Source: a bacterium
Lineage (GTDB): Bacteria; Patescibacteriota; Patescibacteriia; Patescibacteriales; GWE2-39-37
Assembly: GCA_037146995.1 (NCBI GenBank)
Contig: JBAWWA010000002.1
Coordinates: 1,955-65,954 of the forward strand
DNA length: 64,000 nucleotides
Direction: 5' to 3'
In this document: piece by piece, positions 1-64,000 of the stretch
How positions within the stretch are numbered: position 1 is the first letter of the stretch
Layout: the number at the start of each line of letters is the position of its first letter
The notes under the pieces: generated by a model
The model's input: the letters and a program-made list of their open reading frames with translations, nothing else
The model's database searches: none
What the model was told of the DNA's origin: nothing
Made by a program: the position numbers and the translations under genes

Positions 1-67
1 TTGGTCTGATGGATTCATACATTATGCTTTAACCAAGGCTCATTCCAATTTATCGGCCTTTTTTTGA

Positions 68-451
68 TTAGAAAAATTTCCACCACGGTATTTTTTTCTC
101 ATCTTTAACTATCTGCTTTGCTGCTTTAGCATTTGAGACCTGCTGAATCATATTAACTATATGATTTTTTAAATTATTAATTTCTGCTTCAACTAGCGGT
201 CCATCATACTCACCAGCATGAGCACTTTGACCTTGATAGCTAGCCTGTTTTTGATCGATATGCAAACTAAAAGTGATTTGATTGCCAATCTCCTTAATAT
301 AACAATGATATCGAGGAAAATGATCTCTTGAAACTCGTTTAGCATAGCTATCTTTGCCTGTGTGATAACTCGTAATATGCGCATAACCAAAACGCTGCAA
401 AATTTCATGACCAGACATGGGTAGTTTATCTTTGTAGACTGAAAAATCCAT
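68..451 (-). CDS. hypothetical protein (127 aa)
   Basis: ORF with plausible start. I do not recognise clear family motifs. Followed by intergenic region and a terminator belonging to the next gene. Confidence 0.4.
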   Translation of the reverse strand: MDFSVYKDKLPMSGHEILQRFGYAHITSYHTGKDSYAKRVSRDHFPRYHCYIKEIGNQITFSLHIDQKQASYQGQSAHAGEYDGPLVEAEINNLKNHIVNMIQQVSNAKAAKQIVKDEKKIPWWKFF

Positions 452-522
452 ATTATTCTAATTTAATATTTCAACTTATCGGCTAGAATTGTGCTCATAT
501 CTTATAGTATACCACAAAATAA

Positions 523-548
523 AACAACCTACGTTGCCGTAGGTTGTT
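523..548 (-). terminator. rho-independent terminator after the RRM gene
   Basis: Perfect 11-bp inverted repeat AACAACCTACG-ttgc-CGTAGGTTGTT. On the minus strand it is followed by TTTATTTTGT. Confidence 0.6.
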
Positions 549-568
549 TCTATATTCAAATCGGTAAT

Positions 569-883
569 TTACCAGCTTGAAGTACGTGGTGCGCGATCAC
601 CACCGCGATCGAAATCACGACGTGGAGGGCGAGCTTCCATTGGACGAGCTTCGTTGACCGTAATAGTACGACCATCTAACTCCTTGCCATTGAACATGTC
701 AATAGCCTGTTTTCCAGCTGCGTCATCAGCGAATTCAACGAAACCGAAGCCTTTTGAGCGACCAGTCATTTTATCCTTGATAACAATAGCAGAAGCAACT
801 TCACCAGCCTGCGCAAAATATTCGCGCAATGATTCGTCGGTTGTACCCCATGAAAGAGATCCGACAAACAATTTAATAGCCAT
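569..883 (-). CDS. RNA-recognition-motif (RRM) RNA-binding protein with Arg/Gly-rich C-terminal tail
   Basis: RNP-2-like IKLFVGSL and RNP-1 KGFGFVEF motifs. C-terminal RPPRRDFDRGGDR. Confidence 0.85.
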   Translation of the reverse strand: MAIKLFVGSLSWGTTDESLREYFAQAGEVASAIVIKDKMTGRSKGFGFVEFADDAAGKQAIDMFNGKELDGRTITVNEARPMEARPPRRDFDRGGDRAPRTSSW

Positions 884-1042
884 ATGCAGTTTTTACTTAG
901 AATTGAAGAACAATTCTATCTTTATAACGTAAGAGCGACCTTTCCTGCTCTCTCTCATCACTTGCATACGCATTAACGAGATACTAACGTGGAATCACTT
1001 ACTTAATATGAGAATAGCATATAATACTAGCAAAGTCAACAT

Positions 1043-1336
1043 TTAATCGGGCAACTTAGCGATAATTACGCCGTCACCACCTTCCAATATTTTGCCCATC
1101 CTATGGCTTATTTCCAAACGCTTGAGAATATCTATGGTCATTTCTTGGATAATTGCCCGTCCATCAGGAGAATGCAGCCCCTTGCCGGTTATGATTTTTA
1201 TATATTTCAGACGCTCTCGTACTACATCTCTTAAGAATAAATATAATTCCCTTTCAGCTGCCTTTTCAGTCAACCCGTGCAAATCGATTTCTGCCTCAAT
1301 TTTTAAGCAATGTTTATTATTTTTTCTAATTCCCAT
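1043..1336 (-). CDS. Smr-domain protein (MutS2 C-terminal-like endonuclease domain)
   Basis: DLHGLT ... ITGKGLHS motifs typical of Smr domains. 97 aa. Confidence 0.7.
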   Translation of the reverse strand: MGIRKNNKHCLKIEAEIDLHGLTEKAAERELYLFLRDVVRERLKYIKIITGKGLHSPDGRAIIQEMTIDILKRLEISHRMGKILEGGDGVIIAKLPD

Positions 1337-1412
1337 ACTAACTATGTATTTTTATAAATTTATTATACATACTATAATTATAGCCAAGTAACCTTGGTAG
1401 GGCTAGTTCTTC

Positions 1413-1649
1413 ATGAGGGTAGCCGAAAAAATGATCAAGCATCAAAAAGCAGAAATAGAGGCCTTAACTGCCAAGTCTCAAAAAGACTGGGAAGCGATTT
1501 GGTCAGATACTATATCAGACAGAGAACTCAACAAGCTTGCCCAAAGCAAACTCAAAGAGCTTGGCTATCAGGAAAAAAGACAACTTATTAAAGAAGTCGG
1601 GCACAAAAATGCCAACATTAAGACGCTCGAGCTTATTTCTCCAGCTTAA
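1413..1649 (+). CDS. small hypothetical protein (78 aa, charged/coiled-coil-like)
   Basis: ORF only. No recognisable motif. Confidence 0.3.
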   Translation: MRVAEKMIKHQKAEIEALTAKSQKDWEAIWSDTISDRELNKLAQSKLKELGYQEKRQLIKEVGHKNANIKTLELISPA

Positions 1650-1835
1650 AACTAAGCCACCAACAAAAATTAGCGGCTTTTTACCTACAAAAAAGCTAAA
1701 AAAATATCTGAAACTATAATACTTAATACCACTAGAGCTCCATTTTGACAGAGGTAGTAAGTATGATATAGTTGCAATCAGTCAGGTAATACAATCTAAC
1801 ATGACCTTTCAAAAACTACAACCAAGGAGGTTACA

Positions 1836-2984
1836 ATGACAAAACAAAACATCAAGCAACCGAGTCACCAACCATCAACTTACGAAGAAAAACTTATTAG
1901 CCTGTCTCATGAATATGGTGGTTGGATAAATGCTCACACACATCTTGATCGAGCCAATACTTTGGACTCATGTTTCTGGGCACATGCAGGAATCGACCCA
2001 TTGGAAGCTGGCACTTTCCCTTTGTCAGTCAAGCAAAGTCTAACCGGTGAGCTTCACAAAGGCATTGCCTATACTAAAAAAAGTCTGCAAAGCAGAATGA
2101 GGCAACAGCTTGGACAATCGGTCCGTAATAACACCAAGGAGATCGTCTCGCTCATTGATGCCACCCCTGACATTGGTATGATTGCAATTGAAACTGCCCT
2201 GAAGCTTAAAGAAGAATTTACAAGCAAGATCAATTTTAAAATTGGCCCGCAGCCAATCTTCGGATTCAAGCAAAAAAATTCTGATCGTTGGCAACTTTTT
2301 AAAGAGGCCGCCAAGCTAAGCGATGTCTTAGGCGGCCTACCAGAGAAAGACGATACGGAAAATCGCATTGGTTATAATCAACACCTCAAGCTCGTGCTCG
2401 AGCTTGGCATGGAACTGGACAAAGAAGTACAGATTCATGTTGACCAAGCCAATAGTCCGGCAGAACATGGCACCGAAACCCTAATCGAAGCCAGCAAATG
2501 GCTTTGTGACACAAAAAGTCTAAGTAGTGGCGCACCTCTGATTTGGGCTGTGCATGCAATCTCGCCGGCCTGCTACGACGAGTACCGCTTTAAAATCCTC
2601 TTGGATAATTTAAAAAAGGAAAACATTGGTATTATTTGTTGTCCGCGCGCCGCATTGTCGATGCGCCAACTCCGTCCCATCAACGCACCACTGCACAACA
2701 GCATTACCAGACTACTTGAGATTATTAAATGGGAAATTCCCGTTCGCCTCGGCACCGACAACATTAGCGATATTTTTATTCCAACCGGCTCAAACAATCT
2801 TCTAAATGAGATTACTTATCTAGCTGATTGCCTACGTTATTATATGACCAAGTTGTGGGTAAAAATTGCTTGTGGCGAAGTACCGAACGACATGGATCGT
2901 GCCAGTATCTCACGCGCTCTTTATGAAGACAATAAAGCCTTTCGTGATTATGCACCTGACTTTCCTCGACTCAATGAACTTTAA
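1836..2984 (+). CDS. amidohydrolase-superfamily metal-dependent hydrolase (cytosine-deaminase-like)
   Basis: N-terminal INAHTHLD HxH metal-binding motif. Size 382 aa. Good RBS AAGGAGG 8 nt upstream of the ATG. Confidence 0.65.
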   Translation: MTKQNIKQPSHQPSTYEEKLISLSHEYGGWINAHTHLDRANTLDSCFWAHAGIDPLEAGTFPLSVKQSLTGELHKGIAYTKKSLQSRMRQQLGQSVRNNTKEIVSLIDATPDIGMIAIETALKLKEEFTSKINFKIGPQPIFGFKQKNSDRWQLFKEAAKLSDVLGGLPEKDDTENRIGYNQHLKLVLELGMELDKEVQIHVDQANSPAEHGTETLIEASKWLCDTKSLSSGAPLIWAVHAISPACYDEYRFKILLDNLKKENIGIICCPRAALSMRQLRPINAPLHNSITRLLEIIKWEIPVRLGTDNISDIFIPTGSNNLLNEITYLADCLRYYMTKLWVKIACGEVPNDMDRASISRALYEDNKAFRDYAPDFPRLNEL

Positions 2985-3184
2985 ATGAAGGTTTAATCAC
3001 TCAAAACAAAAGATGATTTTAACACTAAAATCATCTTTTTTTATTTTAAAAATATCTGTAGAAATACCTAACCGATAACAGCTACGGCTAAAGGAATATT
3101 TACCTTAATAAAATTAAAAGTATTACCCATCACAATTTATGCAGCGGCAAGATACTCTTCACCTTCACCAACCAACACATAATA

Positions 3185-3210
3185 AAACAGGCTCCATCTG
3201 GAGCCTGTTT
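3185..3210. terminator. bidirectional rho-independent terminator
   Basis: Perfect inverted repeat AAACAGGCTCC-atct-GGAGCCTGTTT flanked by A-run and T-run. Lies between the convergent amidohydrolase gene and tRNA-Ser. Confidence 0.65.
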
Positions 3211-3218
3211 TATTATGT

Positions 3219-3235
3219 GCGGAAGATGAGGGATT
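3219..3235. repeat. 17-nt direct repeat of the 3' acceptor/T-arm end of the adjacent tRNA-Ser
   Basis: gcggaagatgagggatt occurs at 3219-3235 and again inside the tRNA at 3287-3303. Confidence 0.6.
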
Positions 3236-3284
3236 TACCCCTTCTCTTCGCTAGGGAGTATAAACTTCTCATTCCTTTCTTGAT

Positions 3285-3374
3285 TGGCGGAAGATGAGGG
3301 ATTCGAACCCTCGAAGGCTTTGACACCTTACCCGCTTTCCAAGCGAGCGCACTCGACCTCTATGCGAACCTTCC
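3285..3374 (-). tRNA. tRNA-Ser (anticodon GGA), type II with long variable arm, CCA encoded
   Basis: Reverse complement folds as acceptor GGAAGGT/ATCTTCC, anticodon stem CTCGC/GCGGG with loop TTGGAAA, long variable arm, T-arm GAGGG-TTCGAAT-CCCTC, and 3' GCCA. Confidence 0.85.
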
Positions 3375-3435
3375 TATGAATAATGCTTGCCCAACAGACA
3401 AGCATTATATTAAGCTAAATTTATTTTAAGGTCAA

Positions 3436-4311
3436 TTATTTTTTTTGCAGCTGTTTATTGATTATACTACGTAATCCTTCCATATAGCTACCATCACCAT
3501 GTTTGCCATCGTCCATGGGTGTAGCCCCATTAACCACTTGCCCGTTTACAAAGGTTGTCGGCGTACCAATAACACCAAATTGTTTTGCCTTTTCTGCTTG
3601 AGCCAAAATAACATCCTTGTATTTTTCAGCCTTGTAGCAGGCGTCAAACTTCTGTGTGTTTAATTTTAAATTTTTAGCCATAAAAGAAAATCTCTCACTG
3701 AATAACTGATTTTTAGCCGTGGCCTTAAAAAATTCATCAGACATTTCCCAAAATTTACCTTGCTCGTTTGCACATTCGGCAGCAATAGCAGCTGGTAGAG
3801 CCGTTTGATGAGCGGTCGAAAGAGGAAAATGTCTGAAAGCTATCACTATTTTATTGCCAAACTCTTTTCTTGCCTGATTAATAATTTCACTAAATAAAGC
3901 AGTTGAGGGACAATCAAAATCACCATAAATAATTATCTGTACTGGCGCATTAGCATCACCTCTCACATGATCGGTTGCCGAAATTGGCTCAATGGTTTTA
4001 ATTTTTACAATTTCATCTTTTCCTAGAACCTCTGAGACATCAATTTTCTTAACCTCTTTACTATCATTTGCAATATCGCTATAACTAGGCTTGTTGGGTT
4101 GTAACGACTCACCGACTGAATCAGTAACAGGTTCGACAACAGAGGTAGTTGCAAAATTTTCAGTCTGCTCACCAACATTACTAGTAAGTTTTTTTAGCTG
4201 CAGCGTTTTATTAAATTGCAAATACACAAATGCAATTATAAATAAAAAAATCACCGCACTAGTCAAGATAATTTTATTGTTATTTTGTTCATCCTTCCTT
4301 TTGAATAGCAT
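3436..4311 (-). CDS. membrane-anchored DsbA-like thioredoxin-fold protein with CxxT (CPST) active-site variant
   Basis: N-terminal TM helix. Motif IIIYGDFDCPSTALFS, where DNA reads tgt ccc tca act. DsbA-family downstream region FRHFPL...ECANEQGKFWE. Confidence 0.65.
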   Translation of the reverse strand: MLFKRKDEQNNNKIILTSAVIFLFIIAFVYLQFNKTLQLKKLTSNVGEQTENFATTSVVEPVTDSVGESLQPNKPSYSDIANDSKEVKKIDVSEVLGKDEIVKIKTIEPISATDHVRGDANAPVQIIIYGDFDCPSTALFSEIINQARKEFGNKIVIAFRHFPLSTAHQTALPAAIAAECANEQGKFWEMSDEFFKATAKNQLFSERFSFMAKNLKLNTQKFDACYKAEKYKDVILAQAEKAKQFGVIGTPTTFVNGQVVNGATPMDDGKHGDGSYMEGLRSIINKQLQKK

Positions 4312-4318
4312 ATTGTTT

Positions 4319-5794
4319 TTATATTTTAGCTTTAGCTAAATGAAAATTTGTAACTTTTTGATACTGATGACCGACTTGTAATAATTTATTCTCATCAAAC
4401 CTCGAACCAATTAACTGGAAAGCAAGAGGCAATTGTTTGCCATCAATCTCTGAAAAACCGCATGGTACTGACATAGCTGGTAGCCCGGCCAATGATGGGC
4501 TAGTAACGAAGATGTCCTCCAAATACATCTTGAGCGGGTCATTGGCCTGCTCACCAATCTTAAAGGCTGGATGAGGCGAAACTGGCGTCAACAACAAATC
4601 AACTTCCCTAAGTACCTGATCCAATTCTTCTTTAATTATAGTCCTAACTCTCTGGGCTTGCAAATAATAAGCATCAAAATAGCCCGCAGACAAAGCATAA
4701 GTACCAAGCATAATTCTTCGCTTTGCCTCTTCACCAAAACCCCGCCCGCGAGTCCTGTTATAAACGTCCTGCAAATTCTTTTCCTCGAGGTAAGTAGAAA
4801 AGCCATAACGGATACCGTCATGACGAGCTAGGTTTGAACTTAACTCTGATGGCGTCAAGATATAATAAACTGGCACAGCGTATTTAGTATGCGACAATTT
4901 AACTGACACAAATTCTGCGCCCAATTGCTTTAACTGTTCGATTGCCCGATTAACCGCTTGCGTTACCGACTCAGCAGTACCATCCGTAAAATATTCCTCA
5001 GGTAAACCGATTTTAAGTCCCTTAATACTATTACCCAGATTTTCGTTATAATTAACAATTTTTTCATCAACTGTTGTGGCATCAAATTTATCCAAGCCAG
5101 AAATGGCTTTCTGTACCGTCGCCACATCTTCAACCGTTTTGCATAAGGCACCTGGCACATCAGTCGAGCTAGTCATTGAGACCAAACCAAATCTTGAACT
5201 GCGACCATAAGTCGGTTTTAAACCAACCACACCACAAAAAGCGGCTGGACAGCGAATAGAGCCACCCGTATCGGTACCCAAGGCAAACAAACACATATCG
5301 GCAGCTACGGCGGCAGCCGAGCCACCTGATGAACCACCAGGGACACGCGCTAAATCCCAGGGATTATGAGTTACTCCAAAGGCGCTATTTTCTGTGGAGG
5401 CGCCATGAGCAAATTCATCAAGATTAACTTTGCCAAGCAGCACCGCCCCCGCCTCGCGCAATTTTTTAACGACAGTGGCGTCATAAGGTGCAATATAATT
5501 TTCAAGCATTTTTGAACTAGCCGTAGTTTTTATGCCACTGGTCAAAATATTATCCTTGCACAAATATGGAATACCTAGCAGTTCTCCCTTTTCGCCTTGA
5601 GCACGGCGCTCATCTGCTCTAACCGCTTCGGTCAAAGCCTCAGTTTCACACACCGTCAAGCAAGCGTGAATCATGGGATCAACCTCTTTTATCCGCAACA
5701 AACAAGCCTGAGTCAATTCAAGCGAAGTTATTTCGCCTTGTTCCAATTTTAATCGCGCCTCTCTTATTGTTAATTCGTTTAATTTCATACTCAA
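4319..5794 (-). CDS. gatA: Glu-tRNA(Gln)/Asp-tRNA(Asn) amidotransferase subunit A
   Basis: Amidase signature GGSSGGSAAAVA with Ser-cisSer-Lys triad context. 491 aa. Immediately downstream of gatC. Confidence 0.9.
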   Translation of the reverse strand: MSMKLNELTIREARLKLEQGEITSLELTQACLLRIKEVDPMIHACLTVCETEALTEAVRADERRAQGEKGELLGIPYLCKDNILTSGIKTTASSKMLENYIAPYDATVVKKLREAGAVLLGKVNLDEFAHGASTENSAFGVTHNPWDLARVPGGSSGGSAAAVAADMCLFALGTDTGGSIRCPAAFCGVVGLKPTYGRSSRFGLVSMTSSTDVPGALCKTVEDVATVQKAISGLDKFDATTVDEKIVNYNENLGNSIKGLKIGLPEEYFTDGTAESVTQAVNRAIEQLKQLGAEFVSVKLSHTKYAVPVYYILTPSELSSNLARHDGIRYGFSTYLEEKNLQDVYNRTRGRGFGEEAKRRIMLGTYALSAGYFDAYYLQAQRVRTIIKEELDQVLREVDLLLTPVSPHPAFKIGEQANDPLKMYLEDIFVTSPSLAGLPAMSVPCGFSEIDGKQLPLAFQLIGSRFDENKLLQVGHQYQKVTNFHLAKAKI

Positions 5795-5862
5795 TATCTT
5801 TATTCAAGACGAACCGTAATTTTATTTAAAAGGTTAAAACCTTACGATGAACTATCCTGATT

Positions 5863-6156
5863 TTATTCCAAAATTCGCTTAACTTTGATTTGTCCATCTT
5901 CACATTCTGGGGCTGAATTTATAGCAGCCAATCTTTCCTTGCTTGGCCAATCAAGCACGACATCTTCGCGCCAAGCATTTTCGAGGCCAGTAATCTGTGC
6001 TGTAGGCTCGACGCCAGTCGTATCAACCTCACGCAATTGGTCTATGTATGTCAAAACGCCAGACAACTGGTTGCCATAGCGCTCAACCTCCTCAATTGTC
6101 AACTCGAGCCTGGCAAGTCTGGCCACATGTTCTATTTCTTCTCTTGTTAATTTCAT
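5863..6156 (-). CDS. gatC: aminoacyl-tRNA amidotransferase subunit C
   Basis: 97 aa. N-terminal LTREEIEHVARLARLEL typical of GatC. Located upstream of gatA. Confidence 0.85.
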   Translation of the reverse strand: MKLTREEIEHVARLARLELTIEEVERYGNQLSGVLTYIDQLREVDTTGVEPTAQITGLENAWREDVVLDWPSKERLAAINSAPECEDGQIKVKRILE

Positions 6157-6213
6157 TGTTTTAAACTGTCAATTATTTATCAAGGCGAATAAATGTCCAC
6201 CTTTACATGACGA

Positions 6214-9142
<2,929 letters not shown>

Positions 9143-9179
9143 AAATATAGTATTACTCCTCTGCTTTAATTATAATAGA

Positions 9180-11327
9180 TTAGCTAACTTTAAAATAGTC
9201 ATCCTGGGGAAATAATTTTGACCCAGCCTTATGTAAACTCTTAACTTTCAGTTTATCACCTTTGGTCTTGTATACCTCGATTTCGAGCTTAAGCCAATCA
9301 ACGTCCATGGGATCTAACCTTTTACCGGTTTTTATATACTCCAAAGCCATATCCAGCTGACCAAGCATAATAGATGTGTCAGCGGATTTCTTATAGACCA
9401 GCTTTTCCTCGCGTATAACCATGGTTCGATGCTCTAGATTCATCATTTTGTCAGTCGTATTTGGATAGAGCTTTATGGCATTATTATAGTGTATTATGGC
9501 CCTTGAGAAATCACCCACCCGATAATTTAGATCACCCCAAGCTAGCTCGACTAAGGCATAACCGCCAGTATTTTTTTTAAGCTGACTAAATTTATCATTT
9601 ATGAGCAAAAATAGCTGGCTCTGGCCGCTAGGTAAGCCTGGTGGCAACAATCTGGTCAAAACCATCAAGGTGCTTAATTTTGCCCTAAAGGTCTGCGGCT
9701 CGTTATCAGTATTTAATATTTTTTTTAACAGTAAATCAAAAGCATTTTTATCAATCACGCCCGAATCGAGATAGCTTAAGGTAGTAGCTAATAACTCAGC
9801 CCGGTAAAAACCCTCAAATTGGTTGGAAGGTGCTGTGACAGTAATTTTATTTGCCCAAACAAGATAGTCGTTTTGGTTGCGAGCCAGGTTAAGCTGACGA
9901 AAATAATGACTTGCCATGATGCCTTGAATATAAATAAAAGAGAGATAACCGAGGAATGGCAATATTATTATTAAATAATAACTCCGCTGCCCAAGAGTAA
10001 TGACCTGGCGCTCACTAACCAAGGCTAAAATTATTCCCAAAGTCAAAGCCAAATAACTGGCCGTTACGATAGTAATAAATGAAAACAATAAACTAACCAA
10101 AAAACCCAAGAGAGCAAGTAACAACAATTTAACCACTTTTTGCTCCTGCAAATCAAGGCGAGTTTTATATGCTTGCTTAATAACTCTTAGAACAAACCAG
10201 GCCAATATTAAAGCTACACTAAAAGTCACCAAGCCTGACTCAAAAATAAAATCGAGAAAAATATTATGCAGTCTGTCAGGATTGGCATTTATGGCCTCGA
10301 CAATTGCCCAACTGCCATTATAATAGCGATACAAATAAAGCTCTTGCGTGTCCTGACCATACCCGAGTAAGGGTTTTTTGGAAATTAAGTCTAAGCCGCT
10401 CCGGTAAAGCCCAAACCTATACGTCCCCTGATTTAAGCTAAAAGTGCTTAAAACACGATTACCAACCGAGCTATAATTAATAAAAATATTTTCACTGGCC
10501 GTATTTTTGGTTATTAAAAAACCAGCAGTCATGGCTAGCAACAAAAATGTCAACAAACAGACTGAATAAAGTATCCATTTCTTTGCCTTAAATTGCCTCA
10601 AATAAAAAATAAAACTGACCAATACGGCTGCAAATAAACCAAGCCAACCGCTACGACTTAAAGTAAAAACAAGCGTTAGCAACTGTAACAACCACGAGAT
10701 TAAATAAAGAAACTTTAATTTGCTCTTAGTTACTAAATACCCCCACCAACTAAAAGCTAGACTAAAGAGTAAATATGCTGCCAAATAATTTGGCTGACCT
10801 AAAGTGCTGGCCGCTCGCAGACGCACCGGGTCAAATATTTCATACTCATAAAAATCTAGACCGGCCACCTGAAGTAAACCATAGATACTAACCAAACTAG
10901 CCGCAGCAGTCAGGGCAAGCAAAAAATATCTTAATTTTTCTTGAATTAATGGCCACCAAGCAAATACTAAATATAATAATAACCACAGCTCGAGCTCTAA
11001 AAAAAAGCCAAAACCTCGCATGGCGGAACCAAAAAAGGCGACGCTGCGAAATTCAGAATTGCATGCGCTCAAAAATCTTAGTGTAAAATATAATGCCCAA
11101 AGGTACAGCAACTTTTTATTTTGCGGCAAGACAAGTTCTTTGGTTAAAAAACTTTTCACTACAAACAATAGTGCTAGCCAAAAAATAAATACGCTAAAGA
11201 CGAAAATTTTAAATAATTCAAAAGAGTGCCAAATTTGCGAATTAAAAACCAAGGGCAAAGCAAAAAAACCAGCGCTTAAGCTAATAATTATTAAATGATT
11301 AATTTTTGAAATTATTTTTTCCTGCAT
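9180..11327 (-). CDS. O-antigen-ligase (Wzy_C) family membrane protein with C-terminal TPR repeats; candidate pilin O-glycosyltransferase
   Basis: About 12 TM segments. LSRSGWLGL motif typical of Wzy_C/O-antigen ligase/PglL/TfpO. C-terminal TPR-like YNNAIKLYP region. Gene immediately downstream of the pilin gene. Confidence 0.7.
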   Translation of the reverse strand: MQEKIISKINHLIIISLSAGFFALPLVFNSQIWHSFELFKIFVFSVFIFWLALLFVVKSFLTKELVLPQNKKLLYLWALYFTLRFLSACNSEFRSVAFFGSAMRGFGFFLELELWLLLYLVFAWWPLIQEKLRYFLLALTAAASLVSIYGLLQVAGLDFYEYEIFDPVRLRAASTLGQPNYLAAYLLFSLAFSWWGYLVTKSKLKFLYLISWLLQLLTLVFTLSRSGWLGLFAAVLVSFIFYLRQFKAKKWILYSVCLLTFLLLAMTAGFLITKNTASENIFINYSSVGNRVLSTFSLNQGTYRFGLYRSGLDLISKKPLLGYGQDTQELYLYRYYNGSWAIVEAINANPDRLHNIFLDFIFESGLVTFSVALILAWFVLRVIKQAYKTRLDLQEQKVVKLLLLALLGFLVSLLFSFITIVTASYLALTLGIILALVSERQVITLGQRSYYLIIILPFLGYLSFIYIQGIMASHYFRQLNLARNQNDYLVWANKITVTAPSNQFEGFYRAELLATTLSYLDSGVIDKNAFDLLLKKILNTDNEPQTFRAKLSTLMVLTRLLPPGLPSGQSQLFLLINDKFSQLKKNTGGYALVELAWGDLNYRVGDFSRAIIHYNNAIKLYPNTTDKMMNLEHRTMVIREEKLVYKKSADTSIMLGQLDMALEYIKTGKRLDPMDVDWLKLEIEVYKTKGDKLKVKSLHKAGSKLFPQDDYFKVS

Positions 11328-11350
11328 TTGTGTATTGTATCAATAAAACA

Positions 11351-11376
11351 AAAAACCCGCCAAGGCAGGTTTTTTG
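11351..11376. terminator. hairpin terminator between pilin gene and downstream Wzy_C gene
   Basis: AAAAACCCGC-caag-GCAGGTTTTTT with one mismatch, flanked by A-run and T-run. Confidence 0.5.
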
Positions 11377-11411
11377 TTTTAAATTCCTAATAGGATCCAA
11401 TAAGAATTCAA

Positions 11412-11846
11412 CTAATTGCTAATTTCACCAGGAGCTGCAGTATGAGCACCTGTATTTAATTCACCAGTCTTACCATTTAAAGTGAATGGTATATCGTAAG
11501 AAATTAACTCAGGATTAGCCAATGAAGTAGTTGCATGATAAACATAATTACCACCGCCGTACTTTGGCGTTTGCGCCATATAAGCTACGTAATCAGACGT
11601 ACCCTTGGTGCCTGTCGAAATTGAAGTCGGTAAAAAACCGCCATTCGAAGCAGGATAAGTACTCCAGTCATTTCGAAACAACTCAAGAGCTGTCTGAACG
11701 CTTTTAACATCTGAAACTATTTTGGCGTCTTGTGCCTTGGTACGAGCATTATTCAAAGAGATAACTGCCAAAGTTGACAGGATACCGATAATCGCGATAA
11801 CAACGAGCAACTCAATTAATGTAAAGCCTTTTTGATTTTTATTCAT
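11412..11846 (-). CDS. type IV pilin (class III signal peptide, N-methylation motif)
   Basis: MNKNQKGFTLIELLVVIAIIGIL: canonical G|FTLIE prepilin cleavage/methylation site followed by hydrophobic helix. Strong RBS GGAGGTG upstream. Confidence 0.9.
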   Translation of the reverse strand: MNKNQKGFTLIELLVVIAIIGILSTLAVISLNNARTKAQDAKIVSDVKSVQTALELFRNDWSTYPASNGGFLPTSISTGTKGTSDYVAYMAQTPKYGGGNYVYHATTSLANPELISYDIPFTLNGKTGELNTGAHTAAPGEISN

Positions 11847-12002
11847 TATTTCACCTCCTTTCTAATTATTAAATATGTTTATTAAAAAACAGTTATCCAC
11901 ATTATAACATAAATTTATATATAACCGGTAGTGGCAAGGCAAGTAAGCAATAATTCAATCAATTATTTTTTTAAAACAATCACTCTAAAACAACTCACCA
12001 CA

Positions 12003-12380
12003 TTAAACTAGCTTTAAGAGCTTCTTGACCTTAGCCACCACCTCCGCCGGCACAAAATGAGCCTTAATCAAATAATCCACTGCTCCCAAATCCAGACCAC
12101 TCTCCACTTCTGACCGCTGACTAAGATTTGTTAGCAATAGAACCATAATATTTTTTGTCTCATCATGAGTTTTTAGTTCTCGCAAAACATCAAGGCCATT
12201 CATTTTTGGCATCACAATATCAAGGAGAACAATGTCTGGCAATTCCTTTCTAGCAAGTCTTAAACCCTTTTCCCCGTCATCAGCACAAAAGACCTCAAAA
12301 TTTTCGAGCTCAAATTTGGTAGCATAAATACTTTGTAAAAATGAGTCATCCTCTACAATTAATAATTTAGGCTTGTTCAT
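12003..12380 (-). CDS. stand-alone response-regulator receiver (CheY-like REC) protein
   Basis: LLIVEDD acidic pocket, phospho-acceptor Asp in LLDIVMP, conserved Thr/Lys positions. 125 aa, no output domain. Confidence 0.8.
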   Translation of the reverse strand: MNKPKLLIVEDDSFLQSIYATKFELENFEVFCADDGEKGLRLARKELPDIVLLDIVMPKMNGLDVLRELKTHDETKNIMVLLLTNLSQRSEVESGLDLGAVDYLIKAHFVPAEVVAKVKKLLKLV

Positions 12381-12384
12381 TGAT

Positions 12385-13662
12385 TTAAATATAACGATCT
12401 AGTTTTAAAATATTATTAAACGCTAGCTCACCAGACAAGGCCTTAATCAGAGCATCCTGTCGCAAACTAACCAAGGTAGTGTCGTCTATTAAATCAATCA
12501 ATCGATATTGGCCAGTCTTATTAATTAAGCCATTTTTAAATTTCTTGTTAATCTGCGCAAATTCCACCAAGTCGGTCAGTCCTGTTAAGCCACTATTTTG
12601 ACATGACACACAACCGACGCCCTCGACAAAATGCCACTCCGAAGATATCAATTTAGCGAAAACTATTTTTGCCTTAACTGGCAAGTTATTGATTTCAGGC
12701 TGAATTAGATCTTTAGCTTGACTATCAATGTTAATAACTTGACGACATTTTTGACACACCTTTTCAATTTCTCTGACGACTAACACCCCACCAACCACCA
12801 AAAACCATAAATCTAGGTCGATATTTTGATGTCTTACAAATCTAAAAACATCATTTAAGCCATCAAAAATCATGCCGATAAAAACCTTCTTGCCGGCGAG
12901 TGCCAAATGAAGCGCAAAGTCAAGCTCAGCCGTGGTTTTTAATTCATCGATAATTATCACATCAAAATCCTGGGCCATCACCGCTCTCAGAGCAGTATCA
13001 CAAGTAAAACCAATTTCTGGCCTGATTTGTAATTGTTCAATCTTAGTAACATTTTTAGAGACATAATACTCAATCGATACCGCTTTTTCATTTTCACTTA
13101 AATTACTCAAGGCCAGAGAAAATAGGTAATCTTTGCGTTTTTCCACTTGCTTGCAAGTTACTATCGTGGCTGCCAGATTTTTCTTTAAATACTTGTCCAA
13201 AACCGCTTTGGTGAAATTATTAACTGGTAAGTCAGTAATTTTTTTATCTAGGTTATGATTAATATTAATCACCAAGCGAGATTCAGTTTGTGACAATTTA
13301 ATCCACGAAGCGTTTAAATAGTACTGGCGACCGTCTTGCTGATAAACTAGACGACTCAACTGAGGAAGCTTGTGTTGACTCTCGAAATCAAAATAATTAA
13401 CAACATAATTAAGTAATTCCAAAAATCTCACCCGATCGAATGCATAAACTATTCTTAATTTACCCTGATGACGGAACCTGATATTGCCGCCATTTTTTTG
13501 AAATTCAAAATGAATGGCCGTCACCGACTCATTGATCGCCGTGTCCACCACAACACCAAACAATCTATCGATTGCCAAATCAAAAAAATCCAACCGATGC
13601 AAATTTTTTGGAGTTATCGTTTCTAGGTTTTTTTTAGTTTTTTTTGCCAGAATTTTTGGCAT
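12385..13662 (-). CDS. PilB/PilT/GspE-family secretion-ATPase homologue with degenerate Walker A, Asp-box and His-box (probable pseudo-ATPase)
   Basis: Conserved TAIHFEF (SDIHIEP-like) and RFRHQG motifs, Walker-B-like DVIIIDEL and C-terminal tetracysteine CQKC...CVSC are present. No GxxGxGK[ST] anywhere in the 425 aa: the position reads TCKQVEKRKD. Confidence 0.65.
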   Translation of the reverse strand: MPKILAKKTKKNLETITPKNLHRLDFFDLAIDRLFGVVVDTAINESVTAIHFEFQKNGGNIRFRHQGKLRIVYAFDRVRFLELLNYVVNYFDFESQHKLPQLSRLVYQQDGRQYYLNASWIKLSQTESRLVININHNLDKKITDLPVNNFTKAVLDKYLKKNLAATIVTCKQVEKRKDYLFSLALSNLSENEKAVSIEYYVSKNVTKIEQLQIRPEIGFTCDTALRAVMAQDFDVIIIDELKTTAELDFALHLALAGKKVFIGMIFDGLNDVFRFVRHQNIDLDLWFLVVGGVLVVREIEKVCQKCRQVINIDSQAKDLIQPEINNLPVKAKIVFAKLISSEWHFVEGVGCVSCQNSGLTGLTDLVEFAQINKKFKNGLINKTGQYRLIDLIDDTTLVSLRQDALIKALSGELAFNNILKLDRYI

Positions 13663-13664
13663 AT

Positions 13665-14711
13665 TTATTCAAATCTATCAAGAGCTAAGCCTGCCGCCAC
13701 TGACAATCTAGGACTGATTTCAGTCAAAAGCGGCTTAAGCTCCAAAGGATACGAGATATGTGACCAAGAATCACCAACTATTACATTCATATTTAAAATA
13801 CGCGAAAGATAATTGGCCAAATTTGAAATCAAAGCTGAGCCGCCAGTTAGGATTAATTTTTCTACCTTCTTGTCACCTCGTCCCTGATAAAGGCCTATTA
13901 AATATTTTATCTCATTAACCAAAGGACTTAGAGACTCTTGAATAGTTTCAGATATTTGCGAATCAGCCGAATCGATAGCACTAATGCCCAGATCAAACTT
14001 CAGTTGCTCTGCTTCTTCCAGGCTAATGCTCATTTTTTGCGCCAAAATCTTTGACAAATTATCACCACCAATCTCAATGCTACGATTTAAAAAAGGTATG
14101 CCGCGTTCGATAATCGATACGTTAGTGGTTGTTGCACCAAATTCAGCAATCATAATCGTTGTCTTGTCGCGACCCATCAAGGCCCTGATCAACGAAAATG
14201 TTTCTGACTCAAGGTTTATTAATTTTAATTTGGCTTTTTTAAAAATATCTTGATACTTGGTAACCAGTACACGCGGAGCCGCAATAACAAAAATCTTTAA
14301 AAGTTCTCGGTTATTTTCCAAACGAGACTCGATCAAGCGCCATTCTAGAACTACATCTTCGATCGGTACCGGTAAAACTTTTTTAGTTTCCCATTCGACT
14401 GCTTGGTCAATCTTTTCCTTGTCGATATCAATCAGATTTATAATTGAAGAAAAAACCGAATAAGCCGGGAGCGAAGCCACGACTGAAGTCGCCTTCATGC
14501 CTGCCTGCGCAATAGTCTTGACTATCAATTCAGCAATTTTATCATTATCATTTCTCCATTTAACTTCAGCATCAGGTGTCAAATTTTCACTAAAGCCATA
14601 ACTTAGCAGCTTGGCCTGATCGCCTACCTTGGTTAATTCAACAATTTTTACACCAGAACTGCCCATATCGATACCAAGGTATCCGGTTTCAGGTGAAGAT
14701 AATATTCCCAT
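13665..14711 (-). CDS. pilM: type IV pilus assembly protein PilM (actin-like ATPase fold)
   Basis: N-terminal GIDMGSSGVKIVEL phosphate-1 motif. 348 aa. FtsA/PilM-like organisation. Head of the pilus gene string. Confidence 0.8.
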   Translation of the reverse strand: MGILSSPETGYLGIDMGSSGVKIVELTKVGDQAKLLSYGFSENLTPDAEVKWRNDNDKIAELIVKTIAQAGMKATSVVASLPAYSVFSSIINLIDIDKEKIDQAVEWETKKVLPVPIEDVVLEWRLIESRLENNRELLKIFVIAAPRVLVTKYQDIFKKAKLKLINLESETFSLIRALMGRDKTTIMIAEFGATTTNVSIIERGIPFLNRSIEIGGDNLSKILAQKMSISLEEAEQLKFDLGISAIDSADSQISETIQESLSPLVNEIKYLIGLYQGRGDKKVEKLILTGGSALISNLANYLSRILNMNVIVGDSWSHISYPLELKPLLTEISPRLSVAAGLALDRFE

Positions 14712-14794
14712 ATAGCACTTTATTAAGTAATGATTATATTATATAATAATAAGAGCTGATTGACAAACAATTTTTATCAAATATTATCGACCTT

Positions 14795-16054
14795 ATGAAT
14801 TTTTTTGAACGCTACAAGAAATTAATGATCGGCCTAGCCTTTATTGGCTTCACTGCCCTAATTGGCTATTTTTTATACATAGTGTTCTTTAAGCAATCAG
14901 TCACTACCATACCGATAACCGATGATCAATCGGGCAAAAGTCAAACTGGCTTGCCGTCTGCCTCTCTTGGCACTGACAATCAAATCATTAATAACGGCAC
15001 AGAACAAAAATTAACTGGTCAAAATACTAATAACAACACACCAACTCCTGACACAGGCAGCACCGCTGACTTAGTCGCCAAAGGTGGTATTACCAAAGTC
15101 GAAACTCTTACCAATACTCCCAGCTATGGTGTCAATATGGCCAAAGGCTCAAATGATGCCAGGTATTATGACTCAACTGAGGGTAAATTTTACAAAATCG
15201 ATGCCAATGGCAACAAGACTGCCCTATCGGATAAAAGCTTTTTCGAAGTTCAAAAAGTTACTTGGTCAGGCGCTAACAACAAGGCCATCTTAGAATATCC
15301 TGATGGCTCAAAAACCATTTATGATTTTGATAAGCAAAATCAAATTACCCTGCCCGAACATTGGAAGGATTTTTCATTTTCACCTGACGGTTCCGAGATT
15401 GTTATGAAAACAATGGCAAATGATGTGAACAATCGTTGGCTAGCGGTGACGTCAGCTGATGGCAACAAGGTTTATCCCGTCGAACGAATCGGCGATGAAG
15501 CCAGTATTATTCCGTCATGGTCACCAAACAAACAAATTGTGGCCATGTACACAGAAGGTGCTGGGCTGAATTCGCAAAAAGTCTACTTTGTCGGCTTGAA
15601 TGGTGAAAATTTTAAATCAGCCACCATTGATGGTCGTGACTTCAGACCGCAATGGTCACCACAAGGCGATGTCCTGGCCTACAGTACCTACTCCGATTCA
15701 TCAGACCTTAAGCCAAGCATGTATGTGGTACCTGCCCAGGGTGAACATATCGGCGAAAATACTAAAAATTTAGAAATAAATACCTGGGCTGACAAGTGTT
15801 CTTTTGCAGACAACACCACATTGTACTGTGCTGTACCAAAAGAACTTGAAAGAGGGGCAGGACTCTTTCCCAAAATGGCAGACAACACGGCTGATGACAT
15901 TTACAAGATCGATGTGCAAAGTGGCTTAAAAACCAAGATTGCCGTCCCTGAAACAGATTTGAATATCGTTGAAATGAGCATCTCGGCCGATGGTAGTAAT
16001 TTATTTTTTAATGACAAAGCAACTGGCTTATTACACAAGATTAAACTAAAATAA
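14795..16054 (+). CDS. membrane-anchored TolB-like beta-propeller (PD40 repeat) protein
   Basis: N-terminal TM helix. Repeated FSFSPDGSEIV / PSWSPNKQIVA / PQWSPQGDVLAY / ISADGSNLFF PD40-like blades. Confidence 0.6.
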   Translation: MNFFERYKKLMIGLAFIGFTALIGYFLYIVFFKQSVTTIPITDDQSGKSQTGLPSASLGTDNQIINNGTEQKLTGQNTNNNTPTPDTGSTADLVAKGGITKVETLTNTPSYGVNMAKGSNDARYYDSTEGKFYKIDANGNKTALSDKSFFEVQKVTWSGANNKAILEYPDGSKTIYDFDKQNQITLPEHWKDFSFSPDGSEIVMKTMANDVNNRWLAVTSADGNKVYPVERIGDEASIIPSWSPNKQIVAMYTEGAGLNSQKVYFVGLNGENFKSATIDGRDFRPQWSPQGDVLAYSTYSDSSDLKPSMYVVPAQGEHIGENTKNLEINTWADKCSFADNTTLYCAVPKELERGAGLFPKMADNTADDIYKIDVQSGLKTKIAVPETDLNIVEMSISADGSNLFFNDKATGLLHKIKLK

Positions 16055-16266
16055 TGAAAACAAAAAAATCAAACAAACTGTTTATCATATTTTCAATTAG
16101 CACGCTTATTATCGGAGTAATTGCTTTTAAATATTTATTAATAACCAGTCGACATAGCAGTAGTAATAATAGTCAGTCGGTCACAGCTACCAAAAGTCTG
16201 GATGCAAGTTGCTTTTCTACTACCGAAGACCCATTTGTCACAAAAGTCGACCCAAACTGCAACTAA
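16054..16266 (+). CDS. small membrane protein (70 aa)
   Basis: TAATGA start/stop overlap with upstream gene and stop abutting radA start. One TM helix. Confidence 0.45.
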   Translation: MKTKKSNKLFIIFSISTLIIGVIAFKYLLITSRHSSSNNSQSVTATKSLDASCFSTTEDPFVTKVDPNCN

Positions 16267-17616
16267 ATGTCCAAAATAACTACCATATTTACCTGCTCAA
16301 AATGTGGCGCCCAGTATCCTAAATGGACTGGGCGTTGTTCTGAATGCAGCAGCTGGGGCACAATCGTTCAAGAAACTAAAGATGCCCATACAAACAATAA
16401 AGACAGTCATAAGCAGAATGCCATCGAAACAATTGATTTAGCCACCCTAAAAAAACAAGAAAACAAGCGTCTATCAACTGGGCTAATCGAGCTTGACCGT
16501 GTTTTTGGTGGTGGTTTAGTTCCGGGCTCTTTGATACTACTTGGTGGCGAACCAGGTATTGGCAAATCAACGATCGTGGCTCAAATCGTCAATGAGCTAA
16601 AAAAAAATAAACCAGTCTTATATGTTTCTGGTGAAGAATCTGCTAATCAAGTCAAAGACCGTCTTGAACGTTTAAACATCAACTTTGATAATCTACATTT
16701 TTTAGCTGAGACAAATACGGAAAAAATTGCCGCCACTGCCATAAAGCTCAACCCCGAACTTTTAGTTATTGACTCGATTCAGACCGTGTACTCAAATCAT
16801 GCCGACTCGGAAGCTGGCAGTCTATCACAAATCAGGGCAAGCGCTGTAAGTTTTTTGGAAGTTGCCAAACAGCATGATATTACAACCATAATCATTGGTC
16901 ACATCACCAAGGATGGCCAACTAGCTGGACCAAAAAGCTTGGAACACATAGTTGATGTTGTACTCTATCTAGAGACCGAAAGTAGTCATAATTACAGAAT
17001 ACTCAGATCCAGCAAAAACAGATTTGGCTCAGTCAATGAACTGGGCATTTTTGACATGACAGTCAGTGGCTTCAAAGAGGTCAAGAATCCAGGTTCAATT
17101 TTTCTTGATGTTCATAATCAAGACTTATCAGGCTCAGTCATTAGTTGTGTCATGGAAGGCTCTAGGCCCTTTCTAGTTGAGGTTCAAGCCTTGGTGACCA
17201 AGACCATATTTGGCTATCCTCAAAGAAAAGCCTCTGGCTATGATATAAATCGTTTGCAAGTCCTGACGGCCGTCCTGATGAAGCGAGCTAATTTAAATCT
17301 AACCGACAAAGACATAATCCTAAATGTAGTGGGCGGTTTAAAAATTAACGACCCTGCCCTAGATCTGGCTGTCTGCACTGCCGTCATTTCGTCATTAACG
17401 AATATTGTTATAAATCGCCAAACTTTAATTATTGGCGAAGTCGGTTTAGGCGGTGAAATTCGCAATGTCAGCAAGCTTGATGTTCGACTCAATGAAGCTA
17501 GCAAGTTAGGCTTTACTAAAGTCTTAACTCCGGTGTCACCAATTCAAAGTAAAAAAACCGAACAAATTAATTTAAAAAACGTGAGCGACCTTGTTGAATA
17601 CTTGGCAAAAAATTAA
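16267..17616 (+). CDS. radA: DNA repair protein RadA/Sms
   Basis: N-terminal CSKCGAQYPKWTGRCSECSSW zinc finger. Walker A GGEPGIGKST. KNRFG motif. C-terminal Lon-like domain. Confidence 0.9.
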   Translation: MSKITTIFTCSKCGAQYPKWTGRCSECSSWGTIVQETKDAHTNNKDSHKQNAIETIDLATLKKQENKRLSTGLIELDRVFGGGLVPGSLILLGGEPGIGKSTIVAQIVNELKKNKPVLYVSGEESANQVKDRLERLNINFDNLHFLAETNTEKIAATAIKLNPELLVIDSIQTVYSNHADSEAGSLSQIRASAVSFLEVAKQHDITTIIIGHITKDGQLAGPKSLEHIVDVVLYLETESSHNYRILRSSKNRFGSVNELGIFDMTVSGFKEVKNPGSIFLDVHNQDLSGSVISCVMEGSRPFLVEVQALVTKTIFGYPQRKASGYDINRLQVLTAVLMKRANLNLTDKDIILNVVGGLKINDPALDLAVCTAVISSLTNIVINRQTLIIGEVGLGGEIRNVSKLDVRLNEASKLGFTKVLTPVSPIQSKKTEQINLKNVSDLVEYLAKN

Positions 17617-17642
17617 ATCTTGAACTCATAAAAATAAAAAAA

Positions 17643-17667
17643 CTCCACTGATTAGTGGAGCTTTTTT
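17643..17667. terminator. bidirectional terminator between radA and SpoIID-like gene
   Basis: ACTCCACT-gatt-AGTGGAG followed by TTTTTT, preceded by A-run. Confidence 0.6.
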
Positions 17668-17677
17668 AAAATAAACT

Positions 17678-19345
17678 CTAATAAACTTTTAAGATATCAA
17701 CTCCAGTATAAAAGTACTTTATAACCGTATCCCATTTTTTAGCATCATTTACGACCATTAATAAAGCGCCTCTGGCACTCATACCAACACCATGTCCCCA
17801 AAGTGTTTGACCAGTATCTTGAGGCACCTGTACTGGCACAAGCCAAGGCATGCCAGCCCCACCCCATACCTCCTGATAACTTCGAGTATGACCATCTGAA
17901 CGTGAAAAATATGGCGTTACAATGATTTTGCCTTGATAGGCTACAACCATGCCCCTGGTTTCATTCTCAGCCTGAACTAAGGTTGGCATCCTAGCCTCAG
18001 AGCTGTAGCCACGATAAACCTGATCATAAGTGGAATCTAAATGAAAATGTTCATCAGCATGTTTGGTTGATCCGTCAGGAATCTTAAAGTCAATACCTCT
18101 ATTATAATGATACATGGCATAGCTTCTAGCGGCAGCTAACATTACTTTTTGAAATTCTACAGGTGAATAATTTGATGTCTCACCGAGGCCCTTTAGATAA
18201 AATGATAATGGCAGCTCATTGATAACCCAGAATTTTTTAGTTTTCGTCGAATAATTAAATTCAATTATATTTCTAAATTTATTATCTCTTGTTGTGCCAC
18301 TTCCTTGAGCCACTGCACGATAATTAACCAACGTGGCAACCGAATTTTTTAATCTAGGCACGATTCTAATGGGAAAATTACTGTATTTTGTTATACCCAA
18401 TAATTTAACATAATATTGTTTGGTCGAGGTCGAGAAACCAACCTCTATAGTGGTTGCCGGAATAGCACCAGAGAAAAGCGGTAACGTGCCAGTCATAATG
18501 TCAGTAATTGATTCATGAGATACGATCTGAGAATCAACTGTCGCAAATAAGCCTATGCGCATCATGGGCTCAGTTTTATCTTGAATATTAATATCACTTT
18601 GCCCACTTGAATTGCTTGGCTCGATAGCGCTAGTGTTGCAATTTGCCAAAGCGGCAATCTGATCTGAGGTCACTAATCCAGTTGACGAGCATAAAAAACT
18701 AGAGGCGGCAGTGGAGGTTTTTGTAGATAAATTGCTGGCAATATTTGTATAAATGGTTGAAATTGGCGTCGCGATCGGATTATTATTTGTATTTACTGTT
18801 GACTGAGTATTTGTATTGACCGTTGCCGCAGTCACCGAGGCTGCTTTGTTAACATTTACAAAAACCCGTACAACAGAGCCCTTAATCACCTGTGCCCCAT
18901 TCTCGACCAGCTGAAAATTTTGTTGAATATCACCAGTAACCGCTACCGGAGCCTGTAAATAAAAAGTAAAGCTGCTACTTTTGCCTGGCATAACATCAGT
19001 ATTTAATCCTATTACACGATAATAATTCAGCCAGCTACTATGCTGCAATTGACTCTGACTTTTTAAAAAATCACCAGTCTCTAAAAAAACCTGACCCTTC
19101 TTCCAGATTTTACTGCCATTATTTTTCAAAGTAATGGTCACGGCTGAGGATTTGCCTTGATTAATCGCTGTGAAAATAGTACCGACAGTCGCCTCAGCTT
19201 GTGAGTCTTCCGCGAAAGCTAGTGCCCCTGAGCCAGAAATCAAAAAAACAGTAAAAACAAAAAAAATCAAGCTGAGTGCTATTTTTTTAGTTATTACTGC
19301 CTTCCTAAAACCAACCGCTAACTTGAATTTGTAAAGATTCATCAT
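17678..19345 (-). CDS. secreted SpoIID/LytB-domain protein
   Basis: Signal peptide/TM. C-terminal region with YYLKGLGE...YHY...STYDQVY...PYFSRSDGHTRSYQEVWGG characteristic of the SpoIID/LytB amidase-enhancer domain. Confidence 0.7.
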   Translation of the reverse strand: MMNLYKFKLAVGFRKAVITKKIALSLIFFVFTVFLISGSGALAFAEDSQAEATVGTIFTAINQGKSSAVTITLKNNGSKIWKKGQVFLETGDFLKSQSQLQHSSWLNYYRVIGLNTDVMPGKSSSFTFYLQAPVAVTGDIQQNFQLVENGAQVIKGSVVRVFVNVNKAASVTAATVNTNTQSTVNTNNNPIATPISTIYTNIASNLSTKTSTAASSFLCSSTGLVTSDQIAALANCNTSAIEPSNSSGQSDINIQDKTEPMMRIGLFATVDSQIVSHESITDIMTGTLPLFSGAIPATTIEVGFSTSTKQYYVKLLGITKYSNFPIRIVPRLKNSVATLVNYRAVAQGSGTTRDNKFRNIIEFNYSTKTKKFWVINELPLSFYLKGLGETSNYSPVEFQKVMLAAARSYAMYHYNRGIDFKIPDGSTKHADEHFHLDSTYDQVYRGYSSEARMPTLVQAENETRGMVVAYQGKIIVTPYFSRSDGHTRSYQEVWGGAGMPWLVPVQVPQDTGQTLWGHGVGMSARGALLMVVNDAKKWDTVIKYFYTGVDILKVY

Positions 19346-19563
19346 TGCTTCGTTTTTATTTTATATTTGTTTTTGCAGGTTATGCACTTTTTGCGCACAA
19401 CTTATTTTATACGTTTAAATTATACCAAAAAAACACATAATGGTCAAAAGATGTTGCCTAGTTATTGATTTTAGCTAGCATTTCTTCACACACCCTTGCC
19501 AAAGTTGTTTTTTTTTGTTATATTCTATTTAGCCTTTTTTAGGCTATATTTTTTTATTTTTTA

Positions 19564-19636
19564 GCGCCGTTAGCTCAGCCGGTAGAGCAGGTCCCTTTTA
19601 AGGACAAGGTCGCAGGTCCGAATCCTGCACGGCGCA
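19564..19636 (+). tRNA. tRNA-Lys (anticodon TTT)
   Basis: Acceptor GCGCCGT/ACGGCGC, D-arm GCTCAGCCGGTAGAGC, anticodon loop CTTTTAA, T-arm GCAGG-TCCGAAT-CCTGC, discriminator A. CCA not encoded. Confidence 0.85.
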
Positions 19637-19793
19637 CATTTAGTAATCACTTATTAATTTTGGTGATTATTTTTTTTGTTTATATTAGCCAACCTTAATT
19701 ACTTTTTAACACTAACTCTCGGTTAAATCTAGCGCACCCTTGCAATTTTTCCTTACCTTGATTTTAGAGGAGCAAAAAGGTAATATACTTAAT

Positions 19794-21179
19794 ATGAGCG
19801 AGCCAATAGGAAAACTACCACCCCAAAGCGTTGAAACCGAGGAATCACTCCTTGGTTGTTTATTGATTGATAAAGATGCCATTATCAATGTTGCCGACCT
19901 CATCACTTCTGATGATTTTTATCGTGACGCCAATCGTATCATCTATGAAACGATGCGCGAGCTATTTGCCAGGCAGGAACCTATAGATATAATCACTCTA
20001 ACCAATAAATTAGAGGAAAAAGGAAAATTAGAGATAATTGGCGGACGTACGAATTTAGCGCGACTTTCAAATATGGTGGCTTCAAGTGCTCATGTTGCTT
20101 CATATGCTGCCATCGTCCAAAAAAAAGCAACGCTACGACGTCTAATTGAAGTCTCAAGAGAATTATCAGAGATGGGCTATGCAGAGGATGAAGATGTTGA
20201 TGCCCTGCTCGATGAAGCTGAGAAAAAATTATTTTCAGTTTCACAAAAAAATTCTAAAAATGCTTTTACACAAATTGACGCCTTGCTGGCTGGGGCCTTC
20301 GATCGCATCGACGAACTTCATCGTCAATCAGGCAAACTACGCGGATTATCAACTGGCTTTGTCGATCTAGACAAATTACTCGCTGGTTTTCAACGTTCAG
20401 ATTTAATTATCTTGGCCGCCCGCCCCGCCGTCGGAAAAACTTCACTAGCCCTAGATTTTGCCAGATTCGTATCTTTAAAAAATAATGCTTCAGTGGGTTT
20501 GTTTTCACTAGAAATGAGCAAAGACCAGCTAGTTGATCGTATGCTTTGCGCACAGGCACAAGTAAATCTATGGAAAATGCGTACGGGTAACCTCTCAGAC
20601 AAAGAGGAGGACAATGATTTTACTAAAATTGGCAAAGCCATGGGTCAATTGGCTGAAGCCAAAATTTTCATCGATGATACTTCGAATACCAACATTATGG
20701 ATATTCGCACCAAATGTAGGCGTCTAAAAATGGAACACGGCCTTGACTTCATTGTTATTGACTACCTTCAACTCATGGAGGGCCGCGGCAAATCACAAGA
20801 CAATCGCGTGCAAGAAGTCTCAGAGATATCCCGCGGTTTAAAGGGTATTGCCCGCGAACTAGATGTACCGGTTCTAGCCCTTTCTCAACTCTCTCGTACC
20901 GTCGAGCAAAGCACGCCAGCCATACCGAAGCTTTCTCATTTACGTGAATCTGGCTCAATCGAACAAGACGCCGATATCGTATTGTTTATTTATCGCAAAG
21001 CGGCTGATAGAAACTATCGCCTAGAAGATCTTTCTGATTTTGAGAAACATTCAGCCGAAATACATATTGCAAAACACAGAAATGGCCCGACTGGCATGGT
21101 ACCACTATACTTTAATCCAGACACAGCCAACTATCATAATCTAGAACATCAAGGTTATGAAGCCCCACCAGAATTTTAA
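19794..21179 (+). CDS. dnaB: replicative DNA helicase DnaB
   Basis: N-terminal PPQSVETEESLLGCLL. Walker A ARPAVGKTSLAL. Helicase motifs through to the RecA-like C-terminus. Start taken at the internal ATG (MSEPIGKLPP) rather than the ORF-track start. Confidence 0.85.
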   Translation: MSEPIGKLPPQSVETEESLLGCLLIDKDAIINVADLITSDDFYRDANRIIYETMRELFARQEPIDIITLTNKLEEKGKLEIIGGRTNLARLSNMVASSAHVASYAAIVQKKATLRRLIEVSRELSEMGYAEDEDVDALLDEAEKKLFSVSQKNSKNAFTQIDALLAGAFDRIDELHRQSGKLRGLSTGFVDLDKLLAGFQRSDLIILAARPAVGKTSLALDFARFVSLKNNASVGLFSLEMSKDQLVDRMLCAQAQVNLWKMRTGNLSDKEEDNDFTKIGKAMGQLAEAKIFIDDTSNTNIMDIRTKCRRLKMEHGLDFIVIDYLQLMEGRGKSQDNRVQEVSEISRGLKGIARELDVPVLALSQLSRTVEQSTPAIPKLSHLRESGSIEQDADIVLFIYRKAADRNYRLEDLSDFEKHSAEIHIAKHRNGPTGMVPLYFNPDTANYHNLEHQGYEAPPEF

Positions 21180-21196
21180 AATTAATAATTAATAAT

Positions 21197-21475
21197 ATGT
21201 TCAACAAATTAAAACAATTCAAAGATCTTAGGGATCAAGCCAAAACTTTGCAAAGTGCCCTGGCCAAAGAATCAATCACACTTGATAAAAATGGAGTCAA
21301 ATTAACCATGAATGGCAATATGGAAGTAACAAACATTGTCATAACCGAGCAATTAGCAAACGACAAGATGGCCTCAACTATGAAAGACTTAATGAATGAT
21401 TCTGTAAAGAAAATGCAAAGGATAATGGCTGAAAAAATGCAATCAATGGGTGGTTTTCCTGGACTGGGCATGTAA
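21197..21475 (+). CDS. ybaB: nucleoid-associated protein YbaB/EbfC
   Basis: 92 aa. Characteristic QAQ...MNGN...V..I motif pattern and C-terminal MGGFPGLGM. Conserved position upstream of recR. Confidence 0.8.
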   Translation: MFNKLKQFKDLRDQAKTLQSALAKESITLDKNGVKLTMNGNMEVTNIVITEQLANDKMASTMKDLMNDSVKKMQRIMAEKMQSMGGFPGLGM

Positions 21476-21566
21476 TCACTATTTTTCGATTCCCAATTTT
21501 CAAGTTTTAATACAGAACTGTAATGATCAACTACTTGAAAATTGACTAATGAAAATTATCCCCTAA

Positions 21567-22163
21567 ATGAAATTCCCAAAAGCGATTACAAATCTAATAA
21601 ACGAGCTAGCAAATTGGCCGACAGTTGGACCCAAGACCGCTGAAAGATTTGCTTTTTATCTGCACAAACAAAGCAAAGAATCATTAATCAATCTGGCTAA
21701 AATATTAGTTGAATTAAAAGAACGAACCACTACCTGCTCTGTTTGTTTTGCCCTGGCTGAAACCAACCCGTGCAATATTTGCATGGACAACAAAAGAGAC
21801 AATAAAACTATTTGCGTTGTGGCTAACTACCGTGATTTAATCAGCATTGATAACACAAAACAATTTAATGGTAAATTTTTTGTTTTAAATGGTGAATTGT
21901 CACATCTAGATGGTATCGGTCCAGAACAACTCAATATTCAAAAATTAGTTGACAATATTCAAAAAAATAAAACCGAAGAACTAATTTTAGCTTTAAACCC
22001 CACAATCGAGGGCGAGACGACTGCCATGTATTTGAAGAAATTACTTAGTCCACTCAATCTTCGTGTAACCAGACTGGCCAGAGGTCTACCCATGGGCTCA
22101 GACCTAGAATACGTTGATGAATTAACACTAACCAATGCGTTAAAATATAGAAATGATCTTTAA
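21567..22163 (+). CDS. recR: recombination protein RecR
   Basis: HhH N-terminus, C4 zinc finger CSVCFALAETNPCNIC, Toprim domain. Confidence 0.9.
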   Translation: MKFPKAITNLINELANWPTVGPKTAERFAFYLHKQSKESLINLAKILVELKERTTTCSVCFALAETNPCNICMDNKRDNKTICVVANYRDLISIDNTKQFNGKFFVLNGELSHLDGIGPEQLNIQKLVDNIQKNKTEELILALNPTIEGETTAMYLKKLLSPLNLRVTRLARGLPMGSDLEYVDELTLTNALKYRNDL

Positions 22164-22181
22164 AAAAAGGAGATATTAATA

Positions 22182-22430
22182 GTGAATACTAACATTGACA
22201 ATGAAGACGAAGTTGATCGATCGATCATGACAGAATTTACGATTTTTAATGTATGCGCTTTTTGCGGTAACTTAAACTTCAAAGAAATCGATCCGAAAGA
22301 TTGTTCACTTTGCGGCACTGGCAGAGTCGAAATAGAGATAATTATCCAAAATATTTTAATCAGACAGGCAAAAATTGCAGCTCAGGTGAAAACAAGCCCA
22401 TGCAAAGTTTGCAACAACCATCATCCCTAA
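22182..22430 (+). CDS. small Cys-rich zinc-ribbon-like protein (82 aa)
   Basis: CAFC...CSLC...CKVC pairs. No known family recognised. Confidence 0.4.
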   Translation: MNTNIDNEDEVDRSIMTEFTIFNVCAFCGNLNFKEIDPKDCSLCGTGRVEIEIIIQNILIRQAKIAAQVKTSPCKVCNNHHP

Positions 22431-22444
22431 ATAGGAGGCCAAAA

Positions 22445-22681
22445 ATGATTAAAAAAAGACAAAGTCGCAACAACAAACTGAGTGGTTTTTTAGTACCGAT
22501 TGAACATTTTTGCAAAATCCAGCAACTATTCAATCACTCTAGGGCAGCTCGTCTGACAAATGCCAGTCAGGATTGTCCCCTATGCACCGGGACTATAGAA
22601 AACCAAACTGAATTTAAAAATGAACAAACCCAATCGATCATTAATCAATGCCCGAGTTGTTCAATTATTTACTCCAACTAG
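22445..22681 (+). CDS. small Cys-rich zinc-ribbon-like protein (78 aa)
   Basis: Internal ATG (MIKKRQS) of ORF 22301-22681, placed 14 nt after the previous gene. CPLC...CPSC pairs. Confidence 0.4.
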   Translation: MIKKRQSRNNKLSGFLVPIEHFCKIQQLFNHSRAARLTNASQDCPLCTGTIENQTEFKNEQTQSIINQCPSCSIIYSN

Positions 22682-22705
22682 AACCTTACTCTCCAACTAA
22701 ATAAC

Positions 22706-22735
22706 AAAAACCCATGTCACGTGACATGGGTTTTT
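22706..22735. terminator. bidirectional terminator
   Basis: Perfect 30-nt palindrome AAAAACCCATGTCAC/GTGACATGGGTTTTT between convergent genes. Confidence 0.7.
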
Positions 22736-22749
22736 AAATTGACCTGATC

Positions 22750-23055
22750 TTAAGCAATAGTTGCAATTTCAATTTTTGTGTATGGTTGGCGATGTCCAAC
22801 GTTACGCTTGTAACGAGTCTTGTTTTTGTATTTCACAACAGAAACCTTGTCAGCGCGACCGTGCTCAACAATTTTAGCCTCAACAATTTCGCCAAGCGAA
22901 GGCTTACCGATTTTCACATCTTCACCTTCGGCAGTCAATAAAGTTTCGAACTTCAAAATCGCACCTGCTTCAGCATCGAGCTTTTCCACTTTCAAAACAG
23001 ACCCTTGGGTAACTTTATACTGCTTACCACCAGTCTTAATTACGGCAATCTTTGA
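22750..23055 (-). CDS. rplU: 50S ribosomal protein L21
   Basis: MSKIAVIKTGGKQYKV...VKYKNKTRY canonical L21. Start could instead be the upstream ATG at 23070. Confidence 0.9.
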   Translation of the reverse strand, partial: SKIAVIKTGGKQYKVTQGSVLKVEKLDAEAGAILKFETLLTAEGEDVKIGKPSLGEIVEAKIVEHGRADKVSVVKYKNKTRYKRNVGHRQPYTKIEIATIA

Positions 23056-23257
23056 CATATTTTTAAACACTATTTAATATTCACCTCTATAATTTAGTCT
23101 TTTGACTTTAAACCTGTTTTTTAAACAAAAAACCGCCAACTCCATGACAGTACTACTATTATACTGATAATTACGATTTAGTCAAGTGTAAAAAACAAAA
23201 ATAAAATGACTAGTCATACATTATATTTCATTAATATTAGCCACAATTAACAAAATA

Positions 23258-24301
23258 TCAATTTTTTGAATTCAAAGTTTTTCTATCAATTAAGCTAAAA
23301 CCAACAATAATCAATATCATAGTTACAAATAATCCAATCAAAGCCATTATTTTACCACGACTTTGCAGAAATAAAGCAGACAAACCAAAAACCAAAGAAA
23401 AAGTGTAAAATATTAAAACTGTCAGGCGTTGGCCAAGGCCCAGGTCATATAAACGATGATGCAAGTGCTTTCTGTCAGCGGAACGAAACGGATTCTGACC
23501 ACCGAGTAAACGACGCAGTATTGTCCAACAGACATCAAGAATTGGAATACCCATAATCAACAAAGCAACAGCAAATTTACCGCCAGAGATTATGGCCAAG
23601 ACCCCTAAGGCATAGCCCAAAAATAATGATCCACCCTCACCTAAAAATATTTTTGCCGGATGAAAATTCCATAATAAAAAACCAAATATCGAACCAGCCA
23701 ATACAAGTGAGGCTAAACTGATATCCGGCTGAAAATAATGTGGCGTCAAGGTAAACAAAAAAATAATAATCGCACCAATACCTGAAACACCTGAAACCAG
23801 GCCATCCATGCCATCTAACAGCTTAGTCGTATACATCATACCCAGTAACCACAAGGTAATCAGTATTGGCGACCAATAGCTCAAATAAAAATAACCTCCG
23901 AAAGGACTTGAAACTCTTTCGATCTCAACCCCGCCCAAAATAACTGACACAATCGCCAAAACCGGAAAAATAAATTGCCAGCTTGGCTTTAAATTGTATT
24001 TGTCATCCAAGACACCACCCAACATAATTAATAAACCGCCAACAAAAAAACCAATATAATGACTAGGGCGAAGCATGGTCTGATCAAGTAAATGACTGCG
24101 TAAAAAAAACAGTACCAAAAAAAAGCTTAAAAAAACGGCACAACCACCAAGTAGTGGCATAGCACCCGTATGAATTTTTCGATCATCCGCCGGAATATCT
24201 AAAATTTTAAAGTACTTGGCAATTTTAATAGTTACCCAGGTCAAAAAAAATGACAGCAAAACTGTAAATAAAAAAGTATTAGAATAAAATAAATATGTCA
24301 T
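23258..24301 (-). CDS. MraY/WecA-family polyprenyl-phosphate N-acetylhexosamine-1-phosphate transferase
   Basis: About 10 TM helices. Cytoplasmic loop with DGMDGL and ...HLHHRLYDLGL motifs typical of the MraY/WecA/Rfe family. Confidence 0.75.
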   Translation of the reverse strand: MTYLFYSNTFLFTVLLSFFLTWVTIKIAKYFKILDIPADDRKIHTGAMPLLGGCAVFLSFFLVLFFLRSHLLDQTMLRPSHYIGFFVGGLLIMLGGVLDDKYNLKPSWQFIFPVLAIVSVILGGVEIERVSSPFGGYFYLSYWSPILITLWLLGMMYTTKLLDGMDGLVSGVSGIGAIIIFLFTLTPHYFQPDISLASLVLAGSIFGFLLWNFHPAKIFLGEGGSLFLGYALGVLAIISGGKFAVALLIMGIPILDVCWTILRRLLGGQNPFRSADRKHLHHRLYDLGLGQRLTVLIFYTFSLVFGLSALFLQSRGKIMALIGLFVTMILIIVGFSLIDRKTLNSKN

Positions 24302-27036
24302 AATGACTTTGCTTTTTCTATTGTTGCTTCACCCTCATCATTTATAACCAAGATGTCACGACGCCTTAAATCGCCAGATAAAATATTATCAGCAATTTTA
24401 TTTTCTATCCTATCTTGCAACAAACGACGGAGTGGTCTGGCACCAAACTTAACATCATAACCCAATTTTGACAAGATTTTTACACCGGCCTCCGAATATC
24501 TCAAGCCAATCCCCTTCGCAGCTAAATTTTTACCAATTTTATCGAGTGACAACTTAGCAATAGAAAAAATATCGTTTTCAGTTAGGGGTTTAAAGACTAT
24601 TAAGCCATCAAAGCGATTTATCAGTTCTGGCCGCATAATCTGATTCAGGTGCTCGTTAACAAGAATTTCTTTTATCGCCTCCAGGGCGGTATTCTTTTTT
24701 ATCTCAGCTTGAATAAAATTTGCGCCGGCATTGGAAGTGGCAATGATAATACAATTAGTAAAATCAATGGTCTTGCCTGCGCCATCGGTTAAGCGCCCAT
24801 CGTCCATGACTTGTAAAAATAAATTCAGAATATCAGGATGCGCCTTTTCAAATTCATCCAGGAGTAGCAAACAGAAAGGTTTTTTTCTGACTGCCTCCGT
24901 TAAATAACCTTTATCATCTTCTGAAGTGCCGATCATTTTAGAAATTGAACCCTGATTCTGATATTCACTCATGTCTATTCTTACCATATATTGCTCCCCG
25001 CCAAAATAGGTTTTGGCCAAAGTCTTGGCTAACTCAGTTTTACCGACACCAGTCGGACCCAAAAATAAAAAACTGGCAATCGGTCGTTTACCTTCAGTTA
25101 ATTGAGTTCTTGCCCGTCGCAAACTTGCCGCAATCATATCAACCGCCTCCGTCTGCCCAATCATGAACTGATGCATATTCTCCTCCAGTTTTAACAACTC
25201 CTTACCCTCACCTGCCCCAACCTTGGTTAACAAAATCCCGGTTTGCTCGCTAACAATTTTTGCCACTGACTCTTTATTAATAAGACCCTTGGTTTTACTG
25301 TTGTGACTAACTGCTAAAGCATTCAATACGGCAATGGCCTTCTCTGGCAAATAACGATCATGTTCATATTTAGCCGTCATTACCACGGCTGCCTCGATGG
25401 CGCTGTATGCGAATCTCACATTATTCATACCTTCCAACTGTGAAATTTTACTTTCAAGCATTTCAATGGCCTGATTGATAGTCGGCTCTGTCACAACCAC
25501 TTTTTGCATAATATTATCGATCGGCTTACCCTCAATGTATTTACTATAACTTGTAGTCGATACAGTAGCTAGACAAATTAAATTAGCTTGTTCTAGTGAA
25601 TTAACTAAGACATCCGCCAAATCAAGACTCGCCTCGCTACCAGAGCTAATACCGACGATAGTTTCGATATTATTTACGACGATAATAATATTGGTCGCAA
25701 AAACCACTTCAGTTAACATCGCCAAAAGTCGCTCCTCGGCTTGCGCCGGATTAACACCACTGATCAAACGGGAGACATCAAGTTCGACCAAACGCTTATC
25801 TCTAAGTATTTCTGGTACGGTTTCGGCTACCATTAATTGAGCAAGTCCTCCAATGATATTTTTTTTACCAACCCCTTCATCACCAACCAAGAGCACACCC
25901 TTTTTACCAGATTTTAAGGCATCAAAAATGGCTATCATTTCTGATTCACGAGCCACGCAAATCGGTAAAGAAAAATATTTTGCAGCCTTGGTCAAATCAT
26001 GACTTAAAGTATTAAGCAGAGGCGTAGCCTGGGCCGTATAGGCCCTGTCCATGTTACTAGCAGGCTTAAAACGTGACAACTCTTTATATTGCTGATAATT
26101 TTCTATCAAATGGTCATTAATCCTAAACCAATTAACCGCATTTTTTACTTGCAATAAACTAATTTCGGCATCAAGGAAGAGCTCGGTTATAATTTGATCA
26201 AGCTCATAAAGGCCTGGCAAGACGTTTATCACCTTTACCCGAGCCTGCCCTAAGTAGTAAGCACTGAAATAACCATCCAACAAAGCCTGACGCAAGGCCA
26301 CGCTAAAGCTTGGAGTGCCTGATCTGGTCGGTAATTTAATTAATTGATTTTTAATTTTCGCTGCAAAATCACTCGCGTTCAATTCTAAGCGATAAAATAA
26401 CACCCTAACTTCATAATCTTTTAAAGCTGCATACAAGAGATGAAGCGGCTCAACCTCTAGGTGATTCATTTTTTGAGCCAGTAAAAAAGCATTATCGATC
26501 ACATCAAGGGCTCTCAGACGATAAGCATTAGCAATATTAATTTTCTGCTCACGACCAAGCTTACGCAGGTTTAGATTTATAACATCCAAATCATTCGCCG
26601 CCAAATCACCTTGCCCTGACTTATAAATAATCATCTGCCGACTAGCAATATTGAAACTAATCCTAAATGTCAAATACATTGCACAAAATAAGCCCAACCA
26701 AAAATAAAGTAAATAAGGGCTTTTTTGAGACCAAAAATTTAAGATTAAATAAATATCAGCCTTATTTTCAAATAACCAAAATATCAAACCACCTAAACCC
26801 AAAAGAGCGCTACCAAAAAGAAACAAATCAACAAATAAGCTAAGTATTTTTTTGAGTCGCCACAAATAAATTGTCGGGGGATTTATTGCGGCTTGCCAAA
26901 AGAACAAACGACCATTGAATAGATAAGCCAAGCCCGTGCCAGAGCACTCCCTGCATCGGCCATGCCTAACATTGAGACCCGTGCCGTGACAAGCCTGACA
27001 ATCGATTTTGGTGGTTTTTATTTCAGTTTTAAACAT
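24298..27036 (-). CDS. membrane-anchored Clp-type double-ring AAA+ ATPase with N-terminal DnaJ-like zinc ribbon and degenerate D1
   Basis: N-terminal CQACHGTG...CRECSGTG, two TM helices, and Clp_N-like repeats. D1 has Walker A GDEGVGKKN and Walker B IIVVNN (no DE). D2 has intact Walker A GPTGVGKTELAKTLA, Walker B LLLLDEFEKAHPD, sensor and arginine finger. ATGA overlap with the downstream gene. Confidence 0.75.
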   Translation of the reverse strand: MFKTEIKTTKIDCQACHGTGLNVRHGRCRECSGTGLAYLFNGRLFFWQAAINPPTIYLWRLKKILSLFVDLFLFGSALLGLGGLIFWLFENKADIYLILNFWSQKSPYLLYFWLGLFCAMYLTFRISFNIASRQMIIYKSGQGDLAANDLDVINLNLRKLGREQKINIANAYRLRALDVIDNAFLLAQKMNHLEVEPLHLLYAALKDYEVRVLFYRLELNASDFAAKIKNQLIKLPTRSGTPSFSVALRQALLDGYFSAYYLGQARVKVINVLPGLYELDQIITELFLDAEISLLQVKNAVNWFRINDHLIENYQQYKELSRFKPASNMDRAYTAQATPLLNTLSHDLTKAAKYFSLPICVARESEMIAIFDALKSGKKGVLLVGDEGVGKKNIIGGLAQLMVAETVPEILRDKRLVELDVSRLISGVNPAQAEERLLAMLTEVVFATNIIIVVNNIETIVGISSGSEASLDLADVLVNSLEQANLICLATVSTTSYSKYIEGKPIDNIMQKVVVTEPTINQAIEMLESKISQLEGMNNVRFAYSAIEAAVVMTAKYEHDRYLPEKAIAVLNALAVSHNSKTKGLINKESVAKIVSEQTGILLTKVGAGEGKELLKLEENMHQFMIGQTEAVDMIAASLRRARTQLTEGKRPIASFLFLGPTGVGKTELAKTLAKTYFGGEQYMVRIDMSEYQNQGSISKMIGTSEDDKGYLTEAVRKKPFCLLLLDEFEKAHPDILNLFLQVMDDGRLTDGAGKTIDFTNCIIIATSNAGANFIQAEIKKNTALEAIKEILVNEHLNQIMRPELINRFDGLIVFKPLTENDIFSIAKLSLDKIGKNLAAKGIGLRYSEAGVKILSKLGYDVKFGARPLRRLLQDRIENKIADNILSGDLRRRDILVINDEGEATIEKAKSL

Positions 27037-27406
27037 TGAAATTTATAATTAAGCCCTTTATCAGGACAACTGGTAAAACCAACCACCCAGCCAAGAATAA
27101 TAGAGACAAAAAAACCCAAACCATCATTATGCTGCCCCGGAAAGCAATCTGCAGGCTTCGTATAAACAAACTTATTAAACGGCTAAAGATGTCCGTTTGG
27201 CCAAACATGGGGGTAAAAAGATTGGTCACCCAAACTAATAAGCCAAGACTGCTTTCACGGTGACTTAAAAATTCAAAAACAAACTTTATAGCGCCAAAAA
27301 AACCAATTGAATACCACCATAATGGAAAAATGGCTAAATTTAGCAAATTATTATAAAGTAAACTGTCCCTGCGAAGTGTATGATTCATTGCTGTATTATA
27401 ACACAA
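27029..27406 (-). CDS. polytopic small membrane protein (125 aa)
   Basis: 3-4 hydrophobic helices. 8-nt overlap with the start of the Clp-type gene. Confidence 0.45.
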   Translation of the reverse strand: MCYNTAMNHTLRRDSLLYNNLLNLAIFPLWWYSIGFFGAIKFVFEFLSHRESSLGLLVWVTNLFTPMFGQTDIFSRLISLFIRSLQIAFRGSIMMVWVFLSLLFLAGWLVLPVVLIKGLIINFNV

Positions 27407-27479
27407 AACATCAAAATACTAAAAGTTCTTAAAAATACCTCAAATCTTGATAATTATCAGTAGGATGTAATTATTTTAC

Positions 27480-27508
27480 TTGACAAATAACCATAAATAA
27501 CCTATTAT
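27480..27508 (+). promoter_or_regulatory. candidate sigma70 promoter for secE-nusG-rplKA
   Basis: TTGACA, 17-nt spacer, TATTAT, about 95 nt upstream of secE. Confidence 0.4.
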
Positions 27509-27604
27509 TTAAATATATTTACTGCCCACATTGGGTAGTTTTTTAAATCAAAAAATAAATTTAAGGATCAAGCATTTTTAAATTTATCATTAACATCCAA
27601 CGAG

Positions 27605-27796
27605 ATGAACAAATTAACCGCCTATATCAATGAGTCGATGGTTGAACTTAAAAAGGTTAGCTGGCCAACTCAAAAGCAAACACAGGGTTATACGATTTTA
27701 GTCTTAGGCATCAGTTTAGGCATGGCCATTTACCTCGGTCTTGTAGATACTGCCTTCAATTATGGTTTAAAATTATTTTTAACTCGCGGTTTATAA
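27605..27796 (+). CDS. secE: preprotein translocase subunit SecE
   Basis: 63 aa, single C-terminal TM helix. Conserved position immediately upstream of nusG. Confidence 0.8.
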   Translation: MNKLTAYINESMVELKKVSWPTQKQTQGYTILVLGISLGMAIYLGLVDTAFNYGLKLFLTRGL

Positions 27797-27804
27797 TTTT
27801 TAAT

Positions 27805-28350
27805 ATGGCAAAGCAATCAATCAATCAAGGTCGTCGCTGGTACGTGATTCACACTTACTCCGGGTACGAAGAAAACGTGACTCAAAGTTTAAAGCAAAGA
27901 ATCGAAACCATGGACATGGAAGACAAAATTTTTAATGTCTTAGTGCCGATCGAGAAAAAAATTAAAATCAAAAATGGCAAACGTAAAACCGTTGAGGAAA
28001 AAATCTTTCCTGGTTATGTTTTAGTGGAAATGGTTGTTAATGACGACTCCTGGTATGTAGTGCGTAATACGCCAAACGTTACTGGCTTTATCGGCACCGG
28101 TACTATTCCTACCCCGCTTGGCGACCATGAAGTCAAAGAGCTTCAAAAGCGCATGGGCGTTGAAGATCCAAAGTTTCAAATTGATGTTACCGTCAACTCA
28201 CCTGTCAAAATCATTGACGGTCCATTTAAAAATCTTGAAGGCAAAATTACAACCATTGATGAGGCTAAAGGCAAGGTCAAGGTTTTGGTTTCAATGTTTG
28301 GTCGCGAGACACCAGTAGAGCTAGATTTCTTGCAAATCAAAAAGATATAA
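27805..28350 (+). CDS. nusG: transcription termination/antitermination factor NusG
   Basis: NGN domain (WYVIHTYSGYE) and C-terminal KOW motif. 181 aa. Confidence 0.9.
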   Translation: MAKQSINQGRRWYVIHTYSGYEENVTQSLKQRIETMDMEDKIFNVLVPIEKKIKIKNGKRKTVEEKIFPGYVLVEMVVNDDSWYVVRNTPNVTGFIGTGTIPTPLGDHEVKELQKRMGVEDPKFQIDVTVNSPVKIIDGPFKNLEGKITTIDEAKGKVKVLVSMFGRETPVELDFLQIKKI

Positions 28351-28409
28351 ACAACTTAATACCTCCCTGCGCTTCTCTGGGATATTATATATAGAATAAT
28401 AAAAATTAT

Positions 28410-28832
28410 ATGGCTAAATTAGTAACTCAAATCAAATTACAAATTCCTGGCGGTCAGGCAAATCCTGCACCTCCGGTCGGTCCAGCCTTGGGTCAACACG
28501 GTCTACAGATACAGGCTTTTTGCCAGCAATTTAACGCTGCCACTTCTGACCGCATGGGCGAAGTCGTGCCAGTACTTATTAATGTTTATGATGATCGTAC
28601 CTTTACTTTCATCACCAAGACGCCACCAGCTGGTGAATTGATCAAGAAATTTGCCAAATTAAAAAGTGGTTCTAAAAAGTCAAAAACTGAAAAAGTTGGC
28701 TCTATTACTACTGAACAATTAAGAGAAATTGCCACCATCAAGCTACCAGATTTAAACACTGATAATGTGGACAATGCTATGCGCACGATTGCTGGCACAG
28801 CACGTCAAATGGGAGTAACTATCAAAGATTAA
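28410..28832 (+). CDS. rplK: 50S ribosomal protein L11
   Basis: [31 protein letters not shown] canonical L11. Confidence 0.95.
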
Positions 28833-28881
28833 TAATTAAACGTGGGAGTCAAAGTTGACGCTATAACCACTAAATAAATGT

Positions 28882-29574
28882 ATGCCAAAAAAAGCACCAG
28901 CCAACAAGAAGGCAAAGCTAAAAGTTTATGATTACGACAAGACTAAGTCGTACAACGTGATCGAAGCGATCGAATTAGTAAAAAAATTCTCGAACTCAAA
29001 ATTTGATGCTTCCGTTGAAGCTCACTTCCGCCTAGGTATCGATGTCAAAAAAGGTGACCAGCAAATTCGCGCTGCCGTTAGTCTACCACACGGTACAGGC
29101 AAGACCGTAAAGGTCGCTGCCTTTGTACCAGCCGATAAAGAAGCTGATGCAAGAGCTGCCGGTGCTGACGTCGTCGGCGGTGAAGAGCTTATTGATGAAA
29201 TCAAAAAAACCGAGAAGACTGACTTTCAAGTCGCAATCGCCACGCCAGACATGATGAGATTACTTGCCCCAATTGCCAAAATTCTCGGCACACGTGGCCT
29301 TATGCCTTCACCAAAGAATGACACTGTCACAGTTGAGCCAGCCAAAGCAATTGCAGAAATTAAAAAAGGTAAAATTTCTTTCAAAAATGATGATGGCGGT
29401 ATTGTGCACATGAGTATTGGCAAAACCTCTTTTGAAGCGACAAAAATTTCAGAGAACTTAACTGCAGTTGTTGCCTTACTAAAGAAAATCAAGCCAGCTA
29501 AAGCCAAGGGTGTCTACATAAAATCAGTAACCATCTGTTCAACCATGGGTCCTGGCATCAAAGTCACACTTTAA
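28882..29574 (+). CDS. rplA: 50S ribosomal protein L1
   Basis: Canonical L1 motifs FDASVEAHF.LGID and GKTVKVAAF. 230 aa. Confidence 0.95.
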   Translation: MPKKAPANKKAKLKVYDYDKTKSYNVIEAIELVKKFSNSKFDASVEAHFRLGIDVKKGDQQIRAAVSLPHGTGKTVKVAAFVPADKEADARAAGADVVGGEELIDEIKKTEKTDFQVAIATPDMMRLLAPIAKILGTRGLMPSPKNDTVTVEPAKAIAEIKKGKISFKNDDGGIVHMSIGKTSFEATKISENLTAVVALLKKIKPAKAKGVYIKSVTICSTMGPGIKVTL

Positions 29575-29588
29575 AAGCGATATACAGA

Positions 29589-29613
29589 AAAACAACCGCA
29601 AGGTTGTTTTTTT
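29589..29613 (+). terminator. rho-independent terminator after rplA
   Basis: AAAACAACC-gcaa-GGTTGTTTTTTT. Confidence 0.65.
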
Positions 29614-29670
29614 GTTGACTTTTGGCAATTTAAGACCTAGGCTTATATTAACTATAATTAAACAAAATAT

Positions 29671-30426
29671 ATGTTTTATTTACTTGCGTTTTTATTCGTT
29701 ATTTTTGTAATTCTTCCAGGACTCAGAGTTGTTCAACAATACCAAAAAGGTGTGGTCTTTCGTTTTGGTAAAATTGTCAGAGAGTGCAACCCTGGCCTGA
29801 ATTGGGTCATTCCCTATATCGAATGGATGCGCAATATCGACATGCGCACAATCACTCTACCGATACCGCCACAGAAAATCATTACCAAGGATAATATTTC
29901 AGTTGATATTTCGGCCGTTGCCTATTACAAGATCATCGATCCTATTAAAAGCATTGTCGCCATTGAAAACGTCATGACGGCTATCAATCAAATTGCTCAA
30001 ACCACATTACGCAACAATGTTGGCCGCTTTCAATTAGATGAAATCCTTTCAGAACGTGACACTATTAACGCTGAAATCAGAAAAGTCCTTGATGGCCATA
30101 CCGAACCATGGGGGGTAATTGTTTCTCTCGTAGAAATAAAAGACATTGAGCTGCCAGAAAATATGCAACGTGCCATGGCTAAGCAAGCCGAGGCCGAGCG
30201 TGAGAAGCGCGCTAAAATTATCGCCGCTGAAGGTGAATTGCTGGCCTCTCTAAAATTAGGCGAAGCAGCGGATGTTATTGCGGCGCATCCAATCGCTTTA
30301 CAACTACGTAATTTACAAACTATGGCCGAAATCAGTATTGAAAAAAATTCGACTATCATCTTCCCGGCCCAATTAATGAGCACCGTAAATGATATTAAAA
30401 ATTTCATCAATGGTGAGAAAAAATAA
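29671..30426 (+). CDS. SPFH/Band-7 (stomatin/prohibitin-like) membrane protein
   Basis: N-terminal TM. SPFH core with QQYQKGVVFRFGK. C-terminal coiled coil AKQAEAEREKRAKIIAAEGE. Confidence 0.85.
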   Translation: MFYLLAFLFVIFVILPGLRVVQQYQKGVVFRFGKIVRECNPGLNWVIPYIEWMRNIDMRTITLPIPPQKIITKDNISVDISAVAYYKIIDPIKSIVAIENVMTAINQIAQTTLRNNVGRFQLDEILSERDTINAEIRKVLDGHTEPWGVIVSLVEIKDIELPENMQRAMAKQAEAEREKRAKIIAAEGELLASLKLGEAADVIAAHPIALQLRNLQTMAEISIEKNSTIIFPAQLMSTVNDIKNFINGEKK

Positions 30427-30462
30427 ACCACTTATTTTTATAATTTTGTAATTTTTTACTAT

Positions 30463-30490
30463 AAAACAGCAATAAAATTGCTGTTTTATT
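30463..30490 (+). terminator. rho-independent terminator after SPFH gene
   Basis: Perfect AAAACAGCAAT-aaa-ATTGCTGTTTT. Confidence 0.65.
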
Positions 30491-30630
30491 ATGCTTTACT
30501 TTTTACCCCTATTAAATTAAAATATAAAGACTAAAATACTTATACACAAGGCCTTAAGGAGGGGCTTTGTTTTTGGTCGAGGGATAGCTCCCCAACATAC
30601 AAAAAGCCTTTAGCTAATAACTAAAAACCT

Positions 30631-31254
30631 ATGCAAACCCCCTTCAAACGTCCATCATGGGATGAATATTTCATGAAAATTACCGAAATCGTCGGCTCAA
30701 GAGGCACTTGTGACCGTGGTCGTTCAGGCTGCGTAATCACCAAGGAAAAAAGAATCATCTCCACAGGCTATGTCGGTTCCCCGATTAACACCATGCATTG
30801 CGATGAGGCAGGACATGAGATGCACACGGTAACTCACCCGGACGGCTCACAATCAAGACACTGCATCAGAACTACTCATGCCGAACAAAATGCTATTTGC
30901 CAAGCAGCACGAACAGGTATTGCCTTGGGTGGCGCTACCCTTTACTGCAAAATGACACCTTGCTACACCTGTGCAAAAATGATTATCAATTCAGGCATTG
31001 CCCGTGTCGTTTGCGATAATGACTATCATGCAGGCAAACGCAGTAAAGAAATATTCGCCGAGGCCGGCGTACAATTCAAGCTTTTGAACTCTGAGACAAT
31101 TACTTATGCTGATATGAAACCGGAGGCAAAAATAAACATAAAGATCAGCGAGACATTAAATCAGATTAAAGACACCGCAGTGCCTGTCAAGGTTATCTCA
31201 AACAGTCAGTTAACCGAAAATGACAACCTAGTGTCGGCAGAAATTCCACTATAA
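30631..31254 (+). CDS. dCMP deaminase (cytidine/deoxycytidylate deaminase zinc-binding family, ComEB-like)
   Basis: HAEQNAI zinc-ligand motif and PCYTCAKMI second motif. 207 aa. Confidence 0.8.
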   Translation: MQTPFKRPSWDEYFMKITEIVGSRGTCDRGRSGCVITKEKRIISTGYVGSPINTMHCDEAGHEMHTVTHPDGSQSRHCIRTTHAEQNAICQAARTGIALGGATLYCKMTPCYTCAKMIINSGIARVVCDNDYHAGKRSKEIFAEAGVQFKLLNSETITYADMKPEAKINIKISETLNQIKDTAVPVKVISNSQLTENDNLVSAEIPL

Positions 31255-31258
31255 AATT

Positions 31259-31813
31259 ATGGCAAAATTAATTATTGGCATTACCGGCCTTATGGCCTCT
31301 GGCAAAGGCACGGCAGCAAAATACATTGTTGATAACTACAGCGCCTCGTCACATCGCTTTTCGACCATGTTACGGGACACTTTGGATAGATATTATCTAC
31401 CTCATACTAGAGAAAATATGGTCACCGTATCAGAGATAATGCGGACTAGTTTCGGCCAAGATATTCTGGCTAAAGTAATGGCCGAAGATGCTAAAAATGA
31501 TGAAAAAGAAATTGTTGTAATCGAGGGCATCAGGCGCATGGCAGACATTACCCACCTGAGCAAACTCAATAATTTTGTCCTTGTGCAAATTATTGCTGAG
31601 CCAAAATTGAGACATTCAAGACTCTCGATACGCGGCGAAAATGCCGATGACAACACAAAAACTTACGACCAATTCATTCAAGACCACAATCTACCAACTG
31701 AAAAAACTATTCCTGAAGTCATGAATCAGGCCAAGGAAACATTGGACAATAATCTAGACATGAAAGAGCTTAGTGTCCAAATTGATAACTTGATAAAAAA
31801 ATTGATTTTATAA
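31259..31813 (+). CDS. P-loop nucleoside/nucleotide kinase-like protein (paralogue A)
   Basis: Walker A GITGLMASGKGT. Conserved HRFST...RD...TREN...VIEGIRR...RGEN LID-like arginines. Confidence 0.6.
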   Translation: MAKLIIGITGLMASGKGTAAKYIVDNYSASSHRFSTMLRDTLDRYYLPHTRENMVTVSEIMRTSFGQDILAKVMAEDAKNDEKEIVVIEGIRRMADITHLSKLNNFVLVQIIAEPKLRHSRLSIRGENADDNTKTYDQFIQDHNLPTEKTIPEVMNQAKETLDNNLDMKELSVQIDNLIKKLIL

Positions 31814-31814
31814 T

Positions 31815-32369
31815 ATGGCCGAACAAATAATTTTTGGATTAGTTGGTGAACAAGCCAGTGGCAAGGGTGAAGCAAGTAAGTACATTAAAGAGCGTTACGG
31901 AGCTGCCAGTTATCGTTTCTCCACTCCGATGCGCGATATCTTAAATCGCGTTCAACTACCCCTAACTAGGGAGAACCTGCAAGATGTCTCGACAATACTT
32001 AGAAAAAGATTTGGTCAAGACTTATTTGTAAATGCCATTATGCGTGATATCAAATATGATCCTACAAAAATCATCATCGTCGAGGGCATCAGATTATTAA
32101 TCGACACCGAGAAGTTAAGTCAATTACCAAATTTTAAATTAATTTACATAGACACTAGTCCTGAAGCACGTTTTGCCAGACTAAAGCACCGAGGTGAAAA
32201 TACTGATGATCACTTAAAAACTTTTGAAGATTTTGAAAAAGACCACGAAAAAGAAACGGAGCAACAAATTATCAAGCTCAAGATGCAAGCTAATTACGTG
32301 ATTGACAACGAAGGTAGTCTGACAGAATTACACAAAAAACTCGACAACATAATAAAAGGAGGATTATAA
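31815..32369 (+). CDS. P-loop nucleoside/nucleotide kinase-like protein (paralogue B)
   Basis: Walker A GLVGEQASGKGE. Same conserved LID-like motifs as paralogue A (YRFSTPMRD...TREN...VEGIRL...HRGEN). Same length (184 aa). Confidence 0.6.
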   Translation: MAEQIIFGLVGEQASGKGEASKYIKERYGAASYRFSTPMRDILNRVQLPLTRENLQDVSTILRKRFGQDLFVNAIMRDIKYDPTKIIIVEGIRLLIDTEKLSQLPNFKLIYIDTSPEARFARLKHRGENTDDHLKTFEDFEKDHEKETEQQIIKLKMQANYVIDNEGSLTELHKKLDNIIKGGL

Positions 32370-32396
32370 ATCCTCTTTTGTTATCTACAAAATATC

Positions 32397-33515
32397 ATGA
32401 AAAACACGAATGGAAAATTTATTGTCATAGATGGTACCGATGGCTCTGGCAAAACCACTCAACTTGAATTATTGGCAAGCAGATTAAAAAGCCTGGGTTA
32501 TAAGGTAGAGTTAGCAGACTTCCCTCAATACAATAACAAGTCAGCCGGTCTGGTTGAGGAATATTTATCGGGCAAATATGGGAGCGCTGATGAAGTTGGA
32601 CCATATATTGCCTCAGTTTTTTATGCCGTCGATCGTTTTGACGCCAGCTTTAAAATCAGAGAATGGCTCAAGAGCGGAGCCATTGTTTTATCCAATCGCT
32701 ATGTTGCCGCCAATATGGGCCACCAAGGAGGTAAAATTTCCAACCCCCTTGAGAGAAAAGCCTATTTTGATTGGCTATACAAACTCGAGTTCGAAATGTT
32801 CAACCTGCCCCAGCCAGACCTAAACTTAATTTTACATGTTCCCGCCAGGGTGGCTGCCGAAATGGCCGCCGCCAGAACTCGAATTGATTGGTCGGGCAAG
32901 ACGGCAGACATTCACGAAGACAATCTCTCACACCTCATTAATGCCGAGCAAACGTATTTAGAAATAGCCGAAGGCTTTCCAAATTTTAAATTAGTCTCCT
33001 GCGCACAGGATAATCTAATAAAATCAAAAGAAGAGATAAATGACCTCATTTGGTCAGAAATCAATCAATTAATCAACCCAAACGCCGAACCAGAATATAT
33101 CGATATCGAAATAATCAATCAACAAGGGAAACTACCAACAAGAGGCAACGAAAACGACGCTGGTCTGGACTTATATAGTGCCGATTACTACACACTTCTG
33201 CCAGGCGATCGAGCTATAATCTCAACTGGTATTAAGATTGCCATACCAAATGGCTACACAGGCTTGATCTGGGATAAAAGTAGCGTATCTAGTTGCGGTA
33301 TCAAAGTACTAGGCGGAGTCATAGATGCTGGCTATCGCGGTGAAATAAAAATCGGTCTCATTAATTTGAGCCGCGAGCCATATCTAATAAGCTCTAGCCA
33401 AAAAATAGCACAAATCTTAATTCAAAAAATAAGTCTACCAAAAGTCAGGACAAATAAAATCAACGACAATACCTCGCGCGGTACAAATGGTTATGGTAGC
33501 ACTGGTATGTATTAA
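32397..33515 (+). CDS. bifunctional thymidylate kinase / dUTP pyrophosphatase fusion protein
   Basis: N-terminal Tmk P-loop IVIDGTDGSGKTTQ with DRF/LID. C-terminal dUTPase motifs RGNENDAGLDLYSA, GYRGEI and a terminal Gly-rich tail. Confidence 0.75.
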   Translation: MKNTNGKFIVIDGTDGSGKTTQLELLASRLKSLGYKVELADFPQYNNKSAGLVEEYLSGKYGSADEVGPYIASVFYAVDRFDASFKIREWLKSGAIVLSNRYVAANMGHQGGKISNPLERKAYFDWLYKLEFEMFNLPQPDLNLILHVPARVAAEMAAARTRIDWSGKTADIHEDNLSHLINAEQTYLEIAEGFPNFKLVSCAQDNLIKSKEEINDLIWSEINQLINPNAEPEYIDIEIINQQGKLPTRGNENDAGLDLYSADYYTLLPGDRAIISTGIKIAIPNGYTGLIWDKSSVSSCGIKVLGGVIDAGYRGEIKIGLINLSREPYLISSSQKIAQILIQKISLPKVRTNKINDNTSRGTNGYGSTGMY

Positions 33516-33561
33516 TGATGATTATTAAGTTTTTAGCCAAGTAAAAAATTCAATCAAAAAT

Positions 33562-34962
33562 ATGAACAATTCACCTAGAATTTATGCCTTAAAAAATTTA
33601 TCCCCAGAAGTCGCCGCAGTAACTTTTGCTAAATGTTCAAGATCGGCTGAACCATTTGACGTCATAGCTAGAGAGCTAAGCGATGAGAAATCAGCCGAAT
33701 TTAACGAAAAATGGGTGGTAAATTATGGCCATGGCTCAGTAGCTGAACATGCCTTTATGAATATTGCCATCGAAAACGTTTCACTTATTGCCGTCGAAGC
33801 AATTCAGGCAAATCGTCTGGCGTCATATACCGAAAAATCATCACGCTATCAGGTTTATACCAGAGATAGAGTTTTCGTGCCAAAGGCCCTATATTACGAT
33901 TCGCGCCTCATATCTAGTTATCTAGAATCGATAAACGCTCTATATGATCTTTATGAAAAATCAATTGAACCAATCAAAGCGGCAATCGAAAAACTATACC
34001 CGAATGACAAAAATCTAAGCGAAGCAGCATATCAAGCCAGCATTAAGTCTAAATGGATAGACGTAGTACGTTTCGCTTTACCCAATACTGCTTTAGCAAA
34101 TTTAGGCATGAGTGCCAATGCCCGCACCATGGAATATGCCATAACTAAAATGCTTTCACACCCGCTAGAAGAGGTTCGTGAAATTGGCGAATCTGTTAAG
34201 CGCGTGGCACTAGAAATCACGCCTACCCTGGTTAAATACGCTGACGCTTCAAATTACTATGCCAGAAATGAAGACTTTTTATTCAAAACTTCGCTTGACC
34301 AATTGGATGCCGTAAAGCCTAGCGACTTTAATAGAGACAATCAACTATCAGTCGATCTAATCGACTACGACCCGAATGGCGAAAACAAGGTTCTAGCGGG
34401 CATGCTTTATAAATTTAAATCAATTTCTTATCGTGAAGCTTTAGAACACGTAGAAAAAATGACTGAAGCTGATAAGGCAGAGATTTTCAAAACTATTCTT
34501 GGTGATGCCAAAAATATTTACGAGAAGCCGCCACGTGAGCTCGAATATCCATACTACACCTTCGATGTTATGCTCGATCAAGGTGCCTACTACGACCTCA
34601 AGCGCAATCGGATAATGACCCAAACTCCACAAATTTTAAGCGCTGATTATGGCTACTATACACCAAAATTATTTGATCAAGTTGGCCTAGGTAACGATTA
34701 TCGCAAAGCCATGGACCAGGCGCATGAGACAGCAAGACTTATAAGCCAATATCATCCTTACGAGGCTCAATATATTACCACTAAGGCAACGGCGCGACGT
34801 TTTGTCATGAAAATGAACCTAAGAGAAGCTTTTTATTTCATTGGACTGCGCTCACGCCAAGGCGGACACTTCACCTACCGCAAAATTGGCCAACTATTAC
34901 ATCAGCAAATCCTAAAAGTCCATCCAAACTTAGCAAAATATATACTAGTGGATAATAGTTAG
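33562..34962 (+). CDS. tandem-duplicated ThyX-like (flavin-dependent thymidylate synthase family) protein with degenerate RHR motifs
   Basis: First repeat: EAIQANRLASYTEKSSRY aligns with ThyX ELVRHRIASYSQQSQRY, and the ARFALPNTALANLGMSANARTMEYAITKM helix is ThyX-like. Second repeat has LKRNRIMTQT and a NLREAFYFIGLRSRQGGH tail. Confidence 0.6.
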   Translation: MNNSPRIYALKNLSPEVAAVTFAKCSRSAEPFDVIARELSDEKSAEFNEKWVVNYGHGSVAEHAFMNIAIENVSLIAVEAIQANRLASYTEKSSRYQVYTRDRVFVPKALYYDSRLISSYLESINALYDLYEKSIEPIKAAIEKLYPNDKNLSEAAYQASIKSKWIDVVRFALPNTALANLGMSANARTMEYAITKMLSHPLEEVREIGESVKRVALEITPTLVKYADASNYYARNEDFLFKTSLDQLDAVKPSDFNRDNQLSVDLIDYDPNGENKVLAGMLYKFKSISYREALEHVEKMTEADKAEIFKTILGDAKNIYEKPPRELEYPYYTFDVMLDQGAYYDLKRNRIMTQTPQILSADYGYYTPKLFDQVGLGNDYRKAMDQAHETARLISQYHPYEAQYITTKATARRFVMKMNLREAFYFIGLRSRQGGHFTYRKIGQLLHQQILKVHPNLAKYILVDNS

Positions 34963-35036
34963 GCCATTGACTTAAATCATTGTTAGTTATAAATTATATT
35001 AACCATCGTACATTCTAACTACTGGAGGTAATTATC

Positions 35037-35273
35037 ATGAAACAACTTAGTAGCATGATAATTAGGGCTAAGATTTTTTGTGCTGTCTCAATGTTGCTAG
35101 TTGGTTATAATTTAGTATCATTACTTCTGTTCAATTTAACCACGGAGCAAACTGCTGAATTTGTCTTAAAAGGACAAATCATGACGTTTTACTTTTTTAT
35201 AGCAAATATTTGGCATGATTTCCTGCTATTTAAAGTCAAACCCCGAATTTGCCAAGATAAATGGAGTGAATAA
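35037..35273 (+). CDS. small membrane protein (78 aa)
   Basis: Two hydrophobic helices. ORF only. Confidence 0.35.
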   Translation: MKQLSSMIIRAKIFCAVSMLLVGYNLVSLLLFNLTTEQTAEFVLKGQIMTFYFFIANIWHDFLLFKVKPRICQDKWSE

Positions 35274-35521
35274 TGAAACCAGGCCCTGCGTTCGTCCTTA
35301 TTAGCTTAATAATATTGCGCCTACTCTCAGTTGTCATTTTTTTCACCATTTTTGCTATGTTGATTATACTAGCCTCAGATACTCTGCCGCCAAACTATAT
35401 TAAACATATTTACAAATTTGGGACAAGCCTTAGTCATTTTTTCTTTGCTCTTGGCATAACAATTGAATGCTTAAATTTAGTACTCAAGTCACATGCAAAT
35501 AATCACAAAAACCGCGTTTAA
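35273..35521 (+). CDS. small membrane protein (82 aa)
   Basis: ATGA overlap with the upstream ORF. Two hydrophobic helices. Stop embedded in a terminator hairpin (35508-35536). Confidence 0.35.
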   Translation: MKPGPAFVLISLIILRLLSVVIFFTIFAMLIILASDTLPPNYIKHIYKFGTSLSHFFFALGITIECLNLVLKSHANNHKNRV

Positions 35522-35628
35522 AAGCGGTTTTATTTTAGCCAAAAACTTGATTTTTGCAGCCAAATTAGCTATTATTGGGATATAAATATTAAATTTACTA
35601 GAGATCTCTAGAGTAAAACTATCTAAAA

Positions 35629-37137
35629 ATGACTGATAAATACGATATCATAATCGGCCTAGAAATACATGCTGAATTAAAAACAAAGTCAAAAATGTTT
35701 TGTCGCTGTAATAATGACTCGCATTTAGCTGAGCCGAATTTAAATACCTGTCCAATCTGCCTTGCTCATCCTGGAACATTGCCGGTGCCCAATAAACAAG
35801 CCATAGAATGGACTATCTTGGTTGGACTAGCATTGAACGGTCAAATAAATTATTTATCCAAATTTGATCGAAAAAACTATTTTTATCCAGACTTACCAAA
35901 GGGCTACCAAATATCACAATTCGACTTGCCCTTTGTCTATAAGGGTGAGTTAGAAGTTGATGGAGAAATGATTGAGGTAACCAGAATCCATCTCGAAGAA
36001 GATACTGGAAAATTAAGCCACCCGGCTGGTAAGCCATATTCCCTAGTTGATTACAATCGTGCCGGCACGCCATTAATGGAGCTAGTGACCGAGCCCACTA
36101 TACATAATGCACAAACGGCAAAAAAATTTTGTCAAAACTATCAACAGATTTTACGTTATCTAGGCGTCTCGAATGCAGATATGGAAAAAGGTGAGATGCG
36201 CTGCGAAGCCAATGTCTCAATCCAGGAAAAGGGTAAGTGGAAATATGAAGCTGGTCTTATTATGCCGATTGGTGACTATAAACTAAACCCTAAAGTTGAA
36301 TTGAAAAATATTAACTCATTTAAAGCAGTCGAAAAAGCAATCGAATATGAGGTAAAGCGTCAAATTTTAGCACTAGTAGAGGGTGAAAAGCTTGTACAAG
36401 AAACCAGAGGCTGGAATGAGGACAAGGGTCAGACAATTCGTCAACGCATCAAAGAAACCTCGGCAGATTATCGCTACTTCCCTGACCCAGACATACCACC
36501 TATAAATATTACCCCAGAAGTTATAGCCGAAATAAAAAACATGCTGGTTGAGTTACCAATCGCCAAAAAGGCCAGATTCATGTCTGAGTATAATTTAAAT
36601 GAAGCCGATGCTGACATTTTAGTTAGCGACAAGCAATTAGCCTCATTTACTGAACAAACAATCTCCGAGCTACACGCCTGGCTCAGTGAAAATAATCAAG
36701 ATCTTAGCGATCAAAAAGATCGTCTAGCTAAACTGACCTCAAATTGGCTAATATCTGAATTATTCAAACATCTAAAGACCACAGGCGAAACCATCGAAAA
36801 TACCAAGATCTCACCGGCTGAATTTGCCGAATTAATCGGTCTGATTTTTGATAATAAAATAAATTCATCAGCCGGACAACTAGTGCTTGAAAAAATGTAT
36901 CATCAAGGTGGTAGCGCCCATGCTTGGACCAAAGAATTGGGCCTAGAGCAAATTGAGGATGATAATCACTTAGAGGGTGTAGTTAAAGAATTAATCAATA
37001 AATTCCCCGAACAAATAGAACAGTATCGAAACGGTAAAGTGGCGGTCATTCAATTTTTAGTTGGCCAAGGCATGGCCGCCACCAAGGGCAAAGCTAATCC
37101 GGCCAAGCTACAAGAAATCTTTAAAAAATTAATTTAG
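35629..37137 (+). CDS. gatB: aminoacyl-tRNA amidotransferase subunit B
   Basis: N-terminal DIIIGLEIHAELKTKSKMFC, GatB catalytic core, C-terminal GatB/YqeY domain. Confidence 0.9.
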   Translation: MTDKYDIIIGLEIHAELKTKSKMFCRCNNDSHLAEPNLNTCPICLAHPGTLPVPNKQAIEWTILVGLALNGQINYLSKFDRKNYFYPDLPKGYQISQFDLPFVYKGELEVDGEMIEVTRIHLEEDTGKLSHPAGKPYSLVDYNRAGTPLMELVTEPTIHNAQTAKKFCQNYQQILRYLGVSNADMEKGEMRCEANVSIQEKGKWKYEAGLIMPIGDYKLNPKVELKNINSFKAVEKAIEYEVKRQILALVEGEKLVQETRGWNEDKGQTIRQRIKETSADYRYFPDPDIPPINITPEVIAEIKNMLVELPIAKKARFMSEYNLNEADADILVSDKQLASFTEQTISELHAWLSENNQDLSDQKDRLAKLTSNWLISELFKHLKTTGETIENTKISPAEFAELIGLIFDNKINSSAGQLVLEKMYHQGGSAHAWTKELGLEQIEDDNHLEGVVKELINKFPEQIEQYRNGKVAVIQFLVGQGMAATKGKANPAKLQEIFKKLI

Positions 37138-37164
37138 AATTCATATTAACTCTAGTCTAATAAA

Positions 37165-37689
37165 ATGAGTACATCAATCGACAATAAAGTTACAGATGAG
37201 GCCTCACTTGGCGCTGACAAATTGAAAAAATTAACCAAAGGAAACGTCCTAAAAATGCAGATTAAGGCCATAATCAAAGGTAATATTCCAGGCAAGGAAA
37301 ATCCCAGTCTAACTGAACGCTCTAATTACGCCAAAGAAGTTTTAAGCGATGAAGCTTTTAAGCAATTTACTGAAGAGCTAGGCAAAGAAACCAGACTGGA
37401 AAGTGCCACGCAAATTCTCGAAGATAAAAAGAATCTTGAAAACCTTCTAGTCAATGTCGACCCAATTATTAAGGAAATAGTTTATAATGTCTTATCTGGC
37501 AATGAATACATTCAGATTATTGCTGCCGGTAAAGACACAGCCGTCATGAATGGTATCACTAAAATTGCCAAAAAATACCAAGGCTCTGACATTATTCTCG
37601 AGGGTAAAGAACAACAACTTAGAGACGCTATAAAATCAGAGATGGAAAGAATTATGAATCAAGAAAAACCAGAACAAATGGCCGCTTAA
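37165..37689 (+). CDS. hypothetical protein (174 aa)
   Basis: ORF tightly following gatB. No recognised motif. Confidence 0.4.
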   Translation: MSTSIDNKVTDEASLGADKLKKLTKGNVLKMQIKAIIKGNIPGKENPSLTERSNYAKEVLSDEAFKQFTEELGKETRLESATQILEDKKNLENLLVNVDPIIKEIVYNVLSGNEYIQIIAAGKDTAVMNGITKIAKKYQGSDIILEGKEQQLRDAIKSEMERIMNQEKPEQMAA

Positions 37690-37701
37690 AATAAAAAAAT
37701 A

Positions 37702-37726
37702 GGAACACTTCATGTGTTCCCTTTTT
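37702..37726. terminator. bidirectional terminator
   Basis: GGAACAC-ttcat-GTGTTCC then TTTTT, preceded by A-run. Between convergent genes. Confidence 0.6.
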
Positions 37727-37728
37727 AA

Positions 37729-38097
37729 TTATGCCGGTAAAAAAGCATTAATAATAACGGCAATAATATTTTTAGCTTGACGACTAAAATCGAAAATTTT
37801 CATTTCAATGTCAAACACCACCATTGCCTCGATCAAATTGCTTTTTAAGGCAAAGACCCTTTTTCTTTCTTGAAAAAAATCAGCTTTCTGTCTCGCCCGA
37901 GTCAAGCGATCGTTTGACACATTTTTTAATGGAATGCCCTCAAAGGCCATCAAAATAGAGTCATACTCCCGTCTTGTAAGTCGACCTGACTTCAACTGTT
38001 CTTCGAGATAATTATATATCACGAAGTTTTCTTGGCAAATGCCGCATGTAGTTATACTCAAAACCAAATTGATCACCCCCAGTGCTTTAAAGTTCAA
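37729..38097 (-). CDS. hypothetical protein (122 aa)
   Basis: ORF only. Confidence 0.35.
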   Translation of the reverse strand: MNFKALGVINLVLSITTCGICQENFVIYNYLEEQLKSGRLTRREYDSILMAFEGIPLKNVSNDRLTRARQKADFFQERKRVFALKSNLIEAMVVFDIEMKIFDFSRQAKNIIAVIINAFLPA

Positions 38098-38192
38098 TTT
38101 TGCCCGCTAGGGCAAGGCCCCTTGGGGGTTATTTGCAAACTAGCACCTAAGGCATAAAAAGTCAAGGCTAAATGATACTTTTAATGCTAATA

Positions 38193-39122
38193 TTAGGTAT
38201 TATTAGCAAATTCCTTAATCAATTTTATCGCTTCCGCCTCATCCTTGATCCAAAAAATCTTTTGCCCTTGTTTTTCCCAACGCTTAAACCAAGTGATCTG
38301 GCGTTTAGCAAATTGCCGAATCGCAATATTTAAACGCTCAATTAATTCCTCATAAGTAAATTTTTCCTCGAGATATTCAGTAATAAAACGATACTCTAGG
38401 CCAAATGCCTTTAGACGTTCGTCACTAACTCCTTGTCGGCGTAAACCCTCAACCTCACCGACCATATCTTCGTCTTCAAGTCGTGTTACTAGCCGTCTCT
38501 TAATCTTAGCTTCCATGATTTCCCTATCCGGCATGATCCCGATAATCAAGCAATCATATTTTTCTGGGTGGCTACCAATAGACTGAGACGCGTTTCCCTC
38601 AAGGTCTTGCAGTTCTATATATCTTATCAATCTGCGTTTATTATTCTTGTCACTGTTATTAAGTCTTTCTGCAAAGACTTTATTTTTTTGCGTTAGCAAC
38701 TCAAATAATTCTTCTTTAGCTTTTAATTCAAGATTCGCCCTTAAGGCTTTGTCGGGGCCATCATTTACTGCTAATAAAAAATTTTCAACCACCGCCTGCA
38801 AATACAAACCTGATCCACCAACCAACATCGGGACCCGACCTCGAGCCACGATTTCTTTTATTGCAGAGTCAGCCTGATTTTTAAAATCAGCCAAGGTGAA
38901 TTGAGCTTGAGGATCAACAACATCTATTAAGTGATGTTTAATCTCTTTGTATTCATCAAGGTCCTTGCCCGTACCAATATCCATGCCTCGATAAACCTGT
39001 CTCGAATCTGCCGAGACGATTTCGGCATTAAATTGGCCAGCCAAGGTTACTGCCAGCTTGGTCTTACCACTCGCTGTCGGACCAAGAATCACAATTAATT
39101 TTATTTTTTTATCTAACGCCAT
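38193..39122 (-). CDS. miaA: tRNA dimethylallyltransferase
   Basis: P-loop ILGPTASGKT, DSRQVYRGMDIGT motif. 309 aa. Confidence 0.9.
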   Translation of the reverse strand: MALDKKIKLIVILGPTASGKTKLAVTLAGQFNAEIVSADSRQVYRGMDIGTGKDLDEYKEIKHHLIDVVDPQAQFTLADFKNQADSAIKEIVARGRVPMLVGGSGLYLQAVVENFLLAVNDGPDKALRANLELKAKEELFELLTQKNKVFAERLNNSDKNNKRRLIRYIELQDLEGNASQSIGSHPEKYDCLIIGIMPDREIMEAKIKRRLVTRLEDEDMVGEVEGLRRQGVSDERLKAFGLEYRFITEYLEEKFTYEELIERLNIAIRQFAKRQITWFKRWEKQGQKIFWIKDEAEAIKLIKEFANNT

Positions 39123-39143
39123 TTAATTTACTCTAAAGTCTTG

Positions 39144-40436
39144 TTAGTATTCTACGATTTCACCATCCATGCCGAAGTCACGAGCCTCAATAATTTTAAC
39201 GTCAACAAAACGACCTACAATATTTTCTTTAGGCGTGTTAATTATTTTAACGAAAGTATTATCATTACTTCGTCCATAATAGCTACCCTTACTCTTTGAG
39301 TCAACCAAAACCCTAACGACTTGTCCTAAATATTTTTGATGATTCATGGCAGCACCCGGCCTCATAATATTCATTAAAATCTCCTCACGTTTACGTTTCT
39401 CTTTTTGAGTTACGTCATCTCTTAACTTGAATGCTGCGGTAAATGGTCGCGGACTATATTTACCTAGATAAATATTATCAAAGGCCGCCCATTCAACTAG
39501 CTTCACCGTATCAGCAAATTGCTCATCCGACTCACCAGGAAAGCCGACAATAATATCCGTGGTAATGCTCACATTTTTAATTCGCTCACGAATTTTTGAT
39601 ATTAAGTCACGATAATGTTCGATGGTATACTTACGATTCATCCGTTCGAGTATTTCGTTGTTACCAGCCTGCACTGGCAGATGAATATGCTTGCAAACCT
39701 TATCACACTCAGCGACTGCCGTTATTAATTCATCGGACATGTCTTTGGGATGACTAGAAACGAAACGAATCCAAAAATCTCCAGGTATCGCGTTAACCAA
39801 GCGCAGAAGCCCTGGAAACATAATTACCTTGCCATCCTCACTTTTATAACTATTAACATTTTGTGCGATTAAATTTATCTCCTTTATGCCAGCCTCAATC
39901 GCCCTACTAACTTCAGTTAATATTTCCTCGGCACTGCGATAAGTTTCCCGACCACGAGCGTATGGCACCACACAATAAGTGCAAAAATTATCACAACCTG
40001 TGCCTATCGGGATCTGGACAGATATTTTAGAATTATACTTTGGGGCAATTTTTAGATAACTGTCAGGTAGTACGACCTCTTTAATTTTCAAAAACTCTCC
40101 CAACTTCGTCATGTCCTTGATCGGTAACCACAAATCAACTTGTTTCATTCTGCGCTGCACATCACTACGACCAGAAACACAACCAGTTATTACGACTTTT
40201 ACTCGTGGATTGTCTTTTTTTAATTGGGGCACCAAACCGTAGATCCTACTTTCAGAAGTCTGCTTAACTCCGCAAGTATTTATGGTCACCAAATCCGCCT
40301 CAGCCCTCGCCTTAACTTCTTGATAGCCTAAGCTATCCAAAAAGCTCGCCAGCCTCTCGGAATCCGCAAAATTCATGGCACAGCCAATTGTTATAATGTG
40401 ATATAACTTATTCATCGAATTTTTAACCTCTCTCAC
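39144..40436 (-). CDS. miaB: radical-SAM methylthiotransferase (tRNA i6A37 2-methylthiolation MiaB-type)
   Basis: N-terminal UPF0004 Cys triad (C..C..C), radical SAM CDNFCTYC, C-terminal TRAM domain. Adjacent to miaA. Confidence 0.8.
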   Translation of the reverse strand: MREVKNSMNKLYHIITIGCAMNFADSERLASFLDSLGYQEVKARAEADLVTINTCGVKQTSESRIYGLVPQLKKDNPRVKVVITGCVSGRSDVQRRMKQVDLWLPIKDMTKLGEFLKIKEVVLPDSYLKIAPKYNSKISVQIPIGTGCDNFCTYCVVPYARGRETYRSAEEILTEVSRAIEAGIKEINLIAQNVNSYKSEDGKVIMFPGLLRLVNAIPGDFWIRFVSSHPKDMSDELITAVAECDKVCKHIHLPVQAGNNEILERMNRKYTIEHYRDLISKIRERIKNVSITTDIIVGFPGESDEQFADTVKLVEWAAFDNIYLGKYSPRPFTAAFKLRDDVTQKEKRKREEILMNIMRPGAAMNHQKYLGQVVRVLVDSKSKGSYYGRSNDNTFVKIINTPKENIVGRFVDVKIIEARDFGMDGEIVEY

Positions 40437-42159
40437 TGATTAATTTTGTGATTTCAGCAAAGAATGATTTTTTATTAACACTCCGCATTTCACGGCTTCC
40501 TCGATCTCGAACGATCAAATCCTCAGATGACATCTCCTTGTCACCAATTACTAAGATATAAGGCACTTTTTCGTTAACTGCCTTACGCGTCTTGTTGCCG
40601 ACTGTTTCATTTTTATCATCAACTTCCGTGCGGATACCTTTACTCTTGAATTCTTTTGCTAATTCATGGCAATAATCATGATGAGATTCGCCAACTGATA
40701 AAATTTTGACTTGCACTGGAGCAAGCCAGACTGGAAAAGCGCCAGCAAAATGCTCGATGATAATACCAAAAAATCTCTCCATGGAACCTAAAATGGCCCG
40801 ATGTATAACAACGGGTGTCTTAGCCTTACCCTGCTCATCAATATATTCAAGTTCAAAACGCTGTGGCAATTGATAATCAAGCTGAATAGTGGCCAGCTGC
40901 CATTGGCGACCAATCACATCCTTAACCTTGACATCGATTTTCGGTCCATAAAATGCCCCGTCACCTTCATTTATCTTATAACTCAAACTTGCCTTTGCCA
41001 GAGCTGCTTTCAAAGAATTCTCTGCCTCATCCCAAGTAGCACGTTCGCCAAGAAAATTATCCGGACGAGTTGAGAGATGTATTTCGTCGATAGCTAGACC
41101 GAATATCTCATAAATACTCTTGATTTTCTCAAGCAATGTCAATATCTCATCAAAAATTTGATCCTCGCGAGCAAAGATATGTGTATCATCTTGTGACAGA
41201 CTTCGAACTCGAGTCAGGCCTTGTAATGTGCCTGATTTTTCATTGCGATAAAGCGTGGTAGCCTCAGCGATCCGAAGAGGTAATTCTTTATATGAATGGA
41301 TATCGCGCTTGAATATCAGCATATGAGCCGGACAGTTCATCGGCTTAACTCCCAAGTCCATATTGTCTTCAGCATGGTGCATACAAAACATATCATCCTT
41401 GTAATGATCCCAGTGCCCGGAAATTTTCCACAGTTCAGAGTTTAAAATCTGTGGCGTTCTGACTTCACGATAACCGTCACCCCACGACAGCTCCCTCACA
41501 AATTTTGTAAGCTCGTTGTATACAATCATGCCATTCGGCAAAAAGAACGGCATGCCTGGAGCCACCTCATGCATCATAAAGAGATCAAGCTCCTTGCCTA
41601 ATTTACGATGATCTCTTTTTTGCGCCTCCTCTAATTGATACAGATACTCATCGAGCCCAGCCTTATCAGCAAATGCTACACCATAAATTCGAGTCAACAT
41701 CTTGTTTTTTTCATCACCTCGCCAATAGGCGCCAGCTAGCTTCATGAGTTTAAAGCTGCCAGGTTTAATTTTGTTGGTATTTTCGAGATGTGGTCCACGA
41801 CATAAATCTGTAAACCCTCCAGTCGCATAAAAGCTGACTGTCGCTTCACCGGCATTTTTTAAATCCTCTATTAATTCTTGTTTGTATGTTTGCTCCTCAG
41901 TTTTTGCCAGCGCGATTGCTTCATCTATTATTAGATCACTGCGCTCAAATTTTAAATTTTGCTTGATCAGATGACTCATTTTTTTTTCAATTTTTACCAA
42001 ATCATCATCATTAACCTTAAGATCGCCAAAATCAATATCATAATAAAAGCCATTGTCCACACTTGGACCAATTGCAAATTTTACCGTCGGATATAATTCC
42101 TTAATTGCAGCTGCCATGATATGTGACAATGAATGTCGTAATATTTCGAGATTTTCCAT
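40423..42159 (-). CDS. thrS: threonyl-tRNA synthetase (lacking N-terminal TGS domain)
   Basis: Editing-domain HSLSHIM, class II motifs, zinc-binding catalytic core and C-terminal anticodon-binding domain. 578 aa versus about 640 aa canonical. Confidence 0.85.
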   Translation of the reverse strand: MENLEILRHSLSHIMAAAIKELYPTVKFAIGPSVDNGFYYDIDFGDLKVNDDDLVKIEKKMSHLIKQNLKFERSDLIIDEAIALAKTEEQTYKQELIEDLKNAGEATVSFYATGGFTDLCRGPHLENTNKIKPGSFKLMKLAGAYWRGDEKNKMLTRIYGVAFADKAGLDEYLYQLEEAQKRDHRKLGKELDLFMMHEVAPGMPFFLPNGMIVYNELTKFVRELSWGDGYREVRTPQILNSELWKISGHWDHYKDDMFCMHHAEDNMDLGVKPMNCPAHMLIFKRDIHSYKELPLRIAEATTLYRNEKSGTLQGLTRVRSLSQDDTHIFAREDQIFDEILTLLEKIKSIYEIFGLAIDEIHLSTRPDNFLGERATWDEAENSLKAALAKASLSYKINEGDGAFYGPKIDVKVKDVIGRQWQLATIQLDYQLPQRFELEYIDEQGKAKTPVVIHRAILGSMERFFGIIIEHFAGAFPVWLAPVQVKILSVGESHHDYCHELAKEFKSKGIRTEVDDKNETVGNKTRKAVNEKVPYILVIGDKEMSSEDLIVRDRGSREMRSVNKKSFFAEITKLISERG

Positions 42160-42165
42160 ATTATT

Positions 42166-42777
42166 TTATTTATATATTTTTTTAAATATTTGATCAAACT
42201 CAAGTAAATTATCCCCCTCATACATAAGCTTTTCTTCTTCTGACAAATCCATGAACGACTTACCTAGAGCGGTATCGATCGTCACAGCACTCATTGGCCA
42301 GCCCTCTTTGTATAATGACCAATTTGGCGTATCTAAAACTTTAAATTCCCTACTCCAGCGCATTACATGTTCAGAGCCATCCGAGGTAACTATAGCACGA
42401 CTTATTTTAAAATAACCTTTTCTATCTTTATCGTTGACTTGTTTCATTTGATCAAGAAAAAAATCAAGCCATTCTCGATCACCAATTTCATCAGAGAATC
42501 GGCCTGCCCAGCGTCTCACCTGCACACCTGGCATATTGCCTAGAGCCGGTATATACATTCCGGCATCATCCGCGAAGCTTGCAACCCCGCTAAGCTTTGC
42601 ATAGTATCTAGCCTTTATTAAAGCGTTTTCCGTTTCATCTAGTCCGTTTTCTTCAACTACACTGCTAATTTTAAAATCATTAAGTGACAATAACTCTAAA
42701 TCAAAACTCGTCAGCAATTTTGAGAAATACTCTAACTTGGCCTTGTTGTGGGTGGCTATCAATAATTTATTCTTCAT
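42166..42777 (-). CDS. Ham1/RdgB-like non-canonical purine NTP pyrophosphatase (tentative)
   Basis: N-terminal LLIATHNKAKLEY matches the (S/T)xNxxKxxE Ham1 signature. About 200 aa. Confidence 0.45.
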   Translation of the reverse strand: MKNKLLIATHNKAKLEYFSKLLTSFDLELLSLNDFKISSVVEENGLDETENALIKARYYAKLSGVASFADDAGMYIPALGNMPGVQVRRWAGRFSDEIGDREWLDFFLDQMKQVNDKDRKGYFKISRAIVTSDGSEHVMRWSREFKVLDTPNWSLYKEGWPMSAVTIDTALGKSFMDLSEEEKLMYEGDNLLEFDQIFKKIYK

Positions 42778-43014
42778 TCTGATTACAACTTCTAGCTATT
42801 AAATTTAATAAAAGTCCCGTCCTGATAACACAAAAAAATGCATTACCGGGACGGGACTTTTTTATAAAAATGTCTCGCGGTTCCACCCAGATTCCTATTA
42901 CAAAAATAGGCTACTTTTTATCGATTTAGGATTAACAGCCAAATGGCTTCATGGTTGGTAGCCATGACAATCATCGATTTTTTAAACTTTACTTGATTTT
43001 ACTCACCATGTCAA

Positions 43015-44598
43015 CTATTGTATTTGTTCAACCGGTGTAATTTTTATTCTATCTGTATAGGAAGGTACTTTGCCAATAAATCCAGGAATAAATGTAACTT
43101 TAAAGCTAGCCACATCTGGCAAGCTCGATAGATAATTTTTTAACTGATCAGCGCTTAAACCAACCAATTTTGACTTATCAATGACTGAAGGATTCTTTGC
43201 TACAACTGTACCTGAATAGCCGATATTGACCGTTGCACTATTATTGTAAACATCATATGTGCCTAGCTCATAAGTAACTTCTTTGTCATTAAACCCTAGG
43301 AGTAGCTTATTCTCCGGCACGGCTGAGTTTAATTGCATTTCAGCTATTTTTTTGGCATCAGCTTCGTTAAAAGCAATGACAGCAACTTTTATCGTGGCGG
43401 TTACCTTGAATTTATCCATCTCTTCACCTACTTTGGCAACTGCACTAGTCACGATCGAAGCATCATCAATTTTAAATAAAACTTTTGAATACTGAGTATT
43501 ATACGTGGGAACAATTTCATTTTCAGCCTTAATTGTTACCGCCTTTTTAACAACTTCAATCGCTCCATCCAAATCAGCTTGAGTTACTGTGTGCTTGATT
43601 GTCTCCTTGTATTTTATGTCTTCAATAGCTTCTGCATAAATCTTATCCTGGATTCCCGCCCACAAGCCTGGGATATTAAGTCTAGTGCCAAGTGGTACGT
43701 TTATGGCACTGTCAGCCTTGTCAGCATAAACTTGAACTTCGACTGATCCGCCGGCTGGTACATTAACAGTATTCTTTATCCTGAGCAGTTGGTTATTGGT
43801 CGATAATAATCTGGTTGAGGCAACTAGCGGTTGATTCCTAACATAATTATTAACTAACTTGACTGTGCCCGTTACATCCTGTCCCAGAGACTCAACACCG
43901 GTAGTTGGAATTTCTTCAGTTTGATAGATTTCAACCTCCTTAACTACGCCTATAACGCTAGTTGTACTCGAGGCCACCTGGCTACCACTTACGGTCAATA
44001 CCGAGCTACCCTTTAACTCGCCCTTACTCATGACAACTGCAATATCAACTTTCACAAGTGAAAAATAAAAAATGGCTGCCAATAAAAAGCCAGTTAAAAT
44101 CACAAACGAAACTGAAATTTTTCTATAGATATTAAATGACCGGCCGTGTAAATTCTTAAAATCAATTTTCTCATCCAAGTCATACTGACGAACTTTTGAC
44201 TCAACAGCACTCGATTCATCTTTTTGACTGGCCTTTAAGCGCTCAATCGTACTTGAGACTTTACTGGTTCTATTGTCTTTTTCTAAAGCCGATTCTATTA
44301 AAACCTTTTTTGGTGCAACTTCATCCAATACATCAACTTCTTCTGAATTATCAACACTTACCTGTTGACGCAAATCAAGCATACTGCCGCTGGTTAGATT
44401 ACCATGAATTTTTTTAATCTCGATAACCTTTCTTGATGATGAAATTACCGGCTTTTTTACCTCAGCTGGTGCTTGCTTAACAATCTTTTTAGGCTTTGCT
44501 TTTGGCTTAGCCACCGCTGACCCCTTGGCAGATGTTGTTTTTTTAACCACCTTTAGTGACATATTTACTCCTTTAATAATATATCCATATAATACCAA
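43015..44598 (-). CDS. membrane-anchored hypothetical protein with Lys/Ala/Pro-rich N-terminal tail
   Basis: N-terminal KPKAKPKKIVKQAPAEVKKP low-complexity basic region. Single TM (VSFVILTGFLLAAIFYF). Large extracytoplasmic domain. No family recognised. Confidence 0.5.
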   Translation of the reverse strand: MVLYGYIIKGVNMSLKVVKKTTSAKGSAVAKPKAKPKKIVKQAPAEVKKPVISSSRKVIEIKKIHGNLTSGSMLDLRQQVSVDNSEEVDVLDEVAPKKVLIESALEKDNRTSKVSSTIERLKASQKDESSAVESKVRQYDLDEKIDFKNLHGRSFNIYRKISVSFVILTGFLLAAIFYFSLVKVDIAVVMSKGELKGSSVLTVSGSQVASSTTSVIGVVKEVEIYQTEEIPTTGVESLGQDVTGTVKLVNNYVRNQPLVASTRLLSTNNQLLRIKNTVNVPAGGSVEVQVYADKADSAINVPLGTRLNIPGLWAGIQDKIYAEAIEDIKYKETIKHTVTQADLDGAIEVVKKAVTIKAENEIVPTYNTQYSKVLFKIDDASIVTSAVAKVGEEMDKFKVTATIKVAVIAFNEADAKKIAEMQLNSAVPENKLLLGFNDKEVTYELGTYDVYNNSATVNIGYSGTVVAKNPSVIDKSKLVGLSADQLKNYLSSLPDVASFKVTFIPGFIGKVPSYTDRIKITPVEQIQ

Positions 44599-44614
44599 TT
44601 TTAGAACATTATGT

Positions 44615-47600
44615 CTACGCTACTACCTCAACCTTATCGCCGCACTTTTCTTTGATTGCCATTTTTAGATTGTCGTCATTTTTAACCCTAAAACCCGTCT
44701 CTACTATACTAGCCTTGCCATTCTGACTAACCTTGAAATACACCTTTTCATTTCCAACGGCAGTCACTAACACCTCTCTTAGGCCAGTCATCACATCTGG
44801 CGTGCAATCACTAGCTAAAATTAATTTCAAGGGATTAGAAGTTACAGGTTTTGAAGCAGTGTTATTGCTTACCGTGCTATTATCCTGCGGCCTTGGTTTA
44901 AATTTTCGACTCTTTACCATTTCAGGCGCATTGCGAAAATTATTAAAATCTTCAACCGCTGTCTCCAAATTTAAAATAGCTACTTTATTGACCAATAATT
45001 TGGTTTCCTGATCTTTATCAGACACACGTCCAGTTATTAGAATAGCTCTACCATCAACCCACAAATCAGCTGTTTGCTTCAAAAGACTTGGAAAAATCAA
45101 TAACTCAGTCGAATCATTTTGATCTTCAACCTTTACAAATAACATCGTATCATTTGACCGGGTTTGTATTTTTTTAATCGTCGAAATAATGCCACCAGTT
45201 ACAATATCGGAATCGCGAGAAACGGTTCGTAATCTCCTGATAGGAATTATTTGCTGACCGATAATTTTATGGAACTCGCCAAAAGGATGCTCAGAGAGAT
45301 ACAAGCCAAGCAGTTCTTTTTCCCAGGAAAGCTTTTCCTGCTGACTAAAAGTGCCAGTCTTATCGAGCCTGACCTTTTGTTTTTGCATAATACTCGGCGT
45401 TGCCGCAAAGAGGCTGGTCTGCGCAATATTTGTGGTTTTACCAACGTCCTTATTGAACGCTAACAAGTTATCCATATTCGACAGAAATATTCCCCGATCC
45501 CCCCATGAATCAAAGGCGCCACACTTTACCAAGCTCTCAAGCGATTTCTTATTCATGTTCTTGTCTTTCACCCTTTCTAGCAAGTCAGAGACATCAAGAT
45601 AAGGACCGTTAGCTTGCCTTTCTGCTACAACCACCTCAGCAATGTGACCACCGAAATTCTTGATCGCTTTTAAGCCAAACCTGATTGTTTTAATTTCAGC
45701 TGCACTATCATCCTTGTTGACCACCACAGTAAAGGTGTCAAAAGACTCATTAATATCAGGTGGCAAGACCTCAATACCCATCTTTCTTGCCTCTTCAATC
45801 TCAATTGATATCCTATCAGAATCACCTTGATCAGAAACCATCAAAGCCGCCATAAATTCAGCCGGCCAATTAGCCTTGAGATAGGCGGTCTGATAACCAA
45901 TGATAGCATAACAAGCAGCATGACTACGATTAAAACCGTAACCAGCAAAAGGCTCAATAAAGGCAAAGATTTGGGCTGCTAAATCAGAGTTAATGCCGTT
46001 TTTAACACAGCCGTTAATAAACTTCTCTTTTTGCTCACCGAGCAATTTGACAATCTTTTTACCCACCGCTTTGCGCAGCACATCTGCCTCGCCCATTGTA
46101 AAACCGGCCAAATCACGAGCCATCTGCATAACTTGCTCCTGATATATAGCTACACCATAAGTCACTCCCAAAATCGGTTCTAGTTTCGGATGCAGATATT
46201 CCGGTTTTTTCTTACCGTTTTTGCCGGCAATATAATCCGGAATCCACTCCATCGGACCTGGGCGGTAAAGCGCTACCATAGCGATTATATCCTCAATGTC
46301 GGTAGATTTGAGTTCTCGCAAATAACGCTTCATACCAGAACTTTCAAATTGAAAGACGCCAGTTGTTTCACCATCCTGAAACAACTTAAAAGCCTTCTTA
46401 TCATCAAGGGGAATGTCATCTATATCAATCTCAATACCACGTGTATTTTTTATAATCTTGATAGCCGACTCAATGATGGTTAGATTTTTTAGACCCAAAA
46501 AGTCCATCTTAAGTAAGCCCAGATCTTCAACCGGATGCAGCGAATATTGCGAAACGATATTTTGATCAGCACTGGAGGCGTATTGCACCGGAGCATATTC
46601 TGTGATTGGATCACGAGTGATTAAGACACCACAAGCATGGGTTGAGGCATGTCTAACGCAACCCTCCAAACGTATGGCATAGTCAATTAAAACTTTCGCG
46701 CTCTCGTCATTTTTATAAATATCCTTAAACTCCGTAACATCACTCAAGGCATCTTTAATATTCGAAAACTGCGGAATCATTTTCGCCAAACGGTCGCAAA
46801 ATTCATAAGGATAATCAAGAACCCTGCCAACATCACGGACTGCTGCCCTAGCAGCCATAGTTCCGAAAGTAATAATCTGCGCCACATGATCCTGACCATA
46901 TTTTTCCGCTACATATTTAAGTACATCGTCTCGGCGAATATCTGAAAAATCAGTATCAATATCAGGCATCGAAATACGTTCAGGATTAAGGAACCGTTCA
47001 AACAAAAGATTGTATTTAATCGGATCCAAATTCGTGATACCAATAAGATAACAAACCAGCGAACCAGCCGCTGAGCCACGGCCAGGACCAACAACTACGC
47101 CGTTATCCTTGGCCCAATTAATAAAATCGGAAACGATCAAAAAGTACGAGGGCCAACCCATGCGCTCCACAACTGAAATTTCATAATCCAAACGCTCTCT
47201 GATAACGGGTGCCACCTTATCGTAATTCAGTCCATAACGTTTTATTACCCCATCCTTACACCAATCAATTAAAACTTCCATTTCGCTCTTACCCACTGGC
47301 ACAGGAAAAACCGGCAAGGATATTTCACCCAGCGGTATCTCAAGGTCACACATCTCAGCAATCTTGACCGTGTTTTCCAATGCCTCAGGTACATGGGAAA
47401 AAACCGCCTTCATCTCCTCTTCACTTTTATAAAAATAATCACGACCATGCATCTCCATGCGGTCTTTGTCATTCTTTTTCTTTTTGGTTTGCATGCATAG
47501 CAAAACATCTTGTGCGTCGTAATCAGATGCCTTGATGTAGTGCAAGTCGTTAGTTGCCACCAGCGGGATGTTCATCTCTTTGGACAAGATGATTAATTTA

Positions 47601-48163
47601 TCATTCATAGCCGCCTGCCCCTCCAACTCCGGATGATCTTGTAATTCAAGAAAATAATTACCCTGACCAAATACTTCATTGTATTCTAGTATTCTTTGCT
47701 TTGCCCTTTCTAATTTACCAGATTCGATCAAGCGCGGAATCTCGCCACCCAGACAAGCCGAACAAGCAATCAGACCTTCGCTGTGCTTTTTTAACAACTC
47801 CCAGTCAATCCTGGGCTTGTAATAATAACCCTCTAAATGCGCAGCTGAAACCAACTTTAAGAGATTTTTATAACCGGTAAAATTTTTCGCAAGTAATAAA
47901 AGATGATAATTAGCCGCATCCTCACGCGTTAGTTTTTGATGCAAGCTCACCGGGGCCAAATACGTCTCCACCCCAACAATCGGTTTTATGCCTTCTTTCT
48001 TGCATTTTTGATAAAACTCGATAATACCATACATTGAGCCGTGATCAGTTAAAGCAACGGCCGGTGCGCCATCCTCTTTGGCGCGCAAAACTAGCTCATC
48101 AATTTTTGTCAAACCATCAAGCAAGCTGTAGTGCGAATGTACATGTAAGTGGACAAAAGACAT
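44615..48163 (-). CDS. dnaE: DNA polymerase III alpha subunit
   Basis: N-terminal PHP domain MSFVHLHVHSHYSLLDG, polymerase core, OB fold. 1182 aa. Confidence 0.95.
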   Translation of the reverse strand: MSFVHLHVHSHYSLLDGLTKIDELVLRAKEDGAPAVALTDHGSMYGIIEFYQKCKKEGIKPIVGVETYLAPVSLHQKLTREDAANYHLLLLAKNFTGYKNLLKLVSAAHLEGYYYKPRIDWELLKKHSEGLIACSACLGGEIPRLIESGKLERAKQRILEYNEVFGQGNYFLELQDHPELEGQAAMNDKLIILSKEMNIPLVATNDLHYIKASDYDAQDVLLCMQTKKKKNDKDRMEMHGRDYFYKSEEEMKAVFSHVPEALENTVKIAEMCDLEIPLGEISLPVFPVPVGKSEMEVLIDWCKDGVIKRYGLNYDKVAPVIRERLDYEISVVERMGWPSYFLIVSDFINWAKDNGVVVGPGRGSAAGSLVCYLIGITNLDPIKYNLLFERFLNPERISMPDIDTDFSDIRRDDVLKYVAEKYGQDHVAQIITFGTMAARAAVRDVGRVLDYPYEFCDRLAKMIPQFSNIKDALSDVTEFKDIYKNDESAKVLIDYAIRLEGCVRHASTHACGVLITRDPITEYAPVQYASSADQNIVSQYSLHPVEDLGLLKMDFLGLKNLTIIESAIKIIKNTRGIEIDIDDIPLDDKKAFKLFQDGETTGVFQFESSGMKRYLRELKSTDIEDIIAMVALYRPGPMEWIPDYIAGKNGKKKPEYLHPKLEPILGVTYGVAIYQEQVMQMARDLAGFTMGEADVLRKAVGKKIVKLLGEQKEKFINGCVKNGINSDLAAQIFAFIEPFAGYGFNRSHAACYAIIGYQTAYLKANWPAEFMAALMVSDQGDSDRISIEIEEARKMGIEVLPPDINESFDTFTVVVNKDDSAAEIKTIRFGLKAIKNFGGHIAEVVVAERQANGPYLDVSDLLERVKDKNMNKKSLESLVKCGAFDSWGDRGIFLSNMDNLLAFNKDVGKTTNIAQTSLFAATPSIMQKQKVRLDKTGTFSQQEKLSWEKELLGLYLSEHPFGEFHKIIGQQIIPIRRLRTVSRDSDIVTGGIISTIKKIQTRSNDTMLFVKVEDQNDSTELLIFPSLLKQTADLWVDGRAILITGRVSDKDQETKLLVNKVAILNLETAVEDFNNFRNAPEMVKSRKFKPRPQDNSTVSNNTASKPVTSNPLKLILASDCTPDVMTGLREVLVTAVGNEKVYFKVSQNGKASIVETGFRVKNDDNLKMAIKEKCGDKVEVVA

Positions 48164-48281
48164 AATAAGTATAAAAAAGAAAGAAAAGGCAAATCTGCCC
48201 CTTTAAATAAATACATTATAAAGCAATTTTTTAAAATCCGCAAAGACTTTTTTAAAAGAATTTTTTAAGCTTAAAAATACA

Positions 48282-48308
48282 AAAAAACCACCCGAAGGTG
48301 GTTTTTTC
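48282..48308 (-). terminator. rho-independent terminator after parB
   Basis: AAAAAAACCACC-cgaa-GGTGGTTTTTT. T-run on the minus strand follows the parB stop. Confidence 0.6.
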
Positions 48309-49180
48309 TATGACATTTTCAAGATTATATTTTGCAGCTCTTCGTCATCGTAAAAATGAATAACGATCTCACCACCCTTAGCCTTGCGTCTAATTTCAGC
48401 CCTAGCCTGCAAGGCCTCACGTATAGCGAATTCTTTGTCTTTGTCTTGATAATTTATTTTTACCCGCTGTTGTTTCGTGCCTCCCATTTCCCGCGTTTCT
48501 TTAGTTGTATCGGCAACGCTCAAACTTCCATGAACTATTTTTCGATATAGACCCATTTGCTTGACCTCACCCTCAAGACCCAAAATAACCTTAGCATGAC
48601 CCTCTGTTATATTGCCCTCCATTAGACCTAGCTGTATTTCATCCGGCAAAGTCAATAAGCGCAGTGAATTAGCGACCGACGGTCTGGCTTTGCCAACTCG
48701 CTTAGCCAAATCATCCTGGGTCATACGAAAATCATTGAGCAGCTTTTGATAGGCTACAGCCGTCTCGATTGGATTCAACTCGGAACGTTGGATATTTTCA
48801 ATCAAGGCGATTTCTTGCTTATCCTGTTCACTGGCTTCCCTGACAATGACCGGGATTTTCAATAGACCCAGTTCTTTGGCTGAACGTAAACGACGTTCAC
48901 CGGCAATTAATTGAAATTGATTTTCATTAATCTTGGTCACAATCAAGGGCTGAATAATCCCATGAATACGAATTGACTCAACTAAATCATGAAGATCTCG
49001 CTCCTTGAATTGCTTGCGAGGCTGAAAGGGATTAACTTCAATCTGGTCTGGAGAGACTTGCAATATTCGATCTTTTTCGTCAATCGTGGTCGTGTTAATT
49101 ATGGTATCACCAGTCGGTGAAACCACGCGCATAACTTTTTTTGGTATTAAGGAGTCTAGCCCCCTGCCTAATCCAGACAT
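48308..49180 (-). CDS. parB: chromosome partitioning protein ParB
   Basis: ParB box GERRLRSAKELG. HTH. 290 aa. Downstream of parA. Confidence 0.9.
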   Translation of the reverse strand: MSGLGRGLDSLIPKKVMRVVSPTGDTIINTTTIDEKDRILQVSPDQIEVNPFQPRKQFKERDLHDLVESIRIHGIIQPLIVTKINENQFQLIAGERRLRSAKELGLLKIPVIVREASEQDKQEIALIENIQRSELNPIETAVAYQKLLNDFRMTQDDLAKRVGKARPSVANSLRLLTLPDEIQLGLMEGNITEGHAKVILGLEGEVKQMGLYRKIVHGSLSVADTTKETREMGGTKQQRVKINYQDKDKEFAIREALQARAEIRRKAKGGEIVIHFYDDEELQNIILKMS

Positions 49181-49224
49181 AGATTATTAATTAATATTAA
49201 TTACTTCGAATTTAAAATTTAAAT

Positions 49225-50025
49225 TTAACCAAAACTTATACCAAAACCGCCTGAACTACTCCCTAGCTCGAGATCAATAACCTCTCTAGCTAATTTCTCA
49301 TAAGCCTTCCCACCCTTTGAACTCGCGTCATAGTGAAGAATTGAACGACCGTAAGACGGAGATTCCGCCAATTTCACGTTCCGTGGCACAACTGTTCTAA
49401 AAATTCTATTTGGAAAATGTTTATATAATTCTTCCATAACCGAATCCGAGAGTTTATTGCGCTTATCAAACATCGTAATGACTGCCCCCATGATACCAAG
49501 CTCAGGCTTCAAATTAGCCTGAACTAGGCCAATCGTATTTAAAAGCTGACTCAGGCCTTCCAAGGCATAATACTCGCTTTGAATCGGTATCAAGACCTCA
49601 TCAGCCGCCACCAAACTATTAATCGTCAAAAGTCCCAAAGACGGTGGACCATCAATAATAATATAGTCATACTCGTCTTTTATTTCTGACAGTATTTTTT
49701 GCAACCGATATTCACGTTCATCCATATGCACTAGATCGATACCTGCTCCGGCCAGTGACAAAGTGGCTGGTGCAACACGAAAACGATCCTGCATGGTGCG
49801 CTTGATAATATCAACCATGGTTTTTTGACCAACCAAGGCCTCATAGACGCCGTGCTCTAAGTCCCGATGTTCAATACCAAGACCTGAAGTGGCATTGGCC
49901 TGCGGATCAATATCAACAAGCAGTACTTCCTTGCCTAAATGTGCCAAAAAAGCCCCCAAATTGACCGCTGTGGTGGTTTTTCCTACGCCCCCTTTCTGAT
50001 TGACGACTGATATAATTTTGCCCAT
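49225..50025 (-). CDS. parA: chromosome partitioning ATPase ParA/Soj
   Basis: Deviant Walker A KGGVGKTTTAVNL. 266 aa. Confidence 0.9.
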   Translation of the reverse strand: MGKIISVVNQKGGVGKTTTAVNLGAFLAHLGKEVLLVDIDPQANATSGLGIEHRDLEHGVYEALVGQKTMVDIIKRTMQDRFRVAPATLSLAGAGIDLVHMDEREYRLQKILSEIKDEYDYIIIDGPPSLGLLTINSLVAADEVLIPIQSEYYALEGLSQLLNTIGLVQANLKPELGIMGAVITMFDKRNKLSDSVMEELYKHFPNRIFRTVVPRNVKLAESPSYGRSILHYDASSKGGKAYEKLAREVIDLELGSSSGGFGISFG

Positions 50026-50094
50026 AATTGGCTAAAAAATGGCTAGTCTAGCTAGTCAGAATTAATAACCTTATTATAACCGAAAAAGAACCCT

Positions 50095-50123
50095 TTGACA
50101 ATTTATTTCAACTTCCCTATAAT
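50095..50123 (+). promoter_or_regulatory. consensus sigma70 promoter, probably driving tRNA-Leu
   Basis: TTGACA, 17-nt spacer, TATAAT (perfect hexamers). About 80 nt upstream of the tRNA. Confidence 0.55.
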
Positions 50124-50205
50124 ATTCTCATAACTAGCGAAAAGGCTGGTTTTAAATTTGCTATATATAAAAGGTTTAAAAACTTCAATATTAAAGCAAG
50201 GTGGC

Positions 50206-50289
50206 GCCGTGGTGGTGGAATTGGTATACGCAGGAGACTCAAAATCTCCCGGTCGCAAGGCCTTGAGGGTTCGAGTCCCTCCCGCGGCA
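50206..50289 (+). tRNA. tRNA-Leu (anticodon CAA), type II
   Basis: Acceptor GCCGTGG/CCGCGGC with a G-U pair, anticodon stem GGAGA/TCTCC with loop CTCAAAA, long variable arm, T-arm GAGGG-TTCGAGT-CCCTC, discriminator A. Confidence 0.8.
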
Positions 50290-50300
50290 CAAATAAAAAA

Positions 50301-50326
50301 AGAACTGACGAAAGTCGGTTCTTTTC
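50301..50326 (+). terminator. rho-independent terminator after tRNA-Leu
   Basis: AGAACTGAC-gaaa-GTCGGTTCT then TTTT. Confidence 0.6.
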
Positions 50327-50388
50327 GTATTTTGTGCTATTGAGAAAGGGACGAGAAGTTTATGCCGCGTAGCTTAAGCGAAGTGGCA

Positions 50389-50440
50389 AGTCCCTCCCGC
50401 GGCACAAATAAAAAAAGAACTGACGAAAGTCGGTTCTTTT
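50389..50440. repeat. 52-nt perfect direct repeat of tRNA-Leu 3' end plus terminator
   Basis: 50274-50325 is repeated exactly at 50389-50440. The second copy lacks the 5' two-thirds of the tRNA. Confidence 0.75.
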
Positions 50441-50502
50441 TGTTTATGTATTGCTAAGAAAAATGAATATTTATTTCTACACTAACTATTTACACTAAAA
50501 AA

Positions 50503-52302
50503 CTAAAATTTCCAAATTAACCATCCAGGTCCTGGATTTATTAATTGAACAACTGATGCCATCATCACTCCAGGCGCTGCCTCTATCATAATTTCAAACT
50601 CCGAAAACCTAGAATCTACAAATTTAGACTTTGCTGTTTTTAGTGACTTTGCCGTATCTATTCTTGCGTTATCAATGGAAAATAATTTAATGTAGTCCTG
50701 CTCACGTGAGATGCCTTGTTCATCGAAGAAAGATACATATTTCAACGCTGTTTCAATGTCTTTGGAGTCTAGCGCCTCTGCCATCTTTTCCAATGCCTCT
50801 TGAGGTGTTTTTGAATATATTCGAGTATTTTCAATTCTTTTAGAAAATTCTTCAGCTTTAATAATTTCTTTATCTACTGCTACAGACTCGATCAATGCCT
50901 CATTACAATCTGCACGATATATTGATAACACATCACTGCCATATACAATGCCAATATTATCAATAAATATCATATCACTTAAAATTACCCCCCAATTATA
51001 TAATCCTAGTTTTTTTGCAATTTTCCAACTAATGGCGCCGTTATTAGTTTCAAAGATGTAGCCGCCACCAAATAAATATCCATTCATTTTATCTTTAAAA
51101 TATACCTTTAAGTAATTATTAAGTGCATTCTCAACACTTAACATTTTCTTATCTTCGTCGAATTTTTCTACATTATTTATAATTTCAAGACCAATCCAGT
51201 TCTTTCCGCCATCGATAGTTTTCAATATTTTATGCTTATTATACATAAAGCCAACTTGACTATCTACAAAGAATATATTCTTCAATTGTGTCGTCGTACT
51301 ATATATCTCATTCCAAGACAAACCACCATCAACCGTACTCCAAATCTTATCAGACGTATCAAGACCATTATTTACTGACTCGCCCTTACCGTAAGCCCAT
51401 CCTTCATTATCGTTAATAAAAAACAAGCCATTTATTTCATGGAATATATTACTATCGTGCAATGCCCAATTATCGCCTCCATCATCGGTTTTATAAAGAA
51501 GGTCGTTATTTTTATAATTAGTACTTCCCATTATTAACCACCCTTTTTTTGAATCCAAAAAATAAAATTTTTTCACTGACATATGATTAGAAGCTGGAAG
51601 CCACATTTTTTCCACCCAAGTATTCCCACTATCATATGTTTTTAATACATATTGCCCTTCTTCTTTTGTAATTTCACCAGGTTGCCTTAAACCGCCATTA
51701 CTAACAGTAAGTGCAGAAAGCCAATTTTTTTCATCTAAGAAATGAGTCACTGGCCGTAATTCAGTGCTGCCCTTCCACTCGATTTTTGAAATATCCAACC
51801 AATTGATGCCGCCATCAATTGTTTTATGCAAACCACCTTCTTGATCTGCAGCAAAGCCAACTCTATCATTAATAAACTGAATAATTGTGTATCCTATTGG
51901 TAGGTCAATATTTTTCCAATGACTCACCTCAGTGGAGGCTGAAAGAGATGTAGTACTACAACCTAAAACTTGATTATTGATTTTATTAGTAATTGCAATT
52001 TCTTCTTTTTTATTTACACTACTATTAACATCACCAACCTGAATATTCTTATAATTATTCTTCTTGATATTTATGTAAGTATAAATACCTATAGTTGTAA
52101 AAACAAATACAATAATAACAACCAATAATACCTGCTTATTTGTTGCTGCTTTTTTATGTTTCGATGATAAATCTATTTCATTTATACATTCCTCAATTTC
52201 AGAAACAGACCAACTTTTCGACAGGTCGGCTTGCACTTCTGGATATTCTTTGCCAGATTTAAGTTGTTGATTTATAACATCTATGAGTTGTTTGTTTATC
52301 AT
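50503..52302 (-). CDS. membrane-anchored BNR/Asp-box repeat beta-propeller protein (Ycf48/sialidase-like fold)
   Basis: N-terminal TM. Six or more S/T-x-D-G-G-x-x-W Asp-box motifs (TIDGGINW, TYDSGNTW, TDDGGDNW, TVDGGLSW, TIDGGKNW, TNNGAISW). Confidence 0.6.
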   Translation of the reverse strand: MINKQLIDVINQQLKSGKEYPEVQADLSKSWSVSEIEECINEIDLSSKHKKAATNKQVLLVVIIVFVFTTIGIYTYINIKKNNYKNIQVGDVNSSVNKKEEIAITNKINNQVLGCSTTSLSASTEVSHWKNIDLPIGYTIIQFINDRVGFAADQEGGLHKTIDGGINWLDISKIEWKGSTELRPVTHFLDEKNWLSALTVSNGGLRQPGEITKEEGQYVLKTYDSGNTWVEKMWLPASNHMSVKKFYFLDSKKGWLIMGSTNYKNNDLLYKTDDGGDNWALHDSNIFHEINGLFFINDNEGWAYGKGESVNNGLDTSDKIWSTVDGGLSWNEIYSTTTQLKNIFFVDSQVGFMYNKHKILKTIDGGKNWIGLEIINNVEKFDEDKKMLSVENALNNYLKVYFKDKMNGYLFGGGYIFETNNGAISWKIAKKLGLYNWGVILSDMIFIDNIGIVYGSDVLSIYRADCNEALIESVAVDKEIIKAEEFSKRIENTRIYSKTPQEALEKMAEALDSKDIETALKYVSFFDEQGISREQDYIKLFSIDNARIDTAKSLKTAKSKFVDSRFSEFEIMIEAAPGVMMASVVQLINPGPGWLIWKF

Positions 52303-52430
52303 ATTTTCTATCGCATATTATTTTATAATTTGAGGAAAAGTACTCTTCTAGTTTTAAAAAAGTAAAACTTGAAATCCACACAAAAAAACAAAATTTACAT
52401 AATTTTTAGATAAACTTCACATTAACCCTG

Positions 52431-53489
52431 CTAATCCTCCAAGCACTCTACATCCATTGACCTACCATCCAGCACGTCACCTACGAATACACTTAACGCA
52501 GTGGCTACTGGCATTGAGAGCATGGCGCCAATAATGCCACCCAAATTAAAACCAATCAAGAGAACCGCAATGCTAACGATTGGATTAAGGCCGACGGTTT
52601 TTTGCATTACTTTAGGCACAAGTAGATTATTTTCGACTTGTTGAATGACATAATAAAGGATAGCCACCGCCAAGGCTAAGCCTGGTGAAACAGTCAAGGC
52701 CAAAAAAATCGCTGGTATTGCTCCAATCATCGGACCAATATAGGGCACGGTTTCGGTAATGCCCGCAATCAAGGCCAGGACAAGTTTGTATTCGATAGGC
52801 AAAAACCAGAGCCCCACATAGGTCAGACAAAAGATTGCCAATGATAAAATCAATTGTGCCTTCAGCCATGAATTAATCTTCTTTTGCATGCGATTAATCA
52901 GACTCATGACGTAATAGCGCTTCTTGGCCGGGGCGACTGTCCAAACTAATTTCTTTATCGCCTCTTCCTCTACGGTCATATAAAAAATAATAACCGCTAT
53001 CAAGATCAAAGTAAAAATCCCACCGACAAAATTGTACACTCCGCTAAAAACATTGGTGGCAGCTGCTTGAATATTTGAGCTGGCCGAGCCAAAGGCAGTT
53101 TGCAATTGCGGCAACAAGCCATGCGTTTCGGTGTAAGTTCGCACAGCCGAATAACTCTGGGTTATTTTTTCAAGATACAAAGGAAAATTACTAATAAAGC
53201 TGGAAATTTCTTTTGATATTGGCGGCACCAAAAGATAGACAGAAAATGCAATAATACTAATGACGACAGTATATATGGCCAAAATACCAATACCTCGAGG
53301 AATTTTATGACGTTGCATCCAATCTACCCAAGGATCAAAAGCGCTAGAAAGAATCAGGGCGATAAACAACACTAATGCAATATCCCTGATAAGATAAAGC
53401 ATATAAAACAGAATAAAAATGGCCACAACTTTAAAAATGGTGCCAGTTGTAATTGTTACATTGAATTTTTGCTCTTGAAGCTTGGCCAT
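52431..53489 (-). CDS. AI-2E family transporter (PerM/UPF0118)
   Basis: Eight TM helices with the family's characteristic large TM5/TM6 region and conserved pattern. 352 aa. Confidence 0.7.
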   Translation of the reverse strand: MAKLQEQKFNVTITTGTIFKVVAIFILFYMLYLIRDIALVLFIALILSSAFDPWVDWMQRHKIPRGIGILAIYTVVISIIAFSVYLLVPPISKEISSFISNFPLYLEKITQSYSAVRTYTETHGLLPQLQTAFGSASSNIQAAATNVFSGVYNFVGGIFTLILIAVIIFYMTVEEEAIKKLVWTVAPAKKRYYVMSLINRMQKKINSWLKAQLILSLAIFCLTYVGLWFLPIEYKLVLALIAGITETVPYIGPMIGAIPAIFLALTVSPGLALAVAILYYVIQQVENNLLVPKVMQKTVGLNPIVSIAVLLIGFNLGGIIGAMLSMPVATALSVFVGDVLDGRSMDVECLED

Positions 53490-53549
53490 AATGATATTTT
53501 CTTATTTATATTATTATACTAATAATACGTTTTTAAAACAACTACAAAT

Positions 53550-53575
53550 AAAAAAACCCCGATTAATTTCGGGGT
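53550..53575 (-). terminator. rho-independent terminator after 53584-53892 gene
   Basis: ACCCCGA-ttaatt-TCGGGGT. A-run on the plus strand gives a T-run on the minus strand. Confidence 0.55.
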
Positions 53576-53583
53576 CATTCAAA

Positions 53584-53892
53584 CTAAATGCCACAGATTT
53601 TTTGACTTGGAAAAACAAGGTCTATGCACTCGCTAAACTCATCACCAAACCACCACACATCAGATACGGTAATAAAAGCCAGTCTCAGAGCGGAGCCGCT
53701 AACCGGAATTATCGCCGAGACCTCCTCCATTGTGGGACTGACAATACTCCTGAGCGATTCACTTTTTTCAAGTCTAGCTTCCATAAGATGCATCCACAAG
53801 GTTGAAAAATAATAACACTTGCAGACCTCCAAAGTATCGGCATCAAAATCATTTAAACAATTTTCATACAAGTCCTTGTTGCGGATCCTCAT
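53584..53892 (-). CDS. hypothetical protein (102 aa)
   Basis: ORF with its own terminator. No recognised family. Confidence 0.4.
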   Translation of the reverse strand: MRIRNKDLYENCLNDFDADTLEVCKCYYFSTLWMHLMEARLEKSESLRSIVSPTMEEVSAIIPVSGSALRLAFITVSDVWWFGDEFSECIDLVFPSQKICGI

Positions 53893-54013
53893 GAGTCACC
53901 TCCATCTATTTTTATAATGTTCTATATATTTTTATTAACATTTTAATAATCAAATGTCAAAAAAGCAGCTCCTGAAAAATTCAAGAGCTGCTTTGCAATA
54001 AAATATTCAAACT

Positions 54014-55675
<1,662 letters not shown>

Positions 55676-55734
55676 TTATTAGTAACGCCCTAAGCGTTAC
55701 AAAAATTAATTATTATTTAATTAATGATTAAGCA

Positions 55735-56022
55735 CTAAGAAATAATGGCAACAATGTCACTCTCCCTGACAATCAAATAATCTTCACCATTAACTTTAAT
55801 CTCATTGGCTGAATATTTTTTGAACATGACCTGATCACCAGCAGCAACACTCAAAATGGATTTTTGACCATTATCAAGCTGTTTGCCATCACCGACGGCT
55901 ACCACCACACCTTTTTCTGGTTTGTCTTTGCTTAAAGTATCAGGCAAGACAATGCCCGATTTCGTCACCTCTTCTGTTAAGGCTTTAATAACAACATAAT
56001 CATAAAGTGGTTTGATATTCAT
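55735..56022 (-). CDS. groS: co-chaperonin GroES
   Basis: [14 protein letters not shown]...mobile loop...GDQVMFKKY. Start taken at the internal ATG of the ORF-track entry. Confidence 0.9.
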
Positions 56023-56095
56023 ACATTTTGGAACCCATCTTGGCATATTTACTACCAATATTAATGGGCTAAAATTAAATAATTAATTAGACTTA

Positions 56096-56122
56096 TTAGC
56101 ACTCAAACAATGAGAGTGCTAA
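56096..56122. promoter_or_regulatory. CIRCE operator (HrcA binding site) upstream of groES-groEL
   Basis: TTAGCACTC-aaacaatga-GAGTGCTAA: perfect CIRCE consensus inverted repeat with 9-nt spacer. Confidence 0.9.
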
Positions 56123-56171
56123 TTGCATTTTAGGCAAAAGCCACGGCCGTGTCAAGTAAACTAAAATTAAA

Positions 56172-56200
56172 TAAAAAAAACGCGGTTATTAAAACCGCGC
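56172..56200 (-). terminator. rho-independent terminator downstream of the gamma-CA-like gene
   Basis: On the minus strand: GCGCGGTT-ttaat-AACCGCG followed by TTTTTTTT. Confidence 0.55.
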
Positions 56201-56374
56201 TAACTACTTGTTTATTTTCGCTCATGACAATTGGCAAAAAAATTACAGAGCCTATTAAAAGGTTCCTCGATGAATTTAGCCACAAAAGCCATGATGTCAT
56301 CAAAAAACTCCAAATAGCACCAGACGCCACCAAGAAGCATTAACATTGCCACTGCAGACATAATCGCCTCCATA

Positions 56375-57181
56375 CTAGCGCACCTCGATAGTTTTATTTA
56401 GGGCCATGGCCATTTCCTTCATGCAACGCAGGGCCATGTCAAATTGCTCCTCTGGTGTCAGATTCTTGGCCATGTTTACGGCTTTGTGATGTTCTAAGTC
56501 ATGTTGACGCCGCTTGTAGAGAGCGCACAACTGCTTGTTTTCATCCACAACACTTTTATTCAGGTCATTGTCTGCCTCGGCAATATCCCTCGGCACATGC
56601 GGCAGCCTGTCAGCTGTTTCTTGGTTATTGACCACCCAGCCATCAGGCACGAGGCGATGATTGTCAATCCTGACATTTGCCACAACGGCGTTAATGCCGA
56701 TATGACAATAATCACCAACGGTGGCTTTTTTCACCACCGCACCATGATCAAGCATACAATTACGCCCAATCGTGGAGTGATGAACAATGACATTAAAGCC
56801 GATAAAACATTTTTTACCCAGATAAGCCGGACCATGAATGGTTGCCTTGTGAGCAACTGAACAATGTTTGCCGACCCAGACGCAATACTTTTTGCCGTCG
56901 TCTCCGTCGACAAAAAGGCCTCCATGCGCATGAACCAAGGTGTGATCTTGAAAGTTGACACCCTCAGAAATTCTCACCCCACCGTAATTTTCATCGTTAA
57001 GATAGACATCTTTTACCTCGTCGATGCGAATAACCGTGTCGGGCAAAATTGTCACTCGAGGCCCGATACTGATTTGACCAATGATAATCGCACTTTCACT
57101 TACAATGGCGCTCTTATCAATGGTCGGGTTGCCAAAAAAAGAATCGTTGAAACGAAACCTACCCGGTTTTCCTGCATCCAT
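56375..57181 (-). CDS. left-handed beta-helix (hexapeptide repeat) protein, gamma-carbonic-anhydrase-like, with C-terminal alpha-helical extension
   Basis: Hexapeptide repeats throughout. HAHGG and H-x4-HG (SVAHKATIHG) match gamma-CA zinc-ligand spacing. About 80-aa charged C-terminal tail. Confidence 0.6.
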   Translation of the reverse strand: MDAGKPGRFRFNDSFFGNPTIDKSAIVSESAIIIGQISIGPRVTILPDTVIRIDEVKDVYLNDENYGGVRISEGVNFQDHTLVHAHGGLFVDGDDGKKYCVWVGKHCSVAHKATIHGPAYLGKKCFIGFNVIVHHSTIGRNCMLDHGAVVKKATVGDYCHIGINAVVANVRIDNHRLVPDGWVVNNQETADRLPHVPRDIAEADNDLNKSVVDENKQLCALYKRRQHDLEHHKAVNMAKNLTPEEQFDMALRCMKEMAMALNKTIEVR

Positions 57182-57417
57182 GTTGCTCTCCTTTTTTACT
57201 GTAATTTATTACCGTTCAAATGTGAACGTCCTACTTTTTGTAAAGATCTCCTTTTGTAACAATTTATGATTATTGCATAAATACACATTTGTGTCAATAT
57301 TAGCCACTTTTAAACAATTTAGGTTCAAAAATATCCTAATTTATACAATATTCTTCAAGATACAACTATTATATGCTACTCCCTGTAATAATTACGTCAA
57401 GTGTATGGCGCAATAAC

Positions 57418-57446
57418 TTGACATTAATATATATTTGTGCTATATT
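57418..57446 (+). promoter_or_regulatory. near-consensus sigma70 promoter for small peptide gene
   Basis: TTGACA, 17-nt spacer, TATATT. 35 nt upstream of ATG 57481. Confidence 0.55.
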
Positions 57447-57480
57447 ATAAATATAAAAAATTATCCAAAAGGAGGGGCAA

Positions 57481-57564
57481 ATGAGTGGATATTTAATGTC
57501 CGTTGGCTTAGTCATACTTGTTATTGTTCTGTGGAACCTAATGGGCTATATCTTGCCCGAATAA
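57481..57564 (+). CDS. 27-aa hydrophobic single-TM peptide (MSGYLMSVGLVILVIVLWNLMGYILPE)
   Basis: Strong RBS AAAGGAGGGG 5 nt upstream. Promoter and terminator are both well formed. Not in the ORF track (below the size cut-off). Confidence 0.5.
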   Translation: MSGYLMSVGLVILVIVLWNLMGYILPE

Positions 57565-57589
57565 TAACTAACAAAAAACCTTTTACCCT

Positions 57590-57616
57590 AGCCTCAATTC
57601 GTTGAGGCTTTTTTCT
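57590..57616 (+). terminator. rho-independent terminator after the small peptide gene
   Basis: AGCCTCAA-ttcg-TTGAGGCT then TTTTTC. Confidence 0.6.
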
Positions 57617-57632
57617 TTTAAAAAAATAAAAA

Positions 57633-57660
57633 AGAATCGATTTTAGTCGATTCTTTTTTC
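57633..57660. terminator. bidirectional terminator (also ends the complex-I-like operon on the minus strand)
   Basis: AAGAATCGA-ttttag-TCGATTCTT flanked by A-run and T-run. Lies 11 nt past the stop of the NuoCD-like gene. Confidence 0.6.
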
Positions 57661-57670
57661 TAAATATATT

Positions 57671-59224
57671 TTACATGTCAGTACCGGAATAACTCAGGTT
57701 AAGCGATTTGTTGCACAGCGGAAAGTCTGGTACGATATTGCCCGGACCGATGATGCCAAAGGTGGCCCAATTACAAAATGATGGATCACGCGGAAAACAA
57801 CGCTCAATCTGGCCGTTTCTTATTACTACAGCACAGAGAACTTCACCCCGCCATGACTCGGTTGCGCCAATAGCGTAACCATCTCTCGGTGTGCAATTAA
57901 CGCTATACTCACCGGTCGGCATTTGATCAATTAAAATATTAATGAGTCGCACTGTTTCGTTTAATTCATCTAGACGCGCCGTAAATCGCGCATGAACATC
58001 ACCAGCCGTTTTTACAACCACTTTAACCGGAAATTTCGCGTAAGCAGCGTGCGGAAAATCGCGCCGAACATCACGATCAACCCCGGAACTTCTAGCTGGC
58101 AATCCCAGTGCGCCAAAGGCCTTGGCCGCTTCCAATGGCAAAATTCCAGTTGTCTGCAAACGATCCATAAAACCTTCTGAGGACAAAGCAGTCGTTGTTA
58201 TTTCCTTGATCTCGGCAAAAGCCTCATTAACAACTAGCTTGATACGAGCCAACTCGGAGGTGGTAAAGCTTTTAGAAACACCCCCTGGCAAAATCAAACC
58301 TCGCCAAAATCGATTACCAAGCACTTCCTCTGACAAACGCATTAGACGTTCTTTGACTCGAAAACCATTGGCCGCAATAAAACTAAAGCCTGTGCCCATA
58401 CCGCCAATATTAGCAATGTCGTGAACATGCATCGTCAAGCGTTCAAGTTCAGCAACTAGCGTTCTTAAAATCAAGGCCAGTTCAGGCACATTAACGTTGG
58501 CAAGAATCTCTACGGCCTGACAATAGGCCAAAGCATTGGCAGCCGCCATATCACCAGACAAGCGCTCAATAAATTTCAAACCCTCAACCGGAGTTTTGCC
58601 TTCTAAAAGCTTCTCGACGCCTTTGTGAGTAAAGAAAAGCTTGCCCTCTAAAGTAATAATACGCTCGCCTGCCACATTAAATCTAAAATGACCAGGCTCA
58701 ATAATACCCGCATGAATCGGTCCGACTGGAATTTCAAAAATCCCCTCGCCTTTGACATGGCCCATCGGATATGGCTCATTGGCATGTTCAAGTTTTTTAT
58801 TCCAAATAAAATCTTTTCTTAATGGGTGAGTAGCATTAGGAATATTTTCATGATTAACCAAACGACGCAAATCTGGATGGCCATCCGGCACCACACCGAA
58901 CATGTCATGACTATAGCGTTCATACCAATGTGCGGCCATAATCGTCGCAGTAATCGACGGATAATGAGGGTGACTAGCACTCACCTCCGCACGCAGTTCG
59001 AGCCGCTCATGACTCTCGTCTAGACTAAATACTGCATGAACTGTGTAGCATTTTTTTTCAGCCCGTTCATCGGTCACAAACATTAACGATAATGGCAGGT
59101 CATATTCATTCACCAAAGCAGTCGCTATTTTAGCTATATCATCACTGTTAACCGTAACACAATATATGTTGGCCAGGAGTTCTGCCTTAAGTTGTAATTT
59201 TGACAAAATTTCTAAAGCTTTCAT
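57671..59224 (-). CDS. fused NuoC/NuoD-like (HycE-like) large-subunit homologue lacking all [NiFe]-binding cysteines
   Basis: N-terminal 30-kDa-subunit motif HWYERYSHDMFGVVPDGHPDLRRL. Large-subunit motifs GPIHAGIIEPGHFRF. The L1 site reads ERLSGDMAAANALAY (canonical R-x-C-G-x-C). The C-terminal L2 site reads NLSYSGTDM (canonical D-P-C-x-x-C-x-x-H/R). Confidence 0.8.
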   Translation of the reverse strand: MKALEILSKLQLKAELLANIYCVTVNSDDIAKIATALVNEYDLPLSLMFVTDERAEKKCYTVHAVFSLDESHERLELRAEVSASHPHYPSITATIMAAHWYERYSHDMFGVVPDGHPDLRRLVNHENIPNATHPLRKDFIWNKKLEHANEPYPMGHVKGEGIFEIPVGPIHAGIIEPGHFRFNVAGERIITLEGKLFFTHKGVEKLLEGKTPVEGLKFIERLSGDMAAANALAYCQAVEILANVNVPELALILRTLVAELERLTMHVHDIANIGGMGTGFSFIAANGFRVKERLMRLSEEVLGNRFWRGLILPGGVSKSFTTSELARIKLVVNEAFAEIKEITTTALSSEGFMDRLQTTGILPLEAAKAFGALGLPARSSGVDRDVRRDFPHAAYAKFPVKVVVKTAGDVHARFTARLDELNETVRLINILIDQMPTGEYSVNCTPRDGYAIGATESWRGEVLCAVVIRNGQIERCFPRDPSFCNWATFGIIGPGNIVPDFPLCNKSLNLSYSGTDM

Positions 59225-59231
59225 ATATTTT

Positions 59232-60692
59232 TTAACTTAAATTTTTTATAATATCAACCACGAAGCCAGTGCCACTTGACGATGTAAACCAAACACCCAA
59301 CAAGATAACTGCAATTATATGAACCAACATGACACTGTGAGTAATATTCCAGTGCTCTCGTGTCTCATTTAAATCAGTAGTATTTGCTTTTTCCAAAATC
59401 ATACCAATTGTCGTTCTTAGCATGCCAAAGGCAATAACACCAAGGGCAATGAAAACCGCGATTGACAGATACAAATGAGCTTTGATCATTGCCGAAAAGA
59501 GCGTAAATTCACTAACAAATAATATTGACGGTGGCATTGCCACAATAAAAATTATCCCGATTAAAAACAAAGAGCTCGTATAGGGCGCATACTTTAACAA
59601 GCCGCCAACTTTAGTTGTGTCAGTTGTTTTATAGCGCAACAGTATTTCACCAGCTCCAAAAAATAATCCAGATTTTATGATTGAATGACCAATCATATGG
59701 ATAACTGCAGCCATTACGCCGATAGGCGGCAAGGCCAAGCCTAGGGCAATCAAGCCCATGTGCTCAATACTTGAATAGGCGAGCATCCTTTTGTAATTCC
59801 TTTGCACGAGCAACATAAAGGCTGGTAATACGACCGACAAGATACCGAAAAATAAAAAGAATTTACCAGTCCATTCACTCCCGCCTATGGCCTGATTAGC
59901 AATCATTTGAAAACGAATAATCGCATACAAAGCCACGTTTAACAATATGCCAGAAAACAAGGCCGAGATTGGCGATGGCGCCTTGCTGTGGGCATCTGGT
60001 AGCCACGTATGGATTGGCGCGAAACCGACTTTAGCACCAAAACCCACAAAGATAAAAACAAAAGCCCATTTTACAAGCTCCGGCGACAAGGCGCTAGTAT
60101 TCTTCAATAAATCACTGATCAAAAAACTAACTGATTGATCTGCCCCAGCCTGCGATGTATAACCGAGTAAAAGTATGCCAATCAAACCTAAAGTAATACC
60201 AGTTGAGCAAATAATAATATATTTCCAAGCAGCCTCAAGTGATGAGCGCTTGCGATAAAGACCAACCAAGAAGGTCGAAGATAAAGTTGTTGCTTCTAGA
60301 GCCAACCACATAATCAAAGTATTATTAGTGACAACGACTAAAAACATTGCCATCACGAACAAAGGTAGCAAAGTGAAATATAATTTTAGATCATTGATTT
60401 TCACCTCTCCATCCTTAAATTCATGACCAATATAGCGCACACTAACAATAGTGGCACTTAAAGATAATAAAGCGATTAGACTAGCAATCAAGGCTCCGAA
60501 TCTATCCAAATAAAACCACTCAGTAATTAAAACCTCTGTGCCAAAAAATTGTGGTGAGACGAATAACCAAATTGTCAAAGCAGAAGCGATGGATACAGCA
60601 CCAGCCGACAAACGAATGATTTTTTCGTTTTTTTGCACCACAGCAAGAATGACTGCCAAACTAAAAAGTCCAAAGATAAATAAAATATTCAT
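59232..60692 (-). CDS. NuoN/NuoM/MrpD-family antiporter-like membrane subunit
   Basis: 14 TM helices. Hallmark ...GFAPIHTWLPDAHSKAPSPISAL. Confidence 0.85.
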   Translation of the reverse strand: MNILFIFGLFSLAVILAVVQKNEKIIRLSAGAVSIASALTIWLFVSPQFFGTEVLITEWFYLDRFGALIASLIALLSLSATIVSVRYIGHEFKDGEVKINDLKLYFTLLPLFVMAMFLVVVTNNTLIMWLALEATTLSSTFLVGLYRKRSSLEAAWKYIIICSTGITLGLIGILLLGYTSQAGADQSVSFLISDLLKNTSALSPELVKWAFVFIFVGFGAKVGFAPIHTWLPDAHSKAPSPISALFSGILLNVALYAIIRFQMIANQAIGGSEWTGKFFLFFGILSVVLPAFMLLVQRNYKRMLAYSSIEHMGLIALGLALPPIGVMAAVIHMIGHSIIKSGLFFGAGEILLRYKTTDTTKVGGLLKYAPYTSSLFLIGIIFIVAMPPSILFVSEFTLFSAMIKAHLYLSIAVFIALGVIAFGMLRTTIGMILEKANTTDLNETREHWNITHSVMLVHIIAVILLGVWFTSSSGTGFVVDIIKNLS

Positions 60693-60693
60693 A

Positions 60694-62289
60694 TTATTCG
60701 GTTAAATTTCTCAATTCCTCGGTATCCACTGAACCGTAAAAATACTTAATTCGTGAACCAAGAAGCGAAAGAATTAAAGCTGTTAAAGCGGTGACGGTAA
60801 AAACACCCATCTCAATTATTAACGGCAATGACTTGACTGTCACAAGCGTAAATATGGCGATACCATTTTCAACAACAAGCAGACCGATAATTTGAGAAAA
60901 AACATTTCTATGGACAATCATAGTGGCAAGACCCAAAACTAGCAGCCCAACTGAAGCAAACAATAAACTACTCCACTCAACCAAGGCAAAAATTGGCGTC
61001 TTTTGAACAATAAAAAATACAAAGACTAAAAGTAGCGCTGCCAAAAGATAGCTTGAAGCCGGTCTCAAGAAAGACTGTAAATTCGCCGTATGTCGCTGTT
61101 GTTTTTCCATTATCTTAATAACGTATGGCACTAACAGGACTTTTACGGCGATCGTTACAACAGCGAAAATCAATAAATGAGTCTGCTCTTCTGGGGCCAT
61201 TAAGGCAAGACTATAGGCAATGCCTGCAATCATTAATGATGAGGCTGCATAATATCTAAGTATTGATTTCAATCTTAACCGACCGAAGAGTAACACCACA
61301 AAGAAAACCGACATAGCAGCAAAGACAGTATAATATTTTATATCAGGTCCGGTAAGTTTGACATATACAGCCACCATCATGCCAAAAAAAGCCGTAAAAA
61401 AAGCCAAGGATAAATATTCAGGCATCCTATAAAACCTCATTTTAACTATGGTCATTTCTAACCAACCCAGCAAGACGGCAACCATAGAAACCTTAAGGAT
61501 TGCCAAAAGTATAGCCAAAATACCACCACCGACACTAAGACTAAAAATCGTTACAGGCGGAAAAACAAAATTCGCAATTAAAATTGAAAAGGCTGCTAAT
61601 TTTATTGCCGAAGCGTATTCTAGCAAGGCCAAATAGCGACCAGAATATTCAAGAATCATGGCCTCATGAACCATAGTTAACTCAAGATGCGTTGCCGGAT
61701 TATCAACAGGATAACGTGCATTTTCAGCCAGTGAGACCAAGACAAAGGCAATCATTAAAATTATCAAATGCGGGGCACTAAAAATTAAAGACTGCGCAAA
61801 CATACCATCAAGCTGAAAAGAGCCTGTCACAAAAGCTAAAGCACCAAATATCAAAATAACAGTTGGCTCAATCAACGAGGCCAGAGTCATTTCACGCGAT
61901 GAGCCCATGCCCCCAAAAGCGCTAGCGGAATCTAGACCGCCCAAAACCAAAAAGATCGAGCCAACAATCATAAAGGCTGCTACCACCAAAAAATCACTAG
62001 CGAAAGCCAAGGCACCACCACTAAAAACTAAGGGCAATATAAAAGCCAAGGCTATTGTCGAGGCTAGTACCACAAAAGGTACGGCCCTAAAAACCCAAGA
62101 AGTGGATTTTGAGATAACCATTTCTTTCTTGAGTAAAGTCAAGATCGTATAATAGGGCAAAAATGGCGAAGCTCCGCGTCTGCCCTGCAATCGAGCCTTG
62201 GTAAACCTAACCAGACCGACAGAAAATGGTGCTACCAACAATATGGTCAGGCCTTGCAATATTGTAGCTAAAATTTGAAATGAGTTCAT
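60694..62289 (-). CDS. NuoH/HycD-like membrane subunit fused to a C-terminal ~200-aa polytopic extension (HyfE/NuoK-like?)
   Basis: N-terminal LLVAPFSVGLVRFTKARLQGRRGASPFLPYYTIL matches the NuoH/HycD signature. Total 531 aa versus about 310-330 for NuoH. C-terminal third has about 6 extra TM helices. Confidence 0.7.
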   Translation of the reverse strand: MNSFQILATILQGLTILLVAPFSVGLVRFTKARLQGRRGASPFLPYYTILTLLKKEMVISKSTSWVFRAVPFVVLASTIALAFILPLVFSGGALAFASDFLVVAAFMIVGSIFLVLGGLDSASAFGGMGSSREMTLASLIEPTVILIFGALAFVTGSFQLDGMFAQSLIFSAPHLIILMIAFVLVSLAENARYPVDNPATHLELTMVHEAMILEYSGRYLALLEYASAIKLAAFSILIANFVFPPVTIFSLSVGGGILAILLAILKVSMVAVLLGWLEMTIVKMRFYRMPEYLSLAFFTAFFGMMVAVYVKLTGPDIKYYTVFAAMSVFFVVLLFGRLRLKSILRYYAASSLMIAGIAYSLALMAPEEQTHLLIFAVVTIAVKVLLVPYVIKIMEKQQRHTANLQSFLRPASSYLLAALLLVFVFFIVQKTPIFALVEWSSLLFASVGLLVLGLATMIVHRNVFSQIIGLLVVENGIAIFTLVTVKSLPLIIEMGVFTVTALTALILSLLGSRIKYFYGSVDTEELRNLTE

Positions 62290-64000
62290 AAAGCGATACT
62301 TAAAGCAACAATTAAGGTTGCCAATAACAAAAGTAAATAATACTGAATCCTGCCGCTTTGGATTAATTTAACTCTAAGCGATAAAAAATTCATAAATTTC
62401 TCAATGGGCAGATACACGCTACTCTTCCAGGCAGAACTAATTAAAAGCGAAAATGAATAATTACGAATCCAGGGATTAGTGACCACAACTGGCTCGCTAG
62501 TAATTAATTTGTTTCTGCCAATTAAATTGAGGAAAAAAAATCTGATCGGCGCCGAAAAAGCGGCTGCTGTATATTCCATAGTTGAATTTATCGGCTGTCC
62601 GCAATCCCAGGTATGATATGAACGCTCTTTTTTATTTAGCGCAAAGAAGTAATTCAAAAGATAGGCAAATAGTAAAAAACCTAAAACGACGGACAATAGT
62701 TGCATAGATGATATAGAGCCAATGGCATTTTCCGTAATCAATTCAGAACTATTTAATACATTGGAAATAATGCTAATAAAATAATTTGCAAAAATACCAA
62801 TACTTAAAACACCAAGTGCTAATCCGGCAATCGGCCAAACTAAAAGTCCATCACCTAACTCAGACTTTATTTCATGCTCACGATACCTTGGCAAGCCCAG
62901 CATAGAAATAGCAAAAATCTTGATCATCGCAAAAACAGCTAAACCCCCGATCAAACCGATTACTGATAAAATTAGAACCACAATTGGCAATAGCATGCCA
63001 CCGGCTTGAGACATTAAACTAATAGCCACATGAATCAAGCCCCATTCGCCATAAAAAGTACCGAACGGCGGAATTGGTAACGAACCCATAATAACCAGTA
63101 AAAAGAAAAAAGAAAATAAAGGTAAAGACTTCGCAAAGCCACCCATAAGCTCTAGACTGCGAGAATGGACACGACTAATGACTAAACCACTCGAAAGGAA
63201 TAGGGCCGTCTTAAAGAAGGCATGACTCAAACTATGAATGATAGCAAAAACAATCAAGGGAATAAAATATCTCATTAAATTTGAATGAGCATAGTTTGCT
63301 GTAATATAAATTGCCAAGCCAATAACAGAAAATATAATTCCCATATTTTCAATACTGCTATAGGCAAAAGCCTTTTTCATGTCAGTTTCAATTGCCGCAT
63401 AAAGTGCGCCGACAACACCGGACACAAGCCCAAGAATGATCACCAAGGTGCCAGCCCAGGTTGGCATGTAGGCAAAATTCAAGACCACCATCAAGAAACC
63501 ATAAATCGCCACTTTTAACATCAAGCCAGACATAAGAGCGGAAATATTGCTTGGAGCCTGTGGATGTGCTTCTGGCAACCAAACATGGAGTGGAACAAGT
63601 CCAGCCTTTGAACCAAATCCAAATAAAAACAAACAAAAGGCAGCAGTAGCCAAAGTTGGCGTCAACTGCTGTGTCACTTCTTGAATCATTGATAAATCAA
63701 AAAACAAGGAGCCATTTCCCAATATTAAAAAACCACCTAATATCGCCGAAGCTCCGAGGTGGGTCATAATGAAATACAAGAATGCTGCGTTGAAAGACTC
63801 TTTAGTCTTGTCTGACAATACCAAAAAGAAAGAACTTAGAGACATTACCTCCCAAAAAAACAAGAAAGTAAATGAGTTGTTGGCAAGCAATACTGCCTGC
63901 ATACCAAAAACAAACAATCCCATTAAAAATTGGGTTGTGTATTTGTTATAAGTTTTTTGATACAGATCAAGATATCTAACACTATAAACGCCAACCAAAG
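62286..64000 (-). CDS. NuoL/MrpA/HycC-family antiporter-like subunit (N-terminus lies beyond window end)
   Basis: Hallmark GLVPLHVWLPEAHPQAPSNISAL. ATGA overlap with the next gene. ORF runs to the window edge. Confidence 0.8.
   Translation of the reverse strand, partial: LVGVYSVRYLDLYQKTYNKYTTQFLMGLFVFGMQAVLLANNSFTFLFFWEVMSLSSFFLVLSDKTKESFNAAFLYFIMTHLGASAILGGFLILGNGSLFFDLSMIQEVTQQLTPTLATAAFCLFLFGFGSKAGLVPLHVWLPEAHPQAPSNISALMSGLMLKVAIYGFLMVVLNFAYMPTWAGTLVIILGLVSGVVGALYAAIETDMKKAFAYSSIENMGIIFSVIGLAIYITANYAHSNLMRYFIPLIVFAIIHSLSHAFFKTALFLSSGLVISRVHSRSLELMGGFAKSLPLFSFFFLLVIMGSLPIPPFGTFYGEWGLIHVAISLMSQAGGMLLPIVVLILSVIGLIGGLAVFAMIKIFAISMLGLPRYREHEIKSELGDGLLVWPIAGLALGVLSIGIFANYFISIISNVLNSSELITENAIGSISSMQLLSVVLGFLLFAYLLNYFFALNKKERSYHTWDCGQPINSTMEYTAAAFSAPIRFFFLNLIGRNKLITSEPVVVTNPWIRNYSFSLLISSAWKSSVYLPIEKFMNFLSLRVKLIQSGRIQYYLLLLLATLIVALSIAL

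Follow-up and report, generated by a model that had tools for sequence, protein, structure and literature searches.

To our knowledge, every PilB-type motor has so far been taken to be catalytic. Reviews of PilB regulation cover cofactors and engineered Walker mutants and include no naturally motif-free PilB, and in the searchable literature no natural motif-free PilB/GspE or pseudo-ATPase pilus protein is described. A parallel to the role proposed here is offered by TadZ, an atypical ParA/MinD protein with a receiver-like domain, and by the archaellum protein ArlH/FlaH, a KaiC-like modulator of ArlI, in both of which an ATPase fold organizes or regulates a type IV filament machine and does not power it. 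Unlike the protein described here, these belong to other ATPase superfamily branches, keep ATP binding, and are not degenerate copies of a motor. In the retraction branch, PilT defective in ATP binding or hydrolysis still supports PilU-driven retraction (PMC6762196; also PMC6821130), and thus a dead family member can be a machine adaptor for a live one. The inactivated PilTs of Vibrio cholerae and P. aeruginosa comprise point mutants and a single natural variant, with fold and P-loop geometry intact (PMC6762196), whereas our protein is lineage-wide, motif-free, and of the extension branch. A CM zinc domain sets extension ATPases apart from retraction ATPases, and in EpsE it helps to keep the hexamer stable (PMC5061722). 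Genes of the pilus machinery, pilB among them, occur widely in Patescibacteria (PMC12206443), where pili serve host attachment and motility (PMC12206443, PMC9894109).

Here we describe psPilB, a PilB/GspE-fold protein from a narrow group of Patescibacteria (CPR) related to Ca. Falkowbacteria. It is encoded among core type IV pilus genes in the window, by which we mean the whole 64-kb stretch of DNA that was analyzed. GroEL of the window is 81% identical to MAG proteins of Ca. Falkowbacteria and 75-77% identical to those of other Patescibacteria, which puts the uncultured host in the CPR near Falkowbacteria. pilM ends with a stop codon 2 nt ahead of the psPilB ATG, and the response regulator starts 4 nt past the psPilB stop; pilin, Wzy_C, and pilD follow. 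Because both of these junctions are so tight, translational coupling of pilM, psPilB, and the response regulator is suggested. The pilin has a strong Shine-Dalgarno sequence (AAAGGAGGTGA) and is set off by an AT-rich spacer of 156 nt. PilB-family proteins and pseudoenzymes are both known, but a motif-free variant in a fixed PilM/CheY context appears to be undescribed. The genes of the cluster, and a divergent pair next to it, are as follows.

8330..9142, minus strand: prepilin peptidase PilD (A24_N_bact and Peptidase_A24; Pfam)
9180..11327, minus strand: Wzy_C (O-antigen-ligase-like) and TPR membrane protein, conserved in position (Pfam)
11412..11846, minus strand: type IV pilin with N-terminal methylation motif GFTLIELLVV (ORF and Pfam)
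12003..12380, minus strand: CheY-like response regulator, single-domain, 125 aa (Pfam)
12385..13662, minus strand: psPilB, PilB/GspE-fold protein of 425 aa without ATP-handling motifs (ORF call, Pfam, and Foldseek)
13665..14711, minus strand: PilM, actin-like, 348 aa (Pfam)
14795..16266, plus strand: divergent pair beside pilM, a 419-aa protein with an N-terminal TM helix and a 70-aa TM protein (ORF calls)

The protein is identical to NCBI MEI8360632.1, which is encoded on a 114,563-bp contig and annotated as "ATPase, T2SS/T4P/T4SS family." The original prediction had placed it in the GspE/PilB/PilT fold from motifs alone, and profile and structure searches bear out the family membership. Pfam T2SSE (PF00437) matches psPilB over essentially its full length (profile positions 8-369 of 370, E=6.9e-23), with 81.3 bits against a gathering cut-off of 24.9, and the closest solved relatives are GspE/EpsE, PilF, and PilB (E 3e-18 to 1e-8; 3e-18 for the GspE structure 4pht). 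The AF2 model, for which the eight family sequences were the only input, has a pLDDT of 82.5 and a pTM of 0.72 and shows the bilobed N2D+CTD fold. In Foldseek, this model retrieved PilF/PilB/GspE (5oiu/5zfr/5tsh/1p9w) with E values of 1e-26 to 1e-29 and TM scores of 0.6-0.76, but the retraction and T4SS relatives PilT4, PilU, and DotB only at about 1e-14. The PilT-family profile TIGR01420 scored 16.5 bits against its cut-off of 319.1. Because of these two differences and the Cys4 CM domain, psPilB belongs to the extension-ATPase branch (PilB/GspE/PilF), and a PilT/PilU retraction ATPase is excluded as its identity; the PilB/GspE part of the predicted fold therefore stands, and the PilT part does not.

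Belonging to this branch does not make psPilB a PilB ATPase. Its scores against the NCBIfam equivalog profiles, 98.3 bits versus a cut-off of 630.25 for TIGR02533 (GspE) and 79.8 versus 675.65 for TIGR02538 (PilB), lie at 80-98 bits where the cut-offs compared span 630-850 bits. Because these cut-offs are failed and four of the defining catalytic features are missing, psPilB is a member of the T2SSE superfamily by homology and fold, yet it is not to be filed as a PilB ATPase. The public "ATPase" annotation is misleading, and as a result, CPR pilus-motor inventories may overcount active motors.

Next, we aligned psPilB motif by motif with P-loop-bearing relatives. The segments that carry the comparison, from the N terminus to the C terminus, are as follows.

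13579..13662, minus strand: Lys/Arg-rich disordered N-terminal tail, aa 1-28, in the place of the N1/GSPII domain (pLDDT 33)
13243..13578, minus strand: N2D domain, aa 29-140 (alignment)
13129..13167, minus strand: former Walker A, aa 166-178, TIVTCKQVEKRKD (alignment and AF2 model)
13057..13077, minus strand: former Asp box SIEYYVS, aa 196-202, versus T[LI]EDPIE (alignment)
12934..12969, minus strand: Walker-B-like segment, aa 232-243, DFDVIIIDELKT (alignment)
12865..12897, minus strand: former His box AGKKVFIGMIF, aa 256-266 (alignment)
12601..12756, minus strand: tetracysteine CM zinc domain, CxxC-X44-CxxC, with C303, C306, C351, and C354 (alignment)

The N1/GSPII domain of full-length PilB is absent, and a basic N-terminal tail is common to all eight members of the psPilB family (6-10 K/R among residues 1-30). 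The core motifs of N2D are kept, namely AIHFEF (aa 49-54, with H51 and E53) and RFR (R62 and R64). The arginine-finger motif PQDGR reads PQLSR in psPilB and is lost in more distant family members. At Walker A, GPTGSGKT is replaced by CKQVEKRK (within TCKQVEKRKD, aa 169-178), so that all three glycines are lost, and the AF2 model has a 3-residue turn there that leads directly into a helix. The Asp box EDPIE reads EYYVS; its first Glu alone is retained, in three of the eight members. In the His box, TGHxVxSTLHT has become AGKKVFIGMIF, with K258 in the place of the first His and I265 in that of the second. The canonical Walker B DPDVIMVGEIRD reads DFDVIIIDELKT in psPilB (DVIIIDELKT, aa 234-243). 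D232 is kept, and the canonical Gly is D239, a position that holds Asp or Glu in the whole family. The catalytic Glu (E240) is found only in psPilB and its two close orthologs and is T/S/H/L/A in the other five members. The four cysteines of the CM domain are invariant in 8/8 members at spacings of 32-45, and the GYxGR that follows the zinc domain is GLTGL in psPilB, without the adenine-contacting Arg. Because P-loop, Asp box, His box, and arginine fingers are all absent, psPilB, as judged from its sequence, very probably neither binds nor hydrolyzes ATP in the canonical way.

Seen against PilB/GspE/PilF of known structure (5oiu, 5zfr, 5tsh, 4pht, and 1p9r), psPilB is alike in full-length homology, N2D+CTD fold, Cys4 CM domain, the IHxE and RxR motifs of N2D, and a pilus cluster setting with PilM, pilin, and PilD. 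It differs from them in that Walker A, the Asp box, the His box, the arginine fingers, and N1/GSPII are missing and in that it evolves several-fold faster than the neighboring pilus genes. The six frames of positions 11901-14800 contain neither a GxxxxGK[ST] nor a GxxGxG[KR] motif, and the 64-kb window as a whole is free of T2SSE-type P-loops.

To place psPilB among its relatives, we searched 5.8 billion clusters and 1.84 billion representatives. The family has eight members, the window protein and seven relatives that are 23-49% identical to it and all come from other assemblies or samples. Two of them (P0002 and P0003) are 48-49% identical, and five (P0008, P0011, P0013, P0017, and P0042; 413-421 aa) are 23-29% identical. 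The family is rare, with 6 clusters at 50% identity among the 1.84 billion representatives. No relatives were found in the GTDB representative genomes, and the JGI metagenome contigs held none with A3 and, with A2, one weak 25% match (L007). Among psPilB and its 158 best database matches, 20 of the 159 proteins are without GxxxxGK[ST], the eight family members included.

The loss of P-loop, Asp box, and His box is shared by all eight members, as is the retention of the four cysteines. An alignment of 120 P-loop-bearing PilB domains has 95 columns with a conservation of 85% or more, of which only 22 are kept in at least six of the eight psPilB members. The 22 columns make up the N2D core (A42, H51, E53, R62, R64, G67, L69, and Q101) and the zinc site. 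New residues have become conserved elsewhere: R176 in 8/8 members at the position of the Walker A Lys, D239 in 7/8 (Glu in one) at that of the Walker B Gly, K258 in 7/8 at that of the first His-box His, and E246 in 7/8 at that of a conserved Thr. Because these four are family-conserved at formerly catalytic or conserved positions, they suggest that the pocket was remodeled, which differs from plain random decay.

In the loci that could be recovered, gene order is constant. The order pilM-psPilB-response regulator-pilin is found in 8/8 of them (the window, L001, L002, L003, L005, L008, L009/L010, and L011), and on the longer contigs it continues with Wzy_C and then PilD. These results bear on most of what had been predicted. 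The call of a probable pseudo-ATPase with fold and zinc site kept finds good support, since the motifs are missing or replaced, the fold is kept, and reading frame and synteny are kept in eight loci. The strings quoted for it (AIHFEF, DVIIIDELKT, TCKQVEKRKD, AGKKVFIGMIF, and the tetracysteines) were all found at the motif positions, and the alleged loss of Walker A, Asp box, and His box agrees with the alignment to P-loop-bearing relatives and recurs in seven relatives. A frameshift or misassembly hiding a GxxGxGKT, named beforehand as the finding that would speak against it, is ruled out by the six-frame motif scan (11901-14800 and the whole window), which shows no such motif. The Walker-B-like label holds in part: the acidic pair is present in psPilB and its two closest orthologs, but the catalytic Glu is replaced in the other five.

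An HMM built from the eight members was used to look for the origin of the family. Its scores are at least 527 bits inside the family and fall to 208 bits outside, and the best P-loop-bearing matches are two short, N1-less PilBs. One (P0023; 431 aa, GPTDSGKTT) scores 208 bits, and the other (P0032, which is PJA09086.1 from Ca. Falkowbacteria; 424 aa, with fully canonical motifs) scores 193 bits. Both are like psPilB in length and architecture (short tail, N2D, CTD, and CM). Both are unlike it in retaining GPTGSGKST or GPTDSGKTT, EDPIE or EDPVE, and the catalytic Glu, and P0032 also retains both His. P0023 is flanked by a fragment of PilM (42% identity to the PilM of the window) and by a response regulator (60% identity to its window counterpart), and it thus shares the PilM-X-response regulator arrangement. 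Because a P-loop-bearing protein sits in this arrangement, the PilM-short PilB-response regulator module seems older than the loss of catalysis, one 2.3-kb contig being the basis. The same contig suggests that psPilB is the positional ortholog of an active short PilB that lost catalysis in place. The top nonfamily matches were tandem PilB-PilB proteins of about 1000 aa; as candidate fusions of a dead and a live copy, they were rejected on finding intact P-loops in both halves.

The gene has changed quickly. Between the window and L001, psPilB is 48% identical in amino acids, compared with 85% for PilM, 74% for the response regulator, 67% for the pilin, and 87% for RadA. Against the most distant genome (L003), the values are 26% for psPilB, 53% for PilM, and 69% for the response regulator, which stays at 69-74% across the clade; RadA identity at clade depth is 66%. 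By identity, psPilB is the fastest-evolving protein of the cluster except for the Wzy_C protein and the 70-aa protein. Its dN (0.34-0.46) is the highest among the seven neighborhood genes compared and 4-5 times that of pilM (0.08-0.10). Because dS is saturated in nearly all pairs, selection on psPilB was judged from dN and the integrity of the reading frame only. A fast rate is as expected after catalytic constraint is lost. The frame, however, is open over 413-426 codons in 8/8 lineages, and at this base composition a frame of 425 codons would be open by chance with a probability of about 3e-15. Because it stays open in every lineage despite saturated dS and because the PilB fold is still confidently predicted, a simple pseudogene is ruled out. 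With homology to an active family, lost catalytic residues, and apparent purifying selection, psPilB would thus be classed as a pseudoenzyme on comparative grounds.

We modestly favor the reading that psPilB descends from a short, N1-less PilB, has lost catalysis, and has been kept by selection as a noncatalytic scaffold or regulator of the pilus platform. A protein that is intact across a small clade with its motifs lost looks like a motor turned into a nonenzymatic pilus part. In the proposed mechanism, R176, D239, K258, and E246 would form an internal salt-bridge network, with pairings that are themselves putative, that fills and fixes the former nucleotide pocket. psPilB would be cotranscribed with pilM and the CheY-like response regulator and would dock on the PilM ring, on PilC, or on both, in the manner of PilB. 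That it still assembles and docks in this way is suggested by what has been kept, namely the extension fold, the CM zinc domain, the N2D core, and the operon coupling to pilM and the CheY-like gene. There it could act as a scaffold, a placeholder, or a signal input module for the response regulator, while a separate P-loop-bearing PilB, assumed to be encoded elsewhere, would power pilin polymerization. What the data show directly is homology, fold, motif loss, conservation, synteny, and an accelerated rate; we infer the ATPase inactivity, the oligomeric state, the partners, and the separate active motor.

The partner motor is assumed because there is none in the 64-kb window. When psPilB and five genuine PilBs were run with phmmer against all window ORFs in search of an active PilB/PilT paralog, psPilB alone was returned. 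Besides psPilB, neither phmmer nor Pfam found T2SSE, T2SSF, PilT, PilC, PilN, or PilO in the window; the Pfam scans took in all other window ORFs of at least 110 aa except three overlapping shadow ORFs. A 12-kb contig that reaches about 3.5 kb beyond the window end carries no pilus genes. Direct contact between the response regulator and psPilB has weak precedent, because CheY-type regulators failed to bind Synechocystis PilB1, which is bound only by PATAN-type regulators (10.1101/2021.06.11.447907). The fast rate of psPilB, which fits relaxed constraint, also sits uneasily with an obligate, tightly coevolving complex and argues against one.

Other readings have to be weighed against a scaffold or regulator. 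In line with the hexamer partner or retraction brake of the original prediction, psPilB might be a brake or poison that enters mixed hexamers with an active PilB/PilT paralog or competes for docking on PilM/PilC and so throttles extension or retraction. The retained N2D core motifs and hexamer-stabilizing CM zinc domain would allow this (PMC5061722), a dominant-negative effect is seen with EpsE mutants, perhaps because they form mixed oligomers or compete (PMC5061722), and an operon link to a response regulator suits a brake under regulation. Yet the window holds no partner ATPase, and psPilB is only 20-29% identical to any active PilB, with 73 of the 95 conserved columns changed. Divergence on this scale makes it less likely that psPilB packs well into a mixed hexamer with a canonical paralog than that it forms a homo-oligomer, and we consider a brake unlikely. 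A bolder reading is an ATP-independent signaling clutch, in which psPilB, frozen in one conformation by the rewired R176-D239-K258-E246 pocket, would sit on the PilM ring while the CheY-like regulator gates the active motor; in its radical form, the lineage would have no other PilB and would assemble or hold its pilus without a dedicated extension ATPase. We regard this as improbable. More improbable still is that psPilB works outside pilus assembly as the signaling output of the response regulator, like apo-PilB in Myxococcus EPS regulation. PilB can signal without taking part in pilus assembly, and signaling survives a Walker A mutation (PMC11656802; PMC5544727); the response regulator is a constant neighbor of psPilB. 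At every locus, nevertheless, the gene lies within the run from pilM to the pilin, its junctions being tight, and the window shows no sign of another output pathway.

Two readings remain. A decaying relic, an ex-PilB gene drifting with little or no function and as yet undisrupted, would account for the highest dN of the seven genes, the disappearance of every catalytic motif, and the tiny size of the family. Such drift is hard to reconcile with frames intact in all eight members (413-426 aa) of a clade so deep (RadA 66%, PilM 53%) that dS is saturated, with the odds against an open frame arising by chance, with a confident PilB fold from only eight sequences, and with new family-invariant residues at the former catalytic positions, and we consider it very unlikely. 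The other proposal, that psPilB is still an NTPase or nucleotide binder with a noncanonical site in which R176/K177 and D232/D239/E240 stand in for Walker A and B, draws on the invariant basic residue at the Walker A Lys position and on the acidic Walker B residues of the window protein. However, the glycine-rich loop is absent and the model has its short turn at the P-loop site; the losses extend to the Asp box, the two His, the arginine fingers, and the Arg behind the CM domain that contacts adenine; and the catalytic Glu is missing in five of the eight members. We find this proposal extremely unlikely.

If psPilB is a scaffold or regulator, it would add a regulatory layer to the pili of Patescibacteria. 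A conserved dead PilB would also be a natural experiment on which functions, such as docking, ring organization, and signaling, are separable from ATP turnover, and it would be of still more interest if the genome has no other PilB or if a clutch controlled by the response regulator proves true.

Among the other genes of the cluster, the Wzy_C and TPR protein is a candidate pilin glycosylase. On the far side of pilM lies the divergent pair, which may or may not belong to the pilus system: all six loci whose contigs reach this region contain the 419-aa TM-helix protein, and the 70-aa TM protein was called in five of the six, the exception being L011. Housekeeping genes predominate among the other Pfam-matched genes of the window, and G+C content lies at 35-43%.

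Among the 159 proteins made up of psPilB, the PilB/GspE-fold protein of the window that lacks the ATP-handling motifs, and its 158 best database matches, the P-loop pattern GxxxxGK[ST] is missing from 20, the 8-member psPilB family included. Walker A is damaged in the PilB-like proteins P0028, P0031, P0116, P0151, P0037, P0078, P0124, and P0157, apparently independently of the psPilB family. In some examples of this damage, arginine takes the place of the lysine (GETGSGRTT, GLQGGGRST, and GPEGSGRIT). In P0157 (public locus L004, 1336..2580), the P-loop is wholly absent and a T2SSF gene lies two genes away. PilB paralogs of degenerate type may be recurrent across uncultured lineages. The top matches to the psPilB query outside its family also include tandem PilB-PilB fusions of about 1000 amino acids (P0009, P0010, P0012, P0014 to P0016, P0018, P0019, P0021, and P0022), each of which contains two complete ATPase modules with the P-loop intact in both. 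When JGI metagenome contigs were scanned with the psPilB family pattern, the sole match was positions 277..912 of L007 (JACKQG010005986.1), a T2SSE-like segment with 25% identity that aligned to query residues 154 to 382.

Two features lie within or beside the window's pilus cluster, in which no PilN or PilO was found, and two lie elsewhere in the window:

9180..11327, minus strand: Wzy_C (O-antigen-ligase-like) and TPR membrane protein, 715 amino acids, immediately 3' of the pilin gene
14795..16266, plus strand: divergent pair adjoining pilM, encoding a 419-amino-acid protein and a 70-amino-acid transmembrane protein
32397..34962, plus strand: thymidylate kinase and dUTPase fusion (372 amino acids), followed by ThyX (466 amino acids)
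57671..63998, minus strand: membrane-bound group-4 [NiFe]-hydrogenase/Mrp-like module

The position of the Wzy_C/TPR protein is unchanged in the public loci L001, L003, and L008, and the window and L001 versions share 44% identity; its evolutionary rate is close to that of psPilB. We take this protein to be similar to TfpO/PglL, the pilin O-glycosyltransferases adjoining pilA. Of the divergent pair, the 419-amino-acid protein was found in all six loci reaching that far, and the 70-amino-acid protein was called in five of them. The former has an N-terminal transmembrane helix and no Pfam match, and its relatives show a faint Tricorn_2nd mark.

Around the fused kinase-dUTPase and ThyX, the latter of unusual length with two Thy1 stretches, the nucleotide-salvage cluster also contains two AAA_17 kinases and a dCMP deaminase. 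The hydrogenase/Mrp-like module, at the window positions above and at L006 1..8203, comprises a Complex1_30kDa and 49kDa fusion (517 amino acids), two Proton_antipo_M subunits, and NADHdh, with Oxidored_q6 shortly past the window end. The module is noteworthy in a Patescibacteria MAG with a small genome.

Follow-up and report, generated by a model that had tools for sequence, protein, structure and literature searches.

The locus examined here raises the question of what a Clp/Hsp100-type ATPase with a membrane anchor and a single active ring might do in a bacterial cell. The window, which is the whole stretch of 64,000 nucleotides analysed, carries its gene at 24298-27036. These coordinates came from an earlier note made from the sequence alone, and we confirmed them exactly (minus strand, 912 aa). 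We describe the protein, its two ATPase rings and its conserved neighbours, and then weigh the functions that it could have.

Architecture of the Clp-like protein

From the N- to the C-terminus, the Clp-like protein contains a zinc ribbon of two CxxCxGxG motifs, a two-helix membrane hairpin, a Clp N-domain, and the D1 and D2 rings. The features of the gene are as follows.

24298..27036 (-): clp-like gene, membrane-tethered Clp/Hsp100-like ATPase, 912 aa, ATG start
26932..27000 (-): zinc ribbon, two CxxCxGxG knuckles, one predicted Zn site, residues 13-35
26899..26931 (-): conserved beta-hairpin GRLFFW, residues 36-46
26773..26847 (-): predicted transmembrane helix 1, about residues 64-88; G80 invariant, W87 nearly so
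26656..26718 (-): predicted transmembrane helix 2, about residues 107-127; F112 invariant; chain returns to the cytoplasm
26542..26640 (-): tether from membrane hairpin to N-domain, residues 133-165, low conservation and low confidence
26071..26535 (-): Clp N-domain, residues 168-322, eight helices
26017..26070 (-): linker motif KPxxNMxRAYTAxATP, residues 323-340, low-pLDDT segment
25282..26016 (-): D1 AAA+ module, catalytically dead by its motifs, without M-domain insertion, residues 341-585
25861..25884 (-): D1 Walker A GDEGVGKK, residues 385-392; Lys kept, Thr/Ser replaced by Lys
25669..25689 (-): D1 Walker B IIIVVNN, residues 450-456; Asn-Asn replaces Asp-Glu
24592..25281 (-): D2 AAA+ module, all ATPase motifs intact, residues 586-815
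24904..24930 (-): truncated D2 pore loop GTSEDDKGY, residues 703-711
24355..24585 (-): ClpB_D2-small C-terminal domain (Pfam), residues 818-894

Pfam matched AAA_lid_9 (residues 520-583), AAA_2 (651-810) and ClpB_D2-small (818-894), and the best PDB matches in phmmer were ClpC and ClpB at about 1e-117. The AF2 model has a pLDDT of 83.7, and Foldseek searches with it gave TM scores of 0.75-0.8 against ClpC and ClpB protomers. These matches and the predicted structure show a double-ring Clp/Hsp100 protomer. The features of Clp/Hsp100 class I are nevertheless only partly shared. The tandem AAA+ modules with AAA_lid_9 and D2-small are present, as is the Clp N-domain, but D1 lacks competent Walker A/B motifs, and neither an aromatic pore loop 1 in D1 nor a GYVG-type loop in D2 is found. 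The top NCBIfam match, the ClpB model TIGR03346, scores 510 bits, far short of its cut-off of 1232.1; the ClpA model TIGR02639 reaches 449 bits (cut-off 993) and NF008263 reaches 328 (cut-off 1350). We met no description of a protein of this type in the literature searched.

Both motifs of the zinc ribbon reported earlier were found at the N-terminus, CQACHGTG at residues 13-20 and CRECSGTG at 28-35. AF2 places the four cysteines in beta structure resembling a ribbon (pLDDT 84-88), consistent with a predicted zinc site. The description of this ribbon as DnaJ-like holds at the level of the CxxCxGxG motif only, as Pfam DnaJ_CXXCXGXG (PF00684) stays below threshold (16-17.5 bits, cut-off 32.7). 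The signature of the DnaJ zinc finger, seen also in small DnaJ-like zinc-finger membrane proteins, occurs twice here, whereas DnaJ has four repeats and two zinc centres. ClpE likewise has an N-terminal zinc-binding module, from which we take the DnaJ-type CxxCxGxG pair to differ. The ribbon is present in 48 of the 69 full-length GTDB family members, and members without its cysteines still keep the following GRLFFW beta-hairpin. Judged from this distribution, the ribbon is an optional and dispensable part of the family, since about 30% of full-length members lack it. The substrate-binding role that the note gave to the zinc finger is unsupported in that form.

The two transmembrane helices proposed in the note are well supported as hydrophobic helices with K/R-rich flanks on both sides. 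In the AF2 model they extend over residues 53-90 and 107-132 (pLDDT 85-95). The family mean KD19 is 2.11 for the first helix and 1.94 for the second, with Wimley-White sums of -12.8 and -13.6, and the mean K+R count across the family is 4.4 before the first helix and 5.8 after the second, against 2.1 in the 21-aa loop. From these values and the model, we infer that the protein is membrane-integral, with an N-in/C-in hairpin. The Clp_N-like repeats also found support. The NCBIfam ClpA alignment begins at residue 179, the Hsp104 N+NBD1 structure (5wbw) aligns to residues 173-527, and AF2 places eight helices over residues 168-322 (pLDDT about 90). With Pfam Clp_N the query scores 15-16 bits, below the cut-off of 20.7, which the homologue P0043 exceeds with 24.4 bits. 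The linker that follows the N-domain is family-specific and nearly invariant.

Divergence of the two AAA+ rings

Residue conservation in D1 and D2 was counted over 120 homologues. D1 aligns to ClpC 158-396, where its Walker A GDEGVGKK faces GEPGVGKT and its Walker B VVNN faces FIDE. The position of the catalytic Glu is occupied by N in 105 homologues and D in 13, and Glu occurs in none, so the inactivation of D1 suggested earlier is borne out, with no intact set of Walker motifs on alignment. The Arg-finger positions carry Arg in only 4/120 and 1/120 homologues. In the pore loop, KYR is replaced by N-PA, and no homologue of the 120 has an aromatic residue there. By these motifs D1 is shown to be unable to hydrolyse ATP family-wide: no homologue has the Walker B Glu, and the Arg fingers have disappeared along with the pore tyrosine. 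The glycines of the P-loop are kept. D1 may still bind nucleotide, because the Walker A lysine is retained (113/120), although Thr/Ser next to this lysine is found in only 49/120. Nucleotide binding by NBD1 supports hexamerisation (PMC5540906). The mean column identity of D1 is 66%, against 58% for the whole protein with its many invariant residues, indicating purifying selection on D1 instead of decay.

In D2, residues K666, T667, D727, E728, N769, R808 and R867 are invariant (120/120). Such conservation shows a ring that is ATPase-competent by its motifs, with every catalytic residue kept. The "fully intact D2" of the note is wrong, however: the ATPase motifs are intact, but the pore loop is truncated and non-aromatic. 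Relative to GSPPGY[VI]G it has a five-residue deletion, and no aromatic residue occupies the pore position in any of the 120 homologues. Co-resident ClpB-like paralogues, which served as an internal control, retain SPPGY[IV]G. The loop varies across the family, with T/A/V followed by L/K/R/Q, reads EDDKG in the query, and commonly has Leu at position 709 (84/120). In ClpA, ClpB and Hsp104, the pore-loop tyrosines of both rings play an important part in substrate processing (PMC5540906). Their loss from D1 and D2 here undermines the term "unfoldase" in its classical threading sense.

The lack of a long ClpB-type middle domain was confirmed by alignment and AF2. The protein has 9-14 residues in its place, against about 75 in ClpC and ~134 in the ClpB paralogue; residues 577-586 span the position of residues 404-538 of the ClpB-like paralogue, and the AF2 model has no coiled coil. 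Hsp70 coupling of the ClpB type would therefore be missing. A search of D2 for an IGF/VGF loop, proposed earlier as a check, found none: between TSNAG and PELINRFD there is no insertion or IGF/IGL tripeptide, with a gap opposite ...NKYVGFNVQ... of ClpC. Thus no docking to ClpP is expected. A tblastn search with the ClpP proteins of E. coli and B. subtilis as queries gave no match within the 64-kb window. In related genomes, a neighbouring ClpB-like paralogue has a conserved IGF.

With ClpB/Hsp104 the protein shares the Clp N-domain, the double AAA+ arrangement, ClpB_D2-small and the absence of a ClpP-docking loop, and its D2 sequence comes closest to ClpB, with 40% identity to the ClpB-like paralogue of Patescibacteria. 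It differs from them in having no M-domain, a dead D1 and no pore tyrosines, and in its additional zinc ribbon and membrane hairpin. The N-D1-D2 layout without a long M-domain is similar to ClpA, whose NCBIfam model aligns in one piece (179-892). Unlike ClpA, ClpC and ClpE, it has no IGF/IGL loop and no short ClpC/ClpE M-domain, its D1 is dead, its pore loops are lost and a membrane anchor is gained. The layout described in the note, a non-standard, membrane-tethered Clp/Hsp100 protein with one active ring and no M-domain, is thus upheld, and the protein lacks the defining features of ClpA, ClpB, ClpC and ClpE.

Family distribution and the three-gene cassette

More than 100 homologues of about 900 aa have the same layout, and relatives occur in 322 GTDB species genomes, all Patescibacteria among the matches listed. 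Within the ClpB/ClpC lineage, the family forms an offshoot specific to Patescibacteria. The identical protein is on record in NCBI, JGI, Logan and ENA, and three contigs carrying it were read. These records bear on the explanation that the gene is an artefact or decaying, either a Clp gene joined by a frameshift to an upstream ORF for the membrane and zinc-ribbon part, or a ClpB paralogue that has become a pseudogene without function. The degenerate D1 motifs and the variable Thr/Ser position of Walker A would fit such decay. However, the N-terminal module, for which a frameshift junction with an upstream gene had been considered, is contiguous in the more than 100 independent full-length homologues, and the column identities and invariant D2 residues described above also speak against it. 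We consider this explanation hardly credible; the comparative data on homologues and on D1/D2 conservation refute it.

The clp-like gene lies between two genes on the same strand.

27029..27388 (-): small partner gene, helical-hairpin membrane protein of ~119 aa; alignment-based start at ATG 27388
23258..24301 (-): WecA-like polyprenyl-phosphate sugar-phosphate transferase (Glycos_transf_4, GT4), 347 aa
23132..23151 (-): terminator-like hairpin and T-run 3' of GT4, from a consensus scan only

The mechanical ORF of the small partner begins at TTG 27406, but homologue alignments favour ATG 27388. No Pfam or NCBIfam family matched the small partner. Its own family comprises 241 clusters from Patescibacteria only, each annotated as hypothetical; 23 residues are invariant. 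The end of this gene and the start of the clp-like gene share 8 nt, and a homologue lies directly upstream of the clp-like gene in 69/70 loci (median gap 19 nt). On the other side, the clp-like stop and the GT4 ATG lie within a 4-nt overlap. In 57/57 loci a same-strand GT4 follows the clp-like gene; the gap has a median of 444 nt and in some cases contains an antisense ORF. GT4 proteins have a family-specific GE[GS]GS motif and an unusually high identity of 64%, against 49% for the Clp-like protein. The trio is retained in at least three different flanking contexts. By gene order and overlap, it is a conserved, translationally coupled cassette, and the hairpin and T-run after GT4 likely mark the end of a three-gene operon. 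Synteny within one phylum-level clade can partly reflect common ancestry. We found no CIRCE heat-shock operator at the operon; a perfect CIRCE is present at groESL of the same genome. The role in membrane protein quality control suggested earlier is unsupported as stated and is one possibility only. The conserved linkage to the small partner and the WecA-like transferase suggests a more specific, envelope-related role.

Possible functions of the Clp-like ATPase

We propose that the Clp-like protein is a stand-alone, D2-driven, membrane-tethered remodelling ATPase that acts, together with its small partner, on clients in the envelope membrane, probably without classical threading. We give this reading a probability of about 0.5. 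The N-in/C-in hairpin would tie each protomer to the cytoplasmic membrane, and because each protomer is anchored in this way, the N-domain/D1 face of the hexamer would point toward the membrane on tethers of ~35 residues. D1 would be a static assembly ring, possibly ATP-bound, and D2 the sole motor. The conserved, coupled synteny suggests that the ATPase acts as a unit with the upstream ~120-aa membrane protein and is functionally tied to the downstream WecA-like transferase, the enzyme for the initial membrane reaction in making an envelope glycopolymer or in glycosylation. The least certain step is the use of D2 hydrolysis, which most likely powers a conformational remodelling/release cycle on membrane-embedded partners or clients. 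We suggest this cycle in view of the two lost pore tyrosines and of a short D2 loop with a hydrophilic, variable sequence. It would follow a Torsin-like logic instead of processive threading of unfolded polypeptide.

Torsins are Clp/Hsp100-related, membrane-associated proteins without aromatic pore loops that depend on membrane cofactors (PMC5425593). The Clp-like protein resembles them in its Clp/Hsp100 D2 kinship, its membrane association through an N-terminal hydrophobic segment, its lack of aromatic pore loops and its dedicated membrane partner. The resemblance is one of working logic and not of membership, with homology only through the general Clp relationship. Torsins are single-ring, luminal proteins and have no Arg finger of their own, which is supplied by the AAA-like cofactors LAP1 and LULL1. 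The Clp-like protein, unlike Torsins, has its own R808 and R867 in D2, a dead D1 ring and an N-domain. Having its own Arg finger and sensor-2, D2 would need no cofactor for catalysis, which counts against the proposal. The small partner is a helical hairpin without an AAA fold, unlike the Torsin cofactors. NSF and PEX1-PEX6 likewise combine one non-hydrolysing structural ring with one motor ring, but they belong to the classical AAA clade, keep functional pore loops in the active ring and are not membrane-integral. In FtsH and Msp1/ATAD1, an N-terminal transmembrane anchor likewise sets the substrate-entry face of the hexamer at the membrane. They differ in having one ring of the classical AAA type and aromatic pore loops, and their sequences show no relationship beyond the AAA core; FtsH has a protease domain in addition.

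Following the note, the protein could instead be a genuine threading machine, an unfoldase or extractase in membrane-protein quality control similar to Msp1 or to FtsH without its protease, in which the zinc ribbon and N-domain capture damaged or mislocalised proteins and D2 alone pulls them through the channel. An entry face toward the membrane, as set by the tether, is exactly the geometry of an extractase, and non-aromatic D2 loops with their common Leu 709 could still move a chain; both points count against remodelling. The invariant D2 catalytic residues, the retained Clp N-domain and the DnaJ-type motif also fit this alternative. It has to accommodate, however, the absence of the canonical pore tyrosines in 120/120 homologues, which matter in both rings of ClpA, ClpB and Hsp104 (PMC5540906), and the shortened, variable D2 loop. 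The ribbon missing from about 30% of members, the lack of a protease partner loop and an operon without CIRCE weigh against it as well. We regard quality control as a live but weaker reading, somewhat unlikely on balance.

The synteny could instead indicate a dedicated regulator or assembly factor of the WecA-like GT4 or its pathway, without polypeptide unfolding. The ATPase would cycle on and off a complex of small partner and GT4 and thereby switch lipid-linked glycan initiation. The constant downstream GT4 and its 4-nt overlap in the window, the trio kept while flanks differ, the higher identity of GT4, its GE[GS]GS motif and the lost pore loops are all in line with this. On the other hand, GT4 is linked more loosely than the small partner, co-location could mean mere co-expression of envelope housekeeping genes, and we know of no precedent for a Clp/Hsp100 protein regulating a GT4 without proteolysis. 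We consider such a role doubtful. The clade-limited synteny and the frequent distance of ~0.4 kb between GT4 and the clp-like gene also limit the remodelling proposal.

A bolder and improbable form of the remodelling reading is that the Clp-like protein is a bacterial counterpart of the Torsin principle. Threading would have been abandoned, and D2, together with the ~120-aa partner, would gate or remodel the WecA-like GT4 step of glycopolymer synthesis. If true, this would add a hitherto unrecognised kind of AAA+-controlled module for envelope biogenesis, one confined to the ultra-small Patescibacteria.

Gene, family, and N-terminal module

The clp-like gene encodes a protein of 912 aa from an ATG start. 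It lies in a cassette of three genes on the minus strand of the window:

27029-27388 (-), small partner, a membrane protein upstream of the clp-like gene
24298-27036 (-), clp-like gene, a Clp/Hsp100-type ATPase with two AAA+ rings, D1 and D2
23258-24301 (-), GT4, a WecA-like Glycos_transf_4 protein

An identical protein is on record in NCBI, JGI, Logan, and ENA, with 'AAA family ATPase' as its only public annotation, and three of the carrying contigs were read. A search of 5.8 billion proteins gave 562 relatives. The best 120 of these have ~860-980 aa and cover 84-100% of the query (mostly at least 95%), and the named sources among these 120 are Falkowbacteria, Parcubacteria, or Patescibacteria MAGs. 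Family-wide residue counts refer to 120 homologues. D1-specific peptide patterns located relatives in 322 GTDB species genomes. The N-terminal 340 residues, used as a query against 1.84 billion representatives, matched only 228 clusters, and the full-length matches were again of ~900 aa. The N-terminal module recurs in ~900-aa relatives across the family and thus belongs to the protein as a conserved, integral part. The earlier note had considered that this module might belong to a separate gene joined by a frameshift; its contiguity in over 100 homologues, taken from independent assemblies, refutes that idea and excludes a fusion artefact. We also regard an artefactual gene or a pseudogene as excluded, with a negligible probability. 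Every element that had been listed from the sequence (zinc ribbon, two hydrophobic helices, Clp N-domain, dead D1, D2 with its Walker motifs, and no middle domain) was confirmed in the ORF.

The N-terminal module contains the following elements (residues of the clp-like protein):

13-20, zinc ribbon, knuckle 1, CQACHGTG
28-35, zinc ribbon, knuckle 2, CRECSGTG
about 64-88 and 107-127, hydrophobic helices (TM1 and TM2)
about 168-322, Clp N-domain with eight helices
324-339 (within residues 323-340, window 26017-26070, -), motif KPxxNMxRAYTAxATP, specific to the family and almost invariant

Across the family, TM1 and TM2 have a strongly hydrophobic character (mean KD19 of 2.11 and 1.94, respectively) and are joined by a short loop of about 21 aa, and the hairpin is flanked by lysine and arginine residues (family averages of 4.4 before TM1 and 5.8 after TM2). 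In the AF2 model (pLDDT 83.7, pTM 0.72), residues 9-46 form a small beta-ribbon, 53-90 and 107-132 are helical, and 133-165 make up a low-confidence tether ahead of the N-domain. From the hydrophobic segments, their charged flanks, and this model, we infer an N-in/C-in topology, in which the zinc ribbon and the ATPase would be cytoplasmic and the N-domain/D1 face would point toward the membrane.

The zinc ribbon is an optional element: two or more CxxC motifs occur within the first 90 residues in 48 of 69 full-length GTDB members, and the others carry 'GGRGAWFLGRFLFW' in its place, keeping the beta-hairpin without cysteines. The Pfam DnaJ zinc-finger score is 16-17.5 bits versus a gathering score of 32.7; the clp-like protein lacks the defining features of that domain, and the DnaJ likeness is at the motif level only. 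Pfam and NCBIfam gave no family for the N-terminal 333 aa beyond weak DnaJ and Clp_N matches. PF20030 and PF25199, which stand in the homologues' precomputed lists, were rejected as N-terminal domains, being P-loop cross-hits in D1/D2. The KPxxNMxRAYTAxATP motif lies in the low-pLDDT linker between the N-domain and D1, and its conservation resembles that of a docking or regulatory peptide. Elsewhere in the window, an 82-aa ORF rich in CxxC motifs (22182-22430, +) follows recR. The Logan contig has it as a called gene, and Pfam gave no match. Its product is another orphan protein of zinc-ribbon-like type.

The two AAA+ rings

The D1 substitutions were placed by HMMER alignment to B. subtilis ClpC and by BLASTP to a Patescibacteria ClpB-like paralogue, which is a second Clp gene beside the cassette in related genomes.

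D1 motifs in the clp-like protein and in ClpC/ClpB-like paralogue
Walker A: GDEGVGKK; GEPGVGKT
Walker B: VVNN (IIIVV-NN); FIDE
Pore loop: N-PAQAE; KYRGEFE
Arg fingers: NIM; RRF

Across the 120 homologues, the Walker A glycines are invariant and the lysine is kept in 113, but the next Thr/Ser is canonical in only 49. The first acidic position of Walker B is D in 60, N in 31, and E in 15; the catalytic-Glu position is N in 105, D in 13, and never E. None has an aromatic residue in the pore loop, and arginine occupies the two finger positions in four and one of them, respectively. Despite the lost motifs, D1 is well conserved, with a mean column identity of 66%. By these residues D1 is a maintained, hydrolysis-dead ring, in agreement with the inactivation claimed earlier and with no intact D1 Walker motifs found; nucleotide binding may be retained. 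The middle-domain position has 9-14 residues, versus ~75 in ClpC and ~134 in the ClpB-like paralogue, and the reported lack of a long ClpB-type middle domain is thus confirmed.

The ATPase motifs of D2 are canonical (Walker A, GPTGVGKT; Walker B, LLLLDE). K666, T667, D727, E728, sensor-1 N769, Arg finger R808, and sensor-2 R867 are each present in 120/120 homologues, giving D2 every catalytic residue as judged by alignment. The canonical pore loop, however, is gone. In place of GSPPGYVGYDEGGQLTE (ClpC) and GSPPGY[IV]GH[DE][DE]GGQLT (co-resident ClpB-like paralogues), the family has IG[DS]xDGxLGYLTE, a 5-residue deletion (GTSEDDKGYLTE in the query). The aromatic position is T/A/V/S/I, and the next position is Leu in only 84/120. 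Taking 'GGYLTEAV' as the E. coli ClpB sequence, the retained 'GY' presumably corresponds to a position beyond the loop rather than to the pore tyrosine. As an internal control, 21 ClpB-like paralogues from the same loci keep SPPGY[IV]G. The 'fully intact D2' of the earlier note therefore stands for the ATPase motifs and fails for the pore loop. At the level of the alignments, neither ring has an aromatic pore loop.

An IGF/VGF tripeptide was sought after TSNAG in the clp-like D2, using alignments to ClpC and the ClpB-like paralogue, and was absent; the stretch is of ClpB length. ClpP coupling of the clp-like protein was rejected for lack of this loop. Within the 64-kb window, tblastn with E. 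coli and B. subtilis ClpP sequences found no clpP. The ClpB-like paralogue, which has a full-length M-domain, adjoins the cassette in 19 of 49 related loci (for example L002:6837-9476 (-), L004:2378-5026, and L006:2861-5548). It scores 1200.8 bits for TIGR03346, just below the cut-off of 1232, and has an 'IGF' tripeptide at the ClpP-docking-loop position in 19/19 parsed sequences. It could be a ClpB/ClpC hybrid, both Hsp70-coupled and ClpP-docking, and its conserved IGF in related genomes hints that ClpP is present in the clade.

The three-gene cassette and its surroundings

In the window, the ATG of the clp-like gene overlaps the stop of the small partner ORF by 8 nt, its stop overlaps the ATG of the 347-aa GT4 by 4 nt, and a terminator-like hairpin lies 3' of the GT4 gene. 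Across 80 GTDB loci, a small partner homologue immediately precedes the clp-like gene, on the same strand, in 69 of the 70 with enough sequence (median gap 19 nt), and GT4 is downstream on the same strand in 57/57. The six loci retrieved as encoding contigs have the same arrangement. The trio is kept while its flanks vary (clpB and queH in 17 loci, nusG and rplU in 11, another gene and queH in 8). Many MAGs titled 'uncultured Gammaproteobacteria bacterium' bear this Patescibacteria-specific cassette on small-genome contigs (L007, L016, L017, L020, and many other 'binchicken'/'SRP..._co' loci), a title that seems to be a placeholder and not a genuine assignment.

The small partner, of about 120 aa, is 'hypothetical' in all annotations and has no family in Pfam or NCBIfam. 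Its own family comprises 241 clusters, with Patescibacteria as the only named taxon, and 23 residues are invariant in it, among them those of FPxWWY and PMxGQxD. The AF2 model is a helical hairpin (pLDDT 84) for which Foldseek found nothing significant in the PDB (best E-value 1.9); a likeness to WRB/CAML (E 3.9) was rejected as noise. The alignment of homologues begins at ATG 27388 rather than at the mechanical start, TTG 27406, which is probably not used. A TGnTATAAT-like box, 'tgttataat', ends 6 nt before ATG 27388 (window 27389-27410, -), a position that points to a 5' leader that is very short or lacking.

The best NCBIfam match of GT4 is WecA (118.7 bits, below cut-off), and the protein is not MraY. 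MraY/WecA enzymes have GDxGS at a position where GT4 has GE[GS]GS in 58/61 related loci ('IFLGEGGS' in the window, 23258-24301, -). About 10 loci have a stop-to-stop ORF of >480 aa at the GT4 position, and in L004 and L006 the called gene is Glycos_transf_4 plus QueH, an apparent fusion with epoxyqueuosine reductase. In some relatives, an 88-94-aa ORF without a Pfam match separates the clp-like gene from GT4 and runs in the opposite direction (L003:9010-9276, L004:8651-8932, and L006:8762-9046, each on the minus strand of its locus). The window, with its overlap of the two genes, has no such ORF.

Other features of the window are as follows:

56096-56122 (+), perfect CIRCE operator, TTAGCACTC-N9-GAGTGCTAA, before groES-groEL
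55735-56058 (-), groES
54014-55669 (-), groEL
57671-63998 (-), complex-I/Mrp-like membrane module with a NuoC+NuoD fusion, a NuoH-like protein, and two Proton_antipo_M subunits
12385-14711 (-), type IV pilus genes (PilM and a T2SSE-family ATPase)
9180-11327 (-), 715-aa Wzy_C/O-antigen-ligase-like protein with TPR repeats

The perfect CIRCE indicates that HrcA-type heat-shock control exists in the genome. None was found near the clp-like operon at up to 3 mismatches, and such control of this operon was rejected. The complex-I/Mrp-like module, which may be group-4 hydrogenase-like or Mrp-type, is notable since Patescibacteria-type genomes are usually described as without respiratory complexes. 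The pilus and Wzy_C-like genes add further envelope machinery to the region.

Mechanism and significance

Clp/Hsp100 proteins are textbook threading motors: both rings are active, the pore loops carry tyrosines, and either an M-domain couples the motor to Hsp70 or a loop docks it to ClpP. The clp-like protein is a Clp/Hsp100 double-ring protomer, but by its motifs D1 cannot hydrolyse ATP, and both the M-domain and the ClpP loop are missing. It differs from ClpB in having no M-domain and in its score against the ClpB model (510 bits, cut-off 1232), and from ClpA/C/E in having no IGF loop and in its score against the ClpA model (449 bits, cut-off 993), belonging to Clp/Hsp100 by fold and domain order only; the non-standard architecture proposed earlier is upheld. 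A literature search on membrane-anchored Clp/Hsp100 and on Clp proteins in Patescibacteria/Falkowbacteria found no description of the family.

Judged by the topology, the protein would form a hexamer anchored in the cytoplasmic membrane, its entry face turned to the bilayer. Hexamerisation of ClpA/ClpB is supported by nucleotide binding to NBD1, and the tyrosines of the pore loops have an important role in substrate processing (PMC5540906). On these grounds D1 probably serves as a static ring for assembly, and threading of the classical kind is doubtful. The synteny suggests that the small partner would be obligate, with a functional link to the WecA-like initiating transferase. We give a probability of about 0.5 to a stand-alone, partner-dependent, D2-driven remodelling ATPase that acts on envelope-membrane proteins without processive threading. 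The main alternative is the membrane-protein extractase or unfoldase of the earlier note, whose observations were confirmed and whose interpretation was supported in part; we consider this reading possible but rather doubtful. A narrower variant, in which the ATPase specifically regulates the GT4 pathway, would suit the constant GT4 neighbour and seems unlikely. The closest working logic to that of a partner-dependent remodelling ATPase is found in Torsins, relatives of Clp without aromatic pore loops that are membrane-associated and dependent on membrane cofactors (PMC5425593), although the clp-like protein is not a Torsin.

Across hundreds of Patescibacteria species, strong purifying selection maintains the scaffold, yet the family has discarded all four defining Clp/Hsp100 features, and it has acquired an anchor in the membrane and a membrane protein as dedicated partner. 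Of most interest are the absence of both pore loops and the conservation of the three-gene module. The ATPase and its partner are of a size suited to heterologous expression and cryo-EM. If the protein has kept the ability to translocate substrates, it illustrates the extent to which pore-loop chemistry can drift; if not, it would be a prokaryotic non-threading Hsp100 derivative with a logic comparable to that of eukaryotic Torsins. Either way, it represents a conserved module that is associated with the envelope and so far uncharacterised, in organisms whose cell biology has hardly been explored.

Follow-up and report, generated by a model that had tools for sequence, protein, structure and literature searches.

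The dTTP pathway of Gram-positive bacteria and eukaryotes leads from a dCMP deaminase (ComEB or DCTD) via thymidylate synthase to thymidylate kinase (Tmk) and is accompanied by a dUTPase (Dut). Other described systems that resemble single parts of the locus presented here are the "AdkA-like" protein SSO1041 from Sulfolobus solfataricus (PDB 3lw7 and 3h0k; PRK08356), the dNMP kinase of the phage T4 gp1 type (PF21448, phrog_139), the AvcD/DCD protein (NF041025, PADLOC dCTPase PDLC02373) and the double-length ThyX of Chloroflexi/Anaerolineae and of some large phages (phrog_36506). Here, we describe an operon within a stretch of 64,000 nucleotides (the window) that belongs to a Patescibacteria (CPR) chromosome and carries cellular housekeeping genes throughout (NusG, L11, L1, GatA/B, DnaB, DnaE, LigA, ThrRS, ParAB and GroEL). 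Its products would provide the same four activities as the known pathway, with dUMP arising from dCMP deamination and from dUTP hydrolysis before being methylated and phosphorylated. In contrast with this pathway all steps are united in a single compact operon, Tmk and Dut form one polypeptide, a double-domain ThyX replaces ThyA and two UPF0200-type kinases are embedded. We consider it probable that the region represents a housekeeping operon for thymidine nucleotides that is typical of the Patescibacteria lineage and vertically inherited, with additional (d)NMP kinases.

Five co-directional open reading frames on the plus strand (30631-34962) encode a dCMP deaminase, the kinases K1 and K2, a Tmk::Dut fusion and the double-domain ThyX, with intergenic spacings of 4, 1, 27 and 46 nt. 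Inspection of open reading frames together with Pfam and NCBIfam profiles confirmed the gene content given in the original prediction (dCMP deaminase, two paralogous kinases, Tmk::Dut and tandem ThyX), and its gaps of 1-27 nt with 46 nt before the last gene hold as well, the first gap of 4 nt lying inside this range. Second copies of the operon genes were not found in the window. On the 5' side a 204-nt gap precedes the deaminase gene and contains a promoter-like site, TTTACT-17-TAAAAT (30495..30523, +), that matches the consensus in 9 of 12 positions; the number of promoter-like matches in the region is not above chance, and the -10-like TAAAAT block is kept in the relatives L088, L089 and L063. 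It is followed by a leader hairpin with a U-run, CACAAGGCCTTAAGGAGGGGCTTTGT TTTTT (30545..30575, +), which is a candidate attenuator or 5'-UTR element. This hairpin occurs only once in the window, has the same sequence in the window, L088 and L089 despite saturated synonymous sites and belongs to the minimum free energy fold, with z = -1.8 for the whole leader; no Rfam family matched the leader. Co-transcription of the five genes would start from the promoter-like site and include this leader (30495-30575). A candidate terminator-like hairpin with a 13-pair stem (30461..30489, +), detected in a consensus scan as a consensus match only, lies 3' of the Band7/SPFH gene and would delimit the operon on its upstream side.

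The first gene (30631..31254, +) encodes a putative dCMP deaminase of the ComEB/DCTD type with 207 aa. Both zinc motifs (HAE and PCxxC) are intact in the translation as HAEQNA and PCYTCA, and the match to PF00383 (dCMP_cyt_deam_1; 4.8e-22) reaches 78.2 bits at a cut-off of 25. The protein also matches phrog_174 (5e-39) and TIGR02571 (ComEB; 7e-33); with 113.7 bits under the TIGR02571 cut-off of 219.45 it is, at the level of sequence, a relative of ComEB and not an equivalog. Its C-terminal tail of about 55 aa is confined to the close clade, and the orthologues of L088 and L089 comprise 207 aa each. The Tmk::Dut fusion (32397-33515, +; 372 aa) contains both domains in a single reading frame. 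Its thymidylate kinase domain (aa 1-228; 32397..33080, +) has an intact P-loop (GTDGSGKTT) and DRF motif and matches PF02223 (Thymidylate_kin) with residues 11-211 (5.7e-20; 72.2 bits, cut-off 27) as well as PRK07933 (3.6e-32); with TIGR00041 it scores 66.3 bits, under the equivalog cut-off of 83.25. The dUTPase domain of the trimeric type (aa 233-372; 33093..33515, +) shows all five typical motifs, namely AGLDL, DKSS, GVIDAGYRGE, KIAQIL and the C-terminal RGTNGYGSTG (motif V). It matches PF00692 with residues 244-370 (2.2e-28; 99 bits, cut-off 22) and exceeds the cut-off of TIGR00576 (118.5 bits, cut-off 102.55).

The last gene (33562-34962, +; 466 aa) encodes a protein that matches PF02511 (Thy1/ThyX) in two stretches (1.5e-40; 139.4 bits, cut-off 24.8) and TIGR02170 with 65.7 bits, below the cut-off of 87.9. 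In the AF2 model (pLDDT 91.6) the pattern of strands and helices repeats between residues ~1-247 and ~263-466. Comparison of the model with ThyX structures from Mtb, T. maritima and other sources yields a probability of 1.00 and TMt values of 0.64-0.77, single-domain structures covering about half of the model length. The N-terminal domain (aa 1-247; 33562..34302, +), detected by Pfam, motifs and the model, has GH.S..EH, one arginine of RHR (ANR) and S..S.RY. As no direct sequence match was found among the ThyX entries of the PDB for the C-terminal domain (aa 263-466; 34348..34962, +), it was assigned from the repeated fold, from the second stretch matched by Pfam and from a weak resemblance to the N-terminal half; the two halves are barely alike (22% identity, E = 0.008). 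The C-terminal half has R.R (RNR) and N.R...F...R and lacks the S.RY loop. Since the canonical RHR(X)7S motif is complete in neither half, we treat thymidylate synthase activity as likely and not as certain. Active-site residues are divided between the halves, which would complement each other in what is probably a pseudo-dimer. The two-domain architecture of ~460-490 aa is shared with proteins of named Anaerolineae and Chloroflexi (44-50% identity) and with the double-length ThyX of some large phages (24-27% identity over 94-99% of the length). Most other Patescibacteria possess a different double ThyX of 429 aa (22-28% identity) that is encoded elsewhere in the operon. Searches in structure databases and in the literature revealed no solved structure and no biochemical study of a two-domain ThyX.

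K1 (31259..31813, +) and K2 (31815..32369, +) comprise 184 aa each and match the P-loop kinases AAA_17 and AAA_18 of Pfam. They share 46% identity over 178 aa (E = 2e-55) and score below the curated cut-offs of all named families, so that the two additional paralogous kinases of unclear specificity in the original prediction are well supported. K1 shows 64% identity to the lone kinase of the syntenic locus L063 and groups with it in the NJ tree; by sequence it is orthologous to the kinase that the operon of the nearest relatives carries in single copy. K2 is kept in L088 and L089 and has a longer branch. Purifying selection acts on both kinases (pN/pS of 0.20 for K1 versus L088, dN/dS of 0.03-0.10 among K2 orthologues). 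Residues of the P-loop, the NMP site and the LID (G16, K17, R40, R93, R119, R122 and R126) are invariant among 31-34 family members, and the arginines align with R44, R97, R128 and R132 of AK1, as expected for NMP kinases with their P-loop GxxGxGKGT and the arginines of NMP site and LID. The family profile matches SSO1041 over its full length (2.5e-27, positions 5-179) and next AK1 and UMP/CMP kinases. The same order was obtained in a Foldseek search with the AF2 model of K2 (pLDDT 91.7), the top match being 3lw7_A (SSO1041 with AMP; TM 0.77/0.83). With this archaeal protein, itself functionally uncharacterised, K1 and K2 have in common the length, the P-loop, the DG.R motif and a short, arginine-rich LID, but the identity is only ~20% and the CPR kinases possess their own invariant motifs RFST..RD and R.EN.DD..KT. 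In the profile NF006226 (PRK08356; cut-off 189) K1 reaches 54 bits and K2 89.4 bits. On these sequence criteria both are a sister group of the archaeal UPF0200/SSO1041 family and not members of it; the literature searched contained no mention of the UPF0200 family.

The resemblance to the T4 gp1-type kinase concerns small P-loop NMP kinases beside dCMP deaminase, thymidylate synthase and dUTPase functions, and an analogous role in re-phosphorylation of dNMPs from degraded DNA is plausible. However, the Pfam profile DNMK (PF21448) covers only the N-terminal ~45 residues of K1 and K2 (profile positions 2-49 of 232; 21.1 and 24.5 bits at a gathering threshold of 27.1), the match of PDB 1dek is marginal and even the best phage proteins do not exceed 30% identity. 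Because phrog_139, annotated as dNMP kinase, matches over the full length (1e-16 and 1e-19), both kinases may work like the T4-type enzyme without belonging to its family. Throughout the Patescibacteria such kinases adjoin the dCMP deaminase, often as two to three paralogues, and Rosetta-stone fusions of the types K::Dut and K::K exist, a kinase and Dut being direct neighbours in 8 loci. The most likely role of K1 and K2 is that of (d)NMP kinases acting on deoxynucleotides from salvage.

The genomic setting is shared widely. The block NusG-L11-L1-(Band7)-deaminase (Dcd)-kinase(s)-Tmk/Dut/ThyX-GatB is present in dozens of Patescibacteria species, and in relatives with the operon between NusG-L11-L1(-Band7) and GatB the fusion protein is 52-80% identical. 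Among 80 species-representative Patescibacteria loci found via the kinase, Dcd lies at most 3 kb from it in 51 of the 64 loci whose flanks are long enough; in 54 of 60 loci Tmk, Dut or ThyX is nearby, and in 49 of 60 GatB. At E <= 1e-10 there are 2,941 homologues of Tmk::Dut and 3,894 of the double-length ThyX; those with names come from Patescibacteria and, for ThyX, also from Chloroflexi. Divergence from relatives correlates with that of GatB for Tmk (rho 0.64) and Dut (rho 0.68). Identities of Dcd and ThyX follow the housekeeping genes poorly, as relatives carry either of two types of each, which also means that the operon content is not purely vertical for every gene. Since in some relatives Dcd, ThyX and the second kinase have given way to other types, exchange occurs at the level of single genes.

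Such switches of type in three slots are among the points that would fit a nucleotide-metabolism island from a phage or another horizontal source, as was originally proposed from the phage-like clustering. All five families are known in large phages (PHROGs), double-length ThyX occurs in jumbo phages and cyanophages, and the codon-usage z values are uniformly slightly positive (+0.7 to +1.8 when corrected for gene length and strand, five of five, no outlier). Against this origin, the flanks with ribosomal proteins and GatB are syntenic phylum-wide and Tmk and Dut co-diverge with GatB. CPR relatives of the operon proteins show 45-89% identity and the best phage matches just 24-43% (kinase 24-30%, separate Tmk or Dut 31-43%, ThyX as given above). 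None of 2,300 matching phage records covers at least 80% of the Tmk::Dut query, and a search of IMG/VR yielded no such fusion and a sole kinase match of 28%. Neither integrase nor tRNA-adjacent boundary, repeats or GC shift were found at the operon or its flanks; the proposed comparison with flanking genes revealed GC and GC3 indistinguishable from the remaining window and a codon usage that is shifted slightly at most. Composition, mobility genes, distribution and phage matches do not mark a mobile or phage island, and synteny, low phage identity, lack of the fusion in phages and co-divergence with GatB largely refute this origin, which we regard as highly improbable. The original prediction had itself named grouping with the housekeeping enzymes of the host lineage, with no phage affinity and no other copies, as the outcome that would contradict it; this is largely what was found (a host-lineage operon, low identity to phage proteins, no extra copies in the window), with the single-slot replacements as the departing part. 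Its further suggestion of a modified-pyrimidine supply, e.g. for hypermodified thymidine derived from 5-hmdU with the kinases acting on modified nucleotides or DNA, could draw on two additional kinases that lack an assigned specificity, on the variable chemistry of the ThyX fold and on the non-canonical motifs in both ThyX halves. But genes for a hydroxymethylase, a glycosyl- or amino-transferase or any other modification enzyme are absent from the operon and its immediate neighbourhood, the kinases keep the arginines of NMP site and LID unlike polynucleotide kinases and their PHROGs matches are dNMP kinases. As the operon moreover serves housekeeping almost throughout a large phylum and its Dut removes dUTP, such a pathway has scarcely any probability.

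The deaminase and a kinase could also represent, divided over separate genes, the anti-phage dCTP deaminase AvcD/DCD, in which a kinase-like P-loop domain and a domain with the dCMP-deaminase fold, distant homologues of K1/K2 and the deaminase, are combined for defence by dCTP depletion. The kinases indeed match the kinase-like domain of the PADLOC dCTPase (~153-330, E 2e-7 to 7e-10) and the deaminase its catalytic core (positions 437-484, 3.2e-20), NF041025 is matched too, and in ~25 loci a paralogue K' is encoded directly upstream of Dcd, which is the order of the fusion. Yet the scores with NF041025 are 60.2, 17.3 and 21.8 bits at a cut-off of 400, and AvcD is a single fused protein of defence islands, whereas here separate genes in opposite order occupy a core-genome slot with ThyX, Tmk and Dut. 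The deaminase matches the ComEB type (7e-33) better than the anti-phage enzyme (1.6e-16, restricted to the core) and no antitoxin-like RNA was found, the leader being without Rfam match, so that a defence function appears quite improbable. Somewhat less remote, but still unlikely, is that the kinases act outside deoxynucleotide metabolism, e.g. as dephospho-CoA or nucleoside kinases, and are only co-located. JGI automated annotation names some members dephospho-CoA kinase, and there are weak matches to CoaE, uridine kinase and dNK, with CoaE folds ranking slightly lower in the structural comparison. However, the nearest characterised relatives by both sequence and fold are AK1 and UMP/CMP kinase, the arginines that bind the NMP phosphate are conserved and the kinases adjoin Dcd, Tmk, Dut and ThyX phylum-wide, including the fusions with Dut.

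For the vertically inherited housekeeping operon the following pathway can be proposed by homology. The ComEB-type deaminase would convert dCMP to dUMP and the Dut domain dUTP to dUMP, thereby keeping uracil from DNA. The double-domain ThyX would methylate dUMP to dTMP, which the Tmk domain would phosphorylate to dTDP. A dedicated supply line from dCMP and dUTP to dTDP encoded by five genes, as envisaged in the original prediction, is in good agreement with the domain identities and intact motifs. For K1 and K2 the most likely substrates are dCMP and/or other (d)NMPs obtained by salvage. In a scavenging context phosphorylation of dCMP by these kinases would mean that the pool of scavenged dCMP may be split between dCTP and dTTP.

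The five co-directional genes expected by the original prediction at 30631–34962 are present as described in the open reading frame list, all on the plus strand with intergenic gaps of 4, 1, 27 and 46 nt, and their domains were assigned with Pfam and NCBIfam. The first gene (30631–31254, 207 aa) encodes a dCMP/cytidine deaminase, Dcd (PF00383, 4.8e-22; ComEB-like, 7e-33), with intact HAE and PCxxC motifs. It is followed by two P-loop kinases of the AAA_17/AAA_18 type (Pfam/NCBIfam), K1 (31259–31813) and K2 (31815–32369), each of 184 aa, that are indeed paralogous to each other (46% identity, E = 2e-55). The fourth gene (32397–33515, 372 aa) encodes thymidylate kinase (residues 11–211) and dUTPase (residues 244–370) as one polypeptide, Tmk::Dut, in which GTDGSGKTT and DRF of the kinase and all five dUTPase motifs are intact. 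The last gene (33562–34962, 466 aa) encodes a ThyX, to which the family profile aligns in two stretches (1.5e-40). The Gram-positive and eukaryote-type route to dTTP relies on the same dCMP deaminase, Dut, thymidylate synthase and Tmk, but here these are compacted into one operon. A C-terminal extension of the deaminase of about 55 aa (residues ~152–207) is restricted to the closest relatives; the protein has 207 aa also in their loci L088 and L089, and 163–190 aa elsewhere.

The window belongs to a cellular chromosome and not to a phage. Upstream of the operon are found genes for NusG, L11, L1 and a Band7/SPFH protein, and downstream the gene for GatB. The remaining part encodes GatA, LigA, type IV pilus proteins, RadA, DnaB, RecR, MiaA, MiaB, ThrRS, Ham1, DnaE, ParA/ParB, GroEL and a complex-I/Mrp-like module together with three tRNAs. 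All named close homologues of the island proteins are from Patescibacteria (CPR), and within the 64-kb window tblastn detected each of the five functions only once.

The arrangement is not restricted to this genome. In L088 and L089, where the fusion is 80% identical, the five-gene layout with two kinases is the same, whereas L006/L007 possess identical flanks (NusG-L11-L1-Band7 and two small ORFs-GatB) but only one kinase. The Tmk::Dut homologues looked up at 52–58% identity lie in the same operon. A scan with the kinase alignment, restricted to one genome per species, yielded 212 relatives, of which the best 80 loci were analyzed; all those with informative titles are from CPR (Moran-, Falkow-, Magasanik-, Lloyd-, Lipton- and Portnoybacteria, Parcubacteria). 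When the proteins of the window were mapped onto these best 80 loci, Dcd was located at most 3 kb from the kinase in 51 of the 64 that have enough flank, Tmk, Dut or ThyX near the kinase in 54 of 60 and GatB near it in 49 of 60, with NusG-L11-L1 upstream in most mapped loci. Identity to the window correlates between GatB and both Tmk (rho 0.64) and Dut (0.68), which at least equals the controls between housekeeping proteins (0.40–0.57); such co-divergence is informative only for Tmk and Dut, since K2 has reached saturation and switches between types confound the comparison for Dcd and ThyX. With E ≤ 1e-10 there are 2,941 homologues of the fusion, and the double-length ThyX has 3,894. Because of this synteny, the correlation of Tmk and Dut with GatB and the homologue counts, the operon, the Tmk::Dut fusion and the double ThyX are lineage features, and the system is common in public CPR genomes. 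Many loci whose gene content and synteny are clearly those of Patescibacteria (L009, L020, L022 and others) have “uncultured Gammaproteobacteria”, “Bdellovibrionales” or “Saccharibacteria” in their record titles; they are “binchicken” co-assemblies, and the taxonomic labels of these records look unreliable.

While the slots of the operon are kept, their occupants may change. Relatives judged close from their housekeeping proteins have a Dcd that is either 60–77% or only 27–41% identical to that of the window. Their double-length ThyX either has 466 aa, follows Tmk::Dut and is 67–89% identical to the protein of the window, or has 429 aa, is encoded between Dcd and kinase and is only 22–28% identical to it. 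In the comparison of L002/L004/L008 with L006/L029/L063 and the window gene at 33562–34962 these two types look unrelated. The 466-aa ThyX is 44–50% identical to named Anaerolineae/Chloroflexi proteins, and one protein of a Patescibacteria MAG (P0371) falls in the same band. In L089 the K1 slot (4080–4634 of that locus) contains a different, SSO1041-like kinase with 27% identity and the P-loop GLPGSGKTE, lacking the RFST..RD and GENADD motifs, although all other genes of the locus are 69–89% identical to those of the window; this is an in-place non-orthologous replacement. The alternation of Dcd and ThyX types together with this kinase swap means that single-gene replacement occurs inside a vertically maintained operon. 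No link between these replacements and phages was found.

These data bear directly on the view that such dense clustering points to a phage-like or horizontally acquired island. The operon resembles phage nucleotide modules in gathering the same enzymes, but only in this respect, and it belongs to no phage or mobile module. When 50,697 phage genomes were searched by tblastn with kinase, fusion and ThyX, the closest match to the kinase was 29.6% identical (43 records, mostly from Bacillus phages), separate phage Tmk or Dut matches reached 31–43%, and a full-length double ThyX was detected in a few jumbo and cyanophages with 24–27% identity; none of the 2,300 matching records contained the Tmk::Dut fusion over at least 80% of its length. 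Two scans of IMG/VR gave one kinase match (28% identity) and no fusion. Thus, phage matches are distant or partial, with the fusion never near full length, and a phage origin is rejected: identities of 24–43% to phage proteins compare with 45–89% to CPR relatives, synteny is phylum-wide and GC3 is not shifted. Composition had been proposed as a further check. The GC content is 0.39–0.41 throughout island and flanks, and GC3 does not differ between the five island genes and the other 43 genes of the window (p = 0.22). The island genes have a raised raw codon-usage distance (Mann–Whitney p = 0.007), but this measure varies strongly with the length and the coding strand of a gene, which largely explain the shift; after both were regressed out, z ranges from +0.7 to +1.8, being positive for all five genes with none an outlier. 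The island proteins are hence closest to the host lineage and show essentially no phage affinity, the absence of second copies being established for the 64-kb window; this verdict of vertical descent is based on identities, synteny and correlations within the window and its relatives.

Of the two functional interpretations offered originally, a supply line for modified pyrimidines finds no support, and a dedicated dTTP supply line is supported. A role in anti-phage defence was considered as well. The anti-phage dCTP deaminase is a fused enzyme to whose two parts the deaminase and the kinases of the operon are distantly homologous, but PADLOC matches cover partial domains only. The operon is not such a defence system: deaminase and kinases are encoded separately, they score far under the cut-off, and their surroundings are those of core metabolism. 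A literature search on the AvcD kinase domain gave nothing useful.

The kinases deserve a closer look. A family profile of 34 sequences matches the Sulfolobus UPF0200 protein SSO1041 (3lw7, 3h0k) over full length with E = 2.5e-27, followed by AK1, yeast and human UMP/CMP kinases, CoaE and T4 gp1 (1e-7 to 1e-6). Similarly, the AF2 model of K2 (pLDDT 91.7) has 3lw7, crystallised with AMP, as best Foldseek match, and next come short-type adenylate and UMP/CMP kinases. Both kinases miss the cut-offs of every curated family (PRK08356, DNMK, CoaE, Udk), and phrog_139 (“dNMP kinase”) matches K1 and K2 over full length with 1e-16 and 1e-19. They form a sister group of archaeal UPF0200 outside PRK08356, DNMK, CoaE and Udk. 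Invariant in the family are G16, K17, R40, R93, R119, R122 and R126. Their counterparts in AK1 are the P-loop lysine, the two arginines that contact the NMP phosphate and those of the LID; at the level of aligned residues such a set marks a nucleoside-monophosphate kinase and not a nucleoside or polynucleotide kinase. Gln101 of AK1, the base-reading position (Asn in UMP/CMP kinases), aligns with a near-invariant Asp (D97 in K2), and this acidic residue would favour amino-bearing bases.

With clustering at 50% identity, an exhaustive search revealed 991 kinase clusters for E ≤ 1e-30 and 5,646 for E ≤ 1e-10, among them K::K fusions (P0179, P0185, P0195) as well as one protein, P0301, that is a K::Dut fusion. 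Among the best 80 of the 212 loci Dut directly follows the kinase in eight, and two or three kinase paralogues occur in 28, these being a divergent K' (~30% identical) directly upstream of Dcd in 27 and tandem K-K in five. Kinase and dUTPase are associated in L033, L054, L071, L076, L080, L083 and L087; in loci of the Magasanikbacteria type Dut comes immediately after the kinase, in most cases with no Tmk detected close by, but L076 has one ~2 kb downstream. An NJ tree, which carries no support values, places K1 together with the single-copy kinase of L063, the nearest syntenic relative (64% identity), and K2 with its L088/L089 orthologues on a separate long branch. Both kinases are under purifying selection (K1, pN/pS 0.20; K2, dN/dS 0.03–0.10). 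All this places them functionally in the deoxypyrimidine operon, most likely as (d)NMP kinases, for which dCMP would be the obvious candidate because it is the branch-point substrate common with the deaminase. Far more tentative, and on balance rather doubtful, is the wider proposal that the UPF0200-like proteins are CPR-wide dedicated dNMP kinases with K, K', K2 and the further paralogue K3 differing in base specificity. These paralogues would re-phosphorylate dNMPs from imported DNA in DNA-scavenging, biosynthesis-poor CPR, analogous to the role of T4 or T5 dNMP kinases in infected cells, and D97 would then serve to select amino-bearing bases, for example cytosine. A literature search found no publication on UPF0200.

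The AF2 model of ThyX (pLDDT 91.6) shows the strand-helix pattern of ThyX twice, at residues ~1–247 and ~263–466, and matches single-domain ThyX structures over ~220–230 columns. In the alignment with the enzyme of M. tuberculosis, A-N-R...S-Y-T-E-K-S-S-R-Y of the N half stands opposite the canonical R-H-R...S-x-R-Y; this half keeps Ser, Arg and Tyr of the dUMP loop plus one Arg. The C half lacks the S.RY loop and keeps R348-N-R350 and the C-terminal N.R...F...R. All these residues are invariant across 38 homologues. That the motif residues are complementary between the halves fits a pseudo-dimer; two copies of the fusion would then imitate the ThyX tetramer but form fewer active sites that are complete. 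No structure or published study of a two-domain ThyX was found in PDB and literature, and the C half alone had zero PDB matches by sequence.

The gap of 204 nt before the deaminase gene holds three elements found by sequence scan: a terminator-like hairpin after Band7 (30461–30489), a promoter-like site (30495–30523) of a kind that is no commoner than chance region-wide, and just downstream of it a hairpin with U-run (CACAAGGCCTTAAGGAGGGGCTTTGT TTTTT; 30545–30575). This last block is unique within the window and identical in L088 (1276–1291) and L089 (3418–3433) despite saturated synonymous sites in the adjacent genes; it is absent from the other 87 loci. It may be a putative clade-specific attenuator or regulatory RNA, and an Rfam scan of the leader gave a chance lncRNA match only. 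A leader peptide was discarded, as the mini-ORF with AAGGAGG and TTG has six codons in the window and two in L088.

Some further features of the window are worth mentioning. Two small hydrophobic ORFs between ThyX and GatB (35037–35273 and 35273–35521; 78 and 82 aa) have no Pfam match but are probably real small membrane proteins because ORFs of similar size occupy the same position in L006/L007, L088 and L089. A 599-aa ORF (50503–52302), also lacking a Pfam match, shows the window's minimum of both GC (0.327) and GC3 (0.267) and adjoins tRNA-Leu (50206–50290); as a candidate for foreign DNA it ranks ahead of the thymidylate island. The region 57671–63998 encodes a fused complex-I 30 kDa/49 kDa-like subunit, a NuoH-like protein and two Mrp/NuoL-M-like antiporter subunits, which suggests a membrane-bound hydrogenase- or Mrp-like complex in a CPR genome. 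The type IV pilus set (8330–14711; prepilin peptidase, T2SSE ATPase, PilM) and the Ham1/RdgB non-canonical NTP pyrophosphatase (42166–42777) fit DNA or nucleotide scavenging plus sanitation of the nucleotide pool.

No publication describing this operon in Patescibacteria was found in the literature search. The main value of the analysis is corrective: a dense cluster of fused and duplicated nucleotide genes in a small CPR genome is a lineage-wide housekeeping operon, not one to be flagged as phage island or DNA-modification pathway. The operon would illustrate how dCTP and dTTP are balanced from salvaged precursors in ultra-small symbionts, and it offers a natural system for the division of active-site residues between ThyX halves. 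The part worth follow-up is the kinase family with its recurrent paralogues. Structures of UPF0200/SSO1041 have been available since 2009–2010 with the function unassigned, and the phylum-wide adjacency to Dcd, Tmk, Dut and ThyX, the K::Dut and K::K fusions and the paralogues now provide a testable hypothesis for it. If the wider and rather doubtful proposal of CPR-wide dNMP kinases were true, it would be the first function for the family and would indicate from which metabolic enzyme the kinase-like domain of anti-phage dCTP deaminases descends.

Follow-up and report, generated by a model that had tools for sequence, protein, structure and literature searches.

The window analysed here, a 64,000-nt stretch of DNA, carries most of a gene module for an Ehr-type complex that has lost its cofactor ligands, is conserved across lineages, is linked to ATP synthase and carbonic anhydrase (CA) genes, and in which CAs of different classes replace one another in a single slot. 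In our preferred reading, to which we assign a probability of roughly 0.45, the module would encode a non-redox translocator of protons or cations that acts together with CA and the F-ATPase. Its atp neighbourhood and interchangeable CA genes suggest that ion movement is linked to CO2/bicarbonate chemistry and not to electron transfer.

Gene organization of the module

An earlier note on this DNA had described four minus-strand genes, and then, after the large-subunit gene, a terminator, a convergent small-peptide gene and a gamma-CA-like gene. The coordinates of the four genes were confirmed, and all three downstream elements were found in that order. The features are as follows:

62286-64000, minus strand: HyfB/NuoL-like antiporter subunit (3' 1.7 kb of the gene; 5' end outside the window)
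60694-62289, minus strand: membrane subunit, HyfC/NuoH-like and HyfE/NuoK-like fusion, 531 aa (PF00146, NF008556)
59232-60692, minus strand: HyfF/NuoN(M)-like antiporter subunit, 486 aa (NF005044 HyfF, 3e-116)
57671-59224, minus strand: Ehr large subunit lacking NiFe ligands, a HycE-like NuoC-NuoD fusion, 517 aa (PF00329 and PF00346)
57628-57659, minus strand: hairpin and T-run, terminator-like, 12 nt past the large-subunit stop codon
57481-57564, plus strand: convergent ORF for a hydrophobic 27-aa peptide (MSGYLMSVGLVILVIVLWNLMGYILPE), with an AAGGAGG ribosome-binding site
57269-57297, minus strand: promoter-like site (TTGACA-17-AATAAT with TG, 11/12), about 90 nt 5' of the gamma-CA start
56375-57181, minus strand: Cam/CcmM-class gamma-CA, 268 aa (NF053794, NF040597, Cam structures)
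56212-56373, minus strand: 53-aa ORF immediately 3' of gamma-CA, with a terminator-like site after it (56179-56201)

The four minus-strand genes, hyfB, the hyfC-hyfE fusion, hyfF and the nuoC-nuoD fusion, are joined by a 4-nt overlap (the hyfC-hyfE start with the hyfB stop) and then by gaps of 1 nt and 7 nt. The HyfB-like part matched the profiles PF00361 (4e-46) and NF005086 'hydrogenase 4 subunit B' (1e-126). The fusion protein matched PF00146 (NuoH, 9e-30) over residues 14-304 and NF008556 (HyfE, 4e-19) over its C-terminal residues 370-529, with a weak match to PF00420. We extended the window through identical contigs; in the resulting locus (L001), the complete hyfB-like gene encodes 661 aa (L001:4954-6939), and its DNA is 100% identical to the part in the window. 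The locus sequence is the same in three independent assemblies, which excludes an assembly artefact.

The convergent 27-aa ORF has its own promoter-like (57418-57446) and terminator-like (57590-57609) sites. A comparable convergent ORF of 34 aa occurs at one other locus (L003), only 2 of 54 related loci have the motif of the peptide, and it is uncertain whether this ORF is part of the system. The 53-aa ORF gave no match in a family profile search and is not conserved at the other loci compared.

Cofactor ligands are lost from both peripheral subunits

The large subunit (NuoCD*) has its best solved relative in E. coli HycE (PDB 7Z0S_E, E = 4e-66). In the alignment, RVCGIC of HycE reads RLSGDM and DPCYSC reads NLSYSG, so that the four NiFe ligand positions change from Cys to Ser, Met, Ser and Gly; all four ligands are thus lost, as the earlier note had claimed. 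The motifs 'R[ILV]SGD' and 'NLSYSG[TN]D' were found in all core CPR sequences in which these regions are readable. Across 20 large subunits sharing 60-72% identity, the mean column identity is 69% and the C-terminal 62 aa are nearly invariant; the large subunits are thus under strong constraint. The quinone-site Tyr of NuoD (RLDY), one of the features that would have pointed to a divergent complex I, is absent: by motif alignment, its position holds a Gly, as in hydrogenases.

A NuoB-like small subunit (NuoB*) is encoded upstream, outside the window edge (L001:4405-4938). The earlier statement that no small subunit is in place therefore holds downstream of the large subunit but not for the locus as a whole, and the suspicion of NuoB/ferredoxin-like genes upstream was borne out for NuoB, but not for a NuoI/HycF-like ferredoxin within 10 kb. 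This is not a canonical NuoB: the four Cys of the [4Fe-4S] (N2-type) cluster are replaced by N, E, G and D in the window organism, and by N/T/S, E, G and D at every core-clade locus examined, whereas all four are kept in non-CPR Ehr. Apart from this cluster-less protein, no Fe-S subunit gene was found; genes for NuoI/HycF, NuoE/F/G and NuoA/J, and redox partner genes in general, are absent within 10 kb of the module. Because the peripheral arm has lost its sole Fe-S cluster as well as the NiFe site, electron transfer could not, on the residues present, drive the complex.

The membrane arm retains proton-transfer residues

HyfF, whose best solved match is MbhH, was aligned to MbhH (6CFW_H) and NdhF and has the key Glu of TM5, Lys of TM7, His/Lys of TM8 and Glu of TM12. 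Since the membrane arm retains these Lys/Glu/His residues (checked directly in HyfF), we read the complex as a putative ion-gradient-linked proton/cation translocator.

The module falls within the CPR Ehr clade and is linked to atp genes

Proteins annotated as Falkowbacteria, Moranbacteria, Uhrbacteria and Parcubacteria share 60-72% identity with the window large subunit. A monophyletic CPR Ehr group without NiFe cysteines was described by Jaffe et al. (2020, BMC Biol 18:69; PMC7304191). The module is a member of this clade with no difference in kind, and the earlier assignment as Ehr-type was correct. The gene atpC lies at most two genes upstream of the module in 19 of 29 dereplicated lineages, vs 1 of 39 for non-CPR Ehr. 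The passages of PMC7304191 searched do not contain the term 'carbonic anhydrase', and neither they nor the other literature searched report small-subunit Fe-S ligand loss, atp linkage or CA linkage. The cluster loss in every clade member examined, the upstream atpC linkage, the CA adjacency in about half of the lineages, and the exchange of CA classes in one slot of near-identical strains (below) all appear to be new.

Different carbonic anhydrases occupy the position next to the module

The window gamma-CA matched the CcmM N-terminal domain (NF053794, 4e-39), carbonic anhydrase NF040597 (2e-35) and Cam structures (1e-23). In Cam numbering, it retains the Zn ligands H81/H117/H122 as well as R59, D61, E62, Q75, D76 and N202; it lacks the acidic loop that bears E84 and has a C-terminal extension of about 45 aa. 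The protein is thus a Cam-class CA with intact Zn ligands and not an unrelated acyltransferase. Its gene lies 489 nt from the module behind the terminator and, judged by the promoter-like and terminator-like sites, forms a separate transcription unit, which counts against the preferred reading.

On the other side, a beta-CA-fold protein of a new family, which we call CSDGR, is encoded 10 nt upstream of nuoB* (10-61 nt across loci). Ehr-linked CSDGR proteins have an N-terminal helical extension and two insertions, both absent from copies that follow atpC alone. The gene adjoins the module in only 3 of 56 lineages; CSDGR-family genes are also last in atp operons without Ehr, which ties CA-like proteins to proton-pumping machinery generally.

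In about half of 56 lineages, the gene directly adjoining the module encodes a CA of the gamma, CsoSCA-like, Pro_CA_2 or CSDGR type; in about half of the core-clade lineages, no CA-like gene was found next to it. Of the 147 genes at most two positions away from the module, 26 are verified CA-like genes, against 0 of 217 farther genes at the same loci (Fisher p = 1.4e-11), and all 26 are at position 1 and share the module's strand. The linkage is also present where the module has no neighbouring atp genes (L091, L136). No CA-like neighbour was seen at the more distant cluster-less Ehr loci (Saccharibacteria, Levybacteria and others); these loci and the core lineages lacking an adjacent CA are counted against the preferred reading.

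At two loci, the same slot holds a gamma-CA (L096) or a CsoSCA-like CA (L099) between flanks that are 90-100% identical (NuoB 100%, NuoCD 96%), and homology breaks exactly around the CA gene. So clean a swap argues that CA activity is what selection keeps, and free exchange of unrelated folds favours functional coupling over fixed gamma-CA docking. Of the coupling proposed earlier, the linkage of a CA gene to the module is conserved, position-specific and kept through non-orthologous replacement; docking as in plant complex I is disfavoured, and a CO2-coupled mechanism is what we infer.

Proposed function and alternatives

In the preferred reading, an ultra-small groundwater CPR/Patescibacteria bacterium would make a five-subunit Ehr-type complex (NuoB*, HyfB, HyfC-E, HyfF and NuoCD*) that moves protons or cations alongside the F1Fo ATPase encoded directly upstream. 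By analogy, its function would need fast cytoplasmic interconversion of CO2 + H2O and HCO3- + H+, supplied by the Cam-type gamma-CA downstream and the beta-CA-fold protein upstream. The CA would feed or remove the protons moved by complex and ATPase, with bicarbonate as counter-ion; coupling would run through the reaction and require no fixed docking site. The purpose may be pH/ion homeostasis in CO2-rich, respiration-less cells. Ion translocation, its direction and the ion moved we likewise infer. Animal acid-secreting cells similarly pair CA with H+-ATPases and Na+/H+ exchangers. Mrp antiporters work without a NuoB/NuoCD arm; this arm, strongly constrained yet needless for a plain antiporter, must have a further role that the translocator explanation does not cover.

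The main rival, which we consider possible at perhaps one chance in four, is an energy-coupled (vectorial) CA with a CA-like subunit docked on the complex, here the long CSDGR protein. The proton of CO2 hydration would be drawn off via the antiporter-like subunits, paid for by the proton-motive force of the neighbouring ATPase, and CO2 trapped as bicarbonate; proton chemistry among conserved carboxylates at the former NiFe/N2 pocket would replace the redox trigger. The N-terminal extension and insertions of Ehr-linked CSDGR, the short gap to nuoB* and the conserved E and D residues at former NuoB Cys positions fit this idea, as does the coincidence of cluster loss with gain of CA and atp linkage in the CPR core relative to non-CPR Ehr. 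Its commonest partners are conventional CAs, catalytically complete and presumably reversible, which in the same cytoplasm would short-circuit a bicarbonate pump; trimeric gamma and dimeric beta folds exchanged beside nearly identical NuoB and NuoCD do not sit easily with a specific docking interface, and the CSDGR gene is a rare neighbour. Few bicarbonate-consuming pathways are known in CPR bacteria, which also counts against a pump of this kind. It has two precedents in which complex-I-type antiporter subunits work with CA-like proteins, DAB2 (PMC13144422) and NDH-1MS (PMC6981117), but no match to DabA (PF10070) or CupA families was found among the neighbours scanned.

Somewhat less probable still is a complex that acts as an Mrp-like cation/proton antiporter independent of redox, or has another membrane function, and whose CA neighbour, not functionally coupled to it, reflects only the inherited gene order of a housekeeping island (atp - ehr - groESL). 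The missing CA in about half of the clade, the window gamma-CA's own promoter-like and terminator-like sites, and clearly unrelated recurrent neighbours (DUF4349, a UvrD-like helicase, tRNA synthetases) agree with it. But four non-homologous CA types exactly at the first position on either side are beyond what inherited synteny can explain, and linkage persisting without atp neighbours and the clean cassette replacement between near-identical strains also speak against it.

A pump that is still redox-driven, through a cofactor that escaped recognition or through a partner encoded elsewhere (e.g., formate dehydrogenase), or a decaying remnant is very improbable: redox roles of the FDH-Ehr and Mbx types are what is usually proposed for Ehr (PMC6349859) and N2-type cysteines are retained in non-CPR Ehr, but ligands for any known cluster are absent from both peripheral subunits at every clade locus examined, redox genes are absent nearby, and decay is excluded, in keeping with the functional assembly claimed earlier, by intact reading frames, tight gene spacing, 60-72% identity with relatives from lineages annotated as several different candidate phyla, and many invariant columns.

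Comparison with known systems

The Ehr concept for other phyla goes back to Marreiros et al. (2013; cited through PMC6349859). Ehr of Nitrospirota, Bacillota, Acidobacteriota and Verrucomicrobiota have the same 'R[ILV]SGD' and 'NLSYSG' in place of the two CxxC motifs and membrane subunits of the same kinds. In these non-CPR loci, nuoB follows the large-subunit gene and HyfC and HyfE are separate rather than fused; no CA-like neighbours were detected, and atp neighbours were all but absent (1 of 39). Compared with E. coli formate hydrogenlyase/hydrogenase-4 (HycE/HyfG, HycG/HyfI, HyfB-F; PDB 7Z0S), the window membrane subunits score as HyfB, HyfC, HyfE and HyfF, but the NiFe site, the small-subunit Fe-S cluster and the HycF/HyfH ferredoxin subunit are lacking, and formate dehydrogenase and maturation genes are absent nearby.

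DAB (DabA/DabB) is a proton-motive-force-driven CA made of an antiporter-like subunit and a beta-CA-fold protein without redox input (PMC13144422). The module resembles it in pairing genes of these two kinds without redox input; it differs in having five core subunits, including a NuoH-like one and the NuoB/C/D arm, instead of two, and in partners that are not DabA and include interchangeable conventional gamma and CsoSCA-type CAs. Cyanobacterial NDH-1MS/MS' (CupA/CupB on NdhF3/F4-NdhD3/D4) couples a Zn-dependent CO2-hydration module via proton-pumping subunits (PMC6981117) but is redox-driven (ferredoxin, Fe-S clusters, plastoquinone), whereas redox cofactors are missing from the CPR module. 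In plants and protists, mitochondrial complex I likewise associates with gamma-CA-family proteins, and its chains are among the weaker matches of the window gamma-CA (E ~1e-7). The latter is much closer to Cam/CcmM (1e-23), forms a unit of its own and can be replaced by CAs of the beta class, which makes a fixed structural domain unlikely. Like the Mrp antiporter and the MBH membrane module, the window module has MrpA/D-like subunits with conserved charged residues, as checked in HyfF; unlike them, it lacks MrpB/E/F/G-like genes and has a NuoH-like subunit and a conserved cofactor-free peripheral arm.

An Ehr-type module predicted to lack redox-cofactor ligands

The earlier note reported four closely spaced genes on the minus strand near the end of the window, and ORF listing together with family scans confirmed them. 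In the order of transcription, the genes overlap by 4 nt at the first junction and are 1 nt and 7 nt apart at the next two.

62286 to >64000 (−), HyfB/NuoL-like subunit, cut by the window edge
60694–62289 (−), fusion of a NuoH/HyfC-like subunit with a HyfE/NuoK-like domain, 531 aa
59232–60692 (−), HyfF/NuoN-like subunit
57671–59224 (−), NuoC-NuoD fusion (large subunit), 517 aa

Among solved structures, E. coli HycE (7Z0S_E, E = 4e-66) is closest to the large subunit. In the alignment to this chain, RVCGIC of HycE is replaced by RLSGDM and DPCYSC by NLSYSG, such that all four Ni-Fe ligands are gone and the two CxxC motifs of group 4 [NiFe] hydrogenase large subunits of the HycE/HyfG type (RxCGxC and DPCxxC) are absent. 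The replacements are present in every sequence of the core clade (the CPR Ehr lineages close to the window's large subunit) in which these regions were readable. A Gly occupies the aligned position of the quinone-site Tyr (RLDY in NuoD), in what we take to be the register of that motif. A hydrogenase-related large subunit without NiFe ligands, encoded beside Mrp/Nuo antiporter-like subunits, corresponds to Ehr as defined in PMC6349859 and PMC7304191 (a group-4-related large subunit without NiFe ligands plus antiporter-like subunits).

More than 120 clusters share 60–72% identity with the large subunit, and the taxa given in their source names (Falkowbacteria, Moranbacteria, Uhrbacteria, and Parcubacteria) are all CPR lineages. 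The gene order NuoB-HyfB-HyfC/E-HyfF-NuoCD is common to all core loci. Judged by identity and gene order, the module belongs to the known CPR Ehr clade; Jaffe et al. (2020; PMC7304191) describe this clade as monophyletic and devoid of the NiFe cysteines, and conclude that its members cannot interact with H2. Clade membership was assigned by identity to the window's large subunit and not by the C-terminal motif, which is common to all Ehr and does not discriminate the CPR clade. Most non-CPR relatives are themselves Ehr ('RISGD', 'NLSYSG'), and a minority are true hydrogenases ('RICGAC', 'ELCYAC').

Using an exact-protein look-up, we found two further assemblies of the window sequence, L001 and L002 (100% identical over the 2 kb compared), which reach past its edge. 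Upstream of hyfB, L001 encodes the following, with atpC and atpD upstream of the GGDEF gene.

L001:4405–4938, NuoB-like gene (177 aa, PF01058), 15 nt upstream of hyfB
L001:3390–4394, CSDGR gene (334 aa, no Pfam match), outside the window, 10 nt upstream of the NuoB-like gene
L001:2313–3383, GGDEF diguanylate cyclase gene, 6 nt upstream of the CSDGR gene

The earlier note had stated that no small subunit was in place after the large subunit, and allowed that one might lie past the window edge. One is in fact encoded there, but it lacks its cluster cysteines: the L001 protein reads GSN, NSE, GDG, and GDPP where relatives read GSC, NxC, GxC, and GCPP, and thus has none of the four Cys that hold the proximal [4Fe-4S] cluster of a hydrogenase small subunit. 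With this correction, the proposal that the locus encodes an Ehr-type or CO2-hydrating ion-translocating module gains support. No NuoI/HycF, NuoE/F/G, or other Fe-S genes were found within 10 kb on either side of the module in the L001 extension, which, along with the lost N2 cysteines and the Gly at the quinone site, distinguishes the module from complex I (Nuo).

The cluster ligands were then compared in 105 NuoB-like proteins from 171 fetched loci; the outgroup, obtained by a contig scan with patterns common to all HycE/NuoD relatives, consists mostly of non-CPR Ehr. All CPR-clade loci carry T/N/S, E, G, and D/N/E/S at the four ligand positions. The four Cys are kept in non-CPR relatives (Nitrospirota, Bacillota, Acidobacteriota, Verrucomicrobiota, and others), where the order is HyfB-C-E-F-large-NuoB, and one Cys is kept in an intermediate set (Saccharibacteria, Daviesbacteria, Levybacteria, Firestonebacteria, and one Thermoleophilia MAG). 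Taken together, these alignments indicate that a five-subunit Ehr is conserved in the core CPR clade with no predicted ligand for any redox cofactor. Non-CPR Ehr loci among L014–L088 (e.g., L017, Sporomusa; L053 and L055, Nitrospirota; L074 and L080, Acidobacteriota) combine RISGD/NLSYSG with four NuoB cysteines and have nuoB after the large-subunit gene; L055 contains two complete tandem Ehr gene sets at about 4000–20000.

In the membrane arm, alignment of HyfF to MbhH and NdhF showed that the TM5 Glu, TM7 Lys, TM8 His/Lys, and TM12 Glu are kept, and HyfB has, as judged by eye, the same charged-residue motifs. The proton-transfer residue set of the module, aligned directly in HyfF, thus looks intact. 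Of the traits of Mrp cation/proton antiporters, the key charged residues of the MrpA/D-like subunits are present in HyfF and, by eye, in HyfB; MrpB/E/F/G equivalents are absent from the locus, which has a NuoH-like subunit instead. HyfC (NuoH-like) and HyfE (NuoK-like) form one gene in the core CPR clade, as at 60694–62289 of the window; more distant Patescibacteria and non-CPR Ehr (L012, L013, L017, and others) encode them separately.

A gamma-CA follows the large subunit and is replaced by other CAs in related loci

The region downstream of the large-subunit gene contains the following features.

57628–57659, terminator-like hairpin downstream of the large-subunit gene
57481–57564 (+), convergent hydrophobic peptide ORF, 27 aa, MSGYLMSVGLVILVIVLWNLMGYILPE, with a promoter-like site at 57418–57446 and a terminator-like site at 57590–57609
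57269–57297, strong promoter-like site ahead of the gamma-CA gene
56375–57181, gamma-carbonic anhydrase (gamma-CA) gene, 268 aa

The gamma-CA gene is followed by a 53-aa ORF, a terminator, groES, and groEL. The 27-aa ORF is preceded by a perfect ribosome-binding site, and a related 34-aa ORF occupies the same place in L003:18591–18695 (−), a locus from a close relative; both share a W-x4/5-[YF]-[IL]-[IL]-P-E motif, which is not broadly conserved (2 of 54 related loci).

The earlier note allowed that the gamma-CA-like gene might encode an unrelated acyltransferase; it turned out to encode a CA of the Cam/CcmM class. In NCBIfam, the 268-aa protein matches the CcmM gamma-CA domain (4e-39) and 'carbonic anhydrase' (2e-35), and the solved structures closest to it are those of Methanosarcina Cam (1e-23) and of CcmM. 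Aligned by MAFFT with Cam and with four homologues encoded in related loci, it conserves R59, D61, E62, Q75, D76, H81, H117, H122, and N202, and the acidic proton-shuttle loop with E84 is missing. The protein is therefore predicted to be a Cam-class gamma-CA, with a left-handed beta-helix, Zn ligands H81/H117/H122, and catalytic R59, D61, E62, Q75, and N202; the NCBIfam matches, the Cam/CcmM structures, and the catalytic residues rule out a generic hexapeptide acyltransferase. A word-indexed homologue search returned only two relatives of this gamma-CA.

In L003 and L006, from the window's closest relatives, the place of the gamma-CA, between the large subunit and groES, is taken by a gene for a CA-like protein related to CsoSCA. 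The exchange is sharpest between loci L096 and L099, in which AtpD, AtpC, and NuoB are 100% identical, the other Ehr subunits 96–97%, and the downstream proteins 90–98%, and the DNA is collinear at 90–96% identity save for one segment in the slot just after the large subunit. This segment encodes a 204-aa gamma-CA in L096 (10300–11065) and a 359-aa CsoSCA-like protein in L099 (10309–11493). From sequence comparison, one class of CA has been exchanged for another as a clean cassette. L137 shares the synteny of L096, and the two large subunits are 64% identical; in the slot, L137 has a Pro_CA_2-type gene. On these comparisons, the different CAs at one position represent non-orthologous replacement of the same predicted activity.

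CSDGR is a predicted new beta-CA-fold family

Two of the partner families are recognizable by known models. The CsoSCA-like family has an invariant C, D, R, H, and C where CsoSCA has its zinc site; its profile matches CsoSCA structures at 4e-10 with the zinc-site residues aligned, and two members reach the Pfam gathering score for PF20686. A 307–335-aa CA-like family reaches that for PF20393 (Pro_CA_2).

For CSDGR, a word-indexed search returned only 9 relatives, whereas an exhaustive profile search returned 670 representative clusters. HxxC does not vary among 124 sequences, and CxD varies very little (consensus CxDER). Searched against PDB sequences, the profile placed beta-CAs on top (1DDZ, 6e-4; CcaA, 2e-3). 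An AF2 model of the member P0005, built from the 124-sequence alignment, reached a pLDDT of 96.9; an earlier model from a 9-sequence alignment (pLDDT 57, motif regions <50) was discarded. A Foldseek search with the P0005 model gave no match. Shallow profiles did not inform on the relation of CSDGR to the CsoSCA-like and small families, and hhalign of the deep CSDGR alignment with CsoSCA-like proteins gave 85% probability. The window organism's CSDGR protein (L001:3390–4394) has the CxDxR ... HxxC zinc site on a predicted beta-CA fold that characterizes the beta-CA superfamily. Because of the zinc-site motifs, the PDB profile search, the AF2 model, and the relation to CsoSCA-like proteins, we assign CSDGR as a predicted new beta-CA-fold family of about 670 sequence clusters with no Pfam model. 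Some beta-CA relatives use COS or CS2 as substrates, and the candidate activity of CSDGR may be CO2 hydration or a reaction on COS/CS2.

In the seven independent contexts examined, the CSDGR gene closes the atp operon right behind atpC. It also has this place in CPR genomes with no Ehr there (L005, L007/L008, and L172/L173). Ehr-linked copies carry an N-terminal helical extension and two insertions that are missing from shorter copies. Since a GGDEF gene adjoins the CSDGR gene in the window's organism and the two domains are fused in P0154 (616 aa), there are hints that the beta-CA-like domain may also serve as a CO2/bicarbonate-sensing input to c-di-GMP signalling.

A further family of 173–246 aa lies beside Ehr in four lineages (L090:10640–11197, L101:10629–11150, L102:2296–2925, L117:2306–2962, and L146:1952–2692). 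It has invariant C-x-D and P-C (mostly H-x-P-C) and no Pfam match, and may be a fifth CA-like partner; comparing profiles gave no confirmation that it is a CA, and it was left out of the verified counts.

The module is linked to the atp operon and to CA genes

A metagenome scan with the clade-specific C-terminus of the large subunit added 80 loci. After dereplication at 97% nucleotide identity, 56 lineages had a large subunit at least 58% identical to that of the window. Where the upstream flank was visible, atpC lay no more than 2 genes upstream of the module in 19 of 29 lineages, compared to 1 of 39 for non-CPR Ehr. A CA-like gene adjoined the module in 29/56 lineages (25/56 without the unverified small family) and, among those with both flanks visible, in 17/27 (13/27 for verified families alone).

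Table. CA-like genes beside the module, by type and number of lineages
CsoSCA-like: 16
Gamma-CA: 5
Pro_CA_2 type: 4
CSDGR: 3
Unverified 173–246-aa 'CxD...HxPC' family: 4

We also counted gene positions in one representative locus per lineage, using ORFs of at least 100 aa and verified CA-like families only. Verified CA-like genes made up 26 of the 147 genes within 2 positions of the module and none of the 217 farther genes in the same loci (Fisher p = 1.4e-11). All 26 directly adjoined the module at position 1, with 20 following the large subunit and 6 preceding NuoB, and the adjacent CA-like genes are all on the module's strand, with gaps of 10–550 nt. The CA linkage persists where the module does not adjoin atp (L091 and L136). 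Collectively, these results indicate that the genetic linkage of Ehr to the F-ATPase operon and to CAs is maintained by selection on CA activity. In Ehr loci, the CA gene is repeatedly followed by one for a DUF4349 membrane-anchored protein of about 310–330 aa, which also follows the CSDGR gene in one locus without Ehr (in all, L134:10304–11260, L096:11074–12000, L005:5316–6278, and 11 further loci).

Possible functions of the CPR Ehr

The CPR/Patescibacteria make up a large share of bacterial diversity; to our knowledge, they have ATP synthases and no respiratory chain, which raises the question of how they energize or regulate their membranes. For the widespread Ehr complexes, the function put forward is redox-driven ion pumping. 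A conserved Ehr without a possible redox center indicates that a complex-I scaffold can be retained for a non-redox job, and its place between the ATP synthase operon and interchangeable CA genes points to CO2/HCO3−/H+ chemistry as that job. Since electron transfer is excluded, we infer that the CPR Ehr has to draw on an ion gradient or build one, and that CO2/HCO3−/H+ has to take part in its work.

The reading that we favor, rated at 0.45, is that CA would assist a translocator by rapidly supplying protons and bicarbonate to proton-moving machines (the ATPase and Ehr), with a role in pH and ion homeostasis. This would account for the interchangeability of the CAs and for the association of CSDGR with atp where Ehr is absent, but it leaves unexplained the strong conservation of a cofactor-less peripheral arm.

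A more doubtful view, with precedents in DAB and NDH-1MS, is that the pmf drives vectorial CO2 hydration on a docked CA-like subunit. In its support, Fe-S loss coincides with CA and atp linkage, carboxylates are conserved where the cluster used to be, and the long CSDGR gene has Ehr-specific insertions and a spacing of 10 nt. Against it, the partners usually encoded there are conventional CAs whose catalytic sets are complete and which would short-circuit a bicarbonate pump, and the swapping of unrelated CA folds between strains with identical NuoB is hard to reconcile with a specific interface. The module also differs from both precedents. DAB pairs DabA (PF10070/DUF2309) with a single DabB, whereas the CPR module has five subunits and no DabA match (PF10070 matched none of the CSDGR, CsoSCA-like, Pro_CA_2, or small-family proteins). 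Unlike the NDH-1MS CO2-uptake module, it has no redox-cofactor ligands, and no CupA/CupB (ChpX/Y) was present among the neighbours scanned.

Unlikely, in our estimate, is a further proposal, by which complex-I/hydrogenase machinery was turned for a third time, and independently, into an energy-coupled CO2/bicarbonate enzyme in the CPR Ehr. CA proton chemistry would replace electron transfer as the event coupled to ion translocation, and the complex would form, with the ATP synthase whose genes precede it, the chemiosmotic core of bacteria without a respiratory chain, working as a pmf-driven CO2 trap or as a CO2/HCO3−-linked proton translocator feeding ATP synthase. If true, the translocator variant would be set in CO2-rich, poorly equilibrated groundwater. 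A pump that makes pmf from bicarbonate dehydration or CO2 hydration at equilibrium-like concentrations is thermodynamically implausible by our own estimate, since a few kJ/mol are available and each proton costs roughly 12 kJ/mol. Na+ coupling of the partner ATP synthase was considered and rejected: the c subunit of the related locus L003 has an 'AEA' carboxylate context without the Ser/Thr that we presume to mark Na+-binding c rings, and this ATP synthase is therefore probably H+-coupled.

That the CA genes and the complex have no functional coupling at all is improbable given the position-1 clustering. A hidden redox function or decay is very improbable. Redox partners are assumed for Ehr in other papers (PMC6349859). 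The CPR large subunits form a dense family (mean column identity 69%, with the C-terminal 62 residues nearly invariant), which rules out decay.

The literature searched contained no report of small-subunit cluster loss in CPR Ehr and none tying Ehr or CPR complexes to carbonic anhydrase. The complete loss of redox ligands, the linkage to the ATP synthase operon and to interchangeable CAs, and the new beta-CA-fold family appear to be unreported. These features make the function of a widespread complex experimentally approachable, and the module offers a natural 'cofactor-free' system for communication between the peripheral and membrane arms in complex-I relatives.

Elsewhere in the window, 50503–52302 (−) encodes a 599-aa protein with an N-terminal membrane anchor, repeated 'DGG.NW'-type motifs, and the appearance of a BNR/Ycf48-like propeller; no Pfam family is on record for it.
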